NCBI GenBank assembly: GCA_037379555.1
Contig: JARRJK010000006.1
Coordinates: forward strand, 21,769 to 85,768
Direction of reading: 5' to 3'
Length of the DNA stretch: 64,000 nucleotides
Origin: Anaerolineales bacterium
GTDB lineage: Bacteria > Chloroflexota > Anaerolineae > Anaerolineales > E44-bin32
Shown here: positions 1 through 64,000 of the stretch, piece by piece
Layout of the letters: the number at the start of each line of letters is the position of its first letter
Position numbering within the stretch: position 1 is the first letter of the stretch
Notes under the pieces: generated by a model
Told to the model about the DNA's origin: nothing
The model's database searches: none
Seen by the model: only the letters and a program-made list of their open reading frames with translations
Made by a program: the position numbers and the translations under genes

Positions 1-4
1 GGCT

Positions 5-1204
5 ATGATGGATTTGCGGTCTTTGTTCCTTCGCCTGGAAGCGAGCCTGCGCGATACGAGGACTATGCTCCCGGTCGAGCTGCTGCAGGTGCTGCTGGCG
101 ACATATCTCTGGTACCGGGCCGTGTCCTTTGCCCGGAGCCGACTTGATCCGCAGGTAGCCTTGCGTAATTTTGGCCTGGGTGCATCGATGTTGATTCTGC
201 TCGGATTCACGATCGCTCTTCGCGGAGTATCCAGCCCGCCAGTACACTTTGCGGTCTTCGCCGTTTCAGGTTTGATCGCCCTTGGAGCTGCCAGGATGTC
301 CTCGCTCCACCGTATGCGCGGTGGGCGCAAAATCCAGTTCAGCGCAAACTGGATCCTTGCCATCCTGTTCTCGTCCCTATTGGTCACCATCCTTACCATG
401 GCCCTTGGGGGTCTGGCTGCCGGCGGGCCAGCGCGTTGGGTCTCCGTGGTTATTCAGTGGCTGATAAACCTGGTGCTGCTGGTGGCGGTCATCCTCGTAA
501 CACCGATATTCCTGCTGGCCTTGCTCATTGGATCGTGGCTTGAAAGCTCATCGCTTTTCGAGGATGTCGGCCGCGAGCTCTCGCACTTCATCAACTTGAT
601 GACCGGCCTGTTGCGAGACCTTGACGCGAGCCTGAGGGGGAAGCTCGATCTGCAGCTTGATCTGTGGGTTTTGAAACCGTGGTTGGTCGGCGCCATACTT
701 TTCGTGTTGGCTGGCATCGCCTTCTGGTGGTTCGGGCGGCAATGGCGTCTGCCCTGGAAGAGCCCGGAAGAGGGGATTGATGAAAGCGGGGTTTCGGAAC
801 GAGGCAAGGTCGCAGGACGCATTCCGCATGCTCTGCAGGACGGCCTGGGGCAGCTCGCGGACCAGGTGCACCGGCTGCGCCCGGGCAAGGGGTTGCTCGC
901 TGCGCTGCGCATCAGGCGGCTCTATGCGCGCTTGATGCGTCTATGCCGCGAGCTTGACTCACCACGCTCATCCTCCGAGACACCACTTGAGTTCCTGCCC
1001 ACGTTGCGGCAGCTCTTTCCTCAGGCAGAAGAGGAGACGCGCTTGATGACCGAAGCCTACAACCGGGTTCGGTACGGTGAGCGCCCGGAGACTCGCGCGG
1101 AGGTCGAACAGGTCGAGAGAGCCTGGACAACGATCAGGCAGCAAGCAGGCCGGCTCCGGCAAGCACAGAAGCAGTACCAGGCGCGGGCAAAGAAGGATTT
1201 CTGA
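5..1204 (+). CDS. Multi-pass membrane protein with DUF4129-like C-terminal soluble domain (may be 5'-truncated by the window edge)
   Basis: ORF 5..1204, with no in-frame stop upstream before the window edge. Several hydrophobic helices (LILLGFTIAL, FAVFAVSGLIALGAA, LVLLVAVILVTPIFLLALLIG, LVGAILFVLAGIAFWWF). The C-terminal part (ETPLEFLPTLRQLFP...AYNRVRYGERP) resembles DUF4129-type proteins as I remember them. Confidence 0.5.
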   Translation: MMDLRSLFLRLEASLRDTRTMLPVELLQVLLATYLWYRAVSFARSRLDPQVALRNFGLGASMLILLGFTIALRGVSSPPVHFAVFAVSGLIALGAARMSSLHRMRGGRKIQFSANWILAILFSSLLVTILTMALGGLAAGGPARWVSVVIQWLINLVLLVAVILVTPIFLLALLIGSWLESSSLFEDVGRELSHFINLMTGLLRDLDASLRGKLDLQLDLWVLKPWLVGAILFVLAGIAFWWFGRQWRLPWKSPEEGIDESGVSERGKVAGRIPHALQDGLGQLADQVHRLRPGKGLLAALRIRRLYARLMRLCRELDSPRSSSETPLEFLPTLRQLFPQAEEETRLMTEAYNRVRYGERPETRAEVEQVERAWTTIRQQAGRLRQAQKQYQARAKKDF

Positions 1205-1228
1205 GCGGGCGGCCCGCAGGAATACAAT

Positions 1229-1253
1229 CGGCCCCCGTGAATCACGGGGGCCG
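1229..1253. terminator. GC-rich hairpin between convergent genes (probable bidirectional terminator)
   Basis: cggcccccgtg-aat-cacgggggccg perfect stem. It lies between the + gene ending at 1204 and rpsA (-) ending at 1280; the minus-strand version is followed by attgtatt. Confidence 0.5.
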
Positions 1254-1279
1254 GGTGCTGTCTCCAGGGTTAAGAGGTT

Positions 1280-2791
1280 TCAGTCCTGCACTTCTTGCTC
1301 ATCCGGGCTGTCAGCCTCTGCCGCAGCTTCCGGTGATTCATCTCCACCGGGCTGATCCTCACCAACCTCGATTTGTGCCGTTGGCTCTTCCGCTGCGGAA
1401 GAAGCGTCACTTTCCTCATCTACTTGCGCCTCGGACTCAGATACCTGTTCGGCCAGGTCCACCTCGCTGGTTGCTTCGGGTTCAGCAGCCAGGGCTTCGG
1501 CGGGCTCTTGCGTCTCGTCAACGGCTTCGGGCTCAGAAATTGGGGCTTTTGCCGCAGCTTCCGCCTCGTCTGTAGCTTCGCTCGCTCGACGCTTCTCCAT
1601 CCATTCCATTTGTTCGTCGTAACTGACCTGTTTAAGGCTCAAGGCCATTCGGTGTCGGTCCGGCTCGATCGACAGGATGCGTACCAGCACCTTGTCGCCG
1701 GATTTGACCACATCTTCAGGCGTTCCCGGGCCGATGATGTCCATCTCGGACGAGTGAATCAGCCCTTCGATTCCGTCCGGAAGCGTGACGAACGCGCCGA
1801 AGTGGACAACGTTGCTGACGACACCTTCCACCAGATCCCCTTCGGAATAATGCTGTGTGATATCGTCCCATGGGCTGGGCATGAGGGCCTTGCGGCTCAG
1901 GCTGACCCGTTCGCGGTCGACATCGACGTCCTTGACCATTACTTCGATCTCATCTCCGACGTTCAGGACCTGATCGGGATCGTCGACGTCATCCCAGCTT
2001 AACTCGGACCGGTGGACCAACCCATCGATCCCACCAAGCGAGACGAAAGCCCCAAAATCCGTCAGGTTCACGACCCGTCCTTTGATCACCTGGCCTTCTT
2101 CGAGTTCTTCCAGGCGCTTCTTGCGGCGCGCTTTCTCAGCCGCCCTTCCGGAGAGGATCAAACGGTTGCGTTTTCGGTCGACCTCCAGCACCTTCAGCAG
2201 CATCTTCTCGCCAACGCTCTCACGCTTGACGCGCTTCAACGTTTCTGTGTCGCCGCGCGAGCGGACATCGGGAAGGTGCGAATTCGGCACGAACCCTTCC
2301 AGGTAACCGAAGCGGACCAGCACGCCACCTCGATTGCGGCCGACGACTTCGAATTCCTCTTCCTCGCCGCTCTCGAGCATCTGCTCAGCGCGCTCCCAGT
2401 CTTCCTTGGCCAATCCCTTCGTCAGTGAGACAAGCAGATCGCCGCTGGTGCTCGGCGAGCGCAGCACGCGCACGGGCATGACCTCTCCTTTTTCAAGGCT
2501 CTCGAGGTCTTCTTCAGCCAGGCGGCTGAGATCTTTGCGCGGCACAATCGCATCGCGCTTCGCTCCGACGTCGATCAGAATTGAATCTTCATCAACATGA
2601 ATGATTTCACCCTGCAGGAATTCACCGCGTTTCGGCGGTTGATAATCGTAATCGTCCAGCAGTTGCTCCATGTCGACCGACTCGGGGTTTTCGGGGTGTT
2701 CCTTTACTTCGGGCCATTTTGGGTCCATGCGGGTATTCTTGTTTCCTCCTTCTTCTTGGATTTCGCCCGGTGGGCGTTTTTGTTCTGTCAT
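1280..2791 (-). CDS. rpsA: 30S ribosomal protein S1 (four S1 domains plus acidic C-terminal tail)
   Basis: Repeated S1 OB-fold signatures (GEIIHVDEDSILIDVGAKRDAIVP; GGVLVRFGYLEGFVPNSHL; GRVVNLTDFGAFVSLGGIDGLVHRSELS; GVVSNVVHFGAFVTLPDGIEGLIHSSEM). Long Glu/Ala/Asp-rich tail. Confidence 0.9.
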   Translation of the reverse strand: MTEQKRPPGEIQEEGGNKNTRMDPKWPEVKEHPENPESVDMEQLLDDYDYQPPKRGEFLQGEIIHVDEDSILIDVGAKRDAIVPRKDLSRLAEEDLESLEKGEVMPVRVLRSPSTSGDLLVSLTKGLAKEDWERAEQMLESGEEEEFEVVGRNRGGVLVRFGYLEGFVPNSHLPDVRSRGDTETLKRVKRESVGEKMLLKVLEVDRKRNRLILSGRAAEKARRKKRLEELEEGQVIKGRVVNLTDFGAFVSLGGIDGLVHRSELSWDDVDDPDQVLNVGDEIEVMVKDVDVDRERVSLSRKALMPSPWDDITQHYSEGDLVEGVVSNVVHFGAFVTLPDGIEGLIHSSEMDIIGPGTPEDVVKSGDKVLVRILSIEPDRHRMALSLKQVSYDEQMEWMEKRRASEATDEAEAAAKAPISEPEAVDETQEPAEALAAEPEATSEVDLAEQVSESEAQVDEESDASSAAEEPTAQIEVGEDQPGGDESPEAAAEADSPDEQEVQD

Positions 2792-2801
2792 GCGCTTTTG
2801 T

Positions 2802-3344
2802 TCAGGACTCCTCCTGTAGGGACGTCATGACGATTTCGTTGAGTCGTTTATGTGCTTCTTCCTGCGGGATATCCATGCTTATGGACCATTCCTTTACGAA
2901 GCGGTCCGTGAGCTTCTGTAACGCCCGCATCTCGGTATCGTTGAGTGATTTCTGGCGTTTGCGATTCCATAAATCACGGATAAGGGCTGCGGTTGTTTTC
3001 AATTTCCCATCGAGCGTGTGATCACGGATGCGTTTCCTGCGCGCCTTATGCATCTTGGCCATTTTTTCGCCCGGCTCAGATAGCAGCTTGACAACGCGTT
3101 TGAACTTCCTCGGCGTCGCTACCGGGCGGACGCGATCGGTAACGTCCGAATCGACCGGAATCCAGAACACGCTGTCCTCTGTCCTGACCCGGTAGCAGGG
3201 GATTTTCTTCCCGCGAACGAGCTTCTTCTCGACGCGAGTGATCTTTCCGATGCCATGGGAGATATGCACGATCCAATCTCCCTTGTTGAATTGAGGTTCC
3301 GAACCGTTGGAACCGTCATTCGATTTCTTTTGTTTGCGGGCCAT
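2802..3344 (-). CDS. carD: CarD/CdnL-family RNA-polymerase-binding transcription regulator
   Basis: N-terminal Tudor-like motif FNKGDWIVHISHGIGKITRVEKK...YRVRTEDSVFWIPVD typical of CarD_CdnL_TRCF, and a helical C-terminal domain. 10 nt downstream of rpsA on the same strand. Confidence 0.85.
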   Translation of the reverse strand: MARKQKKSNDGSNGSEPQFNKGDWIVHISHGIGKITRVEKKLVRGKKIPCYRVRTEDSVFWIPVDSDVTDRVRPVATPRKFKRVVKLLSEPGEKMAKMHKARRKRIRDHTLDGKLKTTAALIRDLWNRKRQKSLNDTEMRALQKLTDRFVKEWSISMDIPQEEAHKRLNEIVMTSLQEES

Positions 3345-3351
3345 GTGTTCG

Positions 3352-3795
3352 TTACTCCTGCAAGGATTCCATCACGCGGCGGTAGAGATATCTGACGTCG
3401 AACGGCTTATAAATCACAGCCTCTGGATTGATCTCCTGAAGCTGCTGTTTGTCCGGTCGATCAAGCGTTGTGATCAAGATCGGGCGTGATTTCTCATCCG
3501 CCGGAAGGTTGTCGTCTTCGTCCAGGAACGCCGCGATCAGCTGGTCCGTTGCCACCGATGGATTGAGGTCGAGAATCATCAGCTCCGGGTCTTCACGTTC
3601 GAGCAGACGTATTGCGAACCCGCTGTCGCTGGCTTGCAGCACCCGCAAACCTTTCTGCTCCAGTGTTGCTGCGATCACCCGGCGAAGCTGGTGATCAGGC
3701 TCGATGAGCAAGACCGTTTCGGGAGTATGTACACGTTCTCCATCCTGCTGAAACATCGTTAAGACCTCTCGATGCCCATTGCTGGTGGGTTTCAA
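3352..3795 (-). CDS. Stand-alone response-regulator receiver (REC) protein
   Basis: LLIEPD...LMILDLN...IYKPF pattern (acidic pocket, phospho-acceptor Asp, conserved Lys) with no output domain. The true start may be the internal Met at 3756. Confidence 0.7.
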   Translation of the reverse strand: MKPTSNGHREVLTMFQQDGERVHTPETVLLIEPDHQLRRVIAATLEQKGLRVLQASDSGFAIRLLEREDPELMILDLNPSVATDQLIAAFLDEDDNLPADEKSRPILITTLDRPDKQQLQEINPEAVIYKPFDVRYLYRRVMESLQE

Positions 3796-3816
3796 TTTAA
3801 TCCCTCTTCATGAAGA

Positions 3817-3856
3817 GGAGTGAAGCCGAGGTCCGATCCAATTGCGGCTTCACTCC
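3817..3856 (-). terminator. Hairpin downstream of the ytxH-like gene
   Basis: ggagtgaagccg ... cggcttcactcc 12-bp stem with a 16-nt loop in the 105-nt gap after the minus-strand gene ending at 3901. Confidence 0.35.
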
Positions 3857-3900
3857 TGCAATCTCAAATTCGAACGCTTGTGCGTTGAACCCGTGTGAAG

Positions 3901-4194
3901 TCAGCTGGCTAATTCCTTTGCGCGGTCATCAAGTAACTCCGAGCCCTGTTCGAGCCACTCGGCGACTGTGTGGCGTCCACGGCCGACCTGTTCCTCCAAC
4001 GAACGGCGGCCTTCCAGTACTGCCTCATTTGCCCTGTCTCTCAGCGCACGTGCCTGGGCGAGAATCTCAGCCTGAGTCTCCTCACCTGAGCGCGGGGCGA
4101 GCAGCAGCGCTGCAATGTAGCCCGCAGCTCCACCGATTAATGACCCGAGCAGGAAGGAACCTGCCGCACTTGAACTTCTGTTTCCATTTTCCAT
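3901..4194 (-). CDS. YtxH-domain protein (small membrane-anchored, general-stress type)
   Basis: N-terminal glycine-zipper helix GSLIGGAAGYIAALLLAPRSGEETQ followed by a helical region, the typical YtxH layout. Confidence 0.7.
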   Translation of the reverse strand: MENGNRSSSAAGSFLLGSLIGGAAGYIAALLLAPRSGEETQAEILAQARALRDRANEAVLEGRRSLEEQVGRGRHTVAEWLEQGSELLDDRAKELAS

Positions 4195-4352
4195 AATCTG
4201 TCGCTCCTTTCAAACCAGCACAGTTTTGTATTGGCCGTGATGCTCGCAGCAATCTGCGGCCTCACAGCGTAAGGTTATCAACAGGTTCTTGCAGAATGCT
4301 CTCTTTCCTTGATCGAAGTTCACGGAGACCTTGCGGGTACGCAGAAAATCAA

Positions 4353-4374
4353 TGCAGGCACGCCGGTGCCTGCA
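4353..4374 (-). terminator. Rho-independent terminator downstream of rpoD
   Basis: tgcaggcac-gccg-gtgcctgca stem about 35 nt after the rpoD stop. The minus-strand version is followed by ttgattttctg. Confidence 0.55.
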
Positions 4375-4406
4375 TTATTTCTTCTGCAGTACGAGTGTTG
4401 GGGCTT

Positions 4407-5660
4407 CTAGTTGTGAACGAAATCCACCAGCTCGCGACGCATACCAGGATGCCGCAGTCTGCGCAGAGCCTGGGCTTCGATCTGGCGGACACGCTCACGG
4501 GTGATACCCATCTTCTCGCCGATCTCTTTCAGCGTGTGCACTTTTCCATTCTCGAGGCCGTAGCGCAGCCGTAAAACCAGGGCTTCACGGTGAGGCAGTG
4601 TTTCGAGCACTTCCTGCACGCGCTCCTCGAGGATCTCCTGAACCGTGATCTCCTCCGGCGCCGGCGCCTCCTCATCCTCGATAAAGTCACCGATGACGGC
4701 GTCGCTATCCTGTTCAGTGGGTTTCTCGAGCGAAAGCGGGCGTTGCGCTACGCGAAGCATGTAATCAACCTCATCCGGGTCGATTCCGAGATGCTCTGCC
4801 AGTTCCTCGCGTCCGGGATCACGGCCCAGGTCCTGGGTCAGGCGGTGACGGCTGCGAAGCATGCGATTAATGCGATCGCCCATATGGACCGGAATGCGGA
4901 TCGTACGGCCGTGGTCGGCGACCAGCCGGGTGACGGCCTGCCGGATCCACCATGTGGCGTAGGTTGAGAACTTGTGCCCACGGCGATAATCGAATTTCTT
5001 GACCGCGCGCATCAGGCCGACATGCCCTTCCTGGATCAAGTCCAGGAGTGGTACACCGCGGCCGACATACTTCTTCGCCACGCTGATAACGAGGCGGGAG
5101 TTGGCCATGATCAGGTGCTCCCGGGCAGCCATCCCATCTTCGATCAAGGCTTCAGCCCGTGCACGGCGCTTCGGGCTGATGCTGCCGCGAGCTAACTCAC
5201 CTCGCATCTTCCGCCCGCGTTCGATGCGTTTTGCCAGATCAACTTCCTCGTCGCGTGTAAGCAGTGGAACACGCCCGACCTGGCTAAGGTAGAGCCCGAT
5301 CGTATCGCCTGAATCGATCGCGTTCATCGCGCTCACTTCGGCTGGTTCAGTTTCATCGGTTTCGTCAGACTCGGTGCCGTTATCCACACCAAGCTCGATC
5401 TTGCGGGCAGCGAGCTGGTCGTCATCGAGGAATTCAATACCCGCTGCGATCAAGCCATCATAGAAACGTTCAAGGGTTGTAATTGAGGTTTCAGGTTCGG
5501 GCAGGACCGTCATGAGATCATCCAGGCTGACGTAGCCCTGCTCTTCTCCCAAGCGAACCAGTTGGATAAATGCCAGATGCTCTTCCGTCGAAAGTCCCTC
5601 TAACTCGGGAATTTCCTTTTCGGCCAGCTCGGTTCGCTCCATCTCTTGTTCCTTACTCAT
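4407..5660 (-). CDS. rpoD: Primary (group 1) RNA polymerase sigma-70 factor
   Basis: Regions 1.2-4.2 are recognisable ([17 protein letters not shown]; [54 protein letters not shown]; [28 protein letters not shown]). The ORF extends to a GTG at 5702; the ATG at 5660 (MSKEQEM) is preferred but uncertain. Confidence 0.9.
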
Positions 5661-5844
5661 ACACGCACCAATTCCTTCTACAGCAGCCATGCTGAACGCC
5701 ACCCAACGGGTGGCCGACGGGTATAGGATCTTTGGGTTGAATGGGAGCAGGTGGCCCAGATGCGAGAAAGCTTTTGGGTTTCAGTAGGCGATCCCAGGGC
5801 CTGCTGTACGATCATCCACACCATATACAGTGTACAACGCTTTG

Positions 5845-5886
5845 CTTAATGAAATCTTAATCAGCAACCTTAAATCTTGCTTAAAT
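5845..5886 (-). promoter_or_regulatory. Four phased CTTAAT/CTTAAAT repeats in the AT-rich rpoD upstream region
   Basis: CTTAA starts at 5845, 5856, 5869 and 5880 (spacing 11/13/11 nt). Minus-strand reading is GATTTAAG-caa-GATTTAAG...GATTAAG...CATTAAG. About 160-220 nt upstream of the rpoD start candidates. Confidence 0.3.
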
Positions 5887-6024
5887 CTCTCTAAAAACCG
5901 CAGTCCTCCCGTAATTACGCATATTGAATACGGATAACGCAGGGAATCCGTTCATCTACGGTCTGAAATTCGCCTTGATTCCGGTGGTTCATCCTGGCTC
6001 AGTCGGGGGTTGATTCCGGTGGGA

Positions 6025-8340
6025 TCAGGACTCGAATAGGTAGCCCACACCCCAACGGGTGAGGATATAGCGTGGTTCTTCTGGATCGGGCTCGATCTTC
6101 TTCCGCAGGCGGCTGATGTGCACGAACAAGTCGTGACGGCTGCGCTCCTGGTCGGCTTCGTAGAGGTGGTCAAGCAGTTGATCGTACGTCAGAACCCGGC
6201 CCTGATTCTGAGCCAGATAAGCCAGCAGAGAGTACTCAGTTGGGGTGAGATCGATCCGCTGTCCATGACTCCAGACTTCCTGAGCATCGAAATGGATCAT
6301 CAAGCCGCCGGCGCTGAACTGGTCGGTATCGCGCTCGGCCCAGGTCTCGCGCCGCCGCAGGACAGCCCGGATGCGGGCGAGCAGCTCCGGGGTCTGGAAG
6401 GGCTTGACGATGTAATCATCGGCACCGGCGTCGAGTGCGGCGATCAGGTCCTGCTGGGAATTGCGCGAAGTGACCATCAGGACGGGGATATTCGACCAGC
6501 GGCGCAGGTTCCGGCAGACGCTTAATCCATCCATGCCCGGCAGCATCCAATCGAGCAGCACAAGATCCGGCTGTGAGGTCTGGATCAGATCCAGAGCGCT
6601 CTGGCCATCCGGGACAATTTCGACCCCATAGCCGGCCTCGAGCAGGACCGACCGCAGCAGGGCTTGAAAATCCGATTCATCCTCGACCACAAGCAGCTTG
6701 AGCCCGTCCGAGGAACCACTGCCGGGTTCCATTTGGGACAGGGGGCGTGCCTCGCTGGCGGGCTCCTCCTCCTGTGCCTGCTCAGGCATGATCGGAATGG
6801 TGAGCACAAAGCGGGCGCCGCGGCTGGCGCCTTCGGGCGGGCTTTCCACCCAGATTTGCCCGCCGTGGGCTTCGACGATCCGGCGGGAAATGAACAACCC
6901 GAGACCGCTGCCGCCTTCGACCTCGTCGCGGGCGAATTTCTTGAAGATCTCCTCCTGTTTCTCGGGTGGAACTCCGGGGCCTTCGTCTGTGACTGCGAGC
7001 TGGAGCAGAGAGTCGGTTCTTGCAGCTGAAAGGATGATGGGTTTGTCGGACGGGTTGTAGCGGACGGCGTTCTCAATCAGGTTGATCAGCACCTCTTCCA
7101 TCCGGCTTGAATCGACGCGTACTTTCGGCAGGTCCTCTGGGATGTCGAGCTGCAGCTCGATCTGGCCGAGAAAACCCGAAATTCGTTCGATCACATCATG
7201 CACCAGGGCCGCCGGGTCAACCGCCTCCGGCCGCAATCCGAGACGTCCGGCCTCCACCCGGGTCAGCGCCAGGCTGCGTTCCACCTGGTGGATGAGCTGG
7301 TCGGTGCTGCGATCGATCGCGCTGAGGAACTCCTCCATCAGCGAATCGTCCCATTGGCGGAAATTGGCCAAGAGAGCAGTGGCATGGCCCTTGAGCGTCG
7401 CCAGCGGCGCCCGGATATCATGCGCAAGGATGGATAGCAGTTCGAGCTTCCATGAGACGCTGTCGCGCATCTCGCTGACATCTGTCACCAAACCGCCCCA
7501 TCCGATCGGCACACCGTGATCGTCCCACACGGGAAAGAAAGCCAGTTCGAGGTGTACGGGCGGCTCGCGATCCAGTACGACCTCGACCACCGGCCGCTCA
7601 CTCACGGCCAGAACGGCCTCGCTCAGGGTATGCTGCACCACCTCCGGTTCGATGCACATTTCGATCAGGCGGCCGAACAGCTGTTTATAGGAAGCTCCGC
7701 TGACGCTCTCCTGTTCAATCTCGAGCAGGTTGAAGAGCATCCGGTTGACCTCGGTGACCAGGCCACGCTGATTGACAAGGAACAAGCCGGCTGTCAGGCC
7801 TTCGAGCAGCGAGTTGAGGCGAGCGTGATCGCGGTACAGGGCGCGCTGGTAATGTCTTTGCCGTGTGATGTCGAGCAGGGTCACCTCAACCGCAGGTTGT
7901 TGATCGAGCTCGATCAGGCTGCCGGAGAGCAGCATCGTAATCGGTGCGCCGTCGATACCGAATATGCGCACCTCGCGGTTGCGGATCACCTTACGTTCGA
8001 TGAGTTCGCTGAGCAGATCCTGGGCCAGTCCGGGTTCTTCAAAAAGGCGGTCCCAATTTGTGGACTGCTCAATCCAGTCCTGCCGCGCGTAGCCCAGCTG
8101 GTTTGAAAAAGCCTGATTCACGAGCAGCGTGGTGCCGGAACCATCGATGACAAGACGCGGATTCGGAGCCAGCTCGAAGAGCTCGCGATAGGTGGCGGCG
8201 TCAAGCACAGCGTGGCCGGTTTGCGTACCCGGTGTACCTGGGGTGGGTTCAGCAGTCATGATTTCGCAATGATGCTCTTCCCCAGGCAGGGTTGGCAGCA
8301 GTTCGGAAGGGCATGAGCAACATTCTAACACGCCGCTCAT
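6025..8340 (-). CDS. Cytoplasmic PAS sensor histidine kinase fused to a complete OmpR-type response regulator (REC plus winged-helix DNA-binding domain)
   Basis: PAS-like N-terminal region. H-box LSILAHDIRAPLATLKG. HATPase N/G boxes (NLIENAVRYNP; GSGLGLFISRRIVEAHGGQIWVES). Then REC (LLVVEDESDF...LVLLDWMLPGMDG...DDYIVKPF) and Trans_reg_C (LTPTEYSLLAYL...FVHISRLRKKIE...ILTRWGVGYLFES). No TM helix. Alternative start ATG at 8259. Confidence 0.85.
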   Translation of the reverse strand: MSGVLECCSCPSELLPTLPGEEHHCEIMTAEPTPGTPGTQTGHAVLDAATYRELFELAPNPRLVIDGSGTTLLVNQAFSNQLGYARQDWIEQSTNWDRLFEEPGLAQDLLSELIERKVIRNREVRIFGIDGAPITMLLSGSLIELDQQPAVEVTLLDITRQRHYQRALYRDHARLNSLLEGLTAGLFLVNQRGLVTEVNRMLFNLLEIEQESVSGASYKQLFGRLIEMCIEPEVVQHTLSEAVLAVSERPVVEVVLDREPPVHLELAFFPVWDDHGVPIGWGGLVTDVSEMRDSVSWKLELLSILAHDIRAPLATLKGHATALLANFRQWDDSLMEEFLSAIDRSTDQLIHQVERSLALTRVEAGRLGLRPEAVDPAALVHDVIERISGFLGQIELQLDIPEDLPKVRVDSSRMEEVLINLIENAVRYNPSDKPIILSAARTDSLLQLAVTDEGPGVPPEKQEEIFKKFARDEVEGGSGLGLFISRRIVEAHGGQIWVESPPEGASRGARFVLTIPIMPEQAQEEEPASEARPLSQMEPGSGSSDGLKLLVVEDESDFQALLRSVLLEAGYGVEIVPDGQSALDLIQTSQPDLVLLDWMLPGMDGLSVCRNLRRWSNIPVLMVTSRNSQQDLIAALDAGADDYIVKPFQTPELLARIRAVLRRRETWAERDTDQFSAGGLMIHFDAQEVWSHGQRIDLTPTEYSLLAYLAQNQGRVLTYDQLLDHLYEADQERSRHDLFVHISRLRKKIEPDPEEPRYILTRWGVGYLFES

Positions 8341-8646
8341 GTCGAGCGGCGTGTTGGTTTGATTGGAGGGTCTGGAGAGCTTACCAGGCGAAGGTCACGT
8401 CGAGTATCATCAGGCTGTTGCCGATCATCGTCGAGAGAGTCTTGGGACTCTCACACTCCTGTCGATGCGGGGTTAATCCACGCGGTTCAATCAGGATGCT
8501 GAATGTCGCCTGCACGGCCAAGCTAACGGCGTAGGGCAGCAGCGGAATGCTGCAGGCCCGGCTATCCTGGGCATGCCTGTCTGTGGTGTGACTGCGGCTT
8601 CAAGCGGCCGTCACGCAGGCTTCACAAGCGCGAGCGTCCCTGGCCA

Positions 8647-9747
8647 TCAGGCATGTTCAGCCTGAATGTCCGTCATCTTCTTGCGAAGATTGTCGATCAG
8701 CTGGTGATAGGACTTGCTGAATTTCTCCACGCCCTCATCCAGCAGCTCGTCCGTGACTTGATCGAGGTCGATCCCGGCCGCTGAGAATTTTTCAAGCTCA
8801 GCTTCCGCAGCCTCCAGCTCCTGATCGACGGTCCGTTCGGCGCGACCATGATCCATAACGGCCTCGATCGATTCCGGCGGCAGGGTGTTGACCGTATCGG
8901 GTCCGATCAAGTTATCCACATAGAGCGTATCGGAGTACGAAGGGTCCTTTGTGCTCGTGCTGGCCCACAGAACGCGCTGCGGGCGGGCACCGGCCTCGGC
9001 CAGTTTCTCCCAGCGTTCACCGCTGAACTTCGACTGGAAGCGATGGTAAGCCATCTTGGCATTGGCGATGGCGATCTTTCCCAGCAAATCCGTTTCGCCC
9101 CGTTCCTTCAGCATTGGGTCAACCTTGACATCGATCCGGCTGACGAAAAACGATGCGACCGAAGCCATGCGGCCGATCGCCTGGCCGGATGAGTACCTTT
9201 TTTCGAGCGCGCTGATGTACGCCTCGCTCACGGCATCGTATTGCTCGAGCGAAAACATGAGCGTGATGTTGATCGGCAGCCCTTCGCAGAGCAGCGTGTG
9301 GATCGCCGGAAAGCCCTCATTCGTCGCAGGGATCTTGAACATCACGTTCGGCCGGTCGACCTCCCGGTGCAGGCGGCGGATTTCATCCAGTGTCCTGCGG
9401 GTATCGTGAGCGAGGTCCGGGTTGGCTTCCAGGCTTACGTAGCCATCGGCACCATCCGAAGCGTCAAACACCGGCCGCAGCATGTCGGCCGCCTGCTGAA
9501 TATCTGAAATCGCCATCTTTTCATAGACGGCCTCCACCTCGAGTCCCTTGGTGCGCAGGCGCTGGATATCTGCATCATAATCACCGCTGCCGGTCATCGC
9601 CTTCTCGAATATGGTCGGATTGGAGGTCATCCCGCGTAAACCCTGTTCGATCAAGTACTGGAGTTTTCCGCTGGTGAAGAGCTCACGGCTGATCTGGTCG
9701 ATCCAGACGGATTGTCCCAGTTGGTGAATTTCCTGAAGAGTTGCCAT
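8647..9747 (-). CDS. tal: Transaldolase
   Basis: GQSVWIDQISR...GLRGMTSNPTIFEKA...FKIPAT...VASFFVSRID motifs of the long-form transaldolase family; 366 aa. Confidence 0.9.
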   Translation of the reverse strand: MATLQEIHQLGQSVWIDQISRELFTSGKLQYLIEQGLRGMTSNPTIFEKAMTGSGDYDADIQRLRTKGLEVEAVYEKMAISDIQQAADMLRPVFDASDGADGYVSLEANPDLAHDTRRTLDEIRRLHREVDRPNVMFKIPATNEGFPAIHTLLCEGLPINITLMFSLEQYDAVSEAYISALEKRYSSGQAIGRMASVASFFVSRIDVKVDPMLKERGETDLLGKIAIANAKMAYHRFQSKFSGERWEKLAEAGARPQRVLWASTSTKDPSYSDTLYVDNLIGPDTVNTLPPESIEAVMDHGRAERTVDQELEAAEAELEKFSAAGIDLDQVTDELLDEGVEKFSKSYHQLIDNLRKKMTDIQAEHA

Positions 9748-10023
9748 TCGAACCTCCTATCAAAGCGATGCTACTACATCAGTGTTGAGCATACCGCCCC
9801 GCTCTCAGCGGGAGGTCTCAACCGCACATCGATTCTTGCTGAATTCTCACAGCCGTCCGGCCGCATCACGAGCTGCCAGATTGCCGAGATGGCATATTTG
9901 AGCCTTGTCCTGAAGTGAATCGCAGCCTATGAAAGACCGCCGGAGATGCTTCAGCAGGCCTATGCCGCTTCCGTCTTGAAATCCGATCGGCACCGCTGTA
10001 CTCGCGCTTTTCCGGGCGCCTGT

Positions 10024-11589
10024 TTATGCCGATTCCGGATCGGTGGATTCCATTAGTTTTTCAATCAGCTCCTGTTTGAGCTGCCATAGCGCTTCGGTCA
10101 GCGACACGTGATAGATATGCGGGTTCATGATGCGCCGGACTCCTGGATCAAGCCGTTCGATGTCCGCTACCCGCCGCTCGCGCATCTGCTCGATCGATGG
10201 CAATTCATAGATGAGTTTTCCATCCTCGAGCACCGGCACTAGGAGCGCTTCGATCTCTGAGATTTCGGACTGTTCGAGGACGCGCTGGGTGGCATACTCC
10301 ATTGGGTGATGCATGGTGAGCGTCTGCATGGAGCGGGGATCTTCCTGGCGCAAACTGAGCAGATCCGCATCGGCATTGCCGCGCTGGTTGTACACACGCC
10401 ATACGGACTTATAGCCGGGATTGATGATCTTATCGAGTGATTCGGAGATCTTGATCGCCGGTGCCCAGGTGTTATCCCGGCAGATAGCGACCAGTTTGTA
10501 TACACCGTCGAGGGCTGATTGCCCGCGTGAGGTGATCAGCCGTGTGCCCACGCCGTACACCAGCCGGCGGATGAGGGCTTCCGGTTCGACGTCATAGAGC
10601 GGCGCTTCCTCTTCGATCTGGCTGATGATCTGCCACAGGACGAGTTCGTCGATCTGGTTGGAAAGCACGATGCGGACTTCGTCAAAGCCGGCTTTGTCGA
10701 GCTGTTTGGCGGCCTGGATGCTCAGGTATGCGAGATCGCCGGAGTCGAGGCGGATTCCGATGGGCTCGTGGCCTTTGCGACGCAGCTCCTCGAACACCCG
10801 GATTGCGTTGGGGAGGCCGCTCTCCAGCGTATCAACCGTGTCCACGAGCAGCAGGCAATCATCGGGGTAGACGTCGGCATAAGCCCGGAATGCATCCAAC
10901 TCACTCCCTCCCAGGGCGATGAAAGCCTGAACCATGCTGTGAGCGTGGGTGCCCTTAGGAGGGAGACCAAGCACATGCGAAATGCCCACATTCGAGCTGA
11001 ATTCGGCGCCGCCGATGAGGGCAGCCCGGGCGCCGGCGTTCGCGCCTTTGTCCTGTCCCCGGCGAAGGCCGAACTCAAGCAGCAGCTGGCCGCGCCCGGC
11101 GCGGTGGATGCGGGCGGCTTTCGTGGCGACCAGCGACTGGTAGTTGAGATGGTTCAGCAGCGGTGTCTCGAGGATCTGCGCCATGGCAAGCGGGCCTTCC
11201 ACCACGGTCAGCGGCACGTTCGGATGGACTACACGCCCTTCCGGGATCGCCTGCAGGCTGATCTCATCGAAGCTGCCGTTCTGCGCCAGCCACGCGAGAA
11301 AATCATCCTCGAGCAGCTGTTCGCCAGCCCCGGTTCGCTGAGCCCGCAGGTAGTCGAGATCCTGCTCGCGAAAACGGGCTTCAGCCATCCAATCCAACAG
11401 CCATTCCAGGCCGGCATTGACGCAGTAGCCGGCTTTGTGCATGCCATACGCAGGATAGCTTCTGAAGAAGTGCTCAAATAGCGCACGGGTCTCGTGCATG
11501 CCCATGCGGAAATACAGCTGGGCCATCGTGAGCTGGTACTCATCGGTGAAGAGAATTCCTTCGGCTGTGGCGCGTTCTCCGGGCTTCAT
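10024..11589 (-). CDS. pncB: Nicotinate phosphoribosyltransferase
   Basis: N-terminal [15 protein letters not shown], central FGLRRGQ and [11 protein letters not shown], and SGDLAYLS motifs typical of NAPRTase. Confidence 0.85.
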
Positions 11590-11793
11590 ATGGCGCTTCT
11601 CCGCCTCTCATGTTTGTTGCCGCGGGATTACACCAGATCAGGTTGGACCTTCCGAATCGAAACAAGCATACCATGCGAGGTTAATTTCATCGTACAGAAA
11701 GGGAGAAGAGAGAATTCCGAAAGAACCCACCGGCTCAGGTTAGAAGTCGACAACATGGGCGGACTATGCTCTGGAGGGATTCTCAGATAGAGG

Positions 11794-12327
11794 TTGAACT
11801 ACCGGAGGCAGGAAATGGACAGTATGGATAAAACGACAGAAACGACATATACATTCACCGCCCGCAGTTCGCAGGACCCGGCCCGAGTGGCGACATTTAC
11901 ACTGCTTGATGGCCGTGTCTCGGTCGATCTCGGCGTGCCGTTTGAACAGCTCGAGACACTGCTGGAGGAGGAAGAGCCCGGCCAGGAGCAGGAGCGCAAG
12001 CCCTGGATGCGGCCGCTGCTGGTCTCGCTCGCGCAACGCAAGCTGCGCCCATTCCGTCTGGCAGACGTTGAAGCACACACGAAGGGCGATCGGTTGAAGG
12101 TGCGCGCCTGGACACGAGTGGCCGGGCTGCGCCTGGCACCGATCGATTTTTCCTTTGAAGCCGTCGACAATCCTTCTGCCGCTCACGATTTCGTGCGTGA
12201 GCTTCACCACCGTCAGCACGAGAAGCGAACCGCTTCCGCTAGCGGGGGATTGTTCGATTACTGGATTGGCTGGGCAGCTGCTTTTCTGGGAGTGCTTCTC
12301 TTCTTCCGCCGATGGCGGAGAGCATAA
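11794..12327 (+). CDS. Hypothetical protein with a C-terminal transmembrane anchor
   Basis: ORF with no recognisable domain; C-terminal hydrophobic helix (YWIGWAAAFLGVLLFF). Start uncertain (Met codons at 11794, 11815, 11824). Confidence 0.4.
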   Translation: MNYRRQEMDSMDKTTETTYTFTARSSQDPARVATFTLLDGRVSVDLGVPFEQLETLLEEEEPGQEQERKPWMRPLLVSLAQRKLRPFRLADVEAHTKGDRLKVRAWTRVAGLRLAPIDFSFEAVDNPSAAHDFVRELHHRQHEKRTASASGGLFDYWIGWAAAFLGVLLFFRRWRRA

Positions 12328-12380
12328 CTCTAAGCCCAATCGCGTCGCCACGACTTCGACGGTACGAAGGGAAGGACGGT

Positions 12381-13580
12381 ATGAAAGAGGTCAAATATCT
12401 CCTGGTTGGGGGCGGAATGACGGCCGCCGCGGCGGCCAACGCGATCCGCAAAGCTGACCCGCAGGGATCGATCATGATGATCAGCGCAGAGGCTGAGCCG
12501 CCCTACGCTCGACCGCCGCTGAGCAAGGATCTGTGGCGTGAGGGCGAGGTCGATTCGATCTGGCAGGAGCTGCCTGGTGACGGTTTCGAGCTCCTGCTTC
12601 AGCGCTGGGCGGTCGGCCTCGATCCCGGGCAGCACCTCGTGCGCGATGACCACGGCGACGAATACGGCTACACCAGGCTGCTCCTGGCGACAGGCGGCCG
12701 GCCGCGCCAGCTCAAGGACGCCGAGGGCGTGAACTTCTTCCGCACCCTACAGGATTACAGGCGCCTGCGGGCGCAGGCTGAAGAGCTGGAGCGTTTCGCC
12801 GTCATCGGTGGCGGCTTCATCGGTTCGGAGCTTGCCGCAGCCCTTGCGATGCAGGGCAAGCAAGTGGTGCAGGTCTTTCCCGAACCACACATCGGGGCGT
12901 TGATGTTTCCGGATGACCTGGCGCAGGATCTCGAGCGGATATACGCCGAGCGCGGCATCGAGATCCGGGCCGGGGAGCTTGTCTCAGGCGTCGAGCGCTC
13001 CGGAGACGAGTTGACGGTGCATACCGACCGGGATGATTACAGGGTCCAGGCGGCAGTCGGCGGGGTGGGCATCCTGCCAAATGTGGATCTCGCCCGCTCA
13101 GGCGGCCTGAGGGTCCGGGAGGGGATCGTCGTAGATGACCATCTCCGGACATCTGAGAAAGATATCTATGCCGCCGGAGATGTAGCGGAATTCTTCCAGC
13201 CCGATCTGGATACCTACCGCGTCGTGGAGCATGAGGATAACGCGCTCACGATGGGCCGCCAGGCGGGCCGTGCGATGGCGGGCGAAGAAGTCGCCTACGA
13301 TCACATGCCCTATTTCTATTCAGACCTTTTCGACCAGGGCTATGAGGCTGTGGGTGAGATATCACGGGATCACGAAATGGTCAGCGTCTGGCAAGAACCT
13401 TTCCGCAAAGGAATCGTGTACTACCTCTCGGAAGGGCAGGTGCGGGGGGTCCTGCTCTGGAATGTGTGGGAGCGCCGTGAACAGGCCCGCGCGTTGATCG
13501 CGCGCACAGAAGCGGTCACGCGGGAAGAACTCGAGAACGTACCGTTGGATGAACTGATCCAGTTGGAGAAAGCAGCTTGA
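12381..13580 (+). CDS. FAD-dependent pyridine-nucleotide-disulfide oxidoreductase (AIF/ferredoxin-reductase-like)
   Basis: FAD Rossmann YLLVGGGMTAAAAA, NAD Rossmann FAVIGGGFIGSELAA, and YAAGDVAEF. ATG at 12381 preceded by gaaggacgg; the longer ORF start at 12312 overlaps the previous gene. Confidence 0.8.
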   Translation: MKEVKYLLVGGGMTAAAAANAIRKADPQGSIMMISAEAEPPYARPPLSKDLWREGEVDSIWQELPGDGFELLLQRWAVGLDPGQHLVRDDHGDEYGYTRLLLATGGRPRQLKDAEGVNFFRTLQDYRRLRAQAEELERFAVIGGGFIGSELAAALAMQGKQVVQVFPEPHIGALMFPDDLAQDLERIYAERGIEIRAGELVSGVERSGDELTVHTDRDDYRVQAAVGGVGILPNVDLARSGGLRVREGIVVDDHLRTSEKDIYAAGDVAEFFQPDLDTYRVVEHEDNALTMGRQAGRAMAGEEVAYDHMPYFYSDLFDQGYEAVGEISRDHEMVSVWQEPFRKGIVYYLSEGQVRGVLLWNVWERREQARALIARTEAVTREELENVPLDELIQLEKAA

Positions 13581-13640
13581 TGGCGGGGAGGATCTGATGT
13601 GCCTGGCCGCAAAAGGAGACCGATCTCATCGATGATATCC

Positions 13641-14636
13641 ATGGCAAACCGATTTAAAGAAGAGCAGGGCCTGCTCCGGCTGGATGATTTTTCCGAATTC
13701 GTAAGCCAGGAAACGCTGGATCGCATACGGCGTAAAGCTGCGCCGCTCCAGGAGAAGCACATCACGCACATCAATTCGACCTACTACGGCGGCGGGGTGG
13801 CTGAGCTGCTCTCTTCACTGAGCCTGCTGATGAACAGCGTGGGCATCCGGACGGGATGGAGGGTCATTCAGGGAGCGCCGGACTTCTTCAGCGTCACGAA
13901 GAAGATGCACAACGCCCTGCAGGGCGCGGACATCAACCTTTCAGAACGCAAGAAGGAAATCTACCACCACGTCACGGTCCAGAATGCGGTGCGGAATCAT
14001 CTTGATCACGATGTCGTCTACGTTCATGATCCGCAGCCGCTGGGCATGATTGACTACTACGAGAAGAAAGGCCCCTGGATCTGGCGCTGCCACGTGGATC
14101 TCTCACACCCGGATCCCGAATTATGGAATTTCCTGAAACCGTGGGTCGAGAAGTACGACGCCGTGATCACGTCGCTTCCGGAGTACAAGCTGGATCTCAA
14201 GACGCCGCAGCGCTTCATCATGCCGGCAATCGACCCTACATCGATCAAGAACCGCAAATTGAGCAAGGAGGAGATCGACGAACGCTTCGAATACTACGAC
14301 ATACCGCGCGACCTGCCGCTGGTTGTGCAGATCTCGCGCTTCGACCGCTGGAAAGACCCACGCGGCGTGATTGAAGCATTCAAGCTGGCTTCGAAGCGCA
14401 TCGATGCCAGATTGATCCTGCTCGGCAATGTGGCCACAGATGACCCGGAAGGCGAAAAGGTCTACCAGGAGCTGCTCGAATTCAGCGACGACCGCATCCG
14501 GATCATGAGCCGGGAAGACACGGCGCTCGTTAATGCGCTGCAGTGCGAAGCAGCCGTCGTGCTGTGGCACGGTGAGCCAGATCACCACCGCCGCGCCGCC
14601 GCACGAGCTCGGCCTCGGCGACAAGCCCCTGTTTGA
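13641..14636 (+). pseudogene. TreT-like (trehalose synthase family, GT4) glycosyltransferase lacking the C-terminal catalytic segment
   Basis: The N-terminal about 300 aa look like the TreT family (HINSTYYGGGVAELL...WRCHVDLS...VVQISRFDRWKDP...LLGNVATDDPEG...ALVNALQ). After ...AAVVL the frame runs into Arg/Pro-rich nonsense and stops. The GT4 EX7E region (EGFGL..EA) is absent. A different frame at 14570-14670 reads ...HELGLGDKPLFETIYRLKGSAS*, like a displaced native C-terminus. Confidence 0.6.
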
Positions 14637-14685
14637 GACGATCTACCGCTTGAAAGGTAGCGCAAGTTAATTGGGAGGCACGACC

Positions 14686-15051
14686 ATGGCATTACCAGAC
14701 CTGCCGATCGAATACCACAGCGAAGCACGCGGGGTCCCGGAGACGTTGGAGACAGAAGCCCGACGGCACCTGCGGGCTCTGAGCGAAGGACATAAGGATA
14801 TGACGGGAGCCTCCGTGACTATCTCGCGGCCGGAACACGGCGAGACTCCGCATCTGTATCAAGCGCGTGTCATCGTATACATGCGGCCTGAACACGTCAC
14901 AGCATCCGAGAAACACGAAGACCCCGAAATTGCTCTCAAGGGCGCGCTGGGAGCCGTTGAACGACAGATTCGTGAACGTCGCGCCAAACTTAAAGAGAAA
15001 TGGAAGCGGCCTGATCTTTCAGACCCTGCCAGACGACAATTCCAAGAATAG
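14686..15051 (+). CDS. hpf: Ribosome hibernation factor-like protein (HPF/RaiA, S30AE family, short form)
   Basis: gggagg RBS 8 nt before the ATG at 14686. The pattern ...ASVTISRPEHGETPHLYQARVIVYMRPEHVTASEKHEDPEIALKGALGAVERQIRERRAKLKEK fits the beta-alpha-beta-beta-beta-alpha HPF/RaiA family consensus as I remember it. Confidence 0.6.
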   Translation: MALPDLPIEYHSEARGVPETLETEARRHLRALSEGHKDMTGASVTISRPEHGETPHLYQARVIVYMRPEHVTASEKHEDPEIALKGALGAVERQIRERRAKLKEKWKRPDLSDPARRQFQE

Positions 15052-15062
15052 GAGAATTCACC

Positions 15063-16085
15063 ATGGCGAACATCGCAATCAACGGAATGGGACGGATCGG
15101 GCGGGCGGCGCTCAAACAGATCCAGGATCTGCCGGACCTTGAGCTTGTGGCTGTCAATGACCTGATCGACATCGAAAACATCGCTTATCTGCTGAAATAC
15201 GACACGGTCTACGGCCGCATGCCGCAGGCGGTCAGCGTGCAGGATGGCGAGTTGAAGGTGGGTGATCACACCATCCGCTTCCTGCAGGAGCGGGATCCGG
15301 CCAATTTGCCCTGGGGTGAATTGGGGATCGATATCGTGCTTGAATGCACTGGCGTATTTCGCAAGTCCAAAGACTTGCAGAAACACCTGCATGCCGGAGC
15401 GCGGTCTGTCATCCTCTCCGCGCCCGCGAAGGACGATGAGGTGATGACCATCGTGTACGGGGTTAATCAGAGCGAGGTGAAAGAAGGGCATATCGTTTCC
15501 TGCGCAAGCTGCACGACCAACTGCATCACTCCGGTGGTGGAAGTGATCGACCGCCGGATCGGGATTCAGAAAGCGCTGATGACCACCATCCACGCGTACA
15601 CAGCTTCGCAAGGCATCGTCGATGGTCCGAGCAGCAAGTGGCGACGCGGACGTGCGGGTGCGGCCAATCTCGTCCCCACGACGACCGGTGCCGCCCTGGC
15701 GACGACCAAGGCGCTGCCGCAGCTCGAAGGCCGCTTCGACGGCGTTGCGGTGCGCGCACCCGTGCCGGCCGGTTCGGTGGCCGACATGACCTTTCTCGTC
15801 AAGCGGGCGACGACCATCGATGAAGTGAATTCAATCCTGCGCGAGGAAGCCGGTACCGACAGGTATCGAGGGATACTTGGTACTACCGATGATTCGATCG
15901 TTTCGAGCGATATCCTCGGTGATCCTCACGCCTCCATCGTCGATCTGCAGATGACTCAGGTCGTCGATCAAGACTTGGTGAAGATCATGAGCTGGTATGA
16001 CAATGAATGGGGGTACACACGACAGATGCTGCGCGAGGCGGAAAACGTGGCGCAAAACCTCCCGGCGAAAGCGGGGAAGGATTGA
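15063..16085 (+). CDS. gap: Type I glyceraldehyde-3-phosphate dehydrogenase
   Basis: INGMGRIGR NAD-binding N-terminus, catalytic SCASCTTNC, and WYDNEWGY near the C-terminus. Confidence 0.92.
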   Translation: MANIAINGMGRIGRAALKQIQDLPDLELVAVNDLIDIENIAYLLKYDTVYGRMPQAVSVQDGELKVGDHTIRFLQERDPANLPWGELGIDIVLECTGVFRKSKDLQKHLHAGARSVILSAPAKDDEVMTIVYGVNQSEVKEGHIVSCASCTTNCITPVVEVIDRRIGIQKALMTTIHAYTASQGIVDGPSSKWRRGRAGAANLVPTTTGAALATTKALPQLEGRFDGVAVRAPVPAGSVADMTFLVKRATTIDEVNSILREEAGTDRYRGILGTTDDSIVSSDILGDPHASIVDLQMTQVVDQDLVKIMSWYDNEWGYTRQMLREAENVAQNLPAKAGKD

Positions 16086-16089
16086 GGGC

Positions 16090-16335
16090 ATGGCACTGTA
16101 TCAGGTGGAGACGAAATTGTCCGAAGACGAGGCGCTCGAGCGCGCCCGCGAGTTCTTCGGAGAGGATGGACTGGGATTGCACTTGAAGGAGCAACAGGAC
16201 TGCTGTCTGGAGTTCACGGGCGGAGGAGGTCACGTATCGGTCATTGCTGTTAACGGCGAGGGCATAAGGCTTGAGATCGAGACACGCGAGTGGGACCGCC
16301 AGGTCGGACAGTTCATGGAGGAAGTTGGGGGATGA
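16090..16335 (+). CDS. Small hypothetical protein (81 aa)
   Basis: ATG at 16090, 5 nt after the gap stop. The longer ORF from 15997 would overlap gap. No recognisable domain. Confidence 0.4.
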   Translation: MALYQVETKLSEDEALERAREFFGEDGLGLHLKEQQDCCLEFTGGGGHVSVIAVNGEGIRLEIETREWDRQVGQFMEEVGG

Positions 16336-16386
16336 AGTGTCGCCGCCGCAGCTCGATGACTGAAGAAGCTTGCGGAGCGCTGCCCG

Positions 16387-17190
16387 GTGCCTGAACTTCC
16401 TGACGTCGAGGTGTTCAGACGCTATGTCGACGCGACCGCACTGCACAAGACGATACATGATGTCGATATCCAGGCCGAAAGGATTCTGGAGGGCAGCTCG
16501 AGCCGCTCGTTCACCCGCGCCTTGAAGGGCAAGGCATTTGAGTCGAGCCGGCGCCATGGCAAATACCTCTGCCTGGAGTTGACGAACGGCCGCTGGCTGG
16601 TGCTGCACTTCGGCATGACAGGAAGCCTGAAATACTTTCTGCACTCCGAGGATGAGCCGGATTACACCTACGCGCTGTTCACGTTCAGCAATGACTACCA
16701 CCTGGCCTTCCTCAACCCGCGCAAACTCGGTACGTTGGCGATCTATGACAGCGTTGCGGCGCTGATCGAGGATAAGGATCTCGGACCGGATCCGCTTGAA
16801 GTGGGGTTTACTTTCGAGGACTTCAAACATGTGCTGCAGGGCCGGCGCGGCATGCTGAAGTCCACCCTGATGAATCAGTCGATCCTCGCCGGTATTGGAA
16901 ATGTGTATTCGGATGAGATCCTCTTCCAACTCGGTTGGTATCCGCGCGGCAAGGTCGATCGGCTGGATGAGGAGGGGCTGCATGCTTTCTACCGCACGAT
17001 GCGGCACGTTTTGCGCGAGGCGGCTGAGCGCGAGGCTGATCCAGCACGGTTTCCGGATTCCTGGCTCATCCCCCATCGCAGACCCGGCGCAAGCTGCCCT
17101 CGGTGCAGGGGCGAGGTTCAGAAGATCAAGGTCGTTGGACGGTCCGGCTATTTTTGTCCCGCTTGCCAGAAGAAGTTAGGTTCGACGTGA
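16387..17190 (+). CDS. mutM: Formamidopyrimidine-DNA glycosylase / Nei family (Fpg)
   Basis: Catalytic N-terminus (M)PELPDVE, H2TH region (MNQSILAGIGNVYSDEILF) and C-terminal zinc finger CPRCRGEV...YFCPACQ. GTG start. Confidence 0.85.
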   Translation: MPELPDVEVFRRYVDATALHKTIHDVDIQAERILEGSSSRSFTRALKGKAFESSRRHGKYLCLELTNGRWLVLHFGMTGSLKYFLHSEDEPDYTYALFTFSNDYHLAFLNPRKLGTLAIYDSVAALIEDKDLGPDPLEVGFTFEDFKHVLQGRRGMLKSTLMNQSILAGIGNVYSDEILFQLGWYPRGKVDRLDEEGLHAFYRTMRHVLREAAEREADPARFPDSWLIPHRRPGASCPRCRGEVQKIKVVGRSGYFCPACQKKLGST

Positions 17191-17202
17191 CCAAAGGAAA
17201 GC

Positions 17203-17808
17203 ATGGGAGATGAAAGCGTGAGCAAGAAGGATTCACTGAAAGAGTACGAAAGCAAGCGAGATTTCCGAAAGACCCCTGAACCTAGCGGTGAAGGGGGTAA
17301 AGCATCCGATAAGCCGGTCTTTGTGATCCAGAAGCACGATGCCAGGTCGCTGCACTATGACTTCCGGCTGGAGGTCGACGGCGTGCTGAAATCCTGGGCA
17401 GTTCCGAAGGGCCCGTCGACAGACCCGAGTCAGAAGCGGCTGGCGGTCCCGACCGAGGATCACCCGCTGGATTACGCCTCGTTTGAAGGAGTGATCCCCG
17501 AGGGTGAATACGGGGCGGGAACCGTCATGGTGTGGGATCATGGTCCCTACCGCAACTTGCGAGCGGAGAAGAAAGACGATGGGTTATCAATGGAAGATGC
17601 GATCGATGATGGAAAGGTGGAGGTCTGGTTGGATGGTGAGAAGTTGCGTGGGGGATATGCTCTAATCCGCACCGGCGGCGATGAACGCTGGCTGATGATC
17701 AAGATGGATGATGACGAGGCCGACGCACGCCGCAACCCAACCAGCACTGAACCGGATTCGGTCATCAGCGGCCGGTCGCTGGAAGAGATCGCAGCCGGCG
17801 GATCATGA
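17203..17808 (+). CDS. Stand-alone LigD 3'-phosphoesterase (PE) domain protein
   Basis: KRDFRKTPEP...FVIQKHDARSLHYDFRLE...LKSWAVPKGPS...EDHPLDY motifs of the LigD PE domain. Confidence 0.85.
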   Translation: MGDESVSKKDSLKEYESKRDFRKTPEPSGEGGKASDKPVFVIQKHDARSLHYDFRLEVDGVLKSWAVPKGPSTDPSQKRLAVPTEDHPLDYASFEGVIPEGEYGAGTVMVWDHGPYRNLRAEKKDDGLSMEDAIDDGKVEVWLDGEKLRGGYALIRTGGDERWLMIKMDDDEADARRNPTSTEPDSVISGRSLEEIAAGGS

Positions 17809-18812
17809 GTCCAGCTTCACTGATCGACCGCTATCCAGGATCCGGATTGAAGGAGCGTGAACTGCCGCAGTGGGTGGAGCCAATGCTGGCGACGCTCACC
17901 GATAAGCACTTCTCGCGAGAGGGGTGGATCTTCGAGCGCAAGTTCGATGGTGAACGTTGTCTGGCTTTCCGGAATGGAAAGCAGATCAACCTGTTCACGC
18001 GCAATCACAAACCGCTCAACGATACATATCCTGAGCTGGCAGAGGCCTTACAAAAACAGGAGCCGCAGCGATTTATCGTGGATGGCGAAGTCGTGGCTTT
18101 CGAGGGCAACCGGACCAGCTTCGCGAGGTTGCAGGAACGCATGCAGATCAAGGATCCGCAGAAAGCCCACGCTTCAAAGATCGCAGTCTACTATTACATC
18201 TTTGACATCCTCTATCTCGATTCATACGATACGCGTGGTCTGGACCAGCGTGATCGCAAACAGCTGCTGAAGGAAAGCCTGCAGTTTGAGGATCCGCTGC
18301 GCTACACGGCTCATCGCAACACCGACGGCCAGCAGTATTTCAAGCAGGCATGTAAGCGCGGCTGGGAGGGCGTGATCGCGAAAGAGGCTGACGCTTCCTA
18401 CGCCCATGGTCGCTCCACCCACTGGCTTAAATTCAAGTGCGTGAAGGAACAGGAGTTCGTCATCGGCGGTTTCACCGACCCGCAGGGCTCGCGCATCGGG
18501 TTTGGCGCCCTGTTGGTGGGGTACTACGAAGGTTCGGCGCTCCGCTACGCCGGCAAGGTTGGGACCGGTTACGACGATCAAACGCTCAGACAGCTCCATA
18601 ACAAGCTGAGCGGCCTCGAGCGCGAGAATCCGCCTTTCAAGACAGAGGGCGATCTTCCCGCTACAGGAGTCCACTGGACGCAGCCGGAACTCGTCGTCCA
18701 GGTTGGCTTTGAAGAGTGGACCGACGATCTGCGGCTGAGGCAGCCGCGCTACCTTGGTTTGCGTGATGATAAATCACCGCAGACTGTGCACAGGGAGAAG
18801 GCAGATTCATGA
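17805..18812 (+). CDS. ligD: ATP-dependent DNA ligase (LigD ligase domain, stand-alone)
   Basis: Adenylation motif I region WIFERKFDGERCLA, EGVIAK motif and an OB-domain C-terminus. The start overlaps the PE stop (ATGA at 17805-17808). Confidence 0.9.
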   Translation: MSPASLIDRYPGSGLKERELPQWVEPMLATLTDKHFSREGWIFERKFDGERCLAFRNGKQINLFTRNHKPLNDTYPELAEALQKQEPQRFIVDGEVVAFEGNRTSFARLQERMQIKDPQKAHASKIAVYYYIFDILYLDSYDTRGLDQRDRKQLLKESLQFEDPLRYTAHRNTDGQQYFKQACKRGWEGVIAKEADASYAHGRSTHWLKFKCVKEQEFVIGGFTDPQGSRIGFGALLVGYYEGSALRYAGKVGTGYDDQTLRQLHNKLSGLERENPPFKTEGDLPATGVHWTQPELVVQVGFEEWTDDLRLRQPRYLGLRDDKSPQTVHREKADS

Positions 18813-19732
18813 GCGATGAGCTCGAAATCGATGACCACACGGTGGAAATATCTCACCGCGAGAAGCTTTTCTTCCCGGATGAGGGGTTGACGAAGGGCGA
18901 TCTGGTCGATTACTACCGGCGCATCGCGGAGGTCATGCTGCCGCATCTCAAAGGACGCCCGATCAGCATGCAGCGCTTTCCCGATGGAATCACGGGCGAG
19001 GGCTTCTATCAGAAAGAAGCGCCGGACTATTTTCCGGACTGGATTCAGCAGGTGGATGTGCTGGTTGAAGGGGAGGGCGAAAAACAACCTCAGGTCATCG
19101 TCGATGGGGCCGCGACACTCGTCTACCTGGCAAACCAGGCTTGCATCACGCCGCACACCTGGCTGAGCAGGGCTGGCCGGCTTGACCAGCCGGATAAGCT
19201 CATCTTTGATCTCGACCCTCCGGGTGACGATTTCAATGTCGTTCGGGAGGCGGCATATGCTTTACACAATATGCTGGAGGAGATCAGACTGGTTTCCTAT
19301 GTCATGACGACAGGCTCGCGGGGCCTGCACGTCGTCCTGCCGTTAAAATCCGGCGCGGGGTTCGACAACGTCCGTGACTTCGCACATGAGATCGCCGCTG
19401 CGCTGGCTGCGAGGGAACCCGAGAAGTGGACAGTCGAGGTGAGAAAAGCGAAGCGCGATGGCCGGCTGTTCCTGGATACCATGCGCAATGCGTATGCTCA
19501 AACTTCTGTCCCGCCGTACGCCGTCCGAGCCCTTCCCGCTGCTCCGGTCGCCACTCCGATCGAATGGGATGAACTGAGCGATCACAAACTGAACTCGCAG
19601 ACCTATTCAATGATGAATATCTTCCGCCGCCTGGGCCAGAAATCAGATCCGTGGATCGACATCTACGATAAAGCCGTCTCCCTGGATCATGCCTGGGAGC
19701 GATTCGCCACCTGGTCTGAAAATCGAGGCTAA
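18809..19732 (+). CDS. Stand-alone LigD primase-polymerase (Pol/AEP) domain protein
   Basis: SHREKLFFPDEGLTKGDL..YY, QRFPDGI, LIFDLDP and TGSRGLHVVLPL motifs of NHEJ polymerase domains. The start overlaps the ligase stop (ATGA at 18809-18812). Confidence 0.85.
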   Translation: MSDELEIDDHTVEISHREKLFFPDEGLTKGDLVDYYRRIAEVMLPHLKGRPISMQRFPDGITGEGFYQKEAPDYFPDWIQQVDVLVEGEGEKQPQVIVDGAATLVYLANQACITPHTWLSRAGRLDQPDKLIFDLDPPGDDFNVVREAAYALHNMLEEIRLVSYVMTTGSRGLHVVLPLKSGAGFDNVRDFAHEIAAALAAREPEKWTVEVRKAKRDGRLFLDTMRNAYAQTSVPPYAVRALPAAPVATPIEWDELSDHKLNSQTYSMMNIFRRLGQKSDPWIDIYDKAVSLDHAWERFATWSENRG

Positions 19733-19763
19733 GGGGTAGCGGCGGGATCGAGAGAGAATCCAT

Positions 19764-19798
19764 GCCTCCCCGGCCATGGCCGGGGAGGTCTTTGTTTC
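19764..19798 (+). terminator. Rho-independent terminator after the LigD genes
   Basis: cctccccggcc-at-ggccggggagg stem followed by tctttgtttcc. Confidence 0.65.
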
Positions 19799-19818
19799 CT
19801 GGGAACGAATGAGGAGAT

Positions 19819-20466
19819 TTACGTTTTTTTCGGGGGCAGTTGATTCACAAGATCGGAGACAACAGCTAATTTAACCCGGTCCTCGTCGATCTCGCTCACC
19901 CAGCTGATCGGAACATTTTTCTTCTCTTTCAAGAGCAGGCCCTCTGAGATCACGAACTGGGTGATCCTGTGGGATTCGGGGTCGCTGAAGATCTGTTCGA
20001 TGTCGCCGACCTTCTTGCCTTTCACATCGTAAACGGGCGCATTCTCCTTGATGGCCACATCACCCGGATCGATGTGCCGTTCTTTCTCTTCAATTAGTGG
20101 CTGCGGGCTGGCTACCGGGATGGCGGGCGATGCGGAGGCGTACGGGCTGGGGACGACGGGTATCAGTGGGACCGGCTTGAGGCTAGGGTAGTCGTCCCGA
20201 TCGACATCACCGATATATAGATAGTTGGTCTCCTCGAACTCCGGCAGTTCCTCCAGCATATCCTCATCGAGCCGCAGCGTCACGCGATCCTCGTCTGCCA
20301 TCTCGATCAGGTTGACCGGCACGACCCGGTCTTCCTTGAACAGCAGCCCTTTTTCGATGATGATATCGGTCACAGATTTCGTGACCGGATCGATCACCAC
20401 CCGCTCGATGTCGCCGATGTGTTCACCTCTACTGCTGATCACTTTCGTACCTGGTTTGAATTTCAT
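19819..20466 (-). CDS. Tandem PRC-barrel domain protein
   Basis: Two copies of a PRC-barrel-like module (GTKVISSRGEHIGDIERVVIDPVTKSVTDIIIEKG... and APVYDVKGKKVGDIEQIFSDPESHRITQFVISEG...) separated by a Pro-rich linker. Confidence 0.7.
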   Translation of the reverse strand: MKFKPGTKVISSRGEHIGDIERVVIDPVTKSVTDIIIEKGLLFKEDRVVPVNLIEMADEDRVTLRLDEDMLEELPEFEETNYLYIGDVDRDDYPSLKPVPLIPVVPSPYASASPAIPVASPQPLIEEKERHIDPGDVAIKENAPVYDVKGKKVGDIEQIFSDPESHRITQFVISEGLLLKEKKNVPISWVSEIDEDRVKLAVVSDLVNQLPPKKT

Positions 20467-20537
20467 CTTTAACCATCCTTTCTGTTGGCTGATGTGCTGT
20501 TTCGAGCGCTTGCACCAACCATCGATTTCAGCTCGGA

Positions 20538-21713
20538 TTATTCCTGCGGTTCGGCATAGCGCAGCAGCGCCGCGGCGAGATCGTCACCCGGCATGTCTTC
20601 GGCACTGATGCTGAACACCTGACCATCAGCCTGCAGTGTGTAGATTGCTGCCAGGTTCATCAGGTCTTCAGCCGTGGGGCTCCGGCCGTTCCCATCTGTC
20701 AATTTGATTCCGCTCTCGGAATAGTTGCCCCATAGGTGCTGGTTCCGGCACAGGAGAAGCGTGTCAACCTGTCCGTAATGGGCGGCTTTCAGCAAACGAT
20801 AAATCGAGTTTTCGGTCCGTCCTTCGATCGACCGGGCGTTGAGATACCGCTGCACAGCCTGTGCGGGCCGGCCATCACGTGCATTCGACACGGTCTCGCG
20901 CGCCTGTTCGGCAAGCTGACCCGAGTCGAGCAGATCGGGATTTCCGCCGATACGGCTGATGACCTGGACACCCTCGGCTAGCAGATCGTTGAATTCGCTG
21001 GTGATTTCATCCACTCCTGCCAGGATCAAAACATTCCCGCTGCCCAGGAGGTGCCGTTCGACCGGTGCAGCGACTTGCTGCAAATAGCGCCGCAGATTGG
21101 ATAAATCATCGTTTGATCCGGCGCCGTGGCCGTGGAACATCACAGGTTTTGAGGCCCGTTCCGCCCGGTCACTGGTGTGCAACTGGAGCTGTCGTTCCGG
21201 ATCGTCGAAAGCCAGCGCTTCTTCCATATTGGACGGAGCACCATTGAGTTCGATGGGTGTGACTTGCTCAGCATCTACTGTGAAGAAGCGGTTGCCCCCC
21301 TTGCTGATCGCAAGGACGAAGAACGACTGTTCCCGCTGCAGATCGAACAGCAGGGGACGAACGTACGGGTGCCGGCTTATGAAGCAGGCTGGTTCGGGGC
21401 TGTGCCGCAGGCGGATATAAAGTGGTTCCTCCGGCGTGATGTAGATCGCGAGGCCCGGCGAAGCCTGCTGCCAGAATTCACGCTCGTCGAGCAGGGCTTC
21501 GGCTGGTTTACGCAGTTCTTCGGCTTCGGGACCTCGCAGGCCGTACTCTGCCAGGTGTTCTTCAGCCTCGGTCAGCAAATTCTTGAGCTGGATGCGATCA
21601 CCTTTCCACTCGCCACCCACCCGGCGCGTTGGCAGGATAAACGTCAGGCACCATTCACCTTCGATCCCAATGAGCTGATGGATAACTTCACCTGAAAGCT
21701 TGTACTCGTCCAT
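20538..21713 (-). CDS. Bacterial eRF1/Pelota-like (baeRF-type) protein
   Basis: The N-terminus CLTFILPTRRVGGEWKGDRIQLKNLL and the C-terminal eRF1-domain-3-like part (KAAHYGQVDTLLL...DLMNLAAIYTLQADGQVFSISAEDMPG..LAAALLRY) match baeRF3/7-type proteins as I remember them. No GGQ tripeptide anywhere in the 391 aa. Confidence 0.6.
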   Translation of the reverse strand: MDEYKLSGEVIHQLIGIEGEWCLTFILPTRRVGGEWKGDRIQLKNLLTEAEEHLAEYGLRGPEAEELRKPAEALLDEREFWQQASPGLAIYITPEEPLYIRLRHSPEPACFISRHPYVRPLLFDLQREQSFFVLAISKGGNRFFTVDAEQVTPIELNGAPSNMEEALAFDDPERQLQLHTSDRAERASKPVMFHGHGAGSNDDLSNLRRYLQQVAAPVERHLLGSGNVLILAGVDEITSEFNDLLAEGVQVISRIGGNPDLLDSGQLAEQARETVSNARDGRPAQAVQRYLNARSIEGRTENSIYRLLKAAHYGQVDTLLLCRNQHLWGNYSESGIKLTDGNGRSPTAEDLMNLAAIYTLQADGQVFSISAEDMPGDDLAAALLRYAEPQE

Positions 21714-21818
21714 ATCGAGACCTCCTTACCACACAACCCGCAGCTCTCCCTGAGCGCCGCGTTCTGCCGGAAAGAACCGCCAGGGTACCTCCCGGCAGAA
21801 CAAAGGCTGGGGACGCTG

Positions 21819-22238
21819 TTAGATTCCGCGCAGCACCCGGGCCAGCTCACGGGCATGCTCAGATTCATCGGCCGCCATTTCTTCGAGCTTTAGCTTCAGC
21901 TCGACCTCGCCCAGTGCTTCTGCGGCCTGAGCGTGCTGCTTGTAATTCACAACATCCTGCAGCTCGAGCTTGAGATCCTGTTCGAGCATGTCCTTAAGAT
22001 TCTCGGTCGGCTTGAACTCCTTCGGTTTGAGCGTCGGCTCACCGCCTAGGTCGACGATAACGTCACTCAGGAATGTGGCGTGACCGAGTTCGTCCGGGAT
22101 CTCGCCGCGCAGCATCTCGCGCATTGAAGGAGCCTCGGGCCCCGACGCTTTGCTGGCCTGGTAGTTGTAGCGGATGATCGTCCCCAATTCGGCGGACAGA
22201 TCCTGGTTGAGCATATTGATCAGGTCTTTCTTCGACAT
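21819..22238 (-). CDS. Ferritin-like diiron four-helix-bundle protein (bacterioferritin-related)
   Basis: Four-helix pattern with paired metal ligands: SAELGT, PDELGH (ExxH), LKLELQD, ADESEH (ExxH). Confidence 0.75.
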   Translation of the reverse strand: MSKKDLINMLNQDLSAELGTIIRYNYQASKASGPEAPSMREMLRGEIPDELGHATFLSDVIVDLGGEPTLKPKEFKPTENLKDMLEQDLKLELQDVVNYKQHAQAAEALGEVELKLKLEEMAADESEHARELARVLRGI

Positions 22239-22282
22239 GTTTACTCCTTAAATTTGTCTGCTTTAAGCTTGTTTGAAATGTC

Positions 22283-23422
22283 TCAGGCGCTGCGGCCAGC
22301 CTCGAGACGCTTCGAAAACAGCGTCGGGCTGCTCGTCGCGAGCTGATAAATCTCGCTGATGTCACGGCTGGTGATGATTCCCAGGAACTTTCCGTCCTTG
22401 CTTACCGGCAGCGCGTCGTAGCTATTCTTGGAGAGCTTCTGCTGGACCTGGAACAGTTCGTCTGAAGGGCTAATGAGCGGCACTTCGGTCAGCATGATCT
22501 GATCGATCGGTGTATCCACTGGCCGCTTCTTGAGTGCCTGCACCATTGTCTGAAGCGTGAGTAAGCCAACCACCTCACCGTCTTCGCATACGGGGAAGTT
22601 CGCTTGCGAGGAGTGCAGGGTTAGGTCGGCGGCATCCTGCAGCGTTTGATCAGGCGACAACGTGCTTACATTGCGTGAGTAAGCATCTTCCGCCCGCAGA
22701 TTGCGCAGCACGCTGCGCAGGTGAACCATACGGCCTTCCATTCCAGCGCCCATGTAAATAAAGATGGCAATCAGAATCAGCAGCAGGTTCCCGGACATGA
22801 AACCCCACAAGCCCAGCCCCCAGGCTGCAATCTGGCCGACGACGACAGCAATGTCCGTGGCGCGCGTATACTCAAGGCGCGTCGCTAACAGCGCCCGCAG
22901 GACTCGACCGCCGTCCATCGGGAAAGCCGGCAGCAAGTTGAATGCTCCGATGAATATGTTGGTGGCGAATACGTAGAGGAAGATCGATTCAAACGTCAGC
23001 CTGCCGATATTAGACATCAATGCGCTGGTGTTTGGCAGGTTGTTCGGCAGCAGGTTCCTCCCTGCCAGAACGAGCAGTATAGCCAATACCAGGTTCACCG
23101 CCGGACCGGCGATAGAGATTGCCAGCTCCTGGGAGGGCTTTTCCGGGATGTTTTCCATCTGCGATACGCCGCCGATTGGCAGCAGCACGATGCGCTTTAC
23201 CGGGATATCAAATCCGCGCGCTGTGAGCGCGTGGCCGAGCTCGTGCAGCACAACGATGGCGAACAAGATCAGCGTCACGATGACACCGAACGCAGCTCCC
23301 TCCCAGCCCTGGCCGGTGAAAACGCCAAAATAGAAGGCACCCCAGAGCAAGATCAAGGGAAATGTGAAGTGCATGCGGATTTCGATTCCACGGATGCGGA
23401 AGAGTGTGATGGCGTTATTCAT
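22283..23422 (-). CDS. M50 site-2 metalloprotease with a C-terminal CBS pair
   Basis: HELGHAL zinc motif in a TM helix, a second ligand region NLLPAFPMDGGRV, and two CBS modules at the C-terminus. ATG at 23422 has a ggagg RBS; the ORF extends to 23470. Confidence 0.85.
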   Translation of the reverse strand: MNNAITLFRIRGIEIRMHFTFPLILLWGAFYFGVFTGQGWEGAAFGVIVTLILFAIVVLHELGHALTARGFDIPVKRIVLLPIGGVSQMENIPEKPSQELAISIAGPAVNLVLAILLVLAGRNLLPNNLPNTSALMSNIGRLTFESIFLYVFATNIFIGAFNLLPAFPMDGGRVLRALLATRLEYTRATDIAVVVGQIAAWGLGLWGFMSGNLLLILIAIFIYMGAGMEGRMVHLRSVLRNLRAEDAYSRNVSTLSPDQTLQDAADLTLHSSQANFPVCEDGEVVGLLTLQTMVQALKKRPVDTPIDQIMLTEVPLISPSDELFQVQQKLSKNSYDALPVSKDGKFLGIITSRDISEIYQLATSSPTLFSKRLEAGRSA

Positions 23423-23688
23423 AACATACCTCCGAAGCTCTCTGCCTTGCTCTCGATTCCAACGAGGCATGAAGGCTTGCTGAGTTCTAATACCTTATCT
23501 ATCTTGATTTTCACGCGCAGGGATAAAGAAGTGCTTGCATCTTGCGCTTGACTCTTGCGAACTTCTTACGATGCGCTACGGGCGAACCAGTTGGTAAGCT
23601 AAAGGACGGGAGCGCGCTGTTCTCCAGGGCTGCCGCCTGTCTGATATAAATAGGGTAGATCTGCGTCGTGATATCAAGGAGGTCGTGC

Positions 23689-23859
23689 ATGCCGTTGACA
23701 GCCAAAGACAGGCAGCGCAAGCGCAAACAGCGCAGGCAGCGCAAGCTGCGCAAGCTAAAACGCCGCTTCGAGGCGTCTGGGGACGCCCGTGAGCGTCAGA
23801 AGCTTGAGCAGAAGATACGCAACATTCAGCCTGGATGGGAGCCGGGGGGCGAAGGCTGA
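23689..23859 (+). CDS. Small highly basic protein (56 aa, Arg/Lys-rich)
   Basis: aaggagg RBS 6 nt before the ATG at 23689. Sequence MPLTAKDRQRKRKQRRQRKLRKLKRRFEASGDARERQKLEQKIRNIQPGW.... Sits 70 nt upstream of otsA-otsB on the same strand. Confidence 0.45.
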   Translation: MPLTAKDRQRKRKQRRQRKLRKLKRRFEASGDARERQKLEQKIRNIQPGWEPGGEG

Positions 23860-23928
23860 ACGGTGGGTCGTGCTCAGCGGAGCGGTAGGACTATGGGCCG
23901 CCCGCGGGTATGAAAGACGGGAGATAAA

Positions 23929-26157
23929 TTGAACACTGCCGGGAAAGCGCAACAGCTGACCGAGCGGCTGCTGGTCGTATCGAACCGGCTTCCCGTGACT
24001 GTCAACCGCCAGGATGATGGCCAGTTCGACTACACGCCGAGTGTGGGTGGGTTGGCAACTTCCCTCAACGCGCTGCGTGAAGAGATGGATATGCTCTGGC
24101 TGGGCACGCCGGGGCTGAATGTCGAGGATTCATCTGAACAACAGACGCTTCGCGATGAGTTGGAGCAGAAGTACGATAGCATACCGCTCTTCCTCGACCG
24201 GAAGGATTTCGAACTCTACTATAATGGCTTCAGCAATGGCTGCCTGTGGCCGTTGTTTCATTATTTCCCCCAGTTCGCACACTTCGATGAGCAGGAATGG
24301 GCCGCCTATCAGTCGGTAAACAGGATCTTCGCCGAACGCATCACCAGCATCGCCGGGCCCAATGACAGCATCTGGGTGCATGATTATCATTTGCTGCTGC
24401 TTCCCACCCTTCTGCGCCAGGCGCTGCCTGATGCGTCGATCGGTTTCTTTCTCCACATCCCCTTCCCCTCCTATGAGATCTTCCGCATGCTTCCATGGCG
24501 CGAGCAGATTTTGAGTGGAATGATCGGCGCCGACCTGGTCGGGTTCCATACCTACGGTTACGCCCGCCACTTCCTGAGCTCACTGCTGCGAATCCTCGGC
24601 CTGGAGCAGAATTTCGGCCGGGTTTCGGTGGGGGATCGCATTGTCCAGGTTGAAACCTTTCCGCTGGGGATTGACACCGAGCGATTTGCCCACGCCCAGG
24701 ACCTGCCGGCCGTGCAAACCCGCTTGCGCGAGTTGAAAGATGAGATTGGCGGCAGAAAGGTCATTCTCTCCGTAGATCGGTTGGATTTCACCAAAGGCAT
24801 CCTTGAGCGGTTGATGGCCTACGAGCATTTCCTTGAGGAACATCCGGAATGGCATGACCGCGTGAGTTTGGTCTCGCTTCTTGTGCCATCCCGTACGCGC
24901 GTTCCAGAGTATCAGAGCCTCAAGAGCCAGGTTGATGAGCAAATTGGCAGGATCAATGGGGAATTCGGTCAGCCTGGCTGGAATCCGATCACGTACCTCT
25001 ACCGCTCTTTGCCCTTCGAGCAGTTGGCTTCGCTCTACCTGCTCGCTGACGTCGCGCTGGTTACGCCTTTGCGTGACGGCATGAACCTGGTGGCGAAAGA
25101 ATATCTCGCCTCGCATACCGATGGGAGCGGCGTGCTCGTATTGAGCGAAACGGCCGGCGCCGCGGCCGAGCTGGGCGAAGCCTTAATCGTCAACCCTCAT
25201 GATCAGGAAGGGCTGGTACGGGCGCTCGATCAGGCGCTATCGATGCCGGTGGAGGAGCAAAGGACCCGCAACGCGCCGATGCGGGCCAGGCTCTCACGCT
25301 ACGATATCAACCGCTGGACCACGGAGTTCCTCGCCCAGCTGCGTGGCCTGCGTGAGGCGCGCCGGCTCCAGCTGCCGCGCCGTTTGCAGGGTGAACACCG
25401 CGCTGAACTGATGGAAGCGTATCGCTCTGCCAATCACCGGCTGCTGCTGCTGGACTACGACGGCACGCTGGTGCCCTTTGCGCAGACTCCCGGTGGAGCG
25501 AGCCCGGATCCGGAGCTCGTGGATTTGATCCGACAGCTCTCGTCTGATGCGCGCAACCAGGTGGTCGTGATCAGCGGACGCAACGCCAGCACGCTCGAAG
25601 CGTGGTTGGGTAAGACAGGTGCCGATCTGGTCGCCGAACATGGCGCCCGCATCCGGCGGTCGGAAAGCGCCGATTGGGAGCCGTTCGCCGAGAATCTGGA
25701 CGGCGATTGGAAGGACCAGCTGCGGCCGCTGTTCGAGGTATTTGTCGACCGCACGCCAGGGTCGCTGCTGGAGGAAAAAGGCGCGGCGCTGGTCTGGCAT
25801 TACCGCCGTGCGGACCCCGATCTCGGATCGCAGCGTGCAGCTGAGCTGATCGATGCGCTCGAGGGCTTTATCGCCAACACCAATCTGCATGTGCTGCAGG
25901 GGCATAAAGTGGTTGAGGTAAAACCGAGCACGGTCAGCAAGGGCCGGGCTGCGGGTCCCTGGTTGCAAGCGGAGCCGCCTGCGGAATTCACGCTCGTCAT
26001 GGGCGATGACGTGACGGATGAAGCCATGTTCGAGGCCGTCCCGGAGGGTTCGTGGACGGTGAAAATTGGGTCACCGGAGGGCTCGCACGCCCGTTTCTTC
26101 CTCTCCAGTACGGCCGATGTGCGGGCCCTGTTGAAGGCCATGGCCGGTATTTCTTGA
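23929..26157 (+). CDS. otsA: Bifunctional trehalose-6-phosphate synthase / trehalose-6-phosphate phosphatase (OtsA-OtsB fusion)
   Basis: GT20 N-terminal half ([10 protein letters not shown]...GGLATSL...[11 protein letters not shown]...DRLDFTKGI...[14 protein letters not shown]). HAD phosphatase C-terminal half ([13 protein letters not shown]...VVVISGR...[10 protein letters not shown]). TTG start at 23929. Confidence 0.9.
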
Positions 26158-26268
26158 GCTGATTCCCGTTCTCTAACATTTCGCTGATGTTGCTCCAACT
26201 CCAATTTAACGTTTGGGATGTACCTTAATCATAGCAACCATCTCAACGGAAAAAGAGGAGGTGTCGCA

Positions 26269-26715
26269 ATGACAATGCTTACACGTTGGGAACCTTTTCG
26301 AGAGATGCGTCGCTTGACCGATTTGCTTGACCGGACGATCGACGATGCCTGGTTGCGGGGCGCCTCTGATGGTGACCTCGAGGGTCCAGCACCCATCGAT
26401 GTCTACGAGACCGATGATGACGTTGTGGTGAAGGCCGTCATGCCAGGCGTGAAGGCGGATGATATCAGCATCTCCGTCGACCGCGATGTGCTGACCTTGC
26501 GCGGCGAGTCCACGTCCAAGACGGAAGAGCAGGACAAGGAACGCGCATACCACTTCCGCGAGATTCGCTATCGGCGCTATGGACGCTCGCTGCGCCTGCC
26601 GACGCTTGTCGATTCGGAGAAGGCCAAGGCTGAGTTTGAGGATGGTATCCTCACCCTCACCCTGCCCAAGGCTGAAGTCGTCAAGCCAAAGACGATCACC
26701 GTCAAAGCCAAGTAA
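26269..26715 (+). CDS. Hsp20/alpha-crystallin small heat-shock protein
   Basis: aggagg RBS. MLTRWEPFREM..., alpha-crystallin core (PIDVYETDDDVVVKAVMPGVKADDISISV...LTLRGE...RSLRLP...A.FEDGILTLTLPK). Confidence 0.9.
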   Translation: MTMLTRWEPFREMRRLTDLLDRTIDDAWLRGASDGDLEGPAPIDVYETDDDVVVKAVMPGVKADDISISVDRDVLTLRGESTSKTEEQDKERAYHFREIRYRRYGRSLRLPTLVDSEKAKAEFEDGILTLTLPKAEVVKPKTITVKAK

Positions 26716-26736
26716 CGTGCTTTCGGAAGGACATTT

Positions 26737-26775
26737 GAGGCCTGGAGGATTTCCTCCAGGCCTCTTCCTGTTCTC
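26737..26775 (+). terminator. Rho-independent terminator after hsp20
   Basis: gaggcctggagga-tt-tcctccaggcctc stem followed by ttcctgttctc. It lies between convergent genes. Confidence 0.6.
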
Positions 26776-26861
26776 TGGAATACTCGGGCCTGACTTTAGG
26801 CGGATGCAGCCTGCAGGTCTGAGCGTTCTGGCCCCCGGCGCTGCGCAAACAACGCCGGGTT

Positions 26862-27668
26862 CTATTTCACTTCCATCGAGCGAATCACGGCATCGAACGT
26901 GTTCAGATCAGGCACGAAGCTGTCCGCCGGTTGTCCGTTGAGCATTTCCACGGTCCGCGCCAGATAGTCCTGGAAGTCGTCCACCAGGTCCGGGTTGACA
27001 GCATCACTGGACGGCAGGTCCGGGTGGGTGACCGGCAGGACGGCGGCGACGTAGTAGCTGCCGTCGGACGTCAAGCCCTGGAAGGTGTAGATCAACTCAT
27101 AATTGTTGATCGGCAGCGGGGCCTGATCGTACTGCGTCAGGTAGCGGACACCGGTGCCGTTCTTGAAATCGAGGAACTGGACCTGGGCATGCATCACCTG
27201 GGCTGCATTGAACAGCGGCAGGAAAGGCAGATTCTCGCCGGGATCCCGGGTTTGCAACAGGGTCTGCAAATCGGCGGCAATCCCGGCCATGCCTTCGTTG
27301 GCGGAGGCCATGTCCGCGACCGGGTAAACGAAGATCTGCGGCTTGTGGAGACTGTTCGCGACCGGGTAGCCCTGAAATGTGAGCAGGCGGTATTCGGGTC
27401 CGGTGGCCCAGTACGGTGCATCCGGGCTGGCGGGCTGCGCCGGCACCGTTTCAACCGTCACGTCCTGAGCCAGGGCGGCGTAATCCAGGGCGAGCATGCC
27501 CATGGTGGTGCTTGAAGGTTCGGTTGCTGGCACAGCCTGTGTTGCGGCTGGCGGTTGCGTTGCTTCCGGGGTAACCGTTGCGGTAGCCGGCCCGCAGGCT
27601 GTCAGCAGCAAGCTGATCACAGCCAACCGGATAAGGACTGGGGCGAAGGACAGATCTCGTGTGTTCAT
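26862..27668 (-). CDS. Secreted lipoprotein of unknown function
   Basis: Signal peptide plus lipobox (VISLLLTACGP) and a Thr/Pro/Ala-rich linker; no recognised domain. ATG at 27668 (the ORF extends to 27689). Confidence 0.55.
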   Translation of the reverse strand: MNTRDLSFAPVLIRLAVISLLLTACGPATATVTPEATQPPAATQAVPATEPSSTTMGMLALDYAALAQDVTVETVPAQPASPDAPYWATGPEYRLLTFQGYPVANSLHKPQIFVYPVADMASANEGMAGIAADLQTLLQTRDPGENLPFLPLFNAAQVMHAQVQFLDFKNGTGVRYLTQYDQAPLPINNYELIYTFQGLTSDGSYYVAAVLPVTHPDLPSSDAVNPDLVDDFQDYLARTVEMLNGQPADSFVPDLNTFDAVIRSMEVK

Positions 27669-27783
27669 GTTTTTCCCTCTTCTTTGCAAGGATTGGCACT
27701 ATAGGGCCATGGATTGGCGCTTGGGATTCCCCGTCCTTCCGAGATGAACACGCGGGTGGAGGGGAGAGCGAAACTCTCAATCG

Positions 27784-27809
27784 GATATTATTATCATGAT
27801 AATAATATC
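27784..27809. promoter_or_regulatory. Perfect 26-bp AT-rich palindrome (candidate operator)
   Basis: gatattattatcatgataataatatc is its own reverse complement. It sits in a short AT-rich island about 115 nt upstream of the lipoprotein gene start and about 100 nt downstream of tRNA-Asn (both minus strand). Confidence 0.4.
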
Positions 27810-27907
27810 ACTCTATATGACAGTAGGCAACCATGCAAGCTGGCGAGGAGATCTGGATTGGTGGCTGCATTCGTGGGTTGGTGGGGATCACTCGCGAGTG
27901 AGAAAGG

Positions 27908-27980
27908 CTCCTCGGGTAGGACTCGAACCTACAACCCACCGGTTAACAGCCGGTTGCTCTGCCGATTGAGCTACCGAGGA
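27908..27980 (-). tRNA. tRNA-Asn (anticodon GTT)
   Basis: The reverse complement folds as a cloverleaf: acceptor TCCTCGG/CCGAGGA, D stem GCTC/GAGC, anticodon stem ACCGG/CCGGT with loop CTGTTAA, T stem GTAGG/CCTAC with TTCGAGT loop. CCA is not encoded. Confidence 0.92.
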
Positions 27981-28061
27981 ATGCCCCGGGATTATAACCG
28001 TGCCGCATGAAACCCGTCAAGAAAACAGCAGCGGCCGGTGTCCCTCCGATATAATTACCGC

Positions 28062-28880
28062 ATGTCCACCAGCCCTGCACACGGGCGCAGCACCAATCGC
28101 CGCTGGCGTGCACGCCTGAGCTACGCCGCCGTCGCAGCCCTGGCTGTGACCTGGCTGCTGCTCACACCGGATGGCCTGCTCGGCAAAGCTGATGCCGTCG
28201 GCTACGCAGTCTGCCACCGCATTGACCTGCGATCGTTTCACCTCGGCCAGCGCGCCCTGCCGCTTTGCGCGCGCTGCACGGGTATGTACCTCGCGGCGCT
28301 GCTCGGGCTGGCTTACTTCAGCCTGCGCCATCCACGTGCAGTGCGCTACCCCCGGCGCTCGATCGTGATCGCTCTGGCCCTGTTCGCATTGGCCTGGGCG
28401 GTCGATGGATTAAATTCGTTTCTCAGCCTGTTCCCAACCATGCCTCACCTGTACGCCCCGAGCAACACGCTGCGCCTGATGACGGGAGCGGGTATCGGCC
28501 TGGCGCTGGCAGCGATGATCTACCCGGCTTTCAACCAGGTCGCCTGGCGCGCAGGGCGCGATGAACCGATTCTGCGTTCGTGGGGGGAGCTGCTCCTGCT
28601 CCTCGCGCTGACAGCCGGCCTGGTCGCCCTCGTGCTCAATGGCAACCCCGCCGTGCTCTACCCGCTGGCGCTGCTCAGCGCGGCCGGAGTGCTGGTCTTG
28701 CTCACGACGGCATACGCGCTGATTGCAATCCCCTTCCTGCGCGGGATGAACAGCGCCAGTGCTTGGAAAGAGCTGATCCCGGGGTTGATCCTGGCTGCCG
28801 GCCTGGCACTGCTGCAGGTTGGCGCGATCGATGTGCTGCGCTGGCTGCTGACTGGCACCTGGGACGGTTTTCACCTGTGA
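28062..28880 (+). CDS. DUF2085-family integral membrane protein
   Basis: Characteristic CHRIDLRSFHLGQRALPLCARCTGMY motif followed by multiple TM helices. Confidence 0.7.
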   Translation: MSTSPAHGRSTNRRWRARLSYAAVAALAVTWLLLTPDGLLGKADAVGYAVCHRIDLRSFHLGQRALPLCARCTGMYLAALLGLAYFSLRHPRAVRYPRRSIVIALALFALAWAVDGLNSFLSLFPTMPHLYAPSNTLRLMTGAGIGLALAAMIYPAFNQVAWRAGRDEPILRSWGELLLLLALTAGLVALVLNGNPAVLYPLALLSAAGVLVLLTTAYALIAIPFLRGMNSASAWKELIPGLILAAGLALLQVGAIDVLRWLLTGTWDGFHL

Positions 28881-28890
28881 GGAGAGGATT

Positions 28891-29457
28891 ATGGACCCGC
28901 TAAGTGGTGTCTTCGCTGCATTCGGCCTGGCGGCTTCCGCCGGCCTGAATGCGTATATCCCGCTCTTGATCCTTTCGTTAATGGCGCGCTTCACAGATTG
29001 GATCAGCCTGAACGAACCGTGGGATGCGATGAGCAGCTGGTGGGTGATCGCTGTGCTGCTGATCTTGAGCGTGATCGAGTTCTTCGCCGATAAGATCCCG
29101 GCGGTGAATCATGTCAACGACGCTATTCAGACCTTCATCAGGCCGACCGCCGGGGCCGTGGCCTTCGCCGCCAGCGCGAACGTAATCAGCGATGTCCATC
29201 CTGTGCTGGGGATCATCGCCGGACTGCTCGTGGCGGGTAGTGTGCACGCGGCAAAGTCAGCTGCCATCCGCCCGGCGGTCACGGCTACCACTGGCGGCGC
29301 CGGGAACATCCCGGTCAGCGTCGCAGAGGACGTGCTCGCCACGGTGCTCTCGATCCTGTCGGTCGTGATCCCGGTGCTCATCGCCTCGCTGCTGATCGTC
29401 CTGACCACGACCTTCGTATGGTGGATGTGGCGGCGCGCAAACGCCCGCCGGATATAG
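28891..29457 (+). CDS. DUF4126-family integral membrane protein
   Basis: N-terminal AAFGLAASAGLNAYIPLLILSL and repeated glycine/alanine-rich TM helices typical of DUF4126. Confidence 0.7.
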   Translation: MDPLSGVFAAFGLAASAGLNAYIPLLILSLMARFTDWISLNEPWDAMSSWWVIAVLLILSVIEFFADKIPAVNHVNDAIQTFIRPTAGAVAFAASANVISDVHPVLGIIAGLLVAGSVHAAKSAAIRPAVTATTGGAGNIPVSVAEDVLATVLSILSVVIPVLIASLLIVLTTTFVWWMWRRANARRI

Positions 29458-29494
29458 ACCGGCGGGCCAATCTGCAGCGCAGGCCAGGGTCGAA

Positions 29495-29971
29495 TCAGCT
29501 TTCGATCATCGAGAATGGAGCCTGTCTGGTGTACATCATGTTCCGCAAGGAGTCGAGCGCCCGGCGGGCTGCAAGCCGCTCCCCCTCCTCGAGCATGAGC
29601 GCCCGGAATTCGTCCTCGTCGAGGAGCTGCATCCTCCCGTCCGGTAGCACAATGTAGTCCAGGGCCAGGTCGTCCGCCCGTAGCCGGGCGGCTTCGAGCA
29701 CGGCAGGGCGCGCAATATTGCAGTACCAGCCCTTCGGCGGGCCGCTTTTCCCTGAGTAAACGGCGAATATGTTGTACCAGCGGTCGAAATAGTAGCGCTC
29801 GAGGAACCGGTCGCCGCGCCGGAGCTCCAGCAAGCCCAGATTTACCAATTCACGGTCGAAATAAGCCTGGACGAGCACACCGGACTCGTCTTGCTCTAGA
29901 ATTGAACCGGGATAGGACCACATTTCCCGGCCTCGCGCATCGCACTTGCAGATGGTAATCGAGCGATTCAT
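29495..29971 (-). CDS. DUF402 (FAU-1/Ntdp-like) protein, last gene of the thiamine operon
   Basis: DUF402-like core (YFDRWYNIFAVY...KGWYCNIARP...DLALDYIVLPDG). The start overlaps the thiQ stop (ATGA at 29968-29971). Confidence 0.7.
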   Translation of the reverse strand: MNRSITICKCDARGREMWSYPGSILEQDESGVLVQAYFDRELVNLGLLELRRGDRFLERYYFDRWYNIFAVYSGKSGPPKGWYCNIARPAVLEAARLRADDLALDYIVLPDGRMQLLDEDEFRALMLEEGERLAARRALDSLRNMMYTRQAPFSMIES

Positions 29972-31032
29972 CCCAGCACCTGCAGCGCTTCGGCGGGCTC
30001 AAAGCTGAACTTGATCTCCTGTCCAACAGGAGGCACTCGATCATCCGAATCAAGTGTCGCCTGGATCTCGAATTCGCCCACCCGGACCTGAACCAGAATC
30101 AGGTCACCGCGGAAGGAGCGCGACACGACTGTCCCTGTAAGCCGGCTGTCCGCCCCCTCGACCAGCTGCAAACGATCGGGCCGCAGGAGGACCGTTACCG
30201 GGCCGCGCGCATCAGTTTGCAGCGGGAAGATCCCCAGAGGAGTCTCAACCACAACCTGATCAGCGCCCTGAAGGAGTCGGGCCGGGAAGAGGTTTGTCAG
30301 ACCGAGGAAACGGGCCACGAAGGGGGTTCTTGGCGAATGGTAGATCTCGAGCGGCGTCCCAGTTTGTTCGACCTGTCCAGCGTTGAGCAGCACCACGCGC
30401 TGGGCGAGGGCGAAAGCTTCCCGCTGATCGTGAGTAACGTAGAGCGCGGTTTGCCCCATTTCCTTCAGGATGGCGGGCAGTTCGAGAAGCAGTCGCTCTC
30501 GCAGCGTGCGGTCGAGCGCGCCGAGCGGCTCGTCAAGCATGAGCAATCGGGGCCGCGGGGCGAGTGAGCGGGCCAGCGCCACCCGTTGCCGCTCCCCACC
30601 GGAGAGCGTATCAACCTGCCGTCGTTCATAGCCTTTCAGGTCGACCAGATCGAGCACTCGCTCGATCCGGCGCTTCTGCTCATTGTCCGGGAGCGAATGC
30701 ATGCGCAGGCCGAAGCCCACATTGCCGGCGACATCGAGATGCGGGAAAAGCGCATACTCCTGGAACATCAGCCCGAAATCGCGAGCGTGGGTCGGAACGC
30801 CTGCGAGATCCTGTCCCTCCCAGCGAATGGATCCAGAGTCCGGCTCTTCAAGGCCGGCGATCAGATTGAGCAGGGTGCTTTTACCGCTGCCGCTTGGTCC
30901 GAGCACAGCCACGATCTGGCCGAATTCAACCACGAAACTCACGTCCTTCAGAGCCGTGGCCTCATCGTAGCGCTTCGTCAACCGCTCGACCTCGAGCGCA
31001 ATCCTGCCGCGTGATATCTCCATCTCGCCCAA
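29968..31032 (-). CDS. thiQ: ABC transporter ATP-binding protein (thiamine/iron-type importer, ThiQ-like with TOBE-like C-terminus)
   Basis: Walker A GPSGSGKST, signature LSGGERQRVALAR, Walker B LLMLDEP. Alternative ATG at 31023. Confidence 0.88.
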   Translation of the reverse strand: MGEMEISRGRIALEVERLTKRYDEATALKDVSFVVEFGQIVAVLGPSGSGKSTLLNLIAGLEEPDSGSIRWEGQDLAGVPTHARDFGLMFQEYALFPHLDVAGNVGFGLRMHSLPDNEQKRRIERVLDLVDLKGYERRQVDTLSGGERQRVALARSLAPRPRLLMLDEPLGALDRTLRERLLLELPAILKEMGQTALYVTHDQREAFALAQRVVLLNAGQVEQTGTPLEIYHSPRTPFVARFLGLTNLFPARLLQGADQVVVETPLGIFPLQTDARGPVTVLLRPDRLQLVEGADSRLTGTVVSRSFRGDLILVQVRVGEFEIQATLDSDDRVPPVGQEIKFSFEPAEALQVLG

Positions 31033-32802
31033 TCAGAATTCTCCAACTTCAGCCAGGCGCAGGCGTTCGATGGACAGCATACCGGCTGCCGTCACAGCCA
31101 TCAGGATTGTACTCAAGGCCATGGCCTGCCCGAAATTAATCGCTCCCGGCTGTGAGAGGGAGCGGAAGATCGCAATCGGAACCGTCGGGTTTTCAGGACG
31201 GGCGATCAACGCCGTGGCGCCGAATTCGCCGACCGAGATGGTGAATGCGAAAACCGCCGCGACGAGCAGCGCCCTGCCGACGAGTGGCAGGTCAATGAAG
31301 CGCAGCACCTGGCGCGGCGTGGCGCCCAGGACCGATGCAGCCTGGCGCAGATCAGGCTGGATGCTGGCCAGCGCAGGAGCCAGGCTGCGGACAACGAATG
31401 GGAAGGCGACCAGCGTATGGGCGACCGGAAGCAACAGGGGTGAAGCACGCAGATCGAGCGGAGGCCGGTCGAGTGCTACGATGAATCCCAGCCCGAGCGT
31501 GACGGCCGAAGTGCCCAGCGGCAGCATCAGCAGCGGGTCCAGCCAACGGGTGAGCCGCGAGCGGCCGTTCCGCACGAGTGCCCACGCCGCCGGAGCTCCG
31601 ATCAGGAGCGAAAGGATCACCGTCGTCAGCGCATAGATCAGCGAATTGCGGATCGCGGCGGCGGGCGGTGCATAGAAGATCGAGCTTTGTGGATTCTGTG
31701 CGAGCTGCTGATAGTTGGCCAGCGTCCAACCCTGCGTGACCTGTTCTCCGCGCGGCGCACCGCCGTAGCGTGTGAACGAACGCAGGCCGAGGGCGGCCAG
31801 GGGTGAGACGAGCAGTGTGAGCAGGACCAGGATCAGGATGCCAGCCCCGAGGCGCCGTTTCCATGTGTTCAGCCGGCCCTGCGTCAGCCGGGCGCGGCGC
31901 AGTGTGATCGGACGGCTCAGGCGGTTCGACATGCGGGTGTAGATGGCGGTGAGGATCAGCGTGCAGGCCAGCTGCAGCAGCGAGAGGACGGCCGCGGTGG
32001 GAAGATTGAAGAGGCTGACCGTCTGGTAGTAGATCTCGACTTCGAGCGTCGCGAAGTGCGGTCCACCGAGCAGCAGTATCACGCCGAATGAGGTGAAGTC
32101 GAAGAGGAAGACCAGCAGAGCAGCGGCCAGGATGGCAGGGGAGAGCAGCGGTAGCGTCACGGCCGTCCAGGCCTGGTAGCGGTTGGCGCCCAGCGTGCGG
32201 GCAGCCGCCTCCATATCCGGGTCGAGGTGCGACCAGAAATCACCAACCATGCGCAGGACGATGGTCGTGTTGTAGAAGACGTGGGCAACGAGGATCGAGG
32301 TGAGCGTGTTGATGAACGTGATCGGCGGTCCGGACAAGCCTAGCAGCCGGATCAGGCCGAGGTTAATCCAGCCGCGCGGTCCAAGCAGCGCGGTGAAGGC
32401 AGCCGCGACGACGACCGTAGGCAGGACGAACGGAATCCCGGATAGCGCTCGCAGCGTGGCTTTGCCACGAAATTCGTATCTTCCAAACAGGTAGGCTCCG
32501 GGCAGGCCTATCAGCAGGGTGAGCAGGGTGGAGATGGCTGCCTGACCGATGGTGAAGCCCAGGACCCGGAGCGTCTCACTCGAGCGAAGCGTTTCCCAGA
32601 TTGGCAGCAGCACACCAACCTGGCTGCGCTGAAAACTCAGCAGGAAGATGCGGGTCAGAGGATAGAAGAAGAACAGGGCGAGAAAGCCCAGCGGAAGGAT
32701 CCACAACAACAAGCCCGGGTCGAAGCGTCCGGACCTGTTGCGAACTCCCAGACGGTGGGATTCCCCGCGCTCCAGGCTCACCGCAGGACGACCTCGGTCC
32801 AA
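31033..32802 (-). CDS. thiP: ABC transporter permease, duplicated (two-module) ThiP-like
   Basis: 589-aa polytopic protein with two permease modules, as in thiamine/Fe3+ importers. Lies directly between the ATPase and binding-protein genes. Confidence 0.85.
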   Translation of the reverse strand: MDRGRPAVSLERGESHRLGVRNRSGRFDPGLLLWILPLGFLALFFFYPLTRIFLLSFQRSQVGVLLPIWETLRSSETLRVLGFTIGQAAISTLLTLLIGLPGAYLFGRYEFRGKATLRALSGIPFVLPTVVVAAAFTALLGPRGWINLGLIRLLGLSGPPITFINTLTSILVAHVFYNTTIVLRMVGDFWSHLDPDMEAAARTLGANRYQAWTAVTLPLLSPAILAAALLVFLFDFTSFGVILLLGGPHFATLEVEIYYQTVSLFNLPTAAVLSLLQLACTLILTAIYTRMSNRLSRPITLRRARLTQGRLNTWKRRLGAGILILVLLTLLVSPLAALGLRSFTRYGGAPRGEQVTQGWTLANYQQLAQNPQSSIFYAPPAAAIRNSLIYALTTVILSLLIGAPAAWALVRNGRSRLTRWLDPLLMLPLGTSAVTLGLGFIVALDRPPLDLRASPLLLPVAHTLVAFPFVVRSLAPALASIQPDLRQAASVLGATPRQVLRFIDLPLVGRALLVAAVFAFTISVGEFGATALIARPENPTVPIAIFRSLSQPGAINFGQAMALSTILMAVTAAGMLSIERLRLAEVGEF

Positions 32803-33869
32803 TCCTGAATCCAGGTCTCGCGGTTGGCGGCGATACGATCGGGTGCGAGCTCAGCAGTCGTCTCCGGAATGACGGCATTCTCTACGAACACCTGCGGCAG
32901 GGCTGCAGCCGGATTTACCGGGTAGACGAACATGGTCAGCGGCATGTTCTCCTGGAACGTCACCGAGAGCATGAAGTCGATCCAGGCTTGCGCCAGCTGG
33001 CGCTGCTGCGTTCCGGCCAGGATGCCAACGAACTCGATCTGGCGGAAGCAGCTCCGGTCGGCGGTCATGACACCGGTCGGCGCACGGTCGAGCGGGGTTT
33101 CCGCGAAATAAACCTCTGCCGGCGGGCTGGAGCCGTAGGATACGACGAGTGGGTGGGTGCCACCATGCAGTGTGAATTCACTGTAATAGGCAGATTCCCA
33201 ATCATTCACGACGAGGACGTCGTTGGCGACCAGCGAATTCCAGTATTCGAGGTAGCCATCCTCACCGTAGACGCCAACCGTGGCGAGCAGAAACGCCAGA
33301 CCCGGCGATGATGTGGCTGGATTTTCGACGACCAGCTGCCCGCGGTACCGCCCCTCGGGCAGGTCCGCAAGCGATTCAGGTGGAAGCAGGCCGGCATCTT
33401 CATAGAAGGCGCGGTCGTAGTTAATGCAGACATCTCCGTAATCGACCGGCAGTGCACGCATGCTCGGATCGAGCTGGAAATCTTGTGGGATGATTTCCAA
33501 CATCGGTGAGGGATAGGGTTCGAAGATGCCCTCTTCAAGTGCCCGGCTGAGAAAGGTGTTGTCAACGCCGTAGAAAACGTCCGCCAGCGGGTTGTCTTTG
33601 GAAAGGATGGCCTTGTTCAATGCGGTGCCGGTGTCGCCGGCCTTTAAGAAGCGGACAGTCACATCGTGATCTGATTCAAATTGGGCGACAGCATCCTCTG
33701 AGATTTCAAAAGAATCGTGGGTCATGACTGTGAGCACAGCCCCAGGGGCTGTGCCACTGTCGCGGGCGGTCTCCGTCGCCTTAAATGGGCCAGGCGACGG
33801 TGCCGTTGTTCCGCAGGCGGCAAGAGCGGCCAGGGCTGCGAGCGTAAGAAAAATCGAGATCCTTCTCAT
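32778..33869 (-). CDS. thiB: ABC transporter substrate-binding lipoprotein (thiamine-binding, ThiB/TbpA-like)
   Basis: Lipoprotein signal LTLAALAALAACG and a periplasmic-binding-protein fold. The thiamine assignment rests on the TPP riboswitch and the thiN neighbour. Confidence 0.8.
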   Translation of the reverse strand: MRRISIFLTLAALAALAACGTTAPSPGPFKATETARDSGTAPGAVLTVMTHDSFEISEDAVAQFESDHDVTVRFLKAGDTGTALNKAILSKDNPLADVFYGVDNTFLSRALEEGIFEPYPSPMLEIIPQDFQLDPSMRALPVDYGDVCINYDRAFYEDAGLLPPESLADLPEGRYRGQLVVENPATSSPGLAFLLATVGVYGEDGYLEYWNSLVANDVLVVNDWESAYYSEFTLHGGTHPLVVSYGSSPPAEVYFAETPLDRAPTGVMTADRSCFRQIEFVGILAGTQQRQLAQAWIDFMLSVTFQENMPLTMFVYPVNPAAALPQVFVENAVIPETTAELAPDRIAANRETWIQDWTEVVLR

Positions 33870-33887
33870 CGGCCTTGCTCCTCTTTG

Positions 33888-34544
33888 TTATTGCGACAGC
33901 CTTCCATCCCGCTGATGAACGCAAAGCAGGATTCCGTCTCCAATTTCGATCCTGGCTTTACTTTCCTTCAACTCGTTGCTAACGCCGCGCGTGGCGCCGA
34001 AGCGGAGTGGCTCGCCATCCAGGGAGTATTCAAGTCCAGTGGTGTGGATCTGTGCGACATCTCCTGCGAGCGGGATCAGGGAGACGGTTTGGCCTGGTTC
34101 CCCCTGCAGTTCGACCGGGTGCCCCGGGCGGATCACGCGCAGTTCTTGTTGTCCATCAATAAAAACGATTTCAATGTGATCGAATTCTGGAAGCGTGGGA
34201 AGCAGGATATTGGCAAAGGTTTGATCCCAGCGTCCACCGAACGCGCCGAGGATCAGGATCTGATCCGCTCCGCGCCGTGCCGCTTCGCGCATGGCGAGTT
34301 CAAGATCGGTCTCGTCCTTTCGGGGGGGATGCTCAATGATTTCGATCGACCTGCTCCTCAAGCGGCGGATCAGGCCACCATCGATCGAATCAAGATCTCC
34401 GATCACCAGATCCGGCAGCAGGTCGAAGGCGAGGATATGATGCAGTCCACCATCTGCGGCGTAGATGCAGTCATCCGGCTGTAGCTGGTCTCGATCACTT
34501 TCTGGGTTTTCGATCGTGCCATTGCTGAAGATAACGGTACGCAC
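33888..34544 (-). CDS. thiN: Thiamine diphosphokinase (thiamine pyrophosphokinase)
   Basis: IYAADGG...PDLVIGDLDSI catalytic motif and a C-terminal thiamine-binding beta domain. GTG start at 34544 with a ggaggg RBS. Confidence 0.85.
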   Translation of the reverse strand: MRTVIFSNGTIENPESDRDQLQPDDCIYAADGGLHHILAFDLLPDLVIGDLDSIDGGLIRRLRSRSIEIIEHPPRKDETDLELAMREAARRGADQILILGAFGGRWDQTFANILLPTLPEFDHIEIVFIDGQQELRVIRPGHPVELQGEPGQTVSLIPLAGDVAQIHTTGLEYSLDGEPLRFGATRGVSNELKESKARIEIGDGILLCVHQRDGRLSQ

Positions 34545-34547
34545 TGC

Positions 34548-34682
34548 AAAACCCTCCGTTTACTTTCCGGAGGGCTTGAGCGTTGTTCTCAATCCCTCCG
34601 CCGGCATTACCCGGATCAGGTTCTGCGGGTCGAGGGCATGTCGGCCCTCCTCTCAGCCCGGCGCATCCGAGCTCCCCGTGAA
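34548..34682 (-). promoter_or_regulatory. TPP (THI-box) riboswitch with an SD-sequestering expression platform
   Basis: Minus-strand RNA: GGGGAGC...GCCGGGCUGAGAGG...ACCCGCAGAACCUGAUCCGGGUAAUGCCGGCGGAGGGAU matches the conserved CUGAGA and ACCUGAUCnGGnUAAUGCCnGCG cores. Downstream GCCCUCC can pair with the GGAGGG RBS of thiN. Confidence 0.88.
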
Positions 34683-34831
34683 TATGCATGAATTCCAGCT
34701 TCAGTATAAAGCGCGGGATTCGAGCGGTCAAGGGCTGCGATCTGGCCTGCCTGAGCAGGACCTGGCGGGGCGGGCCGAGCGTAAAACGATCCAAGAAAGG
34801 TGCGCTGCGGACTTGAGGGGACGGCTGCGCT

Positions 34832-35197
34832 TCAGGCGCGCAGGGTTTTCTGGATTTGGGAGATCAGGTCATCCATGGAAAATGGCTTGATGATATACGC
34901 CTGCGCCCCGGCTTCAAGCCCAGCCTGGACCTCCGCTTCCTGCCCTTTAGCCGATAGAAAGATAACCGGGATATGCGTCAGGGTCGGATCTGCTTTGATC
35001 CGGCGGCAGACCTCATAGCCATCCATGCGCGGCATCCGAACGTCGAGCAGCGCCAGATCGGGCTGCTCTTTTGCAGCCAGCTCGAGCGCTGTTCTGCCGT
35101 CTGCGCTGCTGATGACGGCGAAGCCATGGCGTTCGAGGGTGAAGGCTACCAGCTCCCTGATGTCGCGTTCATCTTCGGCGATGAGGATCTTCTTCAT
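34832..35197 (-). CDS. CheY-like single-domain response regulator
   Basis: ILIAEDERD...LALLDVRMPRMDG...IFLSAKG...AYIIKPF. The start overlaps the kinase stop (ATGA at 35194-35197). Confidence 0.88.
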   Translation of the reverse strand: MKKILIAEDERDIRELVAFTLERHGFAVISSADGRTALELAAKEQPDLALLDVRMPRMDGYEVCRRIKADPTLTHIPVIFLSAKGQEAEVQAGLEAGAQAYIIKPFSMDDLISQIQKTLRA

Positions 35198-37974
35198 TCC
35201 GCTTCCTGGCTAGCGGTTGCGAGTTCGGGTTTTTTGGCGATCGGCAGTCCCAGGGTGAAGGTCGTCCCGCGGCCCGGGATGCCATCGCTGTTAACCCAGA
35301 TCCGGCCGCCGTGCATCTCGACCAGGTTCAGGACGATCGCCAGACCCAGCCCGGTGCCGGCCACACCCATGATGAGCGCCTGCTCGCCCCGATAGAAGCG
35401 TTCGAAGATGCGCGACTGTTCGCCCAGTGAGATGCCGATCCCATTATCCTGAACTTCGATCTCGACCTGATCCGCTGATTGCTGGGCGCGCAAGATGATT
35501 TCCCCGCCTTCCGGTGTGTAGTTGAAAGCGTTTTCAACCAGATTGATCAGTATCTGACGCACACGTTCCGGATCGCCCCACAGGGAAGGCAGGTCAGCAG
35601 GTGCTTCAACGGCGAGCTGGATTTGCTTGCCGGTCTCGGACCGCTGCCGCTCCACAAAGGCTTCGGCTTCACGCAGCAGCTCACGCACGTCAAGCGGCTG
35701 GAAGGACAGCGTAACCTTCCCGGCTTCGATGCGGGAGATATCAAGCAGGTCGTTTACGAGAATCTCGAGCCGTTCCGTGTTGTTTTTGACGATGTTCAGG
35801 AAGCGCTGCTGCTCGGAATTCAGGTCTCCGGTGGCGCCCATCAGCAGCAGGTCGACAAAGCCTTTGATGGAGGTCATCGGCGTTCTGAGTTCATGGCTGA
35901 CGGTGGCGACGAATTCGGATTTCAACCGGTCAACTTCGACCTCACGCGTGATATCTCGGAAGATCGACACTGTTCCCAGAAACTCATCTCCCAGGACGAC
36001 GGGCGCCGGGTGGATCAGGAGCACGCGTTCGTCCTCGAGCACGACGCGCTCGCTGATCTCTGCTGTGGGTAGGGACGCTGGTGGTCTTTGCTTCCAGGAG
36101 CGGATCGCCTGCGTCCAGCGCTGACCTTCAGGGCCATAGAGACCGATAAAATCAAATACCGGTTGGTTGAGGATCGAATCGGCCGCTAATCCGAGGATGC
36201 GCTCCGCAGCGGCATTGAACAGCACTACTCGATGGTCGGCATCCGTGACGACGACGCCGTCAGCGATCGATTCGAGGATGGCGCGTGAGGTGCTTGACTC
36301 TACCTGCTGGGATCGCAGCATCACGCCCATGCGCTCGGCTTGTTCGCGGATCAGCAGGTAGAGTTCGGCGTTCTTGATCGCCACGGCGACCTGGCCGGCA
36401 GCGGTGGTGAGGGCGCGCAATTCGTCTTCGCCGAAAGCCTCCGGCTGCCGGCTCAGCAGGATCGCCGCTCCGAGTGATTCGTTGTTGGCGATCAGGGGTG
36501 CGACCGCGGCGCTCTTATAGTGGTGGGCATCGTCATCAAATGGGATCCAGCGCTCCTCAACCGCAAGGTCGGGGACGACAAAGGCCAGGCGGTTATCGAG
36601 TGCCCAGCCGCCGAGCCCCTGGCCGGAGCCGTGTTCCAAAGCGATACCGCCCGGTGGGACCAGAGGTCCTTCTCCGAAGGACGCCCGCAAGAAGAAGCGG
36701 TTGAGATCCGCGTCGTAGAGCAGCATGATCCCGCGTTCAGCGGGCGTGATATCCACCAACACCGCCAGGCTTTGAGCGAGAACGCGCTCGAGATCCAGGC
36801 TGGTCGAGATCTGGGTCGCCAGCTGCAGCAGCGTGTCCGTCCGCTGCAGGACCGTTTCCGGTTCACGGGCTGGCACCGCTTTGACCGCGGGACGATCGTC
36901 CACACCTTCTGGAGCAGGCGGTTCCTCAGGCAGTATCCATGATTCGTATTCCGCCGCGAGCGCTTTCAGTATTTCAGCCTCACTCTCTTCGAAGGGAGGA
37001 TGCTCCCTGGAACGGCCAACCACCAGCATCCCCAATAACTCGGAGGGCGGTCCGAGCGGGGCAAAGAGCAGGTGTTGAAGGGGAAACGAGTCTGGATCGA
37101 GCGCCAGGCCCAACTCGACAAAGGCTGGATCGTCGTGGAGGTTATTCGTCAGCCAGTAAGCATTCGTACGCAGAACCGAGCCAAGCGGGCTGGTGGGGCC
37201 GATATCGAGCGCCAGGCTGGAAAGGGCCGCAGCGTGCTCGCCGTGCACGGGGTTCTGCAACGTAAGTTTAGACGGGTCTCCCTGGCGCCGGAAAACCGCC
37301 AATAAGTCGACCTCCAGCTGATCCGCGACCTGCGCCAGGAACGCGGGGTTGACTTCCGCCGCGCGAGCCAGTTCGCGTCTGGCCTGACGCAGTTGCTCGA
37401 GCAGCTCGAGCGAGCGCCGACGCTGGCTGTTCTCTTCTTCCAGGCGGCAGGTTCTGAGGGCGACCCCCACCTGAAGAGCGAGCAGCCCGAAAAGCAAGAC
37501 GTCGGTCGGCTGGTAAAGGTCTGCCTCACGATGTGCGATTTCAAGCGTGCCGAAGACCTGCTCTCCGACCATCAGCGGCGCACCGAGGTAGGAGCGGAAA
37601 GGCAGGTCAGCGAAGGTGGGCGAGGGCAGGTCTTCTTGTGGCTCCTGCAAGTCCTGGATATGCAGCAGGCGGCGGTGTTCAACCAGCCATCCGGTAAGAC
37701 CCTGGCCGAGGTTGTAATGTGGTTGAGGATGACTCTGGAAATATGCTGCCACCTCGGGCGCGCTGACGCGGTGAGCGAGGATGCGTCCGCTGCTCTGCTC
37801 GATCAGGTTCAATTCTACGATCTCACCCTGCAGGAGGTTGAGAAGACCGGTAAGCGCGACCTGCAGCAGCACGTCCCGGTTCCTCGCCTGAGACAGCTGC
37901 TTGTTGAAGTGCGCCAGGCGTTCCAGACGCCCGCTGCTCTTCGATGGTGTCGCGGCTTCGGTGGTGGAGGTCAA
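35194..37974 (-). CDS. Soluble multi-GAF/PAS sensor histidine kinase
   Basis: About 600 aa of GAF-like repeats, a PAS (ILESIADGVVVTDADHRVVLFNAAAERILG), H-box VSHELRTPMTSIKGF, and N/G boxes (NLVENAFNYTPEGG; DNGIGIS; GTGLGLAIVLNLVEMHGGRIWVNS). No TM segments. Confidence 0.85.
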   Translation of the reverse strand: MTSTTEAATPSKSSGRLERLAHFNKQLSQARNRDVLLQVALTGLLNLLQGEIVELNLIEQSSGRILAHRVSAPEVAAYFQSHPQPHYNLGQGLTGWLVEHRRLLHIQDLQEPQEDLPSPTFADLPFRSYLGAPLMVGEQVFGTLEIAHREADLYQPTDVLLFGLLALQVGVALRTCRLEEENSQRRRSLELLEQLRQARRELARAAEVNPAFLAQVADQLEVDLLAVFRRQGDPSKLTLQNPVHGEHAAALSSLALDIGPTSPLGSVLRTNAYWLTNNLHDDPAFVELGLALDPDSFPLQHLLFAPLGPPSELLGMLVVGRSREHPPFEESEAEILKALAAEYESWILPEEPPAPEGVDDRPAVKAVPAREPETVLQRTDTLLQLATQISTSLDLERVLAQSLAVLVDITPAERGIMLLYDADLNRFFLRASFGEGPLVPPGGIALEHGSGQGLGGWALDNRLAFVVPDLAVEERWIPFDDDAHHYKSAAVAPLIANNESLGAAILLSRQPEAFGEDELRALTTAAGQVAVAIKNAELYLLIREQAERMGVMLRSQQVESSTSRAILESIADGVVVTDADHRVVLFNAAAERILGLAADSILNQPVFDFIGLYGPEGQRWTQAIRSWKQRPPASLPTAEISERVVLEDERVLLIHPAPVVLGDEFLGTVSIFRDITREVEVDRLKSEFVATVSHELRTPMTSIKGFVDLLLMGATGDLNSEQQRFLNIVKNNTERLEILVNDLLDISRIEAGKVTLSFQPLDVRELLREAEAFVERQRSETGKQIQLAVEAPADLPSLWGDPERVRQILINLVENAFNYTPEGGEIILRAQQSADQVEIEVQDNGIGISLGEQSRIFERFYRGEQALIMGVAGTGLGLAIVLNLVEMHGGRIWVNSDGIPGRGTTFTLGLPIAKKPELATASQEAE

Positions 37975-38046
37975 ACCAATCTCCAGGATCTGTTGGAGGT
38001 GATCTGCGGGAGGCCGGCAGCGTTTTGAAGTGGGGTTAGACAGGGA

Positions 38047-38910
38047 TCAAGGATGGCCATCGCCTGCGTTATCCATCCGACGGGCTTCCAGCGCGGCTTC
38101 TGTAAGGTCCTTCACGTGTTCAAATTCATGATCGGACCCATCCACCAGGCCAAATGCGAGGTACATCGGAGTCCGGTCTGATTCCGCCTTGCGTTCAAGC
38201 CGACCGGCGATATCCATGAACCGGTCCTGCAGTTGCATCCGAATCACCTCAACCCGTTCGCGCGTGGTGATAATGATGAAGTTCCCACTGCCGGCGTGGC
38301 CGAGAAAATCATCCTGGGTTCCCTCCGTACGAAGCACTTCGCCCATCATCGTGGCCAGTTGACGGAGCAGATCATCCGCCGCAAGGAAACCCTGCTCAGC
38401 CTGGAAATCCTCCAGATTCTCCACTCGCAGGTCGAGCAGCGCCCAGCCGCGGGAACTCAGCAGGTCGGCCAGACGTTCCTGGATCAGGCCGCCCGCCGGC
38501 AGGCCGGTACGGGCGTCGATCCAGCGCTCCCGCTCGGCGCGGCGCAGCGAATTCTGTACGCGCAGCTTCAGCTCCTCGATATCGAAGGGTTTGGTGATAT
38601 AGTCGTCCGCCCCCAGTTCGAGGCCCGAGATGCGGTCGCTGCGCTCATCTTTCTGGGTCAGGAACAGGATCGGGATATCGCTTGTTTCCGGTCTGCTGCG
38701 CAGCTGCTGGCATACCGAATATCCGTCCATATCCGGCAGCATGATGTCCAGCATGATCAGGTCGGGGCGTTGCTCTTTAACCTTGAGCAGCGCTTCGGCG
38801 CCCGTTCCAGCCACCTGAACGAGGTAGCCCTGGCCGTCAAAGTAGATGTTGAGAATGTTGGCGATGTCGAAGTCGTCCTCGACAACCAGAATCCTGCCCT
38901 TCCTCGTCAT
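38047..38910 (-). CDS. Response regulator with a degenerate GGDEF-like output domain
   Basis: REC (ILVVEDDFD...LIMLDIMLPDMDG...DDYITKPF) followed by a GGDEF-fold opening DARTGLP.... The GG(D/E)EF position reads HAGSGNFIIIT, i.e. no catalytic motif. Confidence 0.75.
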   Translation of the reverse strand: MTRKGRILVVEDDFDIANILNIYFDGQGYLVQVAGTGAEALLKVKEQRPDLIMLDIMLPDMDGYSVCQQLRSRPETSDIPILFLTQKDERSDRISGLELGADDYITKPFDIEELKLRVQNSLRRAERERWIDARTGLPAGGLIQERLADLLSSRGWALLDLRVENLEDFQAEQGFLAADDLLRQLATMMGEVLRTEGTQDDFLGHAGSGNFIIITTRERVEVIRMQLQDRFMDIAGRLERKAESDRTPMYLAFGLVDGSDHEFEHVKDLTEAALEARRMDNAGDGHP

Positions 38911-39133
38911 CGTTTCTCCCCATGTGGCGCAGCAGGTGTGAAGTACTGCGCTATGATCGATACTACCGATTAATTCAAGCAGGGAACCGGGTGACGAATT
39001 TATCTTACGGGAAAGGCTTCAGGTGGACAACCACGACCTTCGGGTCATCTGGCAGGATCTTAGGCTGGAAAGGAAGCTGGATCAAGGGAAAACGGGGGCA
39101 GGCACAAGCAGGGGCGGCACGATCCAGGTTTGG

Positions 39134-39670
39134 CTACGTCTTCATCTCCTCCAGGATGCTGTACAGCAGCTCGAGCAACACGTTTTTAACCATGTCCTTG
39201 TCCGTGGCGATGCATGGCAGCATCTTGACCTTCGAATCGAGATTGAGGGCGATGCGGAGATCGTCGACCTCCCAGGCATCGTCGATGTCCTGTTTGTTTG
39301 CTGCCACGACATAGGGAGTCGGCGCATACGCCCGGAACGTCTGCAGGATGCCACGCGCCTCGCGGAAGGTCTCCGGACGGGCGGAATCGACCATCACCAC
39401 GAACCCAAGCATTCCTTCCGAGAGGATCTCCCACATGAAGTCGAACCGTTTCTGGCCCGGGGTGCCGAAGAGGTAGAGCACCAGATCATCGTCGACCGTG
39501 ATCCGGCCGAAGTCCATCGCCACCGTTGTCGTCTCCTTGATCCGCTCGGCCTCACTGCTGATCTTGCGTTCGGTGGAGACGACATCGATCTCGCTGACCG
39601 ATTGTATGAAGGCCGTCTTGCCTGAGTTGAACGGGCCGGTAACTACCATCTTCACGGTTTGCATAAGCAT
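39134..39670 (-). CDS. Small Ras-like GTPase of the CvnD/COG2229 (ATP/GTP-binding protein) type
   Basis: G1 GPFNSGKT, G3 LFGTPGQKRF, G4 ANKQD; 178 aa. Confidence 0.8.
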   Translation of the reverse strand: MLMQTVKMVVTGPFNSGKTAFIQSVSEIDVVSTERKISSEAERIKETTTVAMDFGRITVDDDLVLYLFGTPGQKRFDFMWEILSEGMLGFVVMVDSARPETFREARGILQTFRAYAPTPYVVAANKQDIDDAWEVDDLRIALNLDSKVKMLPCIATDKDMVKNVLLELLYSILEEMKT

Positions 39671-39677
39671 AAATCCC

Positions 39678-40493
39678 TTACAATGACCGGATCCGATCGA
39701 TAAGGCGGTTAACCAAAGAGGACTGCTTGGTCTGATCCACCGGTGGCAACGGTTTCACCTTGGGGGGGAGCGGCATGCCCTCTGGGCGGATGATTTCAAC
39801 CAGCCCGGCCTGGATCAGACCGTACACGATGCGCCGGATCTCAAGGTCGTTCATCTTGTTGGCCTTGGCGATCTGGCGGATGGTATTCTTCGGGTTGATG
39901 TAGGAGACGACCTTCCATTCTTCGACAGTCATCTGGACATCACGGATATTCGCGCCGGGTCGGTCTACGAATTTCATCGCCATGTCGAGGGTGGGGATCT
40001 CTTCCTTCAGGAGTTCGAACTCCTCCATCCGCCGCGACCCTTCCATGATGATGTTTTCAAGGTCGATCCGGATCGTGATGGCGTCATCGGGGGGCAGCAC
40101 ATCGGCGTCGAAGCGGAAAAGGCCTTCGATCCAGGTAAACAGCAGGTAGATGATATCGAGGATGTGCTGGCGGATGCTGGCGAGAATATCCTGCTGGGTG
40201 AGGTAGCCGGCGTTGATCAGCAGCAGTCCGAGCTCCTTATCGCTGCGGTCGGTCGCATGTGATTTGATCACTTCCGCCTGCTTGGCCGTAATACGTTCGG
40301 CGCGCGTGAGGATGCCGGTGAGCGTGCCGTCCTGGTTGCCCATCTGCGCGTAAATCAGCTTCCCTTCACGGAAGGATACCCAGGCGATCGAATCAGGCCC
40401 CTCAACGGTAAGAGTGCCTGTCTTGTGCGCCAGGTTGATCAGATTCAATAGCTGCGTGACGCTGAAATCGCGCAGGTTGCCCTTAAGCGCCAT
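39678..40493 (-). CDS. DUF4388 (PATAN-type) domain protein with a DUF742-like C-terminal winged helix
   Basis: The N-terminus LKGNLRDFSVTQLLNLINLAHKTGTLTV is the DUF4388 signature. The C-terminal part EEWKVVSYINPKNTIRQIAKANKMNDLEIRRIVYGLIQAGLVEII resembles the DUF742/CvnC HTH as I remember it. 7 nt upstream of the GTPase gene. Confidence 0.65.
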   Translation of the reverse strand: MALKGNLRDFSVTQLLNLINLAHKTGTLTVEGPDSIAWVSFREGKLIYAQMGNQDGTLTGILTRAERITAKQAEVIKSHATDRSDKELGLLLINAGYLTQQDILASIRQHILDIIYLLFTWIEGLFRFDADVLPPDDAITIRIDLENIIMEGSRRMEEFELLKEEIPTLDMAMKFVDRPGANIRDVQMTVEEWKVVSYINPKNTIRQIAKANKMNDLEIRRIVYGLIQAGLVEIIRPEGMPLPPKVKPLPPVDQTKQSSLVNRLIDRIRSL

Positions 40494-40716
40494 GCGGGTC
40501 CCTTTGCACGGTCGGGAGTGTCGTCAACCAGCCTGAACACCGGGCGCAGTATGTGCGCCCGGCATCTCGGTTGGGCTTGCCTGGCGAGGTTTGGTCTCGC
40601 AAGCAGGTGCCGGGATTATACCTGCCGGAATCATGCGTTGCAAACGACACGTTATTCCTATCCACAGCAGGCCGGTTGGAGTGTGTTAGAATCCGGCCCT
40701 TCCTGCAGATTGCAAG

Positions 40717-41880
40717 ATGCAAGCCATGTCAAAGATGCGCCCCGTCCCTTTTCTCCTCCTGATCATCCTGCTGGCCGCGTGCGGCCAGCCACGGGCTATC
40801 CCAGCTCAAGCGCCTGAGACTGAAACACCGGCGGCTGCGGCTCCAGCCAGTCCGGAGGACACCGCAACCCATACTCCGGTGCCGGCGACCACTGCCACCC
40901 CATCCGAAACGGCCAGTCCACCAATGGGCAACCCGCTGACCGGAGTACCGTTGGAGGACGCCGCCCGGCTGGATCAGCGGCCGATCCTTGTCAAGGTCTC
41001 GAACTTCCCCCGCAACAACCGTCCGCAGTGGGGGCTTTCCCTGGCCGATATTGTCTTTGAGCACTACGCAGAGGGCGGGCTGACCCGGTTTTCGGCGTTG
41101 TTCTTCGGCCAGGAGGCAGAGACCATCGGCCCCATTCGCTCGGCGCGCTTCGTCGATCTGGAGCTGGTTCAGATGTATGGCGCCATCTTCGCCTACGGAA
41201 GCGCAGACTTTCGGGTGCGTGAGGCGATCGCCGAATCGAATTTCGCCGAGCGCGCCGTGACCGAGTATCCGGCACGCTGTCCCCCCATGTGCCGATTCGA
41301 CCCTTCCAACCTGAATCACCTCATCACGAGTACCGCCGGGTTGCGGGAGTATCTTCAGGATCAAGGCGTGGCGGATCAGCCGGTTGACCTGGCGGGGATG
41401 AAATTCGATCGCGTACCTCCTTCCGGGGGGGAACCAGGAACCGAGCTCGAGATTCACTATTCCGCCGGCAACTTCCATAGCTGGCGCTATGAAGCCGAAG
41501 CCGGCGTCTACCGGCGCTGGCAGGAGACGGGCTCAGATGAAGCCGAAGTCGAGTTGTTCAGTGATCGCCTGACAGGAGCCCCGGTCGGCCCGTCGAACGT
41601 GATCCTGGTCGTGGTGCCGCACAGCTACATCACGCCCAATCCGGAGTTCGTCCGCATCGAGCTGTGGGGATCAGGCCGTGCGATTGCTTTTCGCGATGGC
41701 AGGGCATTTGAAATCCGCTGGGTGCGGCCGGCTGGAGGAGGCGTGCTGCGGTTCGAGATGCAGGATGGTTCTTCTTTTCCGCTCAAGCCAGGATCAACCT
41801 GGATCGAGCTGGTGAATACCTCCTCGGAGATCGTGGAGCGTGAGCCTGCCAGCTGGTGGGTGCGGTTCCATATTCCTTAG
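40717..41880 (+). CDS. DUF3048-family secreted lipoprotein
   Basis: Lipobox LLAACGQ, a Thr/Pro/Ala linker, then PILVKVSNFPRNNRPQWGLSLADIVFEHYAEGGLTRFSALFF, characteristic of DUF3048. Confidence 0.75.
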   Translation: MQAMSKMRPVPFLLLIILLAACGQPRAIPAQAPETETPAAAAPASPEDTATHTPVPATTATPSETASPPMGNPLTGVPLEDAARLDQRPILVKVSNFPRNNRPQWGLSLADIVFEHYAEGGLTRFSALFFGQEAETIGPIRSARFVDLELVQMYGAIFAYGSADFRVREAIAESNFAERAVTEYPARCPPMCRFDPSNLNHLITSTAGLREYLQDQGVADQPVDLAGMKFDRVPPSGGEPGTELEIHYSAGNFHSWRYEAEAGVYRRWQETGSDEAEVELFSDRLTGAPVGPSNVILVVVPHSYITPNPEFVRIELWGSGRAIAFRDGRAFEIRWVRPAGGGVLRFEMQDGSSFPLKPGSTWIELVNTSSEIVEREPASWWVRFHIP

Positions 41881-42017
41881 CCTGACCGGAGCGGCCTGTC
41901 CAGCCGCGCCGGCCTCCCCAGCGAACTCCGGCTTCAATCGAAGTGGAACACCACCAGGGATTGGGACATTGGCGGATCAAGAATCGGGGGATGCCTCAGC
42001 CGGAAGGATTGTGCGGA

Positions 42018-42557
42018 TCAGGAGCGCCAATAGCCGCGATGCAGCGGGCGGATATCTTCCACCGTCACGAATGCGTCGGGATCGATCTCGTCCACCTGCT
42101 TGCGGATGCGCGGGATATGGCGGCGGCGGACGGTTGTGGAGATCACGCTGACGGTGCCGTCCTTGCCGCGTGCCGGGAACTCGGTGGCGGCATGACCGTC
42201 CAGGCGCAGTGCATCGACAATTGCGCTGCCACGGCGTGAGCTGATGATCTGTACGTGGCTGTAGCCGATCGCAAGCCGTTCCTCGAGCGCCATGCCGACG
42301 ACGGTCCCGGTTGCATAGCCGGCGGCGTAGGCGGCGACGTTCCAAAGGTCACCGAGGTTAGCAAGAACGCTGGTGATGGCGACCACCCACAGGCTCGATT
42401 GACAGAAGCCGAGGATCCAGGCGAACGGTTTGCGACCGCGTATAACGAACAGCACCCTTAGCGTGTCGAAACTCATATCCGTCACGCGCAGGAAGAAGAT
42501 CACAACGGGCAGCAACCCAGCGGGGATGTCGAGCAAGTTAAGCATGAGCCAGGTCAA
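42018..42557 (-). CDS. UPF0316 / DUF2179-family membrane protein
   Basis: Three N-terminal TM helices with FFLRVTDMSFDTLRVLFVIRG and a C-terminal soluble DUF2179-like domain. Overlaps the glgP stop by 4 nt. Confidence 0.72.
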   Translation of the reverse strand: MTWLMLNLLDIPAGLLPVVIFFLRVTDMSFDTLRVLFVIRGRKPFAWILGFCQSSLWVVAITSVLANLGDLWNVAAYAAGYATGTVVGMALEERLAIGYSHVQIISSRRGSAIVDALRLDGHAATEFPARGKDGTVSVISTTVRRRHIPRIRKQVDEIDPDAFVTVEDIRPLHRGYWRS

Positions 42558-44713
42558 GCATGGTTGGGTTCAGGCAGCGCTTCCAGGTACATCTCATCCA
42601 TATATTCCTTGACCATCCGCCGCATGCTGAAGGCTGGCGCCAGTGTGCGGATCGATTCACGGATCCACCCAAGCCACTCCAGAGGCATGCTGTCCAAGGA
42701 CCGGTCATAGTAGAGCGGAATAATCTGGTGCTCCAGCACGTCATACAGGCTTTCGGCATCGAGGCGATCCTGCTCTTTCGGGTCGTCGTAGGTCTTGTCT
42801 TCCCCGATCGCCCAGCCGTTGGTGCCTGAGTAGCCCTCCCGCCACCATCCGTCAAGGACCGAGAAATTGAGCACGCCGTTGAGCGCCGCCTTCTGTCCTG
42901 ATGTTCCAGAGGCTTCGTTCGGCCGGCGAGGCGTGTTCAACCAGACGTCGACCCCCTGCACCATGTAGCGGGCGACGTTCAGGTCATAGTCCTCAAGGAA
43001 GACCAGCCGGCCTCCGAATTCAGCCTTCTTGACCGTCCGGTATACATCCTGGATCAAGCGCTTGCCCGGCTCATCGGAGGGGTGTGCTTTTCCGGCGAAG
43101 ATGATCTGCACCGGCCGCTCGGGCTGGTTGATGAGCCTAAGCAGGCGCTCGGGCTGGCTGAGGATCAGGTTTGCGCGTTTGTAGGTTGCGAACCTGCGCG
43201 CAAAGCCGATTGTCAGAGCATACGGATCCAGCAGCACACCGCTGGCGATCACCTGCACCGGATGGATGCCGCCATTGATCCAGGGTGAGCGCACGCGCTC
43301 CCGCATGTAGGCGACCAACTTGCGTTTCAGGTGCCGCCTGACCTCCCACAGCTCGTCGTCCGGGATGAGATCAACGCCTTCCCATACCGAGGGATCATCC
43401 AGCCGTTCGCGCCAATCCGCATCCAGATACTGGCTGTAGAGCAGTTCCAGGCGCCGGGCCAGCCAGGTGAGGGTATGAACGCCATTCGTGATATAGCGGA
43501 TGGGGGTTTCTTCAACGGTCAACTTCGGCCAGATATGTGACCACATCTTGCGAGCGACTTCGCCATGCAGTTCGGAAACGCCGTTCAGGTGACCTGCCAT
43601 GTGAATGGCGAGCCTGGACATGCTGAAGGTCTCCCCCCAGTCATGCTTTTCCAGCGCCAGGCCGAGGAACGATTCCCGATTCAGGCCAAGCTGCGGCCAA
43701 TACTGGCCGAAGTATTTTTCAATCATCGAGGGCTGGAACTGATCATGGCCGGCGGGCACCGGTGTGTGTGTGGTGAAAATGGTCGAGGCCTTGATGCGTT
43801 CGCGGGCCTCTTCAAAGGAGAGGCCGCCAGCTGTAAGTTCCCGCGCTCGTTCCAGTGTCTGGAAGGCGGAATGCCCCTCGTTCAGATGCCATACGGCCGG
43901 GTTGTAGCCGAGTTCCCGTAGCGCGCGTACGCCGCCGATCCCGAGGATGATCTCCTGCGAGATGCGCAGCTCGTGATCGCTGGTGTACAGGCGTGCGGTC
44001 AGACTGCGGTCGTTGGGTTGGTTCTGGGTGACATCGCTGTCGAGTAAGAAAAGCGGGACGCGCCCGACCTGTACCCGCCACAGGCGTGCGTTGAGTTCCC
44101 TCCCCGAAAGTGAGACCGTTACCAGGATTGGCTTACCCGCCCCATCCAGAACAGGATACACCGGCAGGTCGGGGAATGAGAGCGACGTCCAATCGGCTTC
44201 CTGCCAGCCATCCTCGGTTATATGCTGCCTGAAGTAGCCTTCTGTGTAGAGGAACCCGACCGCAACAAGCGGCAGACCGAGATCGCTGGCCTCCTTCAAA
44301 TGATCGCCGGAGAGCACGCCCAGTCCGCCGGCATAGATCGGCAGTGCCTCGTGCAGGCCGAACTCGGTCGAGAAGTAGGCGATCGGTTGATTAAGGCGGT
44401 CCGGGTGGGCGCCCGTAAACCAGGTGCTATCGGCCTGCATGTACCTCTCGAATGCCTGTGTCAGCCGGTCATAGGCTTCGAGGTAACTGCGCCGACGGGT
44501 CGCCTGGTCAAATCGCTCACGCTCGACCTGGCGCAGGAATTTAACCGGATTGTGGTACGTCGTCTCCCAGGTGACGGGGTCGATATCCTTAAAGAGCCCT
44601 CCGGCATTGGGTTCCCATGTCCACCATAGATTGTAGGCCAGATCGCTCAGCTTGCGGATGCGCTGGGGTAGGTCGAAGTGGTTGGGCAGTGCCTGTTCCC
44701 AGTTTCTGATCAT
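42554..44713 (-). CDS. glgP: Alpha-glucan (glycogen/maltodextrin) phosphorylase, GT35
   Basis: LAYNLWWTWEP, AYFSTEFGLHE..PIYAGGLGVLSGD, FTTHTPVPAGHD, and the PLP lysine region ASGTSGQKAALNG. ATG at 44713 with a ggag RBS; the ORF extends to 44752. Confidence 0.88.
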   Translation of the reverse strand: MIRNWEQALPNHFDLPQRIRKLSDLAYNLWWTWEPNAGGLFKDIDPVTWETTYHNPVKFLRQVERERFDQATRRRSYLEAYDRLTQAFERYMQADSTWFTGAHPDRLNQPIAYFSTEFGLHEALPIYAGGLGVLSGDHLKEASDLGLPLVAVGFLYTEGYFRQHITEDGWQEADWTSLSFPDLPVYPVLDGAGKPILVTVSLSGRELNARLWRVQVGRVPLFLLDSDVTQNQPNDRSLTARLYTSDHELRISQEIILGIGGVRALRELGYNPAVWHLNEGHSAFQTLERARELTAGGLSFEEARERIKASTIFTTHTPVPAGHDQFQPSMIEKYFGQYWPQLGLNRESFLGLALEKHDWGETFSMSRLAIHMAGHLNGVSELHGEVARKMWSHIWPKLTVEETPIRYITNGVHTLTWLARRLELLYSQYLDADWRERLDDPSVWEGVDLIPDDELWEVRRHLKRKLVAYMRERVRSPWINGGIHPVQVIASGVLLDPYALTIGFARRFATYKRANLILSQPERLLRLINQPERPVQIIFAGKAHPSDEPGKRLIQDVYRTVKKAEFGGRLVFLEDYDLNVARYMVQGVDVWLNTPRRPNEASGTSGQKAALNGVLNFSVLDGWWREGYSGTNGWAIGEDKTYDDPKEQDRLDAESLYDVLEHQIIPLYYDRSLDSMPLEWLGWIRESIRTLAPAFSMRRMVKEYMDEMYLEALPEPNHA

Positions 44714-44832
44714 AGCACTCCAGGACCTGAAGGGTATGCTGGGCCGTCGCATACGAGTCGGCGGCCAAATCTTACCATGAGCATCCTCGCAGGTCGATCC
44801 GGGAATCCGGAACAGCAGGAAGTGTCATCGGT

Positions 44833-45690
44833 TCAGGAGTGCGCGAGATCCACACCCTTGAACAGGTCATGCTCGCGCAAACCGGGCGTGGCAGGGGGGA
44901 AAGCCCGCATGAAAGTCTCCGGACCGTTGAACCGGCGCAGCAGCGTCCCGACCAAGCCGGTGGGTCCGCTGTCCTGCTGGCTCCGATGGCAGGCAGAGGC
45001 TTTCGCCTTGCGTTCTGCAACCTCGGAGTAACGGATTCGGGCGTGGATCGGGAAATCAACCTCTGCCAGTTCCGTCAGATCGATATCTCTGTTGCGGCCG
45101 TAATGGTGGGGGTCCTGGCCCAGGAGCGGAAGCAGCCGGAGGAAGAAGCGCAGCCAGCGCTTCGAGAAGGTGTGATAGTAGAGTTTTTGCGGTTGGTACC
45201 CATTCTCAGACTGGCGTGCGAGTTTAAACGCATCCAGCGTCGCCTTATGCACGGCGATATGATCCGGATGTCGATAGCCGCCGATAGGGTCGAAGGTGAT
45301 CACGACCTGTGGTTTGAGGTCCTGCATGTACTCCAGGATCTTCCCCGTAATCTCTTCCGGGTCTGCAGCGGCCAGGGCGCGCGGGTGGTGGTTATCAGCC
45401 GTATTCGGCATGCCCGAATCGCGATAGCCCATGAAATGAACACCCGCCAGGCCCAGATGTTCGGCTGCACAGCGCAGTTCGTGCTCGCGCAAAGCGGCTG
45501 CATCCTTATGCCCTTTGAGCATTTCGGGAGGGATGACTCCGACTTCGCCGTGTGTTGCGCAGACCAAATGGACCTGCGCGCCGTCTGCTGCGTAGTGAGC
45601 GAGCGTGCCGCCGGGTCCGAAACTCTCATCGTCAGGGTGTGCAAAGACAGCCAGTAATCGCCGTCCGTTCGTGCTGTTCTCGTTCATCAC
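44833..45690 (-). CDS. PIG-L/LmbE-family N-acetylglucosaminyl deacetylase
   Basis: LAVFAHPDDESFGPGGTLA and HPDH motifs of the PIG-L family. Confidence 0.8.
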   Translation of the reverse strand: MMNENSTNGRRLLAVFAHPDDESFGPGGTLAHYAADGAQVHLVCATHGEVGVIPPEMLKGHKDAAALREHELRCAAEHLGLAGVHFMGYRDSGMPNTADNHHPRALAAADPEEITGKILEYMQDLKPQVVITFDPIGGYRHPDHIAVHKATLDAFKLARQSENGYQPQKLYYHTFSKRWLRFFLRLLPLLGQDPHHYGRNRDIDLTELAEVDFPIHARIRYSEVAERKAKASACHRSQQDSGPTGLVGTLLRRFNGPETFMRAFPPATPGLREHDLFKGVDLAHS

Positions 45691-45700
45691 TCCACTCTAC

Positions 45701-46126
45701 CTATTCTCCATAAACGGTCACAAGGATCCGCCGCTGCCGCGGGCGGACGTCAAAATCGATGAACAGGATTTGCTGCCATGTGCCGAGCCCGAGCCCCCTG
45801 GACCTGACGGGGAGCATAAGGCTGGTTCCAAGCAGGGCTGAGCGCAGGTGAGAATGCCCGTTTCCATCACCCCATCGCAGGTTGTGGCGGTACTCACGGT
45901 CCGGGGGGATGATCTCGTCCAGCATGCGCCGCATGTCTTCCAGGGCACCGGATTCGAATTCGATCGTGGTTAGCGCGCTGGTTGAAGATGGGGTGAAGAT
46001 GTTCGCCATCCCTTGTTCGATGCCGCTGTCGTCCACGATCTCGGCCACTGCTTGGGTGAGATCATGCATGTCGGCGTTGCCCTGCGTCTGCAGCTCGATG
46101 CTTCCTGTGTGGATCACTCTTACCAT
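45701..46126 (-). CDS. yjbQ: YjbQ/UPF0047 family protein (secondary thiamine-phosphate synthase family)
   Basis: TSALTTIEFESG...DGNGHSHLRSALLGTSL...GTWQQI motifs of UPF0047. Start uncertain (46126 ATG versus 46156 TTG). Confidence 0.78.
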   Translation of the reverse strand: MVRVIHTGSIELQTQGNADMHDLTQAVAEIVDDSGIEQGMANIFTPSSTSALTTIEFESGALEDMRRMLDEIIPPDREYRHNLRWGDGNGHSHLRSALLGTSLMLPVRSRGLGLGTWQQILFIDFDVRPRQRRILVTVYGE

Positions 46127-46177
46127 CCTGTCTATCAGAGGGGATTCTACCCGCAATCGGCTCGCTGAACCGAATCC

Positions 46178-47344
46178 TCAGCTGCTGCGCTCAGGCCGGC
46201 CCTCAGGTTTGAAGAGCGGCAGCTGGCTGATATCCTGTTGGGAGCGAATTTGTCCTTTTCCTTCAGCCTTCGCCTGATATTGTACCTGGTCGGCTCTGGC
46301 GAGCAGGTCATCCACGGTTTCGTCCTCGAAACGCATCTGCGAGACGCCGGCAGAAAACGTAAGGGAGGGGACATTTTCACCGAGCCCCGCGGACGAGGCG
46401 TCCAGCGCACGGCGAAGTTTCAGCGCCACTCCGTAGGCGCCTTTCACAGTCGTCTCGGGAAGCAGCACCGCGAACTCATCGCCTCCGATACGTGCCAGCA
46501 GGTCGGTCGACCGTAACACAGCTCGCATCGAGAGGGCGGCAGTTCGCAGCAGTTCATCTCCGAACAGATGGCCGAAGCGATCGTTAACTGATTTAAATCC
46601 GTCCAGATCGAGGTACAGCAGCGAGAGCGGTCTGCGGTAGCGTTTGGCACGTGCGAACTCCCGCTCGAGCTGTTCGATCAGGAAGCGCCGGTTGGCAAGA
46701 TTCGTAAGCGGGTCGGTATGCGCCAGCTGGGAGAGTTCTTCCGTTTTCGTTTGCAGCCGCTGAAAGGTGAGTTCGAGATGCCGGGATTGATTGAAGAGCA
46801 GGGCGGCCAGCCCTTGATGCAAGCCAACCTGCGTGCTCAGGAAGAGCACCCAGCTCTCGGTGCTGAAGTCGAGGGTGGGATCGAGCGCGCTCGCGAAGAG
46901 CCCGCTCACAAGAAGGGCGCCGGAGGCTAAGAACGAGTAGGCGAAGGTGGCTTTCCCACCGGCGATCAAGCCTGAAAGCATGATCGGGACAAAGAGCAAT
47001 GCGCTGAAAATGAAGATGCTGCGCGGGTAAAAGAGCAGGTTCATGACCGCCAGCAGCAGGAAGGAAGCGGCCGAGACATGTCCGGCTACGATTGTGTTGC
47101 CGGAGTTTGCCATCCTGCGGGTGATCCATATGCTGAAAAACAGAAAGAGGATACTCGCCAGGTCGAAGACCAGGTTGGTGCTCTGCCGCTGCAATCCGAT
47201 CGTCCACAGCGTCAGGTCAACAAGGGCCCAGGCGCCGAGCAGCACCAGGATGACGATCGTCACCCGCTGTGTGATCCAGATCCGGTAGGTACGCAGTTCT
47301 GGATTAAGGTGCTCGAAGGATACGGCGCGCAACCGTTCTAACAC
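46178..47344 (-). CDS. Membrane-bound diguanylate cyclase (GGDEF)
   Basis: Six-helix N-terminal membrane domain. DPLTNLANRR, active site RIGGDEFAVLL, and an RxxD I-site (RSTD) five residues upstream. Confidence 0.87.
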   Translation of the reverse strand: MLERLRAVSFEHLNPELRTYRIWITQRVTIVILVLLGAWALVDLTLWTIGLQRQSTNLVFDLASILFLFFSIWITRRMANSGNTIVAGHVSAASFLLLAVMNLLFYPRSIFIFSALLFVPIMLSGLIAGGKATFAYSFLASGALLVSGLFASALDPTLDFSTESWVLFLSTQVGLHQGLAALLFNQSRHLELTFQRLQTKTEELSQLAHTDPLTNLANRRFLIEQLEREFARAKRYRRPLSLLYLDLDGFKSVNDRFGHLFGDELLRTAALSMRAVLRSTDLLARIGGDEFAVLLPETTVKGAYGVALKLRRALDASSAGLGENVPSLTFSAGVSQMRFEDETVDDLLARADQVQYQAKAEGKGQIRSQQDISQLPLFKPEGRPERSS

Positions 47345-47376
47345 GTCCCTTTGCTCTCAGGAAGCCAGAGAAATCG

Positions 47377-48040
47377 TTACTCGTTCACTTCAGGGATACC
47401 GACGATATTGTATCCCGAGTCGACGAACAGCACCTCACCCGTAACTTTGCTCGCCAGGTCTGATGAGAGCCAGACTGCCGCGCCGCCGATGTCTTCGATG
47501 CTGATGGGCTCGCCGAGCGGCGCATAGGCTGTAAACTCGCGGTACATACGTTTAAAACCGCTGACACCAGCCGCAGAGAGTGTACGTACGGGGCCGGCGG
47601 AGATGGCGTTCACCCGGATCCGATCCCGGCCGAGATCCAGCGCCAGGTAGCGTGTGGTTGCCTCCAGTGCCGCCTTGGCGACGCCCATCACGTTGTAGTT
47701 GGGGACGGCCTTCTGCGCGCCGTAGTAGGTCAGGGTGAGCATCGAGCCCCCCGCTCCCATCAGCGGTTTTACCGACCGTGCGAGCACAATATAGGAGTAG
47801 ACGCTGATGTCCATCGCCTTGCGAAACCCATCACGGCTGGTTTGATGGAACGCATTTCTCTACGAAGGACGAATCGACCGATTTGGCCAGTGGGCGCACG
47901 CGCCGCTCCAGCGCATCGCTGGCGTAGGAGAACGCCAGATTCGCCCCATGTTCATGCATCGTTTTAGCGATTCCCCAGGCGATTGAGTGATCGTTGGCCA
48001 CCCCGAATACGAGTGCCGTCTTTCCCTCCAGCAGTTTCAT
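47377..48040 (-). pseudogene. fabI: Enoyl-ACP reductase FabI, interrupted by an internal out-of-frame deletion
   Basis: The N-terminal fragment (48040..47831, MKLLEGKTALVFGVANDHSIAWGIAK...LAKSVDSSFV then nonsense and a stop) and the C-terminal fragment (frame open from about 47860, ...[17 protein letters not shown]...[22 protein letters not shown]...VNAISAGP) are in different frames. About 40 aa of the Rossmann core (the E. coli LQCDV...HSIGFAP region) are missing. Confidence 0.8.
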
Positions 48041-48660
48041 TAAGCGACCTCCTCCTGTAGCTGATTGGCGAATGAACGTTCGATCCGAAAACGCCATGGC
48101 TTACTTTTCCATGGTTCCTCAACTGTATATAAACCCACGCGCGGCCCGCAGGTCACGAACCGATCGCGAATCGCTGGTCCTTCTTCAACGAACAACTCGG
48201 ACGAAGAAATGCACAGGTCATGCCCGTCAAAGCGGCGATCGATGTCGAAAGCCTGGCATAGCTTGGCCGGCCCATTACAAAGCTCGTGGTCCGGCCGGCC
48301 TGGGCGCCGGGAGCGTATGGGGTCCAGGCCTTCGACAGGGAGCACGCCGCGGATGAGCACGGCTGCCGGGAAACCCTCTCGTTCTGTCACGAAATTCAGC
48401 ATCCAATGCATGCCATAGGTGAAATATACGTAGGCATGACCCGCCTCGCCCCACATCGTTTCATTGCGCTGGGTGCGTCCGACTCTTGCATGACAGGCTT
48501 GGTCTTCCATCCCGATGTACGCTTCAGCCTCAGAGATTATCCCTGAGGTCCGTCCGGTGCCGGATTCGAGATGCACCAGGCGCTTGCCCAGCAGATGACG
48601 TGCGACCTGCAGCGTGTTGGCCTGGAAGAAGGCGCGTGTCAACCGCTGGGCGTGCTTCAC
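48040..48660 (-). CDS. mpg: DNA-3-methyladenine glycosylase (MPG/AAG family)
   Basis: FF..NTLQVARHLLGKRLV...ISEAEAYIG.EDQACHA...GHAYVYFTYGMHWMLN motifs. The stop overlaps the fabI ATG by 1 nt (TAATG). Confidence 0.85.
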   Translation of the reverse strand: MKHAQRLTRAFFQANTLQVARHLLGKRLVHLESGTGRTSGIISEAEAYIGMEDQACHARVGRTQRNETMWGEAGHAYVYFTYGMHWMLNFVTEREGFPAAVLIRGVLPVEGLDPIRSRRPGRPDHELCNGPAKLCQAFDIDRRFDGHDLCISSSELFVEEGPAIRDRFVTCGPRVGLYTVEEPWKSKPWRFRIERSFANQLQEEVA

Positions 48661-48711
48661 CGTCCGGTTACCAGCGTAGACGGGAGCCGGGATCGGAGCA
48701 TCACGATTTGC

Positions 48712-49644
48712 TCAACCTGCTGTTTGGAAACGGGGGTCTTTGCGGATTGTGCGTTCCAACCCTTCCTGCAGGCTGTAACGCGGCTGGTAGCCAAGCTTCT
48801 GACGCGCAAGCTGGATGTCGGCGCACATGCGCGAGGGACCGGGATCTTGATCTTCCTTATAGATCCACTCCGCATTCGCGCCGACCGCTTCGAGGACGTA
48901 TTGGCCCAGGGTTTTGATACTCGTCTCAACGCCGCTGCCGATATTGATGACCAGCTGGTCGATCGTAGGCGCGGTGGCGGCGGCGACCATCGCCTCGACC
49001 ACGTCATCGAGGAAGACGAAATCACGGGTTTGCTCGCCGTCGCCGTGGATTACGAGCGTACCGCCGCGAGCAGCCTCGCGCAGGAAGTGTGGGACAACCG
49101 GTGGGTGAGCAACCGATAGCGGTTGGCCGGGACCGTAGGCGTTGAAGACCCGCAGCGAAACGGTCTCGATTCCCCACAGGACGCCGATCGTCCTGATATA
49201 GTGTTCGGCCGCTAATTTTGAGACGGCGTAAGGCGATCCAGGTTGCGGCGGCGCGCTTTCCCCCAGGGGCTGCTGGCCCTTGTCGCCATAGATCGCGCCG
49301 GAGGAGATGAAGACCACCCGGCGCACGCCGACATCACGCATGGCCTCCATGACGCTCACGGTTCCCCCGACATTGATGATGTTGTACTCGCGTGGATAGA
49401 GGATCGATTCGGGGACGGAGACTTTGGCAGCCAGGTGGTAGACGCAATCGACATCCTGCAACAGCGTCCACAGCTTCGGCCGGTCGGTCACGTCGCCGCG
49501 TGTAAAAAGCACGTCGGGCAACAGGCGCGCCGGATCCCCGGCGGACAGGTCGTCCAGCCCGCGTACCTGGTGGCCCTCGCGTGCCAGTCGATTTGCGAGG
49601 TTTGAACCGAGGAAACCGGCCGCGCCGGTGACGAGGAAGTTCAT
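48712..49644 (-). CDS. NAD-dependent epimerase/dehydratase (UDP-sugar 4-epimerase-like SDR)
   Basis: FLVTGAAGFLGSNL Rossmann motif and catalytic YAVSKLAAE (YxxxK). ATG at 49644; the ORF extends to 49707. Confidence 0.85.
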   Translation of the reverse strand: MNFLVTGAAGFLGSNLANRLAREGHQVRGLDDLSAGDPARLLPDVLFTRGDVTDRPKLWTLLQDVDCVYHLAAKVSVPESILYPREYNIINVGGTVSVMEAMRDVGVRRVVFISSGAIYGDKGQQPLGESAPPQPGSPYAVSKLAAEHYIRTIGVLWGIETVSLRVFNAYGPGQPLSVAHPPVVPHFLREAARGGTLVIHGDGEQTRDFVFLDDVVEAMVAAATAPTIDQLVINIGSGVETSIKTLGQYVLEAVGANAEWIYKEDQDPGPSRMCADIQLARQKLGYQPRYSLQEGLERTIRKDPRFQTAG

Positions 49645-49744
49645 AGACCTGATTTCTGATTGATCGCAAGCCAGGTGACGCGGGATTATAACATAGCCGG
49701 GTCTCACCTATTGACCGTGGTGTCGTGCTTGGTATCATCAGCGC

Positions 49745-51022
49745 ATGCTCGCGCTGCTCGGTGATATCTGGTACTGGCTGAAACGCATCCTGCTTGTCGC
49801 GTTGATGGCTGTCGCCCTCGGCGGGAGCGTGATCCAGGCTCGCGGACAGGAAGAACGCATCTCCCTTATCGCACGACCCTATGAATTTAATTTCGCTGGC
49901 TGGACGATTGATGCATGGCTCACTAAGGCTGCTGAGGCCAACCTCGGCGTGCCCGGCTACCTGCACGCCGGGGACGAAAGGCAGATTGTCCTCGACTACC
50001 TCGCGGCGGTTGAGGATTATCGCAGCGCCCACGCTGATCTTGAGACTGCCTACGGCAGTCCGGACCTGGCTGATCGGGACACAGTCCTGGCCGAACTGGG
50101 ATCAAAAGTCCAGCAGCTTGAAGCCCGGGTGGATGGCTTGCGGCCGCTGGCCGAATCCGCGCTCCAGGAGCAGACCACACAGATCCTGGGCGAGTATGGG
50201 TTAGGCATGCTCGATGGCCTGCTGCCTCCGGTGCTCTTCCGCATCGCACCACTGCCAAGCGCATTGATCGTCTCCCCGCGGGATGAGATCCGGCAGATCG
50301 CGGATATTAACCTCAGGCTCGATACCGGTCTCGAGACTGAGGTTGAGCTCGAGCAGGCGGTCGAATCGCGCCTGAACGTTTCGGCCTTGGTCGTGCCGGT
50401 GGGAGGCCTGGGGACATACCCGACGATGGTGCAGGATACGACCAGCCTGTCATGGCTGACGGAGGTTATCGGGCACGAGTGGGTCCATAACTATCTTTCC
50501 CTGCATCCCCTTGGACTGCGTTACGGGAAGTCGCCGGAGCTGCGAACGATGAATGAAACGACGGCTTCCTTGCTGGGCGAGGTGATCGGTCGCGAGGTTC
50601 TGCGGCGCTTCTATCCTGAATTGATGCCCCCTGAACCCTCGCCGGAAACGCCAGCGCCCGCCCCCGAAGAACCCCCGGCGTTCGATTTCCGGGCTGAAAT
50701 GCGCATCACGCGCGTGCACGTCGATGAACTGCTTTCGGACGGGATGATCGCTGATGCGGAAGCGTATATGGAAGCCAGGCGGCTTTTCTTTTGGGATCAC
50801 GGCTACCACATCCGCCGTCTGAATCAGGCTTATTTCGCATTCCACGGCGCCTATGCTGATCAGCCCGGCGGTGCTGCTGGCGACGATCCGGTTGGGACGG
50901 CAGTGCGCGATCTCTGGGCACAGGCGAGTTCGCCAGCCCAATTCCTGCGGCAGATGGCGGCGATGCGCAGCGTCGATGATCTGTGGGAGGCAGTGCTACC
51001 AATCGCTGATCAGGGCGGCTAA
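49745..51022 (+). CDS. Membrane-anchored hypothetical protein with an HExxH motif (putative zinc metallopeptidase)
   Basis: One N-terminal TM helix (ILLVALMAVALGG). Central VIGHEWVHNYL (HExxH) with a downstream Glu-rich segment. No family recognised. Confidence 0.5.
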   Translation: MLALLGDIWYWLKRILLVALMAVALGGSVIQARGQEERISLIARPYEFNFAGWTIDAWLTKAAEANLGVPGYLHAGDERQIVLDYLAAVEDYRSAHADLETAYGSPDLADRDTVLAELGSKVQQLEARVDGLRPLAESALQEQTTQILGEYGLGMLDGLLPPVLFRIAPLPSALIVSPRDEIRQIADINLRLDTGLETEVELEQAVESRLNVSALVVPVGGLGTYPTMVQDTTSLSWLTEVIGHEWVHNYLSLHPLGLRYGKSPELRTMNETTASLLGEVIGREVLRRFYPELMPPEPSPETPAPAPEEPPAFDFRAEMRITRVHVDELLSDGMIADAEAYMEARRLFFWDHGYHIRRLNQAYFAFHGAYADQPGGAAGDDPVGTAVRDLWAQASSPAQFLRQMAAMRSVDDLWEAVLPIADQGG

Positions 51023-52076
51023 GAGCGCCATCCGCTCGGTCAGGCTGCCAATCTCAACCTGTTCATCTGAAGTGTGCGCCCCACGGCCGATCGCACCCAG
51101 GCCATCCAGGACGGGAACACCAAGCTGGGCGACGAAATTCGCATCTGAGCCGCCGCCTGTGCCGCCCTCTTTAAGATCGAAACCGAGCGCGCGGCCGATC
51201 TCCCGGGCGCGCCCGAAGGTCTGGAGCATCAGCTCGTCCCGTTCCATCGGAGGCCTGTTCCAACCACCGCGCAGCTCAAGTCGGGCTCCCGGAAGAAAGG
51301 GCGTCAGCGCTTCCATTTCCTGGCGGATCCGCTCACCCTCGCTGCGGGTCATGGCGCGCACATCGATGCGAGCCCGGCAATGCTGAGGCACGACGTTCGA
51401 GCGCGTGCCACCGCTGATCACGCCGACGTTTACCGTGGTTCCGCGCTCATTGTCCCCCAGCCCTGCGATCGCCTGCACCTGATGCGCCATCTCCAATATT
51501 GCATTGATCCCGTTTTCGATATCGCTGCCGGCGTGTGCCGCCGCACCGTGCGCCTCGAGATGGAAGTTCAGGATGCCCTTGCGCCAGGTTTTCAATGCTC
51601 CGTCGGGCAGGGCTGGTTCGAGGCACAGGACGAGCGAGGATTGTGTGGCCAACTCCTCGATCAGGTTCTTCGAGCTGCGGCTGCCGATTTCCTCGTCGGA
51701 GGTGCACAGCCACGGTTATCGCCATCGCGATGCTGATCTTCATATCGAGCACGCCGGGACCGTAGAGCCGGTCTTCCGACACATTCCAGGGCATGTTTTG
51801 GAGGGAGCCCAGCGGATGGACCGTGTCCATATGTGTGAGGAGCAGCATCTGGTCTTCGCCCTCGCCCCAAATGCCCATCCAGTGATCACCAGCCTGGCTC
51901 TCTTCAAAATGGGTCAGCTGCGCGCCGCGCCGTTTCATCTCCCCCGCGATCTGACGGCCGAGTTCATCAACCTGTTGCTTGGCGGTTGTGGGCGATTCCT
52001 GGACGACCAGCCGCTGGGTGAGGTCGATCAGGTCAGGCAGGCGTGCTTCACACTCTTGAATGGAGAGCAGTGGCAT
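50996..52076 (-). pseudogene. M20-family metallopeptidase (carboxypeptidase G2-like), frameshifted with a probable small internal deletion
   Basis: The N-terminal frame (52076..) reads ...LLLTHMDTVHP...GPGVLDMKISIAMAITVAV then nonsense. The C-terminal frame (..50996) resumes at CTSDEEIGSRSSKNLIEELA...GTRSNVVP...GGGSDANF...HTSDEQV. The frames switch near 51700-51715, and the DMK-to-TSDEE spacing is about 15-20 aa shorter than I expect for M20. Confidence 0.72.
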
Positions 52077-52105
52077 CTGGAGTTCTCCTCATGTTTGCAA
52101 ACGCA

Positions 52106-53374
52106 TCACTGTGGACTCAGGCAAAGGTCAGGTGCGCTGTAGGCTCGGTTTGCATAGCCGTAGTTGAGTGGCTCCAGCACGCCGGCTGCGTGGGCTGCTC
52201 CATACGCCTGGGCAGCGCTGCAGGAGGCTTCCAACCCCGCATTTTCGTAGGCTTCGAATGTGACTTCAGCCAGGGACAGCATATCGGCGGTGTCATTTGT
52301 GGCTGAAGCCTGCATGAACTCGAGCGCTCGGCGGGCAGCGCCTGTATTGCCTTGATTGAGGTGGATCGACATCTGCCGAAAGGCGGCGAAAGCGGCCAGC
52401 GTTCGCGCGCCGGTTTCGCCGTAGATCCAATCGTCGTACCGGCCGTCTTCAATCACCTGCGTGTAGAGTTCAAGGGCCAGTTCGTAGTCTCCGGCTTGCG
52501 CGGCTGTATCTGCGTCGTGCAGCAGGTGAATTCGGAAGCGCGGTGCTCCGAGCGCATCGGGGCCATGAATGAATGCCCCGGCCTCCGAATCCCAGGTCCA
52601 GACGCGGGTTCGCTCCCGGTAGGGCCCGGCACCGGCTGAGCTGATTCCTGTTCCCGTTACTGCCAACGACCAGTAGCCGTCTGCTGCAGGGCCGCGCAGG
52701 TCGATCGTCGGATTGGGGAGATCGTCGCTTCGACCCTGGAGCAGGTTCCTGAACTCGCCCCTGCTGTACGAGAGCACCCGCAAATCGAGAAAACAAGTAT
52801 GTGCGCCACAGCTATTGACGCTGATCAGCAGTTCTGGAACCCCATCATCGTTGAGGTCGCTGGTAGAGACGATGCTCGGAAGCCCCGTGAGATCCCCGGG
52901 TGGTGAGACGTACGCGAGATCGTATTCCCTCTCATCGCAGATGAAGACAAAAAGCATTCCAGATGACAGACCGGTGGCAGGATCATTCCGGGTGAGGACC
53001 AGGGCAAAATCCTCCCATCCGTCTGCGTTCAGATCGATCACCGCACCGGTCTGATCCGCCTGGAGCCCGGTCTGACGACTCTCGAGCGATTCGAGCAAGG
53101 TCGTCAGCAGGCCACCGTTGTTCAGGTAATCCAAAACATCCGCCGCCCACGTATGCGGATCATCCAGCCCCGGGACGGGGGGTGAAGCCGGTGGCACCTG
53201 GCAGGCCTGGGCTTTGCGCTGCTCTCCGCCAGGAAGTCCTTCCACGGGATTCCCGTCAGCGCCCGACACGGCTCGTGAAGAGGGAGCATTGCAGCCTGAC
53301 ATCACCACAGCCATGAGGGTGATCAGGCAAGCAGCCAGAGGAAGGAGTCGGTTCAGTTTAGGTTGAGGGCTCAT
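52106..53374 (-). CDS. Secreted lipoprotein with FG-GAP/VCBS-like repeats and a helical (TPR-like) C-terminal domain
   Basis: Lipobox VVMSGCNA. DLNADGWEDFALVL and DLNDDGVPELLISV Ca-binding-type repeats. Helical repeats (AGDYELALELYTQVIED; GNTGAARRALEFM). Confidence 0.5.
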   Translation of the reverse strand: MSPQPKLNRLLPLAACLITLMAVVMSGCNAPSSRAVSGADGNPVEGLPGGEQRKAQACQVPPASPPVPGLDDPHTWAADVLDYLNNGGLLTTLLESLESRQTGLQADQTGAVIDLNADGWEDFALVLTRNDPATGLSSGMLFVFICDEREYDLAYVSPPGDLTGLPSIVSTSDLNDDGVPELLISVNSCGAHTCFLDLRVLSYSRGEFRNLLQGRSDDLPNPTIDLRGPAADGYWSLAVTGTGISSAGAGPYRERTRVWTWDSEAGAFIHGPDALGAPRFRIHLLHDADTAAQAGDYELALELYTQVIEDGRYDDWIYGETGARTLAAFAAFRQMSIHLNQGNTGAARRALEFMQASATNDTADMLSLAEVTFEAYENAGLEASCSAAQAYGAAHAAGVLEPLNYGYANRAYSAPDLCLSPQ

Positions 53375-53458
53375 GGCATCAGTCTAAAGCCTGGAGCCTT
53401 TATAAACAACAGGCAGTGGGAGTCGGGAAGGCATGCGCCGTGACGTATACTGGTATGG

Positions 53459-55678
53459 ATGGATATCGTACTACCGGTTGGAAGCTCCCGCCTTCAACCC
53501 GGTCCATTGGATCGGTTCCTGCCTCCAGTGGAGGTCGGAACTGTTGAGCGAACGCTGGAGCTGTATCTGCAGGATGCTGAGCGCCTGCTCGATCCATTCG
53601 GCGCGTCGCCGCGCCTGGCGATGGAATGTGCCCGGGCCGGTCGGGAAGTGCTCGTCGCCGTGAACAATCCAGTCACACGCTTTGTCCTGCGCCACACGTT
53701 GAAGCCCTTTCAAGTCTCCGATCTTCAAGCTGCCCTGGCGCAGCTGGCTGCTATTCCAAAAGATGAAACACGCCTTGAACCCTTCATTCTCGATCTCTAT
53801 CGCAGCCACTGCTCCCGCTGCGGGGAACCCGTTCAGGTCGAGTACTACGTCTGGGATAAGGAGCTCGGAGGCCCTTCCCATAAGGTCTTTGCCTGCGAAC
53901 GATGCGGGTACGCGGGTGAGAGCGCAGCGACTGAGGATGATTGGAATCAGGCGCTGGATTATTCACGCCGCACGCTACAGCATGCGCTGGCGCTGGAACA
54001 GGTCGCGCCGGCCGGAGACCCTGACCGGAAGCATGCCGAAGCCGCCCTGGCAATGTATCCTGGGCGGGCGGTCTTCGCGTTGATCACGATCCTCAATAAG
54101 CTGGAGCAAGCGCCGATCGAACCGCGCTTGAAGGATGCGGCCGATGCCTTGCTGTTGCAAGCCTTCGACACCGCCAACGCGCTCTGGGGGCACCCGGAGG
54201 GCAGGGCGCGCCCGCGCCAGCTGGTCTCATCAAGCCGCTTTCGTGAATACAACGTGTGGCTGGCATTGGAACGCGCGGTTGACGTGTGGGCTGCGCCGGA
54301 TCCAGGGGTCCAGGTCCGGCAGTGGGAAGATGACGATGCATCCCGGGCCGGTGAGGTTACGATTTACTCTGGCTCGGCGCGCGAGTTGTGTCAGCAGCCC
54401 GACGCACTGGCCGGACTCGATGCAATCCTGACCGTGCCTCCGCGCCCCAACCAGGCCTATTGGACGCTTTCCGCGCTCTGGGCAGGATGGCTGTGGGGCC
54501 GGGAGGAGGCGGCGCCGATCAAGGTGGCGCTTCGCCGGCGCCGTTATGACTGGGCATGGCATGCGACGGCGCTGCGCACGGTCTTCTCGAGCGTCGCCGA
54601 AGCCTTCCCGGTTCAGCGGCTTTCCCTTGTCTATTTCCCCGAGGCCGAGCCCGGTTTCATCGCAGCCGCGTTGGCCGGGGTTGAAGGGGCTGGATTTTCG
54701 CTTCAAGGCCGGGCGCTGCGGGCTGACGAAGAGCAGCTGCTCACCCAGTGGGTTCTGCCTAACCGCCGCCCGGCCGAACCCGAGCTCGAGCATCGCGCAA
54801 GGGGCATGGAGCGGGCGGTCATCGAGGTGCTCTCGGCGCGCGCCGAACCGACGCCCTACAGCGTGCTGCACGCCGCCGTGTGGTCAGAATTGGCGGGCAC
54901 GGGCCGGATTGAGCGCGATTGGACCAACCTCCTCCGCCACCCGGTCCAGGCGCTTACCGATGAATTCGAACAACTGCTCCAGAAGCCGTCCATCGTCCAT
55001 CTCAGCCGAGGCAGCGAACCCCAGAGCGGACTGTACTCGCTTCGCTCCACTCCGGAGGCTGAGCCGCTCTCCGACCGTGTGGAGAGGGAGATCCTGGCGC
55101 AGCTGCGCAATCAAAGGCGGGTAAGCAGCCCGGAGCTGGATCAGGAAATCTGCCGCATCTTCACTGGATTGCTCACGCCCGATCGGCGCTGGGTGAGGGC
55201 ATGCCTGCAATCGTATGCTGAGCCCTCACCCGAGGGCGACGTCTGGAGCCTGCGCCAGGAGGATCAACCGGACAAGCGTGCGGAGGATCGCGAGGACATG
55301 CTCAGGTTGCTCCGGGACCTCGGATTGCGACTGGGTTTCGAAGTGCAGATGGATGGACATCTCAATTGGACTGAGACTTCCGGCAAGACGGCGTACAGGT
55401 TCGAAGTGCGAGAGACTTCGGCCTGGGGACATCCTGAACGCACCCCGGGACTGGAAGGACTCCTGTTCGTCGTTCCTGGCAGCCGCTCGGGCTTGATCGC
55501 TGAACGAACCCGGCGGAATCCCGAGTTCCGCACCTGGCTTGAGAGCGGAGTCAGAGTGATGAAATTCCGCCATGTCCGCCGCCTGCTGGACGAAACCACG
55601 TTGACGCGGGATAATTTAGCTCAGCGCCTGGCGATTGACCCGCCGGAACACCAGGACCCCCAGCTGCCATTGCTGTAG
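53459..55678 (+). CDS. Zn-ribbon DNA-methyltransferase homologue (COG1743-like) with degenerate catalytic motifs; function unknown
   Basis: LLDPFGASPRLAMECARAGREVLVAVNNPVTRFVL parallels the vlDPFxGxGxxxLEAxRLGxxxxxxDLNPVAxL AdoMet motif. Zn ribbon CSRCGEP...CERCGYAG. ILTVPPRPNQAYWTLSALWAGWLW parallels TDPPYyd..Y..LSDFFYvWL. The GxG and DPPY residues are replaced. Confidence 0.55.
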   Translation: MDIVLPVGSSRLQPGPLDRFLPPVEVGTVERTLELYLQDAERLLDPFGASPRLAMECARAGREVLVAVNNPVTRFVLRHTLKPFQVSDLQAALAQLAAIPKDETRLEPFILDLYRSHCSRCGEPVQVEYYVWDKELGGPSHKVFACERCGYAGESAATEDDWNQALDYSRRTLQHALALEQVAPAGDPDRKHAEAALAMYPGRAVFALITILNKLEQAPIEPRLKDAADALLLQAFDTANALWGHPEGRARPRQLVSSSRFREYNVWLALERAVDVWAAPDPGVQVRQWEDDDASRAGEVTIYSGSARELCQQPDALAGLDAILTVPPRPNQAYWTLSALWAGWLWGREEAAPIKVALRRRRYDWAWHATALRTVFSSVAEAFPVQRLSLVYFPEAEPGFIAAALAGVEGAGFSLQGRALRADEEQLLTQWVLPNRRPAEPELEHRARGMERAVIEVLSARAEPTPYSVLHAAVWSELAGTGRIERDWTNLLRHPVQALTDEFEQLLQKPSIVHLSRGSEPQSGLYSLRSTPEAEPLSDRVEREILAQLRNQRRVSSPELDQEICRIFTGLLTPDRRWVRACLQSYAEPSPEGDVWSLRQEDQPDKRAEDREDMLRLLRDLGLRLGFEVQMDGHLNWTETSGKTAYRFEVRETSAWGHPERTPGLEGLLFVVPGSRSGLIAERTRRNPEFRTWLESGVRVMKFRHVRRLLDETTLTRDNLAQRLAIDPPEHQDPQLPLL

Positions 55679-55693
55679 CCGTGCGGTGAGAGC

Positions 55694-56338
55694 ATGGCGT
55701 CGGCAGTCACCAATTCGAGAAACCTCATGAACATCCTACCGTACCTGGCCGTGATTCTGAGTTCATATTTCATCGGTGCGATACCCTTCGCTCTGTGGAT
55801 CACACGCTGGAAAACAGGAATCGACGTACGCAGTGTGGGTTCGGGCCATGCTGGCGCGACCAACGCCATGCGTGCAACCGGTTGGGGGACCGGTATCCTG
55901 GTGATGCTGCTCGACCTCGCTAAAGGCTACGCAGGCCTATGGATCACCCTGCAGCTGACGCCTGTGCCGGCCATGCTGGGCGTCTCCGCGGCGCTGATCG
56001 TCATCGGCCACTGCTGGCCGGTGTTCGCTGGTTTCCGCGGCGGCATGGGCATGGCGTCCGGCGGAGGCGCGCTGCGAGCAGTCTGGCCGCTCGGCTTTAT
56101 CCTGGGCATTGGCTTGGGCGCGCTGCTGCAGCTCTTGATCAGGCATTCGGCGCGCGGCAACATTGCCACCGCGATCCTGCTGCCGCCGATCTGGGTGCTG
56201 TTTGGCGCCAACGGCGGGATGATCGCCGTCGCGATCGGGGCAGGCCTGTTCGTAGCGCTGCGGGCGCTATCGGATTGGAACCGTGTGTATCGCGAGCTGT
56301 GGTTTGACCGAGGCGAGTCAGAGCAGGAGCGAGATTAA
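55694..56338 (+). CDS. plsY: Glycerol-3-phosphate acyltransferase PlsY
   Basis: SYFIGAIPFALWI...DVRSVGSGHAGATNAMR...D..KG motifs. Alternative start at 55730. Confidence 0.88.
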   Translation: MASAVTNSRNLMNILPYLAVILSSYFIGAIPFALWITRWKTGIDVRSVGSGHAGATNAMRATGWGTGILVMLLDLAKGYAGLWITLQLTPVPAMLGVSAALIVIGHCWPVFAGFRGGMGMASGGGALRAVWPLGFILGIGLGALLQLLIRHSARGNIATAILLPPIWVLFGANGGMIAVAIGAGLFVALRALSDWNRVYRELWFDRGESEQERD

Positions 56339-56358
56339 CTTCCCAGCCCTGGTGGGGC

Positions 56359-59300
56359 TCAGGGGGGTAGAGGCGGTGGATTTAACGTCGGGGAGGGCGT
56401 GGCGGTGGCCGTGAACGTCGAGGTCGGGGTGACGGTGGGGGTTTCCGTCACGGTCGGCGTGGGCGTCTCGGTGGGGGTTGGTGTGGGCGTGGGCGTCGGA
56501 GTCGGCAGGAGCAGGTTGATGGTGCGGGTGATCGAAGCCTTCCCGCCGCGTTCGCTGCGCACCGTCAGGCGCAGTGAGATGGGGCCGTTCGCAAGGCCAA
56601 AATCATCGAAATTGACTGTCCAGAGCAGGCCATTCTGAAGCACCTGGCTGTCGACTCGGGTGATATCAGGCCAGCTTCCCGGATTACGGCCGATTCCGTA
56701 CTCGATGATCCAATCGCGGAAGTCGCCCGTCGCGCCCGCCTGGCCATAAATTTCGACGACCGGATCGGTGAGGGTCGCTCCATCTGCCGGCTGGCTCAGC
56801 GCGAGGATTGGGCGCGGGCTGGAACTGTCGCAGGTGCGGGTCGGGATGAAGAAGAGATCCTTGTCCTCGAAGCCGTTCTCCTCCGCCCAGGCCTGGCCGG
56901 CCGAATCCTCCTGCAGCCATTCGCGCGCCCATGGGTCCTGGACTGCCAGTCCAAGCTTCTTCGTCGCGTAATCATCGCACTCGGCCGAGGCCAGCTCCAG
57001 GGCGAAGCTGTCGACCCAGACCTCCCGCCACAGGTCTTTGTCCTTGGGCAGCGGGAGCTGATCGCTGGCGAAGATCTCGGTCCGCTGGTTGGGGCACCAC
57101 TCGGAGGGCTCGGCCCCCGAAACGGCGCAGATCACGCGCTCGACCACTCCGGAAGGTCGCGGGTAGGGTGATGGGATGCCCCCGGTGAGCTGCTCCTGGG
57201 CGAACTGCATGAATTCGTTCCAGATCGGGGCGGCTCCGGTCAGGCCAGAGGTGTTGATCATCTCGGTGTAATCGGCGTTGCCAACCCAGACGCCGACGGT
57301 GATGTCCGGGGTATACCCGAGCGTCCAGTTGTCGCGGAAATTGTTCGTCGTACCGGTCTTGGCTGCCGCCGGGAACGGAAGGTGGAGCAGTGAATTCGGG
57401 CCGAAAGCCGGCGTACGGGCGGCATTGTCGCTCAGAATATCCGTGATCAGATAGGCGTGTTCAGGCCGGATGACCTGTTCGCCTTGCGGCTGGTCGTACT
57501 CGTAAACGACAACCCCTTCGTGATCCTCGATACGCAGGATGCCGGTTGGTTTGACCCTGACCCCGAGGTTAGCGAATGCGGAGTAGGCCGAGGTCAAATC
57601 GAGCAACGTCACATCGCCACCGCCGAGGGTGAGCGAGAGGCCGTAATCATCGCGCGTGAGCGTCGAGATCCCCAACCGCTGCGCGAAGGAGATGAAACCA
57701 TCTGGCTGGGGGGTATCGGGATTATCGTAGATGCCGATGAAATCGAGCGTCTTGACCGCCGGGATGTTGTACGAATTCGCCAGGGCATAGCGAGCCGTTA
57801 CCGGACCATGGAACCGCTCATCATAGTTGACCGGGATGTAGGGCGGGCGGGGATCGTTTGGATTCCCGGAGGGGGGGAACTCCGACGGGACATCCCAGAT
57901 CAGCGTGGCCGGGGTCCAGCCCTTCTCGAACGCTGCCGTATAGGTCAGCGGTTTGATCGATGAACCCGGTTGACGCGGCCTTATGGACATGTTGATCTGC
58001 CCGTCGATTTGCTCATTGTAGAAATCAGCCGAACCGATCATGGCGAGAATCTCGCCCGTGTCAGGTCGGATGGCAACCAGCGCGCCGTTTGTGGCGTGTT
58101 TATCAGCCAACGCCTCCACCTGCTGGCGCACGATATCCTGCCCGCGCTGCTGCAGGCGTGGGTCGAGCGTCGTGTACACGGTGAAACCCGAGCGGTAGAT
58201 GCGTTGCGGATCGTACATCGACTCCAGCTCGGAGCGTATGAAGTTCACCCAGTGTGGGAACCGCATGGTGATATCGGGGGTGGGGAACTCGAAATTCGTG
58301 ATCTCGGCCGCAGCAACGCCAGCCTCTTCCGGCGTGACGCAGATCGGCTGCTGCGAGTTGCTGACATAAATGCAGCCCTGCTGCAGGCTGGTGTCGACCA
58401 GCAGCGTCAGGACCTGGCGGTGGCGTGCGAGCGTCGCCTCACGGTTGGTGTAGATGTCATAGACGGACGGCGCCTGGACCAGTCCGGCGAGGAACGAAGC
58501 CTGGCCGAGGGTGAGTTTATCGGCGGTGGTGTTGAAATAGGTCTCGGCTGCTGCCTCGACCCCGTAGGCCAGGTTCCCGAAGAACGATTGGTTGAGATAG
58601 AGTTCGAGGATCTCGTCCTTTGTGTAGCGGCGCGTGATCTCGGCCGCAAGCATCACCTCACGCGTCTTCCGGCGGGCGCTGACGGTGGAGCGCTCCTCCG
58701 GCGTGAAAAGCAGGTTGCGGGCGACCTGCTGCGTAATGGTCGAGGCGCCTGAGACAACCTCGCCTTTGGTGTAGTTCTGCCAGAGGGCACGCAGCATGGC
58801 GAGCAGATCGAAGCCGGGGTGGCTGTAGAACTGCGAATCCTCGGTGGCGAGGATCGCGGCCACCATGTAGGGGGAGATGCGTTCGAGCGGGACGTATGTT
58901 CTCCGTCCGGCCTGGGGATCGAGAATCTCATAAAGTAAGTTGCCCTCGCGGTCGAGAATGCGGGTTGTCTCGAACTGCGCGGCGCGGTCCTTGAGATCCT
59001 CCACTGGAGGCAATGTCGAGGCGAGCGAAGCGTACTGGTAGAGCCCGAAAGAAACGACACCGATCAGCAAAGCGGCTCCGGCGAAAAGGCCCAGGATGAG
59101 CATCCGCAGCATGCACCCCCCGCAGCCGGACCAGCGCCCGGGCCGCCCGGGATCGCGCCTGGACGGATCAGTTCCGGGAACGTAGGCGGACGGAACAACG
59201 CGCGTTGCATCGAGATCGGTCACGGGGACTTGCAGAGGAAGAGGTTCTGCAGGTTCGGGAGAGGGCTCTTGTGAGGGGGGCGGTGCTTCGGATGAGGATT

Positions 59301-59586
59301 CTGGGGCGGCGGGTGTCGCTTCGCTGCCCGGTATTGCGGGCGGCGTCTGCTCGACCTCAGCCATCCATCCCCCGGTCAGATCGGGGATGCCGGTTGGATG
59401 CCGGTCGGGGTGAGCCTGTCCTGTATCTTGTTCCTCCCCCTTGGTGGGCTCACCTGACAGCAGCTGGCGGAAGCGCGCTGCGGGTTCACGCTCCGAGGAG
59501 CGGTCACCATCGCTCGCTGAAGAAGAAGGATCTTCGAGTTCTTCTCCATTTGTGGTTGAGGGATCTTCTTCCAATGGATCGCTCAT
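56359..59586 (-). CDS. Class A penicillin-binding protein (glycosyltransferase plus transpeptidase) with long disordered N-terminus and C-terminal extension
   Basis: GT51 motifs (EDSQFYSHPGFD; GASTITQQ). TPase motifs (SSIKP; SYN; KTGTT). About 150-aa acidic/Pro-rich cytoplasmic N-terminus, one TM helix, an extra C-terminal domain of about 250 aa and a PT-rich tail. Confidence 0.9.
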   Translation of the reverse strand: MSDPLEEDPSTTNGEELEDPSSSASDGDRSSEREPAARFRQLLSGEPTKGEEQDTGQAHPDRHPTGIPDLTGGWMAEVEQTPPAIPGSEATPAAPESSSEAPPPSQEPSPEPAEPLPLQVPVTDLDATRVVPSAYVPGTDPSRRDPGRPGRWSGCGGCMLRMLILGLFAGAALLIGVVSFGLYQYASLASTLPPVEDLKDRAAQFETTRILDREGNLLYEILDPQAGRRTYVPLERISPYMVAAILATEDSQFYSHPGFDLLAMLRALWQNYTKGEVVSGASTITQQVARNLLFTPEERSTVSARRKTREVMLAAEITRRYTKDEILELYLNQSFFGNLAYGVEAAAETYFNTTADKLTLGQASFLAGLVQAPSVYDIYTNREATLARHRQVLTLLVDTSLQQGCIYVSNSQQPICVTPEEAGVAAAEITNFEFPTPDITMRFPHWVNFIRSELESMYDPQRIYRSGFTVYTTLDPRLQQRGQDIVRQQVEALADKHATNGALVAIRPDTGEILAMIGSADFYNEQIDGQINMSIRPRQPGSSIKPLTYTAAFEKGWTPATLIWDVPSEFPPSGNPNDPRPPYIPVNYDERFHGPVTARYALANSYNIPAVKTLDFIGIYDNPDTPQPDGFISFAQRLGISTLTRDDYGLSLTLGGGDVTLLDLTSAYSAFANLGVRVKPTGILRIEDHEGVVVYEYDQPQGEQVIRPEHAYLITDILSDNAARTPAFGPNSLLHLPFPAAAKTGTTNNFRDNWTLGYTPDITVGVWVGNADYTEMINTSGLTGAAPIWNEFMQFAQEQLTGGIPSPYPRPSGVVERVICAVSGAEPSEWCPNQRTEIFASDQLPLPKDKDLWREVWVDSFALELASAECDDYATKKLGLAVQDPWAREWLQEDSAGQAWAEENGFEDKDLFFIPTRTCDSSSPRPILALSQPADGATLTDPVVEIYGQAGATGDFRDWIIEYGIGRNPGSWPDITRVDSQVLQNGLLWTVNFDDFGLANGPISLRLTVRSERGGKASITRTINLLLPTPTPTPTPTPTETPTPTVTETPTVTPTSTFTATATPSPTLNPPPLPP
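56362..56520 (-). repeat. Imperfect hexanucleotide (GGYGTS-type) low-complexity repeat encoding a Pro-Thr linker
   Basis: The plus strand reads ggcgtgggcgtctcggtgggggttggtgtgggcgtgggcgtcggagtcggc. It encodes ...PTPTPTPTPTPTETPTPTVTETPTVTPTS... at the PBP C-terminus. Confidence 0.6.
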
Positions 59587-59630
59587 GGTTGGCGATTATA
59601 GCACCTTGAGGGCGGCGGTCGAACACCTGC

Positions 59631-60098
59631 CTAATCCGGCCGACTGTGAACGATCACTGACCACTGCCCGCGCATCACGCTCTCATCGGCCTGGTTCTTC
59701 ACGTCCAGCGCCAGCAGCAGTGAACCGCCACCCAGCCTGGGCAGGGCTTTCTTTTCCGTAACTTCAAGCTGGACGTGGATCGTGTCGCCGATGTACACCG
59801 GCTGGCTGAATTTCCAGTCTTTGATCTCCCGGAATGCGATCACCGTTCCCTCGAGCACGCCAGTGCGGACGAGCAGGCCGGAGGCGACTGCCAGACCGAG
59901 CAAGCCATGCGCGACCCGCTGGCCGAAGCTCGTGGTTCCGGCGTACTCCGAATCGGTGTGGATGCCGTTGAAATCTCCGGAGATCCCGGCGAAGGCGACG
60001 ATATCCGCCTCGGTGATCGTCCTGCCCGGGCTGCGTACCTGCTGGCCAATCTCGAAATCCTCAAAATACATGCCGTGCAATTCGGGAAGCATCGTCAT
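59631..60098 (-). CDS. MaoC-like (R)-specific enoyl-CoA hydratase / hot-dog fold dehydratase
   Basis: FAGISGDFNGIHTD...AHGLLGLAVASGL hot-dog motif. ATG at 60098 with a ggaggtg RBS; the ORF extends to 60251. Confidence 0.8.
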   Translation of the reverse strand: MTMLPELHGMYFEDFEIGQQVRSPGRTITEADIVAFAGISGDFNGIHTDSEYAGTTSFGQRVAHGLLGLAVASGLLVRTGVLEGTVIAFREIKDWKFSQPVYIGDTIHVQLEVTEKKALPRLGGGSLLLALDVKNQADESVMRGQWSVIVHSRPD

Positions 60099-60214
60099 CG
60101 TCTTCTCACCTCCATCCAGCGGTTCTGATTCTAGCATGACCCATCCCGGGACAGGAGCGTCCATCAAGATTAACTCCTTTTGACGATTTCCGACACGCTC
60201 TTTACAATCGAGGT

Positions 60215-62611
60215 ATGCGCAAATGGAATTTGAACGCTGGCGAGATCGCACGTTTTCGCCTGGCGGCGGATGCCCGCCTGCCAGGTATGGACTACGCCGA
60301 TGATCACATCTGGGATTTGCGGTCTGGAGGCGGCAACCCTGCGGCGCTCGCCGTCGAAACCACCTACGGCTTGCGAGCGCGGGGCATGCGCCTCTTTCCC
60401 ATCATCACAGTCAGCGGGCAGCAGGCGATCGACCCCAGTACCTTTGCCAGAGAACCTTCCGTCCACACGGTGCTGCCGAATTACCTGGCGCTGAGCTGTC
60501 GACCGGTTGCGAACGTGCGGCTCCAGCTCGAGTACTGGGTCCATGATTCTCATGCTCTGCTTGGCCGGATCACGGTAGCAAACACTGGTGACGAAAACCT
60601 GGCGATCGATATGCGCCTGAACGCTCTTCTACTTGCTGGCGGAACCGGATCACCGTTTTCCGAATCTCAAATCGACGGAGTTCATGTTCTGGCCGGGAGC
60701 GTCGATCGCCTCAAACCGGTCGTCTTCCTGGAGGGTGGAGCGCGGACTCCGCCTTCTGCTTTCCCTGCGCTCAGTGTGAGTACGGCATTGGATCCAGGGC
60801 GAAGCCGGGCATGGATCTGGGCGCATGCGGCGGAGCGCGAGCAGCGGGCATCCTTCGATCGCGCACGCATGCTGTGCAACACAGCCTGGGAGCCGAACAT
60901 CGCCCGGCTGAAGCTGCTCAACGCCGGAATGGTGGAGGTTGAAACCGGCGACGAGACATGGGATGCCGCATTCTGGCTGACACAGGTCGCAGCGTTGCAG
61001 GCGTTCACCGGACCGACGCTCCGCAGCCATCACCCCGGATTGGTTGGGCGGCGGACGATTCGTGACGGCTTCTCACCTGCTGGCGACGGATCGGATTACG
61101 ATGGCGCCTGGGCTGGCCTCGATGCCAGCCAGGCCCACTTCATCGCACGCCAGATTGTGAACTGCGCGCCGGAGCTTGTCCAGGGAGAGCTGCGCAACCG
61201 GATCACTGCAGTTAACTCCGAAGGCGAGCTCGATGGATGTCCCGGTCCAGGCGGGCAGCGGGCAGGATGGGAGACCATCCCGCTGCTGGCGGATCTCACC
61301 TGGCGCACCTATGAACAAACTCAGGACCTGAGCTTGCTGCAGCAGGCTTATCCGGTCCTGTCAGATTCCGTCAGGCGCTGGCTCGATAAGAGTTGTGATC
61401 GCGACCAGGATGGGTTTCCCGAGTGGCAGTACCTGCCCCAGACCGGTTTTAGCGCGTGGCCGGCCTTCGTCGCCTGGCAGCGATGGGGACAGGGGTTGGA
61501 GATTGCCAAAGTTGAGCGGCCGGATCTGGCAGCCTATCTGTTTGCAGAGTGTTCGGCGCTCGAGAGGATCGCTGATGAACTCGGTGAAACCAGAGATCAA
61601 TCCTGGTTTCAGGCTGTCAGGACCAGTTTGCAGGAATCGCTGGAGTACGGCTGGTCGGAAAGGGCGAACTTCTATCAATCGCTCGACCGGGATTTAAACC
61701 AACCGCTTCAAGGCGAAAGGCTTGGAAGGGGCAAAGGATCATTCAAGCTGGAGATCAAGCGGGAATTCGATTCGCCAGTCCGGGTGCTCATTCGCACATT
61801 CGGCGCGGAGACGAAGGCCAGGGATTTGAAAGTCAAGATCCAGGGCAAAGGCCGGACAAACCGCAAGATGGTGGAGCAATTCACCGGTCGGAAGTTCCAG
61901 TGGTTCTGGAAGATGGGCTGTGCAACGGCAGAGAAGATGGCGACTGCATTGGATTGGGTCAAGATCGAGGGTTTAAATGATGATTTCTCGACCGACGTGT
62001 GGCTGGCAGATACCACCCGCCAGGACGTCAGCGGGCTGATGCCGCTGTGGGCAGGCATGATCCCATTCGACCGTGCGGTTCGGCTGATCGAAGCGACGCT
62101 GCTGGATGAGAGGCACTTCTGGCGGAAATTTGGCGTGCCTACGGTCTCAGCCCGGGATTCGGCGTACAAGCCAGAGCGGGAGGGGAATCCGGGCGGCATC
62201 TGGATGTTCGCCAACACATTGATCGGATATGGTTTGCTGCGCTACGGCTACCGCCAACGTGCGGTTGAGCTGGTGAGAAAGCTCATGCCGGCAGTGGTCG
62301 AGCGCCTTCAGCGAGAGGGTGATTTCGGAACCTATTACCACCCCGACGAATCGAAGCCGCTTGGCAGCCAGCATGGTTTCGAAGGACTGGCTCCGCTTGA
62401 CCTGTTCCTCGAATCGCTGGGTTTGAGGTTAAGTGAGCCTTCAAGGGTACGCGTCGAGCCTGGCAATCCTTATCCGTGGCCGATTTCGATCCGCTGGCGT
62501 GGGCTGACGGTCAAATACCAGGATGAGCAGGTGATCATCGTTTTCCCGGATGGCGCGTCTGTGCGTGTCAGCGGCGAGGAGCGGCAATGGGTCCTGCAGG
62601 AGCAGCGGTAA
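60215..62611 (+). CDS. Large (alpha/alpha)6-barrel-type glycoside hydrolase-like protein, family uncertain
   Basis: The C-terminal half has helical-hairpin GH features (DQDGFPEWQ; PDLAAYLF.E..AL; LMPLWAGMIP; GIWMFANTLIGYGLLRYGY) reminiscent of GH63/GDE-type enzymes. The N-terminal beta-rich region is unassigned. Lys-rich insertion around 61700-62000. Confidence 0.5.
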   Translation: MRKWNLNAGEIARFRLAADARLPGMDYADDHIWDLRSGGGNPAALAVETTYGLRARGMRLFPIITVSGQQAIDPSTFAREPSVHTVLPNYLALSCRPVANVRLQLEYWVHDSHALLGRITVANTGDENLAIDMRLNALLLAGGTGSPFSESQIDGVHVLAGSVDRLKPVVFLEGGARTPPSAFPALSVSTALDPGRSRAWIWAHAAEREQRASFDRARMLCNTAWEPNIARLKLLNAGMVEVETGDETWDAAFWLTQVAALQAFTGPTLRSHHPGLVGRRTIRDGFSPAGDGSDYDGAWAGLDASQAHFIARQIVNCAPELVQGELRNRITAVNSEGELDGCPGPGGQRAGWETIPLLADLTWRTYEQTQDLSLLQQAYPVLSDSVRRWLDKSCDRDQDGFPEWQYLPQTGFSAWPAFVAWQRWGQGLEIAKVERPDLAAYLFAECSALERIADELGETRDQSWFQAVRTSLQESLEYGWSERANFYQSLDRDLNQPLQGERLGRGKGSFKLEIKREFDSPVRVLIRTFGAETKARDLKVKIQGKGRTNRKMVEQFTGRKFQWFWKMGCATAEKMATALDWVKIEGLNDDFSTDVWLADTTRQDVSGLMPLWAGMIPFDRAVRLIEATLLDERHFWRKFGVPTVSARDSAYKPEREGNPGGIWMFANTLIGYGLLRYGYRQRAVELVRKLMPAVVERLQREGDFGTYYHPDESKPLGSQHGFEGLAPLDLFLESLGLRLSEPSRVRVEPGNPYPWPISIRWRGLTVKYQDEQVIIVFPDGASVRVSGEERQWVLQEQR

Positions 62612-62645
62612 CGCAATCCGGCGTGTGTGATAGAGTCATTGGGTT

Positions 62646-64000
62646 ATGTCCGAACTGATCCAGATCGAATCACTCGTTCTTGAGCTGCTGCTGGTCGTAT
62701 CGGTAGTTGCCATCCTCGTGCGGCGTTTCCGCATTCCCTATACCGTCGCTCTGGTCGTCGCAGGGCTGGCGCTCTCGTTCCGGGCGAGGCTGGGGATTGA
62801 GCTTACTTCTGAGCTCATTCTGGCGCTCCTCCTTCCGCCGCTGGTCTTTGAGGCCGCACTGCATATCCGTTTGCTTGAACTACGGCGCCAGATGGGATTG
62901 ATCGCTCTACTGGCCATCCCCGGCGTGGTATTGAACATGCTGGTTGTCGGCGGTGTCCTGTCGGTGGGGGCTGGCTTGCCGATCGGCCTGGCGTTCATCT
63001 TCGGCGCATTGATCGCGGCGACTGATCCGGTGTCGGTCGTGGCGATTTTCCGGCGGCTTGGCGCCCCGAAGCGCCTCGAGGTGCTGCTCGAATCCGAGAG
63101 CCTTTTCAATGACGGCACCGCAATCGTGCTTTTCAGCCTGGCGATTGGAGCCCTGCAGAGCGGTCAATTCAACCTGATTTCCGGCGTGGTCGATTTTGTG
63201 CGCGTGGCCGGCGGCGGACTACTGGTCGGTCTGGCGTTGGGATGGCTGATGTCGAGGCTGGTAGCGCAGGTCGATGACTATCTGGTCGAGACCACGCTCA
63301 CGACGGTTTTGGCGTTTGGCTCATATCTTGTGGCCGAGCAGTTCCACATGAGCGGTGTGCTGGCTGTCGTCGCAGCCGGGTTGATGAGCGGCAGCCTGGG
63401 CGAGCGTGAGATGTCCCCGACCACACGCATCGTGCTCACCAACTTCTGGGAATACGTGGCCTTCCTGGCTAACTCGGCGGTCTTCTTGTTGATCGGACTG
63501 GATCTCGAGATCGCCTCGCTAATCTCGCGCTGGCAGCTGATCCTGTGGGCGGTTCTGGCCGTTCTCGTGAGCCGGGCGATCAGCATCTACGGCCTGACGC
63601 TGGTAGACCGGTCTCTCCCATCCTCCTGGCGGCACGTGCTCTTCTGGGGCGGGCTGCGTGGCGCGATCGCTTTGGCACTTGCGTTGAGCCTGCCGGAATC
63701 GATTGGCGGATCACGGGAGACCCTGATTGTTATGGCATATGGCGTGGTGCTCTTCAGCCTGGTTGTCCAGGGCATGACCATGAATCCGCTGCTGAAGAGG
63801 GTTGGCTTGATCGTCAAAACCGAGGAGCAGCTCGAGTACGAGCGCCGGCATGCCCGCGCCATGGCAGCCCGAGCGGGCTTCCAGCACCTGCGCCGGCTGA
63901 GCAATGAGGGATTGATTTCCGCAGCGACCTGGCGCTCGCTCGAACCGATGCTTGAACAGCGCCTGGAGGTAATGACCAATACCGTCCAGGAGGTGCTGAG
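62646..64000 (+). CDS. Na+/H+ antiporter (CPA1, NhaP-type), 3'-partial at the window edge
   Basis: Not in the supplied ORF track (no stop before the window end). My hand translation from the ATG at 62646 is open to 64000: MSELIQIESLVLELLLVVSVVAILVRRFRIPYTVALVVAGL...IFGALIAATDPVSVVAIFRRLGAPKRLEVLLESESLFNDGTAIVLF...GGLRGAIALALALSLP. ATDPV and ESLxNDG are hallmark CPA1 motifs. Confidence 0.85.
   Translation, partial: MSELIQIESLVLELLLVVSVVAILVRRFRIPYTVALVVAGLALSFRARLGIELTSELILALLLPPLVFEAALHIRLLELRRQMGLIALLAIPGVVLNMLVVGGVLSVGAGLPIGLAFIFGALIAATDPVSVVAIFRRLGAPKRLEVLLESESLFNDGTAIVLFSLAIGALQSGQFNLISGVVDFVRVAGGGLLVGLALGWLMSRLVAQVDDYLVETTLTTVLAFGSYLVAEQFHMSGVLAVVAAGLMSGSLGEREMSPTTRIVLTNFWEYVAFLANSAVFLLIGLDLEIASLISRWQLILWAVLAVLVSRAISIYGLTLVDRSLPSSWRHVLFWGGLRGAIALALALSLPESIGGSRETLIVMAYGVVLFSLVVQGMTMNPLLKRVGLIVKTEEQLEYERRHARAMAARAGFQHLRRLSNEGLISAATWRSLEPMLEQRLEVMTNTVQEVL

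Follow-up and report, generated by a model that had tools for sequence, protein, structure and literature searches.

An uncultured Anaerolineales bacterium carries on its chromosome a run of approximately 15 kb of genes for survival without growth, the larger part of it a single 12-kb block. The window, that is, the whole 64-kb stretch of DNA that was analyzed, holds a functionally linked dormancy cluster, a variant of known Balon/HPF stress neighborhoods, with functions in ribosome silencing, trehalose making, DNA repair, and the protection of proteins and iron (Table 1). This non-growth-survival cluster probably grew by gene addition at one plastic locus beside a conserved trehalose/Hsp20 operon. 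An earlier note on the sequence had placed the cluster at 13,641 to 26,775; the location stood, but the start did not, as the cluster opens ~1.8 kb earlier, at 11,824, with a same-strand run headed by a tail-anchored protein and an AIF-like reductase. All gene families that it had listed were borne out by Pfam and NCBIfam, the broken TreT gene included. The arrangement was assembled independently in three JGI metagenomes (L001-L003), and the cluster is therefore not an assembly chimera. The 49 kb of the window beyond it carry ordinary housekeeping genes with few exceptions: a YtxH-like gene (3,901-4,194), a methylpurine-DNA glycosylase gene (48,040-48,660), and two genes of sugar metabolism, for a glucan phosphorylase and an MGH1-like hydrolase.

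Table 1 Features of the survival cluster, in window coordinates
Feature	Position	Strand	Basis
Variable block, 14 genes, ~12 kb	11,677-23,639 (about)	.	Comparison with relatives
unk177, soluble domain then C-terminal membrane helix (tail-anchored)	11,824-12,327	+	Conserved homologues
AIF-like/ferredoxin-reductase-type FAD oxidoreductase	12,381-13,580	+	Pyr_redox_2 E 6e-51 with AIF_C
TreT trehalose synthase pseudogene	13,632-14,667	+	TreT_GT1 E 3e-59; comparison with L001
Short HPF/RaiA-family ribosome hibernation factor, divergent subfamily	14,686-15,051	+	Pfam PF02482 (Ribosomal_S30AE/HPF)
Type I glyceraldehyde-3-phosphate dehydrogenase (GAPDH)	15,063-16,085	+	TIGR01534 406 bits, cutoff 367
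81-aa lineage-specific protein	16,090-16,335	+	70% identical in L001
Fpg/Nei-family bifunctional DNA glycosylase/AP lyase	16,387-17,190	+	Three Pfam domains
Stand-alone LigD 3'-phosphoesterase (LigD_N; PE)	17,203-17,808	+	PF13298 E 2e-45
Stand-alone ATP-dependent DNA ligase, LigD type	17,805-18,812	+	Pfam
Stand-alone LigD-type primase-polymerase (Prim-Pol)	18,809-19,732	+	PF21686 306 bits
GC-rich terminator hairpin, convergent polymerase/PRC-barrel genes	19,764-19,789	+	Conserved in L001
Two-domain PRC-barrel protein (PRC/DUF2171)	19,819-20,466	-	Pfam
Distant Balon-family (bacterial aeRF1-like) homologue, putative ribosome hibernation factor	20,538-21,713	-	Pfam, NCBIfam, fold
Terminator-like hairpin past ferritin gene	21,777-21,798	-	Conserved in L001
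Small ferritin-like protein	21,819-22,238	-	PF00210
M50 intramembrane metalloprotease with CBS pair (M50-CBS)	22,283-23,422	-	Peptidase_M50 + two CBS domains
Divergent intergenic region	23,423-23,688	.	Conserved footprints
DUF6800 protein, 56 aa, highly basic (backbone)	23,689-23,859	+	Weak Pfam match
Bifunctional trehalose-6-phosphate synthase/phosphatase OtsA-OtsB (backbone)	23,929-26,157	+	NF011071
Hsp20 small heat-shock protein (backbone)	26,269-26,715	+	Pfam
Strong terminator hairpin past hsp20	26,737-26,764	+	

Profile and fold matches indicate that the protein previously listed as an eRF1-like unknown is a distant Balon homologue and a putative ribosome hibernation factor. It matched Pfam baeRF families 7, 6, and 3 and, over its full length, NCBIfam NF052287 ("AOC03_06830 family ribosome hibernation factor"; E 2e-28, below cutoff); the HPF-like protein also fell below its NCBIfam equivalog cutoff. 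For its AF2 model (pLDDT 80), the best six Foldseek matches were Balon, Msmeg1130, and Rv2629 on ribosomes (TM 0.65-0.76), and a sequence scan showed that the GGQ and NIKS motifs were absent. Balon was described in 2024 as a ribosome hibernation factor, and its genes sit in stress operons beside RaiA and Hsp20 (PMC10901736); baeRF-1 genes have been linked to HPF (PMC6514570), and noncanonical HPF genes adjoin Balon, with hibernation factors being lost sporadically (bioRxiv 2025.11.04.686544). The HPF-like protein scored 32.4 bits against PF02482 (gathering score 23.7) and stayed below the TIGR00741 cutoff, and in the PDB, the profile of its subfamily matched nothing but RaiA/HPF chains (best E 8e-6). 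Its gene adjoins the Balon-like gene in L031, L059, L062, L088, and L091 and lies within ~2 kb of it in L092. When growth stops, the two proteins would occupy and shield idle ribosomes.

The genes for the basic micro-protein (DUF6800), OtsA-OtsB, and Hsp20 form a backbone that was found in all five related lineages. OtsA-OtsB scored 971 bits against NF011071 (cutoff 634), and the 5'UTR of hsp20 contains an invariant CCATCTC/GGAGGTG pair. The micro-protein gene is a real gene: its product is 77-93% identical across nine clusters, and it always lies directly upstream of otsAB. The earlier note had expected the cluster to give context to its unknown genes, which proved right for the putative hibernation factor, but the micro-protein belongs to the otsAB backbone and not to the block. 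The reported disruption of TreT was real, consisting of an internal deletion of ~212 nt and a frameshift relative to the intact L001 gene. Positions 13,632-14,564 align with residues 1-311 of the intact 416-aa L001 orthologue, residues 405-416 are encoded in another frame at 14,632-14,667, and ~67 nt stand in place of ~93 codons, among them the catalytic C-terminal half. TreT is dead in the window's strain; OtsAB would make trehalose, Hsp20 would hold unfolding proteins, and the ferritin-like protein would sequester iron.

The LigD phosphoesterase, ligase, and Prim-Pol are encoded by three separate genes with overlapping ends, and fpg precedes the phosphoesterase gene by 12 nt within the same closely packed run on one strand. 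The phosphoesterase scored 217 bits against TIGR02777 (cutoff 144), the best PDB relative of the ligase was the Mycobacterium tuberculosis LigD ligase domain (1vs0, E 1.5e-43), and Fpg reached 182-185 bits against the NCBIfam fpg models, slightly under their cutoffs of 203-212. The top PDB matches of the Prim-Pol were 5dmu ("NHEJ polymerase," 330 bits), 6sa0 (deposited as "DNA polymerase LigD, polymerase domain," 168 bits), and M. tuberculosis LigD PolDom (139 bits). The three LigD activities had been read as NHEJ activities; the activities were upheld, but the NHEJ role was not, given that a Pfam/family search found no Ku gene anywhere in the 64-kb window and that Fpg heads the LigD genes. 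By its gene content, the Fpg-phosphoesterase-ligase-polymerase set would fit stationary-phase base excision repair as well as end joining. Fpg would leave a 3'-phosphate gap that the phosphoesterase cleans, the polymerase fills, and the ligase seals, so that oxidized bases and breaks could be repaired without replication, probably using ribonucleotides; the same three LigD activities could join double-strand breaks if Ku were encoded elsewhere. That the three LigD genes serve Ku-dependent NHEJ only, with Fpg as an unrelated neighbor, is rather unlikely. The closeness of the polymerase to 5dmu, which we take to be a Methanocella polymerase, speaks for such a role, and Methanocella also has LigD split into separate genes, with Ku encoded elsewhere. 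Against it stand the lack of Ku in the window and the position of fpg, which also lies beside the phosphoesterase gene in L045. The literature bears on both sides: split LigD operons are common, but LigC/Prim-PolC are co-transcribed with Fpg and, once the 3'-phosphate has been removed, carry out stationary-phase base excision repair using ribonucleotides, and LigD mutants are sensitive to oxidants too (PMC5663958).

The remaining block genes are of mixed character. The product of unk177 had no Pfam or PADLOC match, and its AF2 model (pLDDT 74) gave no significant match in the fold search; its 13 homologues are all 38-100% identical, with Anaerolineales as the sole named source. In L009, L070, and L085, these homologues have HPF-like or PRC-barrel genes among their neighbors (a PRC-barrel gene in L085). 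The FAD oxidoreductase matched ferredoxin-NAD+ reductases in NCBIfam, all under cutoff, and together with GAPDH it may serve energy supply or redox balance. The 81-aa protein had no family match and no homologue in any distant locus. The best PDB relative of the ferritin-like protein was 2qqy (E 2e-24), deposited as "Sigma B operon." More speculatively, the M50-CBS protease may link a membrane-tethered substrate to the adenine-nucleotide status of the cell.

The cluster comprises at least five transcription units: the ten-gene same-strand run, the Balon-like and PRC-barrel genes, the M50-CBS and ferritin genes, DUF6800 with otsAB, and hsp20. The terminator-delimited units proposed earlier were supported by three hairpins (Table 1), and the divergent intergenic region exists as claimed, with footprints at 23,528-23,572 and 23,620-23,660, the second of which is an extended -10-like TGATATAAAT. 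The expected shared upstream motif did not appear, as no shared word or motif rose above shuffled controls. There was no DosR-type box, no sigma-70 consensus in the intergenic regions, and no regulator gene in the block. The co-regulation that the earlier note had inferred gained no support; common induction of the five units would nevertheless be plausible.

To assess recurrence, 81 distant Balon-anchored loci (1.21 Mb) and three HPF-anchored metagenome loci were sampled. Varying combinations of genes for TreT, OtsA, M50-CBS, HPF, PRC-barrel, Fpg, LigD parts, and GAPDH were seen again in several phyla; the lineages concerned include Zixibacteria, Syntrophales and other Deltaproteobacteria, Nitrospirota, and other Chloroflexota. 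Among the 81 loci, M50-CBS was found in seven, TreT in six (63-66% identical, all outside Chloroflexota), HPF in five, OtsA, PRC-barrel, and the AIF-like reductase in four each, LigD parts in three, and Fpg and GAPDH in two each; most of the loci hold none of the island families, and Hsp20 and ferritin showed no recurrence near the Balon-like gene in distant loci. Against a background of three copies per family per 4-Mb genome, the Poisson tail, with loci that are not phylogenetically independent, was ~5e-5 for M50-CBS, ~4e-4 for TreT, and ~2e-3 for HPF, whereas LigD, Fpg, and GAPDH were each only marginally enriched.

Of the HPF-anchored loci, L088 has the order PRC, LigD PE, GAPDH, LigD Pol, NYN RNase, 2-hydroxyacid dehydrogenase, DUF72, HPF, and Balon-like, L092 has HPF, Balon-like, and M50-CBS, and L091 has HPF and Balon-like. 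Contiguous runs were formed by TreT, a P-type ATPase, and the Balon-like gene in L044 (Zixibacteria) and by the Balon-like gene, Fpg, PE, and M50-CBS in L045 (Nitrospirota); Fpg also adjoins M50-CBS in L006. The M50-CBS gene immediately follows the Balon-like gene in L050, L053, L067, and L070 and is close by in L006, L045, L051, and L092. Homologues of the PRC-barrel protein are near the Balon-like gene in L007, L008, L050, L070, and L088, those of the AIF-like reductase in L021, L038, L044, and L060, and GAPDH is also within the neighborhood in L009 and L083. Further recurrent neighbors of stress type are BrkB/YihY, MscS, a P-type ATPase, PfkB, Usp, and MGH1-like hydrolase.

These results bear out the earlier claim of clustering beyond chance, since the families recur beside Balon-like and HPF-like genes in unrelated lineages and most of the region is one variable block. 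A juxtaposition by chance, or one purely inherited from an ancestral gene order without functional or regulatory coupling, is improbable. It would agree with the missing shared motif and with sister lineages that live without the block. Moreover, within Anaerolineae the Balon-like gene also has some housekeeping flank genes (for S1, CarD, sigma-70, and transaldolase) as recurrent neighbors, and the pattern is therefore partly inherited synteny. The synteny comparison proposed earlier was of mixed value, as the closest relative is perfectly syntenic but uninformative because its flanks are collinear as well, whereas the families recur in distant lineages. However, phyla with no backbone in common with the window show the associations again (L044 and L045; also L088), and the enrichment of TreT, M50-CBS, and HPF holds under a generous background.

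Comparison with relatives showed how plastic the locus is. The 14-gene block is present in the window and in L001-L003, cut down to two genes in L096/L097, and missing from L093/L094/L095/L098; thus, relatives with an otherwise identical backbone hold 0, 2, or 14 genes at the block site. Two conserved elements in the flanks set its boundaries: AGCATACCAYGC lies 75 nt away from the start codon of the NAPRTase gene, and TCTGATATAA sits at the promoter of the micro-protein gene. This presence or absence among close relatives at one precise site could suggest a mobile genomic island, with the 12-kb block as foreign DNA inserted between the NAPRTase gene and the otsAB operon, and the TreT, Fpg, and LigD homologues in the sampled Balon-anchored loci are all in other phyla. 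We nevertheless give such an origin little credence. The family search of the block genes found no integrase, transposase, or recombinase, no direct repeats flank the block, neither junction has a tRNA, and GC3 did not deviate (0.69 in block genes vs 0.72 in backbone genes, Mann-Whitney p = 0.23). Furthermore, there is a two-gene intermediate in L096, which keeps the ferritin gene. Distant Anaerolineae already have the Balon-like gene between the same backbone genes, a position that favors ancestral presence followed by repeated loss. A conflict or anti-phage defense island, in which the aeRF1-like protein rescues or blocks toxin-attacked ribosomes and its neighbors are effectors, is very improbable, because although baeRF-1 was proposed to originate in biological conflicts (Burroughs and Aravind, PMC6514570) and the CBS pair is weakly like a CBS anti-phage protein, none of 10 block proteins matched PADLOC defense models, the neighbors are metabolic, chaperone, and repair genes, and the solved Balon structures are hibernation complexes.

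The dormancy cluster can be compared with four known systems. With the Balon/RaiA stress-response operons (Helena-Bueno et al., Nature 2024, PMC10901736) and the baeRF-1/HPF neighborhood (Burroughs and Aravind 2019, PMC6514570), it shares an aeRF1-derived protein that lacks GGQ/NIKS and has a Balon-matching fold, encoded near HPF/RaiA-family and Hsp20 genes in a stress-gene neighborhood. It differs in that the Balon-like and HPF-like genes lie 5.5 kb apart on opposite strands, while being adjacent in relatives, and in that the protein, below the equivalog cutoff, is only 14-17% identical to the solved Balons over the Foldseek alignments. The partners TreT/OtsAB, Fpg and LigD parts, GAPDH, M50-CBS, and PRC-barrel are not among the neighbors in PMC6514570 and PMC10901736, and our literature search found no paper joining Balon, trehalose, and hibernation.

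The M. tuberculosis DosR regulon shares functional families with the cluster, its hypoxia-induced list including Rv0079 (HPF-like), Rv2629 (Balon homologue), hspX (Hsp20), bfrB (ferritin), ctpF (P-type ATPase), pfkB, the USPs Rv2623/2624c, and Rv2625c (PMC4082495). The families of ctpF, pfkB, the USPs, and Rv2625c are also recurrent neighbors of the window's Balon clade. Rv2625c is presumably an M50 protease with CBS domains. In M. tuberculosis, the DosR regulator and its box unite scattered genes, whereas the window genes are physically clustered, without a DosR-like regulator or box, and add trehalose synthesis and Fpg/LigD repair. YtxH-like proteins and Hsp20 are typical general stress proteins. 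Firmicutes Sigma-B-type regulons share with the window the relative 2qqy of the ferritin-like protein and a YtxH gene, which is in the window neighborhood and beside unk177 homologues; the window differs in having no SigB/RsbVW module, its only nearby sigma factor being of the RpoD/SigA group in the conserved backbone.

Relative to the mycobacterial LigC/Prim-PolC/Fpg operons, the window polymerase is closest to 5dmu, with 6sa0, which we assume to be Prim-PolC, second. Both systems combine an AEP primase-polymerase and an ATP-dependent ligase with Fpg, and both would be expected to work with ribonucleotides in cells that are not growing (Plocinski et al. 2017, PMC5663958). The window operon adds a LigD-type 3'-phosphoesterase, which could stand in for the Endo IV/Exo III step of the published reconstitution (PMC5663958).

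The gene content of the cluster was analyzed by ORF listing together with Pfam and NCBIfam scans, and all of the gene identities that the earlier note had read from the sequence were borne out. The run of genes it described also exists, but the start it gave does not hold, as the run begins about 1.8 kb earlier with the genes of unk177 (a conserved tail-anchored protein) and an AIF-like reductase. Ten genes form a tightly spaced plus-strand run, with gaps of at most 53 nt and two overlaps. The terminator-like hairpins between units and the divergent region, both described previously, are present, and the window outside the cluster holds ordinary housekeeping genes. An Rfam search over 11-28.5 kb returned only a tRNA and a sub-threshold ROSE_3 match within the GAPDH gene.

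Genes and other features of the cluster (window positions)
Feature	Position	Strand	Evidence
unk177, unknown tail-anchored protein	11,824-12,327	+	ORF listing
AIF-like FAD reductase	12,381-13,580	+	Pfam/NCBIfam
TreT (broken)	13,632-14,636	+	Pfam/NCBIfam
Short HPF/RaiA-family protein	14,686-15,051	+	Pfam
Type I GAPDH	15,063-16,085	+	NCBIfam
81-aa protein	16,090-16,335	+	ORF listing
Fpg	16,387-17,190	+	Pfam/NCBIfam
LigD phosphoesterase, separate gene	17,203-17,808	+	Pfam/NCBIfam
LigD ligase, separate gene	17,805-18,812	+	Pfam, PDB search
LigD primase-polymerase, separate gene	18,809-19,732	+	Pfam, PDB search
Hairpin dividing plus-strand run from convergent minus-strand genes	19,764-19,789		
Two-domain PRC-barrel protein	19,819-20,466	-	Pfam
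Bacterial aeRF1-like (Balon-like) protein	20,538-21,713	-	Pfam baeRF
Terminator-like hairpin 3' of ferritin-like gene	21,777-21,798		
Ferritin-like protein	21,819-22,238	-	Pfam
M50-CBS protease	22,283-23,422	-	Pfam
Divergent intergenic region	23,423-23,688		
56-aa basic DUF6800 protein	23,689-23,859	+	Pfam
Fused OtsA-OtsB	23,929-26,157	+	NCBIfam
Hsp20 (terminator 26,737-26,764)	26,269-26,715	+	Pfam

The same gene order was found in three independent JGI metagenome contigs (L001-L003), whose proteins are 70-97% identical to those of the window, and the arrangement is therefore not an assembly chimera. Synteny with related genomes had been proposed as a check on the cluster. The order is kept in these contigs, but their flanks are collinear too, so that their synteny is uninformative on selection. 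The disruption of TreT claimed previously was confirmed by comparison with an intact 416-aa orthologue, in whose numbering codons 312-404 are swapped for about 67 nt, with a shift of frame. The lost segment includes REGFGLTVTEAMWKG, the N-terminal domain is intact, and the TreT of the window is not a complete two-domain GT-B enzyme.

Ribosome hibernation by Balon was found as recently as 2024, and to our knowledge the cellular partners of Balon are largely unknown. Cluster context and comparison pointed to a distant Balon homologue as the product of the eRF1-like gene. The protein matches Pfam baeRF families, and its AF2 model (pLDDT 79.8) has a predicted three-domain aeRF1/Pelota-like fold. 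The best six PDB matches of this model in Foldseek were Balon (8rdv, 8rd8, and 8rdw) and Msmeg1130/Rv2629 (8v9j, 8v9l, and 8v9k), all of them ribosome-bound hibernation factors, with E values of 1e-15 to 1e-22 and TM scores of 0.65-0.76, whereas aRF1/eRF1 release factors reached just 0.4-0.5. A string search of the 391-aa sequence found neither GGQ nor NIKS, and the loop of residues 174-201 is variable and was modelled at low confidence. The NCBIfam model NF052287 ('AOC03_06830 family ribosome hibernation factor') aligned end to end, with residues 12-386 on model positions 2-361, at 99.7 bits against a cutoff of 330, and NF052289 scored 18.5 bits, also under its equivalog cutoff. These scores place the protein in a distant clade and not among the equivalogs. 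Judged from its predicted structure, it is a distant member of the Balon family and a putative hibernation factor.

The HPF-like protein belongs to PF02482 (32.4 bits, gathering score 23.7) and scored 20.6 bits on TIGR00741, under the cutoff of 40.9. A profile of its subfamily was required to match PDB chains, as phmmer with the single sequence gave no match there. The profile retrieved seven RaiA/HPF-named chains (best E value 8e-6) and one further weak chain, 9l96_a ('CBS domain-containing protein', E value 0.51). In published work, baeRF-1 proteins are tied to HPF genes (PMC6514570), and Balon genes sit in stress operons beside RaiA and Hsp20 (PMC10901736).

Recurrence of the cluster families was assessed in 80 genome loci, among the matches listed, anchored on distant Balon-like homologues (29-37% identical). 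With L004 these made 81 distant loci, in which homologues of every window protein were sought; a locus reaches no further than 10 kb to each side of its anchor. Most of the loci hold no island family. M50-CBS recurred in 7 of the 81, directly adjacent to the Balon-like gene in four Chloroflexota and present also in Desulfobacteraceae, Nitrospirota, and Syntrophaceae; TreT (63-66% identical) recurred in six, from Deltaproteobacteria, Syntrophales, and Zixibacteria. Lower counts were obtained for HPF-like (5/81), OtsA, PRC-barrel, and AIF-like reductase (4/81 each), LigD parts (3/81), and Fpg and GAPDH (2/81 each), and Hsp20 and ferritin did not recur in these loci. Contiguous orders included TreT, P-type ATPase, and Balon-like (L044); Balon-like, Fpg, LigD phosphoesterase, and M50-CBS (L045); and unk177, GAPDH, S1, HPF, Balon-like, and OtsA (L009). 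Against an assumed, generous background of three copies per family per 4-Mb genome, TreT, M50-CBS, and HPF were strongly enriched and LigD, Fpg, and GAPDH were each marginal, the loci being non-independent.

When the HPF-like protein served as anchor in a second scan, few loci were found among the matches listed, and all three with sufficient flank carried a Balon-like gene. L091 has HPF and Balon-like; L092 has HPF, Balon-like, and M50-CBS; and L088 has PRC-barrel, LigD phosphoesterase, GAPDH, LigD primase-polymerase, three further genes, HPF, and Balon-like. Clustering of neighbours revealed other recurrent families, namely BrkB/YihY, MscS, GT4 glycosyltransferase, P-type ATPase, PfkB, Usp, MGH1-like hydrolase, and sigma-54 response regulators, which are also osmotic or dormancy types. 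DUF72 (YecE-like) genes were observed at most 10 kb from the Balon-like gene in L006, L009, L059, L077, and L083, and also in L088 (7,548-9,990), where an NYN-domain RNase lies between LigD primase-polymerase and the HPF/Balon-like pair. The window itself encodes an MGH1-like glycoside hydrolase of the mannosylglycerate-hydrolase type (60,215-62,611) and an alpha-glucan phosphorylase (42,554-44,752), and six distant loci have an MGH1-like hydrolase gene as a neighbour of the Balon-like one.

Fpg leaves a one-nucleotide gap bearing a 3'-phosphate, and the three genes that follow that of Fpg encode a 3'-phosphoesterase, a LigD-type ligase, and a gap-filling-type primase-polymerase. The earlier note had assigned these genes to NHEJ. 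All three LigD activities of bacterial NHEJ (Ku + LigD) are indeed encoded, but no Ku domain was found by Pfam-type scans among the ORFs scanned in the 64-kb window. The closest PDB chain of the polymerase is 5dmu, deposited as 'NHEJ polymerase', followed by 6sa0, which we take to be Prim-PolC; given the proximity to 5dmu, the genes may serve end joining with a distant Ku. By analogy with mycobacteria, the Fpg-phosphoesterase-ligase-polymerase operon could instead supply non-growing cells with every step of base excision repair. Mycobacterial LigC/Prim-PolC is co-transcribed with Fpg in some species and performs stationary-phase base excision repair with ribonucleotides after 3'-phosphate removal (PMC5663958).

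Related genomes were reached through homologues of the DUF6800 micro-protein. In the conserved backbone, S1, CarD, receiver, YtxH, sigma-70, hybrid kinase-regulator, transaldolase, and NAPRTase genes lie upstream, and DUF6800, OtsAB, Hsp20, DUF2085, and onward lie downstream. The interval between NAPRTase and DUF6800 holds no genes in L093/L094/L095 and L098, two genes (unk177 and ferritin) in L096/L097, and 14 genes in the window and L001, the block-bearing genomes being counted among the matches listed, with closer ones possible. A fixed chromosomal site thus carries 0, 2, or 14 genes across five lineages. Two short conserved flank elements set the extent of the block at about 11,677-23,639. 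The element AGCATACCAYGC (window 11,665-11,676; L093 9,869-9,880) precedes the NAPRTase start codon by exactly 75 nt, was also found upstream of NAPRTase in L001 and L096, and may be the promoter or operator of that gene.

In our view, an old stress locus subject to gene gain and loss is more likely than a mobile island that was inserted recently. In L066 the order is S1, CarD, sigma, Balon-like, OtsA, and OtsB, and related orders occur in L012, L009, L007, L020, L050, L067, and L059. Distant Anaerolineae thus already keep the Balon-like gene amid the backbone, which favours the old locus. This gain and loss is in keeping with a report that hibernation factors are sporadically lost and relocated (bioRxiv 2025.11.04.686544). 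The polymorphism at a fixed site could also be read as insertion of a mobile island, but the hallmarks of such an island were absent: Pfam scans found no integrase or transposase in the block, no flanking repeats were found at its edges, no tRNA lies at its junctions (the sole tRNA is 4.3 kb off), and GC3 did not differ between block and backbone genes (p = 0.23). An anti-phage defence island was rejected, with zero PADLOC model matches for ten block proteins. S1-domain, CarD, sigma-70, transaldolase, and NAPRTase genes (window 1,280-11,589) were observed at most 10 kb from the Balon-like gene in the eight distant loci listed for these orders and in L053, and in L009 and L089 the HPF-like gene has an S1 gene directly beside it. 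The pattern reflects either synteny of great age or a functional neighbourhood that extends further.

Several small proteins of the locus are conserved. The protein unk177 is 100% identical to P8X64_01465 (NCBI) of an Anaerolineales MAG, and its AlphaFold model (pLDDT 74) comprises three strands, two helices, three strands, a long helix, and a membrane helix. Its best Foldseek matches were mostly head-and-stalk proteins (XLF/XRCC4/SAS-6/PAXX) and were not significant (E values of at least 0.02, TM scores of at most 0.27); the XLF/XRCC4-type resemblance, non-significant as it is, is curious next to LigD genes. The DUF6800 peptide is very basic and 77-93% identical among homologues, and its gene immediately precedes otsAB, 4-136 nt away, in the window, L001, L093-L095, L096, L097, and L098, with or without the variable block. 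DUF6800 may take part in or regulate trehalose synthesis, or it may be a small protein that binds nucleic acids. None of the distant loci holds a homologue of DUF6800 or of the 81-aa protein. A 97-aa YtxH-like general stress protein is encoded between the receiver-only and sigma-70 genes (3,901-4,194, minus strand) and at the same position in L093, and another YtxH gene adjoins an unk177 homologue on a JGI contig.

No shared upstream motif was found that would back the proposed co-regulation of the cluster, and no word rose above shuffled expectation. Words of 10-14 nt shared between pairs of 13 upstream regions did not exceed shuffled controls, and k-mer counts in 75 upstream regions of Chloroflexota loci were topped by the ribosome-binding site and homologous upstream coding sequence. 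No DosR-type box was found, the palindrome being under-represented; the sigma-70 consensus was absent from intergenic regions and seen just at the tRNA and inside genes; and no regulator gene lies inside the variable block. Footprinting across five lineages showed that every promoter region has its own conserved elements. One footprinted 8-mer (TTCTTACG / CGTAAGAA) is shared by three promoter regions in the cross-lineage comparison, but it shows no enrichment in the window and has no statistical support.

Two further elements were observed near Hsp20. In all five lineages its 5'UTR (26,236-26,275) contains two invariant elements, AACCATCTC and, about 20 nt downstream of it across a spacer that varies, the Shine-Dalgarno GGAGGTGTCGCAATG. 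On sequence grounds, their pairing could hide the ribosome-binding site in the manner of an RNA thermometer. Folding of this hairpin was weak (z from -2.0 to +0.1) and without covariation, and an Rfam search up to an E value of 1 did not match this site. At 27,790-27,815, a perfect 24-nt AT-rich palindrome (ATATTATTATCA|TGATAATAATAT), partly conserved in L001, looks like a Fur/Zur-type operator. It overlaps the promoter-like site of a lipoprotein-like gene (26,862-27,689, minus strand) that is not present in L093.

Gene content, unit structure, variability, and recurrence are observations, and the working mechanism is one that we infer. Like their solved relatives, the HPF-like and Balon-like proteins would keep ribosomes silent and protected; trehalose would come from OtsAB, and Hsp20 and ferritin would guard proteins and limit iron-driven oxidation. 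The closest solved relative of the ferritin-like protein in a PDB search is 2qqy, deposited as 'Sigma B operon'. The Fpg gap with its 3'-phosphate would, by analogy, pass to the phosphoesterase, then to filling by the primase-polymerase, and finally to the ligase. For GAPDH, repeatedly placed among LigD genes (L088), one can only guess at energy supply or a moonlighting role. The M50-CBS gene, which recurs directly beside the Balon-like gene, presumably parallels Rv2625c, near Rv2629 in the M. tuberculosis DosR cluster; speculatively, the protease would link nucleotide status to a membrane substrate.

A broader reading is tentative, and we consider it rather improbable. It would see a portable, cross-phylum dormancy toolkit built on the Balon-like and HPF-like pair, in which hibernation is coupled to trehalose synthesis (TreT or OtsA), to self-contained, Ku-independent, ribonucleotide-using repair of oxidative damage (Fpg, phosphoesterase, primase-polymerase, ligase, and a dedicated GAPDH), and to an energy-sensing M50-CBS intramembrane protease. 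The toolkit would accrete and erode at a single Anaerolineales hotspot, bringing with it the unrecognised unk177, PRC-barrel, and DUF6800 proteins, some maybe acting on the ribosome.

Anaerolineae dominate many anoxic habitats and are rarely cultured. The locus and its mosaics in other phyla point to a genomic tie of Balon/HPF hibernation with compatible-solute synthesis and with replication-independent DNA repair, and they supply a list of dormancy parts that can be tested for slow-growing bacteria of sediment and sludge, these among them. The 0/2/14-gene series offers a natural system for the gain and loss of stress loci, and several small conserved unknowns are candidates for ribosome binding.

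Within the literature searched, three aspects are new: the link of a Balon/HPF pair to trehalose synthesis, Fpg/LigD repair, GAPDH, and M50-CBS across phyla; the plastic 0/2/14-gene locus in Anaerolineales; and the conserved unknowns unk177, the 81-aa protein, and DUF6800. The closest known systems include the Balon/RaiA stress operons, the baeRF-1/HPF neighbourhood, and the Fpg-LigC-Prim-PolC operons. The M. tuberculosis hypoxia (DosR) set contains the same families, but there they are scattered under one regulator (PMC4082495).

What the first reader, a model, noticed from the sequence alone, without database searches (positions are those of the whole stretch)
16387..19798. LigD split into three translationally coupled genes (PE, ligase, polymerase) behind fpg, with no Ku gene in 64 kb
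Seen in sequence:
- The PE, ATP-ligase and primase-polymerase domains are separate ORFs joined by ATGA overlaps at 17805-17808 and 18809-18812.
- They are preceded by fpg (12-nt gap) and closed by a strong terminator.
- The adjacent convergent gene is a PRC-barrel protein, not Ku.

Established knowledge:
- In most bacteria these domains are fused in one LigD polypeptide and the gene sits next to ku.
- Fully stand-alone PE/Lig/Pol proteins are described for the archaeon Methanocella paludicola.

Inference: an archaeal-style modular NHEJ apparatus in a bacterium, co-transcribed with a base-excision glycosylase. This could couple oxidised-base removal to end processing. Ku must be encoded elsewhere or be absent.
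Basis: partly seen in the sequence, partly recalled or inferred. Interest (0 to 1): 0.55.

Follow-up and report, generated by a model that had tools for sequence, protein, structure and literature searches.

The report
Split LigD-type repair operon with Fpg
A bacterium carries the three enzymatic parts of DNA ligase D as separate, overlapping genes right behind an Fpg-type DNA glycosylase; this split, Ku-unlinked cassette is real, but it is a widespread, already described kind of repair operon, so it is a fairly ordinary new example.

Summary
An Fpg-like gene (16387-17190) is followed by PE (17203-17808), ligase (17805-18812) and primase-polymerase (18809-19732). There is a 12-nt gap, two ATGA overlaps and a strong terminator. 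No Ku is detectable in 64 kb.

The arrangement is not an oddity. All 80 loci with the closest ligase relatives have the same split genes and no Ku within 10 kb. They come from Mycobacterium, Bacteroidota, Gemmatimonadota, Chloroflexota, Proteobacteria, Zixibacteria and methanogens. None has a fused protein.

The three proteins form a clade with the Methanocella paludicola stand-alone enzymes (bootstrap 93-100). Fused or Ku-linked LigD and Prim-PolC fall outside it.

Fpg linkage recurs in several gene orders. In Mycobacterium it lies by polA/rpsA/coaE, matching the operon Plocinski et al. 2017 used to argue for base excision repair.

Most likely function: a dormancy-phase excision-repair operon. 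Fpg would leave a 1-nt gap with a 3'-phosphate, PE would remove the phosphate, Pol would fill the gap and Lig would seal it. End joining with a distal Ku is not excluded.

Verdict: new member of a known kind, with modest interest.

The parts
16387..17190 (+). Fpg/Nei-family DNA glycosylase/AP lyase (267 aa, GTG start) of a 'short-loop' Fpg subfamily
   Evidence: Pfam finds Fapy_DNA_glyco, H2TH and zf-FPG. NCBIfam fpg equivalogs score 182-185 bits, below the cut-offs of 203-212. The best solved relative is L. lactis Fpg at 113 bits and about 30% identity. Pro2, Glu3, the Lys of RRHGKYL and the CxxC...CxxC zinc finger are kept, and the lesion-capping-loop region has a 9-residue gap.
17191..17202 (+). 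12-nt fpg-PE spacer with a Shine-Dalgarno-like AAAGGAAAG; no terminator between the genes
   Evidence: Sequence. The terminator scan finds only weak in-gene hairpins here.
17203..17808 (+). Stand-alone LigD-type 3'-phosphoesterase (PE, 201 aa)
   Evidence: PF13298, E = 2e-45. TIGR02777 scores 217 bits against a cut-off of 144. It scores 220 bits against M. paludicola PE 5DMP. The active-site motifs HDARSLHYDFRLE and EDHPLDY align with the solved PEs.
17805..17808 (+). ATGA overlap: PE stop and Lig start
   Evidence: The same 4-nt overlap occurs at 31 of 43 PE/Lig junctions in related loci.
17805..18812 (+). Stand-alone LigD-type ATP-dependent DNA ligase (335 aa; adenylation plus OB domains; motif I KFDG)
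   Evidence: PF01068 plus PF04679. TIGR02779 scores 288 bits against a cut-off of 228. The LigC equivalog NF006078 scores only 145 against 296. The best solved relative is the M. tuberculosis LigD ligase domain 1VS0 at 153 bits.
18809..18812 (+). ATGA overlap: Lig stop and Pol start
   Evidence: Of 60 Lig/Pol junctions in related loci, 45 overlap by 1 or 4 nt.
18809..19732 (+). Stand-alone LigD-type primase-polymerase (AEP, 307 aa; motifs DLD and SRGLH present; no Prim-PolC Loop 3)
   Evidence: PF21686, E = 2e-91. TIGR02778 scores 259 bits against a cut-off of 215. It scores 330 bits and is 54% identical to M. paludicola Pol 5DMU, against 168 bits for Prim-PolC. The protein ends 14 residues after the position aligned to Prim-PolC residue 299; Loop 3 is residues 313-333 (PMC7442782).
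19764..19798 (+). Intrinsic terminator closing the operon (11-bp stem, 9 G-C pairs, 4-nt loop, T-rich tail)
   Evidence: sequence.

Best explanation
This is a member of the widespread Methanocella-type split LigD cassette: PE, ligase and primase-polymerase as three translationally coupled genes. Here it is joined in one operon to a short-loop Fpg-family glycosylase and embedded in a dormancy and desiccation gene neighbourhood.

The most likely job is repair of oxidised bases and 3'-blocked single-strand gaps in non-growing cells, without an AP endonuclease:
1. Fpg removes the damaged base and cuts the abasic site by beta,delta-elimination. This leaves a 1-nt gap with 3'-phosphate and 5'-phosphate ends.
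2. PE removes the 3'-phosphate.
3. Pol, anchored on the 5'-phosphate, fills the gap, probably with a ribonucleotide.
4. PE trims any excess ribonucleotides.
5. The ligase seals the nick.

Shown here: the gene identities, the operon-like geometry, the clade membership, the family-wide lack of Ku linkage and the recurrent Fpg linkage. Inferred: co-transcription, the enzymatic hand-offs and independence from Ku. The same three enzymes could also join double-strand breaks if a Ku is encoded elsewhere.
For: Gene identities and geometry:
-.

Clade membership:
- Window plus cassette loci plus Mpa Pol separate from fused or Ku-linked LigD, Prim-PolC and the Pae and Mtb LigD-POL domains. Bootstrap support is 93 for Pol, 100 for Lig and 100 for PE.

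Ku linkage:
- 0 of 80 cassette loci have Ku, over 1.31 Mb of flank. 49 of them have at least 9 kb on both sides.
- 0 of 80 Fpg-centred loci have Ku.
- For comparison, 75% of genomes with fused LigD have Ku within 10 kb (PMC7719229).
- The Ku HMM found all controls and an unannotated fragment.

Fpg linkage recurs in at least four gene orders:
- Upstream: window, L007, L095, L099, L101, L127.
- Downstream of Pol: 25 of 40 Mycobacterium loci, plus L124, L129, L132, L159.
- Divergent: L004 and L165. Convergent: L115.
- Reciprocally, 11 of 80 relatives of the Fpg-like protein lie within 2 kb of cassette genes, or 7 of 28 with at least 2 kb on both flanks.

Published biochemistry:
- FPG leaves a 3',5'-biphosphorylated gap, binds a LigD-like ligase (LigC1), and BER was reconstituted with FPG, a 3'-phosphatase, Prim-PolC and LigC (PMC5663958).
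- Stand-alone PEs remove 3'-phosphates and resect ribonucleotides (PMC3082917).
- Loop-3-less Prim-PolC still fills 1-nt gaps (PMC7442782).
- LigD has been implicated in BER and in Ku-independent roles (PMC4770248).

Context:
- The neighbourhood carries TreT, HPF, a baeRF ribosome-hibernation factor, a ferritin-like protein, OtsA/B and Hsp20. This fits use in dormancy.
- Three methanogen loci carry the cassette, although Ku is reported as rare in archaea (PMC8708640).
Against: - The M. paludicola orthologues perform Ku-dependent end joining in vitro (cited in PMC4797286).
- The window Pol is PolD/NHEJ-type and lacks the Loop 3 that defines the dedicated gap-filling Prim-PolC subfamily (PMC7442782).
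- Outside Actinomycetota, only 3 of 25 cassette loci have an Fpg gene within 10 kb.
- Most relatives of the Fpg-like protein are not cassette-linked, so the link is facultative.
- Ku could be encoded elsewhere in this genome, which is untestable here.
- Co-transcription, and PE activity on a 1-nt gap, are not shown for this clade.
- The cassette loci were selected by similarity to the window ligase, and the controls are few and plasmid-borne.
Confidence: 0.55

Rival explanations
1. This is an ordinary archaeo-prokaryotic NHEJ enzyme set (PE/Lig/Pol). [quoted passage not shown] The fpg gene is a neighbour that at most cleans damaged bases near break ends.
For: The closest characterised homologues are the M. 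paludicola NHEJ Pol and PE, which form a functional NHEJ complex with Ku (PMC4797286, PMC4538821). The Pol lacks Prim-PolC Loop 3 and groups with NHEJ-type polymerases. NCBIfam assigns all three to LigD/NHEJ domain models above their cut-offs. 25% of conventional systems also have Ku more than 10 kb away (PMC7719229).
Against: No Ku lies in the 64-kb window or within 10 kb of any of the 80 related cassettes. That is very unlike the 75% linkage of fused LigD. Fpg has been recruited independently and repeatedly. The mycobacteria that carry the cassette already have a canonical Ku-LigD pair (established knowledge; PMC5663958). The cassette also occurs in methanogens, where Ku is reported as rare (PMC8708640).
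Confidence: 0.3
2. The fpg-cassette adjacency has no functional meaning. Two repair loci simply ended up next to each other in a stress or dormancy island, and are read through or transcribed separately.
For: Most cassettes outside Actinomycetota have no Fpg nearby (22 of 25), and most relatives of the Fpg-like protein have no cassette nearby (69 of 80). The surrounding genes form a heterogeneous co-directional stress cluster.
Against: The gap is 12 nt, carries a ribosome-binding site and has no terminator. Linkage occurs in at least four different gene orders across several phyla. A chance expectation of roughly 1% per 20 kb for a 1-3 copy gene (my estimate) is far below the 11 of 80 and 32 of 80 observed. 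A physical FPG-ligase interaction is published for the mycobacterial system (PMC5663958).
Confidence: 0.1
3. It is an orthologue of the mycobacterial LigC/Prim-PolC base-excision-repair complex.
For: It has the same operonic association with FPG that was used to argue for LigC-complex BER (PMC5663958). The mycobacterial Lig-Pol-fpg loci of this family lie by polA/rpsA/coaE, as described there.
Against: The LigC equivalog scores 145 bits against a cut-off of 296, while the LigD ligase-domain model passes. Pol scores 168 bits against Prim-PolC but 330 against Mpa Pol, and lacks Loop 3. Prim-PolC falls outside the cassette clade. The mycobacterial fpg-linked genes are themselves Mpa/LigD-type.
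Confidence: 0.03
4. The split is an artefact: a single fused ligD broken by two sequencing frameshifts.
For: The gene order PE-Lig-Pol equals the domain order of Pseudomonas-type fused LigD.
Against: Two independent assemblies reproduce both junctions exactly. Each gene starts with ATG in a classic ATGA overlap. 0 of 162 related loci have two domains in one reading frame, while the same pipeline finds the fusions in all the control plasmid loci annotated as fused LigD. Overlapping junctions are the family norm.
Confidence: 0.01

Closest known systems
Methanocella paludicola stand-alone NHEJ proteins (Mpa PE, Lig, Pol; PDB 5DMP, 5DMU)
   Same: Three separate, co-operonic genes. The window Pol is 54% identical (330 bits) and the PE scores 220 bits. 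Both fall in the same clade in the trees. The active-site motifs are the same.
   Different: The host is a bacterium: the window encodes sigma-70, CarD, HPF and S1. An Fpg-family gene is fused to the operon. A Ku partner is known for M. paludicola but not for this organism.
Mycobacterium avium-complex Lig/Prim-Pol/FPG operon described by Plocinski et al. 2017 (PMC5663958)
   Same: The Lig and Pol belong to the same protein family (58-60% identity for Lig). An Fpg-like gene of the same short-loop subfamily is adjacent. There is no Ku nearby.
   Different: In mycobacteria fpg follows Pol, and PE is present in only 15 of 40 loci. Here fpg leads the operon and PE is present. That paper called the genes LigC and Prim-PolC, but by sequence they are LigD/Methanocella-type.
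Canonical bacterial Ku-LigD (fused PE-Lig-Pol or Pol-PE-Lig)
   Same: The same three catalytic domains, and the same domain order as Pseudomonas LigD. All pass the LigD domain models.
   Different: The polypeptides are separate. The Lig domain is only 30-42% identical and Pol 30-40% identical to the fused or Ku-linked examples. No Ku is adjacent, against 75% adjacency for fused LigD (PMC7719229).
M. smegmatis LigC1 / Prim-PolC excision-repair complex
   Same: A stand-alone ligase plus AEP polymerase. The proposed function is the same: filling and sealing short gaps after FPG, with ribonucleotides, in stationary phase.
   Different: The LigC equivalog score is not met and Loop 3 is absent. A PE is present, whereas the LigC pathway relies on EndoIV, XthA or ExoIII for 3'-end cleaning (PMC5663958, PMC7442782).
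Mammalian NEIL-PNKP-Pol beta-Lig III AP-endonuclease-independent BER (analogy only; from my own knowledge)
   Same: A Fpg/Nei-family glycosylase with beta,delta-lyase activity is followed by a 3'-phosphatase, a gap-filling polymerase and an ATP-dependent ligase.
   Different: The 3'-phosphatase and polymerase are unrelated proteins, and the pathway is not an operon. The analogy is inferred, not tested.

Membership tests
Methanocella-type split LigD cassette (stand-alone PE, Lig, Pol) | PE, ligase and primase-polymerase encoded as separate, adjacent, co-directional genes | tested here: met
   Three ORFs in three frames with ATGA overlaps. The same is seen in two independent contigs. 0 of 162 related loci are fused, and the controls are detected as fused.
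Methanocella-type split LigD cassette (stand-alone PE, Lig, Pol) | Each protein passes the LigD domain model and keeps its catalytic motifs | tested here: met
   TIGR02777 (217 against 144), TIGR02779 (288 against 228) and TIGR02778 (259 against 215) all pass. The motifs are PE H..H.D.R and H...Y, Lig KFDG, and Pol DLD and SRGLH.
Methanocella-type split LigD cassette (stand-alone PE, Lig, Pol) | Closer to the M. paludicola proteins and other split cassettes than to fused LigD | tested here: met
   Bit scores. NJ bootstrap support is 93 (Pol), 100 (Lig) and 100 (PE). Caveat: the sample was selected by similarity to the window.
Prokaryotic Ku-dependent NHEJ system | A Ku gene in the same genome, usually within 10 kb | tested here: not met
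   No Ku in the 64-kb window by tblastn, phmmer or HMM. The rest of the genome is not available, so the genome-wide question cannot be tested with these tools.
Prokaryotic Ku-dependent NHEJ system | Ku-stimulated joining of double-strand breaks | not testable with these tools
   This needs biochemistry or genetics. It has been shown only for the M. paludicola orthologues (PMC4797286).
Canonical fused LigD | [quoted passage not shown] | tested here: not met
   Stop codons and frame changes separate the domains.
LigC / Prim-PolC excision-repair complex | Ligase matches the LigC equivalog | tested here: not met
   NF006078 scores 145 bits against a cut-off of 296.
LigC / Prim-PolC excision-repair complex | Polymerase carries the C-terminal Loop 3 (Prim-PolC residues 313-333) | tested here: not met
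   The window Pol aligns to Prim-PolC residues 7-299 and ends 14 residues later (PMC7442782).
LigC / Prim-PolC excision-repair complex | Operonic or physical association with FPG and other BER enzymes | tested here: met
   fpg lies 12 nt upstream with no terminator between, and the linkage recurs in relatives. Physical interaction was not tested.
Fpg/MutM formamidopyrimidine-DNA glycosylase | N-terminal Pro-Glu, H2TH domain, catalytic Lys and C-terminal zinc finger | tested here: met
   Pfam finds the three domains. The alignment to L. lactis Fpg shows the residues.
Fpg/MutM formamidopyrimidine-DNA glycosylase | Scores above the curated equivalog cut-off for housekeeping Fpg | tested here: not met
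   NF002211 scores 185 against 212, and TIGR00577 scores 182 against 203.
Fpg/MutM formamidopyrimidine-DNA glycosylase | Full-length lesion-capping loop between H2TH and the zinc finger | tested here: not met
   There is a 9-residue gap against L. lactis Fpg. The GN[IV]Y-to-CxxC spacing is 62, against 71-72 in L. lactis and E. coli Fpg. The consequence for substrate range is untested.

The most novel reading that the evidence does not exclude
The whole Methanocella-type split PE-Lig-Pol clade is primarily a Ku-independent repair machine for single-strand gaps, not an NHEJ apparatus. With the short-loop Fpg it forms a self-sufficient four-gene base-excision pathway that needs no AP endonuclease, because LigD-PE acts as the 3'-phosphatase. 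That would make it a prokaryotic counterpart of NEIL-PNKP-Pol beta-Lig III, used in dormant cells. If so, many 'NHEJ' annotations in bacteria and archaea that lack Ku, or have it unlinked, would be misassigned.
Probability: 0.3. Interest if true: 0.55.

Novelty: new member of a known kind. Interest (0 to 1): 0.3.

Why it matters
On its own the locus is another example of a described operon type. The comparative picture is worth keeping for three reasons:
- This clade of split LigD genes is never found next to Ku, across at least ten bacterial lineages and three methanogens.
- It has repeatedly recruited an Fpg-family glycosylase.
- It supplies its own 3'-phosphatase (PE), which is the one activity the published FPG/Prim-PolC/LigC reconstitution had to borrow from EndoIV or XthA.

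This extends a mycobacterial observation to many phyla. It also gives a compact four-protein system for testing whether LigD-type enzymes do base excision repair without Ku in dormant cells.

Tried and rejected
- **Frameshift artefact:** rejected.
- **LigC/Prim-PolC orthology:** rejected on the equivalog score, Loop 3 and the tree.
- **Ku in the window or in related loci:** searched with a single-sequence probe and with an HMM, filters off. Nothing was found, while the controls were.
- **Source genome:** the exact ligase occurs only on two short JGI metagenome contigs. The best species-representative genome match is 62% identical. So the organism and its Ku status stay unknown.
- **Other recurrent neighbours of the cassette:** only mycobacterial synteny (polA, rpsA, coaE, an FHA-ABC transporter, a Ser/Thr kinase) and a P-type ATPase in 5 non-actinobacterial loci. 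No further repair gene recurs.
- **Small ORF 16090-16335:** no Pfam match, and no homologue in any related locus.
- **Short Fpg loop as a marker of cassette linkage:** rejected, because the whole subfamily has it whether linked or not.
- **Technical failures:** a first tree script timed out, and searches failed on input format.
- **Not run:** structure prediction and the very large protein searches, because sequence-level assignments were unambiguous.

Full report
**1. Observation.**
The region contains four co-directional ORFs:
- 16387-17190 (267 aa, GTG start)
- 17203-17808 (201 aa)
- 17805-18812 (335 aa)
- 18809-19732 (307 aa)

The first stop and the second start are 12 nt apart, and the spacer carries AAAGGAAAG. 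The next two junctions are ATGA overlaps at 17805-17808 and 18809-18812, so the three downstream genes lie in three different frames. A hairpin with an 11-bp stem (9 G-C pairs) and a T-rich tail lies at 19764-19798.

Domain assignments are unambiguous:
- Gene 1 has the Fpg N-terminal, H2TH and zinc-finger domains.
- Gene 2 is LigD_N/PE (E = 2e-45).
- Gene 3 has the ATP-ligase adenylation and OB domains. The LigD ligase-domain model scores 288 bits against a cut-off of 228.
- Gene 4 is LigD_Prim-Pol (E = 2e-91).

The convergent neighbour 19819-20466(-) is a double PRC-barrel protein.

I searched all six frames of the 64 kb for Ku. First I used an M. tuberculosis Ku sequence recalled from memory and validated against Pfam Ku (E = 5e-53). 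Then I used an HMM built from that sequence plus 11 annotated plasmid Ku proteins. Nothing scored better than noise, while every control Ku scored 360-434 bits and an unannotated Ku fragment in a Legionella plasmid was picked up.

**2. Not an artefact.**
Two metagenome contigs from different JGI samples are 99.95% and 100% identical to the window and show the same two ATGA junctions. In 162 related loci, no reading-frame fragment carries more than one of the four domains. The same pipeline recovers the fusions in all the control plasmid loci annotated as fused LigD. Start/stop overlaps are the norm in the family: 31 of 43 PE/Lig junctions overlap by 4 nt, and 45 of 60 Lig/Pol junctions overlap by 1 or 4 nt.

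**3. What family it is.**
Against solved structures:
- The Pol is far closer to the stand-alone M. paludicola NHEJ polymerase 5DMU (330 bits, 54% identity) than to M. smegmatis Prim-PolC (168), P. aeruginosa LigD-POL (148) or M. tuberculosis LigD-POL (139).
- The PE is closest to M. paludicola PE 5DMP (220 bits).
- The ligase is closest to the M. tuberculosis LigD ligase domain (153 bits); no M. paludicola ligase matched among solved chains.

A scan of one genome per species returned 80 loci whose ligase is 53-62% identical to the window ligase. They come from Mycobacterium (40), other Actinomycetota, Gemmatimonadota, Bacteroidota/Rhodothermales/Ignavibacteria, Chloroflexota, Zixibacteria, Acidobacteriota, Alpha-, Gamma- and Deltaproteobacteria/Myxococcota, and three methanogenic archaea. 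In all 80 the ligase is a separate gene, and 38 show the full PE-Lig-Pol order.

In neighbour-joining trees, the window plus these loci (plus Mpa Pol) separate from 11 fused or Ku-linked plasmid LigD sequences, Prim-PolC and the Pae and Mtb references. Bootstrap support is 93 (Pol), 100 (Lig) and 100 (PE). Ligase domains of fused or Ku-linked LigD are only 30-42% identical to the window ligase. One caveat is that the cassette loci were chosen as the best 80 of 428 matches, so intermediate sequences may exist.

**4. Ku.**
None of the 80 cassette loci has Ku. They cover 1.31 Mb of flanking DNA, and 49 have at least 9 kb on both sides. None of the 80 Fpg-centred metagenome loci has Ku either. Sharda et al. 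found Ku within 10 kb of fused LigD in 75% of genomes (PMC7719229). Even allowing for non-independence of related loci, the contrast is very large. Reviews state that Ku is rare in archaea and that only M. paludicola has the complete set (PMC8708640), yet three methanogen loci carry the cassette. Whether the source genome of this window has Ku elsewhere cannot be tested. The genome is not in the collections at species level.

**5. Fpg linkage.**
An Fpg-like gene lies within 10 kb of the cassette in:
- 26 of 40 Mycobacterium loci (25 directly after Pol)
- 3 of 12 other Actinomycetota loci
- 3 of 25 other bacterial loci

L007, a Bacteroidota MAG, has exactly the window's fpg-PE-Lig-Pol order.

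Reciprocally, I took the 80 metagenome loci holding the closest relatives of the window's Fpg-like protein (40-55% identity). Of these, 11 have cassette genes within 2 kb, or 7 of 28 with at least 2 kb on both flanks. The orders vary: upstream, downstream, divergent and convergent. The two closest relatives (L095, L099) share the window's order. The link is therefore recurrent and independently derived, but facultative.

The mycobacterial loci lie beside polA, rpsA and coaE. [quoted passage not shown] By sequence those genes are LigD/Methanocella-type, not LigC/Prim-PolC-type.

**6. The Fpg-like protein.**
It keeps Pro2, Glu3, the catalytic lysine context and the zinc finger. However, it scores below the curated Fpg equivalog cut-offs. 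It is only about 30% identical to L. lactis Fpg, with a 9-residue gap where that enzyme has its lesion-capping loop. The shortened spacing (61-62 residues against 71-72) is shared by the whole subfamily, whether cassette-linked or not. Its substrate range is therefore uncertain.

**7. Mechanism.**
The published chemistry fits a self-contained pathway:
- FPG converts a damaged base into a 1-nt gap with 3'- and 5'-phosphates (PMC5663958).
- Stand-alone PEs remove 3'-phosphates and trim 3'-ribonucleotides (PMC3082917).
- LigD-type polymerases anchor on the 5'-phosphate and prefer rNTPs (PMC7442782, PMC5663958).
- The ligase seals the nick.

The published reconstitution used EndoIV, XthA or ExoIII for the 3'-phosphate. 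Here the operon supplies PE for that step.

The window Pol lacks the Loop 3 that defines the dedicated gap-filling Prim-PolC subfamily. However, Loop-3 truncations still fill 1-nt gaps (PMC7442782), which is the gap size Fpg makes.

The neighbourhood is rich in dormancy and desiccation genes:
- a truncated TreT
- HPF
- a baeRF-type ribosome hibernation factor
- a ferritin-like protein
- an OtsA/OtsB fusion
- Hsp20

This fits use in non-growing cells. End joining with a distal Ku remains possible, since the M. paludicola orthologues do that in vitro.

**8. Comparison and novelty.**
The literature already states that LigD domains are separate, co-operonic genes in many organisms (PMC4797286, PMC4538821, PMC5663958, PMC7470946). 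It also records that stand-alone PEs are widespread (PMC3082917), that a Lig/Pol/FPG operon exists in mycobacteria (PMC5663958), and that LigD can act in BER and in Ku-independent roles (PMC4770248). The locus is thus a new member of a known kind.

What I did not find stated in the papers read is the following:
- the family-wide absence of Ku linkage for this clade
- the cross-phylum recurrence of Fpg linkage
- the role of PE as the built-in 3'-phosphatase after Fpg

These are modest extensions.

**9. Verdict.**
The locus is ordinary in kind, with a useful comparative angle. Interest is 0.3.

Noticed in passing
window 12312-26715: The cassette sits in a cluster of dormancy, desiccation and stress genes. 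On the + strand, co-directional with gaps of 51 nt or less from 12312 to the terminator at 19790: a pyridine-nucleotide disulfide oxidoreductase, TreT, HPF, GAPDH, a small ORF and then the cassette. Then on the - strand: PRC-barrel, a baeRF-type ribosome hibernation factor, a ferritin-like protein and an M50 peptidase with CBS domains. Then on the + strand: an OtsA-OtsB fusion and Hsp20.
   Followed up: partly
window 13599-14636: The trehalose synthase TreT ORF has only the N-terminal domain. After '...AAVVL' it runs into non-homologous sequence and stops 34 nt before the HPF gene. No other frame continues it, so the gene looks C-terminally truncated.
   Followed up: partly
window 16090-16335: An 81-aa ORF between GAPDH and fpg, starting 4 nt after the GAPDH stop. 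It has no Pfam match and no homologue in any of the 160 related loci.
   Followed up: partly
window 16387-17190 and Fpg genes of L003-L174: This Fpg-like subfamily is about 10 residues shorter than L. lactis and E. coli Fpg between the H2TH motif and the zinc finger, which is the lesion-capping loop region. That is true whether or not the gene is linked to the cassette. It may not handle 8-oxoG like classical MutM.
   Followed up: partly
window 27906-27980 (-) and 34575-34688 (-): A tRNA-Asn (GTT), and a TPP riboswitch upstream of an ABC transporter operon at 29968-33869(-).
   Followed up: no
L086 (Sphingobium plasmid) 10034-12630; L087 (Dyadobacter plasmid) 4234-12751: Fused LigD genes with no Ku within 10 kb, each immediately followed by exodeoxyribonuclease III (xth). 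L087 also has two Fpg-family genes 3-5 kb upstream. So links between BER genes and LigD also occur for fused LigD.
   Followed up: no
L088 (Bradyrhizobium plasmid) 3859-13195: A stand-alone LigD-type ligase in a repair island with PolX, a MOSC protein, RNase HII, topoisomerase IB, a 3'-5' exonuclease and Ku.
   Followed up: no
L084 (Legionella lytica plasmid) 5698-5865: An unannotated Ku-like fragment (51 bits) about 3.5 kb upstream of a fused ligD. It is probably a Ku remnant.
   Followed up: no
L012, L024, L040, L056, L062, L063, L080: In several actinobacterial loci a Pol, PE or Fpg match is split over two or three reading-frame fragments. This suggests frameshifted, decaying copies. Cassette composition in Mycobacterium is variable: Lig only, Lig-fpg, Lig-Pol-fpg or PE-Lig-Pol-fpg.
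   Followed up: no
L008, L009, L025, L070, L079: A P-type cation ATPase recurs within 6 kb of the cassette in five non-actinobacterial loci. Its meaning is unknown.
   Followed up: no

Follow-up and report, generated by a model that had tools for sequence, protein, structure and literature searches.

A predicted Balon-family hibernation factor in a lineage-specific four-gene string of an Anaerolineales bacterium

Results

A four-gene string lies within a stress island

The window, by which we mean the whole 64,000-nt stretch of DNA analysed, contains a string of four co-directional minus-strand open reading frames encoding, in order, an M50-CBS protease, a ferritin-like protein, an eRF1-like protein of the Balon family and a tandem PRC-barrel protein (Table 1). 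The genes are separated by 44 nt (protease to ferritin), 105 nt (ferritin to Balon) and 71 nt (Balon to PRC), and each of the three downstream genes is preceded by its own Shine-Dalgarno sequence. The open reading frame list and Pfam bear out the original prediction on the presence of these genes, their domains and their short gaps, and Pfam likewise confirms that the string is divergent from a unit of a small basic ORF, OtsA-OtsB and Hsp20.

The string sits inside an island of ~14 kb that also carries a short HPF/RaiA, two trehalose pathways, Hsp20, GAPDH, Fpg and LigD. The convergent part of this island encodes an AIF-like pyridine-nucleotide oxidoreductase, a truncated TreT, HPF, GAPDH, a small ORF, Fpg and the parts of LigD, which here form three separate genes for phosphoesterase, ligase and PrimPol. 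The HPF/RaiA scores 32.4 bits on Ribosomal_S30AE against a cut-off of 23.7, lies 5.5 kb from the Balon gene and is also present in loci L001 and L085, both of which keep the divergent unit beside Balon as well. In L085, a relative identified by 48% identity in the PRC protein, the island persists without the protease or ferritin and is ordered Hsp20-OtsAB-small ORF, then Balon-MFS-PRCx2, then Fpg-GAPDH-HPF. This clustering of HPF, TreT, OtsAB, Hsp20, GAPDH, Fpg and LigD matches the published context of Balon genes, which occur in stress-response operons beside RaiA and Hsp20 (PMC10901736).

Table 1 Features of the string and its surrounding island, in window coordinates
Feature	Coordinates	Strand	Evidence
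Convergent island part	12312..19732	+	Pfam
Short HPF/RaiA-type hibernation factor, between TreT and GAPDH	14671..15051	+	Pfam Ribosomal_S30AE
GC-rich 11-bp hairpin between convergent LigD PrimPol and PRC genes	19764..19789	.	Hairpin call
Tandem PRC-barrel protein (PRC + DUF2171), Pro-rich linker	19819..20466 (215 aa)	-	Pfam
Predicted Balon-family hibernation factor, eRF1-like, three domains	20538..21713 (391 aa)	-	Pfam, NCBIfam, profile, AlphaFold, Foldseek
Conserved RNA hairpin, ferritin stop to Balon start	21761..21801	-	Terminator-like call, comparison with L001, folding
Small diiron ferritin-like four-helix protein, bacterioferritin/Dps-like, general-stress type	21819..22238 (139 aa)	-	Pfam, PDB
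Site-2 (M50) intramembrane metalloprotease, C-terminal CBS pair	22283..23470 (395 aa)	-	Pfam, PDB profile
Divergent control region common to string and small-ORF/OtsAB/Hsp20 unit	23423..23667	.	Alignment A4
Divergent stress unit: DUF6800-like small basic ORF, OtsA-OtsB fusion, Hsp20	23668..26715	+	Pfam
Small basic ORF	23668-23859	+	Divergent unit
OtsA-OtsB fusion	23929-26157	+	Divergent unit
Hsp20	26218-26715	+	Divergent unit

The eRF1-like protein belongs to the Balon family by profile and predicted fold

Profile and structure comparisons show the 391-aa protein to be homologous along its whole length to Balon, which Helena-Bueno et al. (Nature 2024; PMC10901736) described as a ribosome hibernation factor acting at the A site. 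Pfam places it in a family7-like subfamily (baeRF_family7/6/3, E = 3e-26 to 2e-21), and P. urativorans Balon (AOC03_06830) scores on the same group of models, with family3 as its best match in contrast to baeRF_family7 for the window protein. The NCBIfam model NF052287, 'ribosome hibernation factor', covers the protein from end to end at 99.7 bits, far under its equivalog cut-off of 330. A profile built from 39 family members matches P. urativorans Balon in the PDB (8rd8_B) at E=3.6e-43 over 6-383/2-369, and Msmeg1130 at 9e-12. The AlphaFold model (pLDDT 86.6) retrieves ribosome-bound Balon, Msmeg1130 and Rv2629 as its top six Foldseek matches in the PDB (TM 0.59-0.72, about 0.7 for Balon), with aRF1, eRF1 and Pelota ranking behind them. 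M. tuberculosis Rv2629, solved on the ribosome, is listed in the PDB under the name 'Ribosome hibernation factor Balon (Rv2629)'.

The window protein shares with Balon the three-domain aeRF1-like architecture over its full length, a flexible loop at the GGQ-equivalent position and the stress-operon context including HPF/RaiA and Hsp20, and neither GGQ nor NIKS is present in its sequence. The profile-HMM and predicted-structure results agree with the earlier description of an eRF1/Pelota-like protein lacking GGQ. The two proteins differ in that they are only 20% identical, and Balon THREHPAN aligns to TRRVGGEW in the window protein, so the 'HP motif', through which Balon touches the decoding centre, cannot be recognised there. 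In addition, the window protein has Arg instead of His in the PTHR conserved across its subfamily, and the middle-domain loop where eRF1 has GGQ bears a subfamily-specific, conserved FHGHG. Relatives at 30-34% identity include cyanobacterial proteins. A Synechocystis Balon homologue, which may or may not share the window protein's subfamily, has been seen together with the HPF homologue LrtA on hibernating ribosomes (bioRxiv 10.64898/2026.07.03.736309).

The remaining three genes encode probable stress-type proteins

Pfam identifies Peptidase_M50 and two CBS stretches in the protease, which carries the motifs HELGH and NLLPAFPMDGGR; HExxH and NxxPxxPxDGGR are invariant among the proteases in alignment A5. 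Its PDB matches include mjS2P of M. jannaschii (3b4r, E=3e-42) and SpoIVFB of B. subtilis (E=1e-13), both of which likewise have HExxH and NxxPxxxxDG in the M50 core and, after it, one or more CBS domains in the cytoplasm. Unlike those systems, it has no pro-sigma, anti-sigma or membrane-tethered regulator nearby as a substrate candidate, and BofA or SpoIVFA-like inhibitors are absent. [quoted passage not shown] The true start is most likely Met17 (23422), giving 379 aa: GGAGG lies 6 nt upstream of this ATG, the gene called in a 79%-identical relative begins at the equivalent position, and the full-length alignment with M. tuberculosis Rip3/Rv2625c (27% identity) begins at the same residue.

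The 139-aa protein matches Ferritin PF00210 over its full length, with two ExxH motifs (ELGH and ESEH). Its best PDB match is 2qqy_A ('Sigma B operon', a 149-aa chain; E=2e-24 over 4-137), with bacterioferritins ranking next. It resembles 2qqy in full-length homology, similar size, diiron ligand pattern and position among stress genes; it differs in phylum and regulator.

In the 215-aa protein, Pfam finds PRC-barrel in two stretches and DUF2171, and the model (pLDDT 77) comprises two barrels joined by a disordered linker (110-135). Its structural neighbours include archaeal CdpB PRC proteins and the reaction-centre H subunit, with no ribosomal protein among the 50 structural matches listed. 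The protein recalls the cyanobacterial AvaK family (PRC-barrel + DUF2382) and Deinococcus DR1314, PRC-barrel stress proteins with a dehydration or dormancy context; Anabaena needs AvaKa to tolerate dehydration (PMC9804601). It differs from them in combining PRC with PRC (DUF2171-like) without DUF2382, and in forming a small separate family with only 42 homologues detected in a search of 5.8 billion proteins.

Control regions and RNA elements

Some blocks of the divergent control region are conserved in the 79% relative. A search of this region for sigma-70-type consensus promoters gave none, and the island intergenic regions yielded no shared promoter motif. The hairpin between ferritin and Balon has an outer stem (GTTCTGCCGG/CCGGCAGAAC) that is invariant in L001 and a variable loop, and the window and L001 sequences share one predicted stem of 14-15 bp (z = -2.2 and -3.4). 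It is possibly an attenuator, a partial terminator or a processing site that divides the string into two sub-units. The hairpin beyond the PRC gene is likely a bidirectional terminator closing the string.

Balon is loosely linked to M50-CBS and PRC genes

Neighbours were counted at 80 Balon loci from 80 species, within 8 kb for M50-CBS. M50-CBS genes occur in 7 of the 80, always on the Balon strand (7/7) and adjacent in 3, against 0.2-0.7 expected on the assumption, rather than a measured background, of 1-3 copies per 4-Mb genome; because some of the 80 loci share ancestry, none of the neighbour counts represents independent events. The linked genes span Chloroflexota, Desulfobacterota, Nitrospirota and Actinomycetota. 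PRC-barrel genes occur at 9/80 Balon loci versus 0/80 control loci. PF00210 ferritin was found at a single locus (1/80), alongside one EncFtn-like gene elsewhere in the set. Elsewhere, then, a link to ferritin is nearly missing. A reverse census of 80 loci centred on the protease's nearest homologues (33-62% identical, covering 489 kb of flanking sequence) found neither Balon nor a PRC gene, and most PRCx2 contexts are without Balon.

At locus L060, a 6.6-kb stretch brings together Balon, M50-CBS, PRCx2 and a ferritin of EncFtn-like type, in an order other than that of the window. L024 has three of the four families, also reordered, and L022, from a distant phylum, surrounds Balon with the same gene pool (Fpg, LigD phosphoesterase, M50-CBS, TreT, GAPDH, PRC). 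Neighbourhoods across the subfamily are highly variable, with the top family at no more than 14/80 loci. The Balon–M50-CBS and Balon–PRC linkages are loose but non-random and above chance. The exact four-gene arrangement is lineage-specific rather than a widely conserved machine: the original prediction took it for a conserved functional unit, and the order was found only in relatives whose Balon is 79% identical.

The proposed parallel with M. tuberculosis stands, as Rv2629 is Balon in the PDB and Rv2625c (Rip3) is M50 + CBS by Pfam; this verified neighbourhood belongs to Actinomycetota, one of the four linked phyla. Like the window, the DosR/DevR locus Rv2624c-Rv2631 pairs the two in stress-induced, adjacent DevR operons (PMC3177182). 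The regulon also includes an HPF-like protein (Rv0079), alpha-crystallin HspX and OtsB (Rv2006), a functional set that is physically clustered in the window. In M. tuberculosis, in contrast, the genes are scattered over the regulon, Rip3 and Balon occupy two separate operons, and Hrp1 (a CBS pair) and USPs accompany them, with neither a ferritin nor a PRC-barrel gene reported there. RtcB also accompanies the Rv2624c-Rv2631 genes.

Discussion

We consider it probable that the string is a set of co-regulated stress genes around an already known kind of hibernation factor. The premise that baeRF proteins are uncharacterised is outdated, since work on Balon characterised the family in 2024 and NCBIfam already has hibernation-factor models that hit the window protein. 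Because the 391-aa protein is, by profile and predicted fold, a full-length Balon homologue, 'ribosome-directed dormancy' is the right description of that gene alone, where it is already known biology: action on dormant ribosomes is very likely for the 391-aa protein, and nothing found here connects the other three proteins with ribosomes. Counted against this reading were the NCBIfam shortfall, the 20% identity, the lack of an HP motif and the conserved hairpin interrupting the string.

A dedicated four-component module, in which the protease, diiron and PRC proteins work in physical contact with Balon on ribosomes that have stalled or are hibernating, is unlikely. In such a module the protease, responding to adenylate charge, might govern whether Balon is loaded or removed, and the PRC barrels might attach to the 30S subunit in the manner of the RimM PRC domain. 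Co-directional genes with short gaps, the reordered clusters of L060 and L024, and the M50-CBS link in four phyla and at the DosR locus would suit it, as would the AvaK-like PRC genes that immediately precede Balon homologues in two genomes of Calothrix and the CBS modules reported for several newly described hibernation factors of archaea. However, the order is kept in close relatives only, L085 dispenses with protease and ferritin, ferritin is rare near Balon, and the Balon-adjacent proteases of other phyla are only 23-29% identical to that of the window. The empty reverse census, the many Balon-free PRCx2 contexts and the resemblance of the PRC model to cell-division and reaction-centre rather than ribosomal proteins point the same way.

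Slightly less probable still is a gene order due to descent only, with Balon hibernating ribosomes, the other three genes unrelated and under no shared regulation, and the enrichment produced by shared ancestry and accessory-gene clustering. The reverse census, the variable neighbourhoods and the failure to find a shared promoter motif in the island agree with it, but the consistent strand of M50-CBS across four phyla, the recurrence of the same gene pool around Balon in distant phyla and the control of both M. tuberculosis operons by DevR argue otherwise. An active role of the eRF1-like protein in rescue or release (as a peptidyl-tRNA hydrolase or Pelota-like splitting factor) instead of hibernation is very improbable: the fold of aRF1, eRF1 and Pelota, the conserved FHGHG in the GGQ loop and the rescue roles considered for baeRF proteins by Burroughs and Aravind (PMC6514570) are outweighed by the missing GGQ, the lack of a conserved glutamine in that loop, nearest solved relatives that are all non-catalytic hibernation factors, and a context of HPF and stress genes without rescue partners.

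Read as co-regulated stress genes, the string would form the centre of a lineage-specific dormancy or desiccation stress island. From homology, we infer that the Balon-family protein, probably brought in by EF-Tu, sits in the A site of ribosomes that are idle or still elongating, where it would keep the peptidyl-transferase centre inert and protect ribosomes in starvation or drying alongside the nearby short HPF/RaiA. The protease, ferritin and PRC protein would be co-expressed stress genes rather than parts of a ribosome-associated machine: the ferritin-like protein may sequester iron and limit oxidative damage, the tandem PRC-barrel protein may belong to the stress-associated class exemplified by AvaK in cyanobacterial dehydration tolerance, and the M50-CBS enzyme may be a nucleotide-gated intramembrane protease acting on a membrane substrate. 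The transcript probably begins in the divergent region and runs through protease and ferritin, the conserved hairpin may modulate it before Balon and PRC, and the strong hairpin would end it. The only new leads are the repeated associations of Balon with M50-CBS and with PRC genes.

The eRF1-like protein is a predicted Balon relative

The 391-aa eRF1-like protein is placed by profile and predicted fold beside the A-site ribosome hibernation factor Balon. Its best NCBIfam match is the 'AOC03_06830 family ribosome hibernation factor' (residues 12-386 aligned to 2-361 of 361), where AOC03_06830 is Balon of Psychrobacter urativorans (PMC10901736). Its scores fall under the equivalog cut-offs of NF052287 and NF052289 (99.7 vs 330 bits and 18.5 vs 320 bits). 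P. urativorans Balon, its sequence rebuilt from the profile alignment, matches Pfam baeRF_family3 best and also families 7 and 6, where the window protein matches 7, 6 and 3; the window protein is therefore assigned to a sister subfamily of Balon and, by its scores, is not an ortholog-level member of either curated NCBIfam family. Pairwise identity with P. urativorans Balon is 20%, and relatives at 28-36% identity are found in Chloroflexota, Cyanobacteria, Desulfobacterota, Zixibacteria, Gemmatimonadota, Bacillota and other groups.

Searching PDB sequences with the single 391-aa sequence (phmmer) returned nothing meaningful and missed Balon, and a profile was therefore needed. The profile, made from 39 homologues, aligns end to end with Balon (8rd8_B, E=3.6e-43, 6-383 on 2-369) and reaches Msmeg1130 at E=9e-12 and Rv2629 at E=0.14. 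In Foldseek searches with the AlphaFold model (pLDDT 86.6), ribosome-bound Balon, Msmeg1130 and Rv2629 occupy ranks 1-6 (TM 0.59-0.72; E=1e-21 and TM 0.67/0.72 for 8rdv_B), with archaeal aRF1, eRF1 and Pelota ranking under these Balon-type chains. Both the profile match to baeRF models and Balon and the superposition of the predicted fold uphold the eRF1-like assignment made in the original prediction.

In 2024 Balon was characterised in the A site alongside EF-Tu in cold-shocked and stationary-phase cells, and its homologues Msmeg1130 (M. smegmatis) and Rv2629 (M. tuberculosis) are translation inhibitors that bind the A site (PMC10901736), which makes the original statement that baeRF proteins lack a demonstrated role outdated. 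The ribosome-directed dormancy role proposed for the string fares better for this one gene: homology in profile and fold points to a hibernation factor of the Balon type, encoded in a stress operon, of a kind already published.

Inspection of the sequence reveals neither the NIKS motif (stop codon) nor, as had been predicted, the GGQ motif (peptide release), and no Gln is conserved in the GGQ-equivalent loop. At the N-domain tip, Balon carries THREHPAN whereas the window protein carries TRRVGGEW, which lacks HP; an 'HP motif' is not recognisable, and residue numbers are absent from the Balon paper. A Synechocystis Balon homologue, observed alongside the HPF homologue LrtA on native hibernating ribosomes, reportedly contacts rRNA via residues unlike those of Psychrobacter (bioRxiv 10.64898/2026.07.03.736309). 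Loop 184-198 of the model (pLDDT <50) lies at the place equivalent to the lasso loop/bL27 trap of the Balon middle domain; its sequence differs from that of Balon and carries a conserved FHGHG. At residues 193-197, in the disordered loop of the middle domain, the window's Balon subfamily conserves FHG(H/Q)G where eRF1 has HGRGGQ, and P. urativorans Balon is without it.

The Balon gene lies within a stress island

The string forms part of a ~14-kb island, the features of which are collected in the table. All four minus-strand ORFs were recovered exactly at the predicted coordinates, with agreeing Pfam families and gaps of 71, 105 and 44 nt in ascending coordinate order. They are convergent with the LigD genes, and the predicted divergent unit upstream of the protease was likewise recovered by Pfam as a DUF6800-like small basic ORF, an OtsA-OtsB fusion and Hsp20.

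Features of the stress island, the four-gene string and their surroundings
Feature	Coordinates	Strand	Remarks
Transaldolase	8647-9747	-	
AIF-like oxidoreductase	12312-13580	+	
TreT	13599-14636	+	
Short HPF/RaiA	14671-15051	+	
GAPDH	15063-16085	+	
Fpg	16387-17190	+	
LigD phosphoesterase, ATP-dependent ligase, PrimPol	17203-19732	+	Three separate overlapping genes beside Fpg
Strong hairpin closing the string	19764-19789		
PRCx2 protein, 215 aa	19819-20466	-	Pfam: PRC-barrel (two stretches) + DUF2171
eRF1-like protein, 391 aa	20538-21713	-	Pfam: baeRF_family7/6/3
Hairpin, 41 nt	21761-21801	-	Between ferritin stop codon and Balon start codon
Ferritin-like protein, 139 aa	21819-22238	-	Pfam: Ferritin
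M50-CBS protease, 395 aa as called	22283-23470	-	Pfam: Peptidase_M50 + two CBS stretches
Small, very basic ORF	23668-23859	+	Weak DUF6800 match; heads OtsAB-Hsp20 unit

Balon is thus embedded in stress genes, with HPF 5.5 kb and Hsp20 4.5 kb away and OtsAB and TreT also present; in a related locus (L026), HPF is directly upstream of Balon. Two hibernation factors, two trehalose routes, a small Hsp, an iron/oxidative-stress protein and DNA repair make up a coherent dormancy/desiccation set, and we consider it probable that this is a co-regulated stress island centred on Balon.

Several signals accompany the string. The protease probably starts at Met17 (23422), giving 379 aa rather than 395, because a GGAGG stands 6 nt 5' of that ATG and both the gene call in a relative and M. 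tuberculosis Rip3 begin there. Each downstream gene is preceded by a Shine-Dalgarno sequence. The hairpin between the ferritin-like and Balon genes has an outer stem that is invariant in a relative with 79%-identical Balon and a loop that differs, the same long stem folding from both sequences, and no clean U-tract follows it; judged from these two sequences, it may be an attenuator or processing site that sets protease-ferritin and Balon-PRC levels differently. Nothing promoter-like turned up when 19.5-24 kb was scanned for a sigma-70 consensus, and no RNA family matched in 12-27 kb when Rfam was searched at E<=0.1. Comparing 11 intergenic regions of the island yielded just two pairs of shared 10-mers, a chance-like outcome, and therefore no common operator was found. 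A CAAG heptad repeat suspected in the divergent region was discarded, its spacing being irregular and a pattern search giving 0 hits.

Three further observations concern individual island genes and their surroundings. TreT looks damaged: compared with its 93%-identical counterpart in a close relative (L001), it is short of ~93 C-terminal glycosyltransferase residues, and the last 12 residues run on in another frame near 14564-14667, which could reflect a pseudogene or an assembly error. The small basic ORF is almost unchanged in DNA sequence in the same relative (5894-6064), and in L085, a locus sharing 48% PRC identity, it is again directly divergent from Balon (4854-5021); it may encode a conserved small stress protein or, possibly, one that binds nucleic acids or ribosomes. 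Transaldolase is encoded within a few kb of Balon both in the window and at two distant Chloroflexota loci (L024, 288-1424; L060, 4576-5685).

The exact string is lineage-specific

The complete island, including the four-gene order, is kept only in the three relatives with 79%-identical Balon (L001-L003), and its retention there is simple synteny. To look beyond them, a Balon-centred census covered 922 kb of DNA flanking Balon in 80 species-representative genomes, the loci coming from a 12-sequence alignment. Iterated HMMs for 'M50' and 'TreT' strayed to proteins with CBS alone and to generic GT4 enzymes, and the census counts therefore rest on a domain-level tally.

M50-CBS proteases lie <=8 kb from Balon in 7/80 loci (L005, L007, L022, L024, L025, L060, L081), all seven on the Balon strand and three directly adjacent, with mutual identities of only 23-29%. 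At an assumed 1-3 copies per 4 Mb, 0.2-0.7 would be expected (Poisson P <= 8e-6), some of the loci sharing ancestry so that the counts are not independent events. PRC-barrel genes occur in nine of the 80 loci, plus the Chloroflexota locus L004, and PF00210 ferritin in one. The reverse, protease-centred census of the 80 closest metagenomic relatives (33-62% identity, 489 kb flank) found Balon in 0/80 and PRC in 0/80, so that PRC near Balon exceeds this control (9/80 vs 0/80, Fisher P=0.003).

The families appear in other combinations in several loci. L024 holds Balon, M50-CBS and PRCx2 together; a Nitrospirota locus (L022) holds Balon, Fpg, LigD phosphoesterase and M50-CBS; a Desulfobacteraceae locus (L005) runs from Balon to MscS, DUF72, Fpg and M50-CBS; and an Acidimicrobiia locus (L081) has M50-CBS, GH65 glycoside hydrolase and Balon. 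The last three draw on the same gene-family pool as the window. Fpg and LigD phosphoesterase adjoin Balon in the Nitrospirota locus and Fpg alone in the Desulfobacteraceae locus.

A dedicated four-part ribosome module is quite improbable on these counts. All four families do meet, rearranged, in one of the 80 loci, a Chloroflexia genome (L060) with Balon, M50-CBS, PRCx2 and an EncFtn-like ferritin within 6.6 kb; that single reordered case, the restriction of the gene order to L001-L003 and the empty reverse census speak against the conserved functional unit of the original prediction. On its question whether the partners co-occur with Balon more than expected, M50-CBS and PRC do, whereas PF00210 ferritin is near Balon in one of the 80 loci. 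The exact string is lineage-specific, and its genes belong to a pool of stress families grouped with Balon in changing arrangements. The links of Balon to M50-CBS and to PRC are genuine, though confined to a minority of genomes, and constitute modest new leads.

Other Balon neighbourhoods were also observed. An unexpected link to ATP synthase genes appears in Desulfobacterota, where Balon lies within or appended to the F-type ATPase operon (atpA-Balon-atpG, L005 6370-10062; atpA-atpG-Balon, L073 5028-9092). In L004, a Chloroflexota MAG (7667-9167), an IF1-like gene (Pfam eIF-1a, PF01176) stands 23 nt upstream of Balon on the same strand, and a PRC-barrel gene follows downstream. Three Chloroflexota loci (L024 1689-3840, L060 5829-7944, L007 5846-7957) share upstream genes for a response regulator (LuxR-type in L024 and L060, the two scanned), a 120-160-aa protein without Pfam match and a BrkB/YihY membrane protein; downstream of Balon they carry M50-CBS and a glycoside hydrolase/GT4 pair, possibly for a compatible solute.

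The CBS protease and the M. tuberculosis parallel

The window protease carries HELGH and NLLPAFPMDGGR. In an alignment of M50-CBS proteases (A5), H76, E77, H80, N178, P181, D186 and G187 are invariant, corresponding to the HExxH + NxxPxxxxDG core of M50; the closest matches are mjS2P (E=3e-42) and SpoIVFB, and the C-terminus holds two CBS stretches (Pfam, E=4e-19). The role of CBS in the SpoIVFB/mjS2P class is debated, ATP dependence having been reported for SpoIVFB (PMC11486902).

The parallel originally drawn with M. tuberculosis holds. Rv2629 is a solved Balon structure in the PDB. Rv2625c, its sequence confirmed by an exact match to 'Putative zinc metalloprotease Rip3', is M50 + CBS by Pfam; literature searches for its domain content gave nothing usable. 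The whole of Rip3 aligns to the window protease at 27% identity (E=3e-25) and to the Balon-neighbour Acidimicrobiia protease at 36% identity (E=2e-58). Both genes belong to DevR-controlled operons, Rv2626c-Rv2625c-Rv2624c and Rv2628-Rv2629-Rv2630-Rv2631 (PMC3177182). The DosR regulon holds the same functional set as the window, but scattered over the genome (Rv2629, Rv0079, HspX, OtsB, Rv2625c; PMC3177182).

A functional coupling of CBS site-2 proteases to Balon hibernation, with a nucleotide/energy-sensing protease controlling dormancy entry or exit and PRC-barrel (AvaK-like) proteins as a second recurrent partner, is a bold reading that we regard as unlikely. The protease could cleave a membrane-tethered regulator, or could remove the hibernation factor on resuscitation; among the annotated neighbours, no sigma factor, anti-sigma factor or membrane-anchored regulator was found as a tethered substrate. 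Such coupling would be old, spanning Chloroflexota, Desulfobacterota, Nitrospirota and Actinomycetota, including Rv2625c-Rv2629 (DosR).

The PRC-barrel and ferritin-like proteins

The PRCx2 model comprises two barrels with a disordered Pro-rich linker between them. Its structural neighbours are archaeal CdpB proteins and the reaction-centre H subunit, with no ribosomal protein among the matches listed; action like the PRC domain of RimM is unsupported, no ribosome-related neighbour appearing among those matches. The family is small (42 homologues found) and keeps company with stress genes: Hsp20-OtsAB-small ORF, then Balon-MFS-PRCx2, then Fpg-GAPDH-HPF in L085, which has neither protease nor ferritin; Hsp20-M50-CBS-PRCx2 in L086; a DUF2383 ferritin-like gene, PRCx2 and the dnaK operon in L087; and, in L089 and L091, further stress genes, among them Hsp20, BON-domain and rubrerythrin-like ones. 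Two further PRCx2 loci (L088, L090) lack all of these families.

AvaKa, a PRC-barrel protein, is required for dehydration tolerance in Anabaena (PMC9804601), and AvaK-like PRC+DUF2382 genes lie directly upstream of Balon in two Calothrix genomes (L015 7051-7905, L029 6922-7842). In AvaK a PRC-barrel is followed by DUF2382, whereas the window protein combines two PRC barrels and lacks DUF2382.

The ferritin-like protein matches Pfam Ferritin over 1-137 of 142, and the two predicted ExxH motifs are present as ELGH and ESEH. Its best solved relative, over the full length, is 2qqy_A, a 149-aa chain named 'Sigma B operon', with bacterioferritins next. The protein fits the four-helix diiron type, with Glu + ExxH ligand sets in both halves.

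Implications for Balon hibernation

The window gene adds a Chloroflexota-type member to Balon, in a stress-operon context already described in 2024. The searchable text of the Balon paper (PMC10901736) and of the baeRF survey (PMC6514570) makes no mention of S2P, CBS, PRC or ferritin neighbours. The new leads are the occurrence of Balon near CBS site-2 proteases above chance, in four phyla and with the DosR locus within Actinomycetota, and of Balon near PRC-barrel stress proteins. If either link is functional, it would offer a first handle on how Balon hibernation is switched on and off. In that case the orphan M. tuberculosis dormancy protease Rip3/Rv2625c, for which we know of no function, would likewise gain a candidate role.
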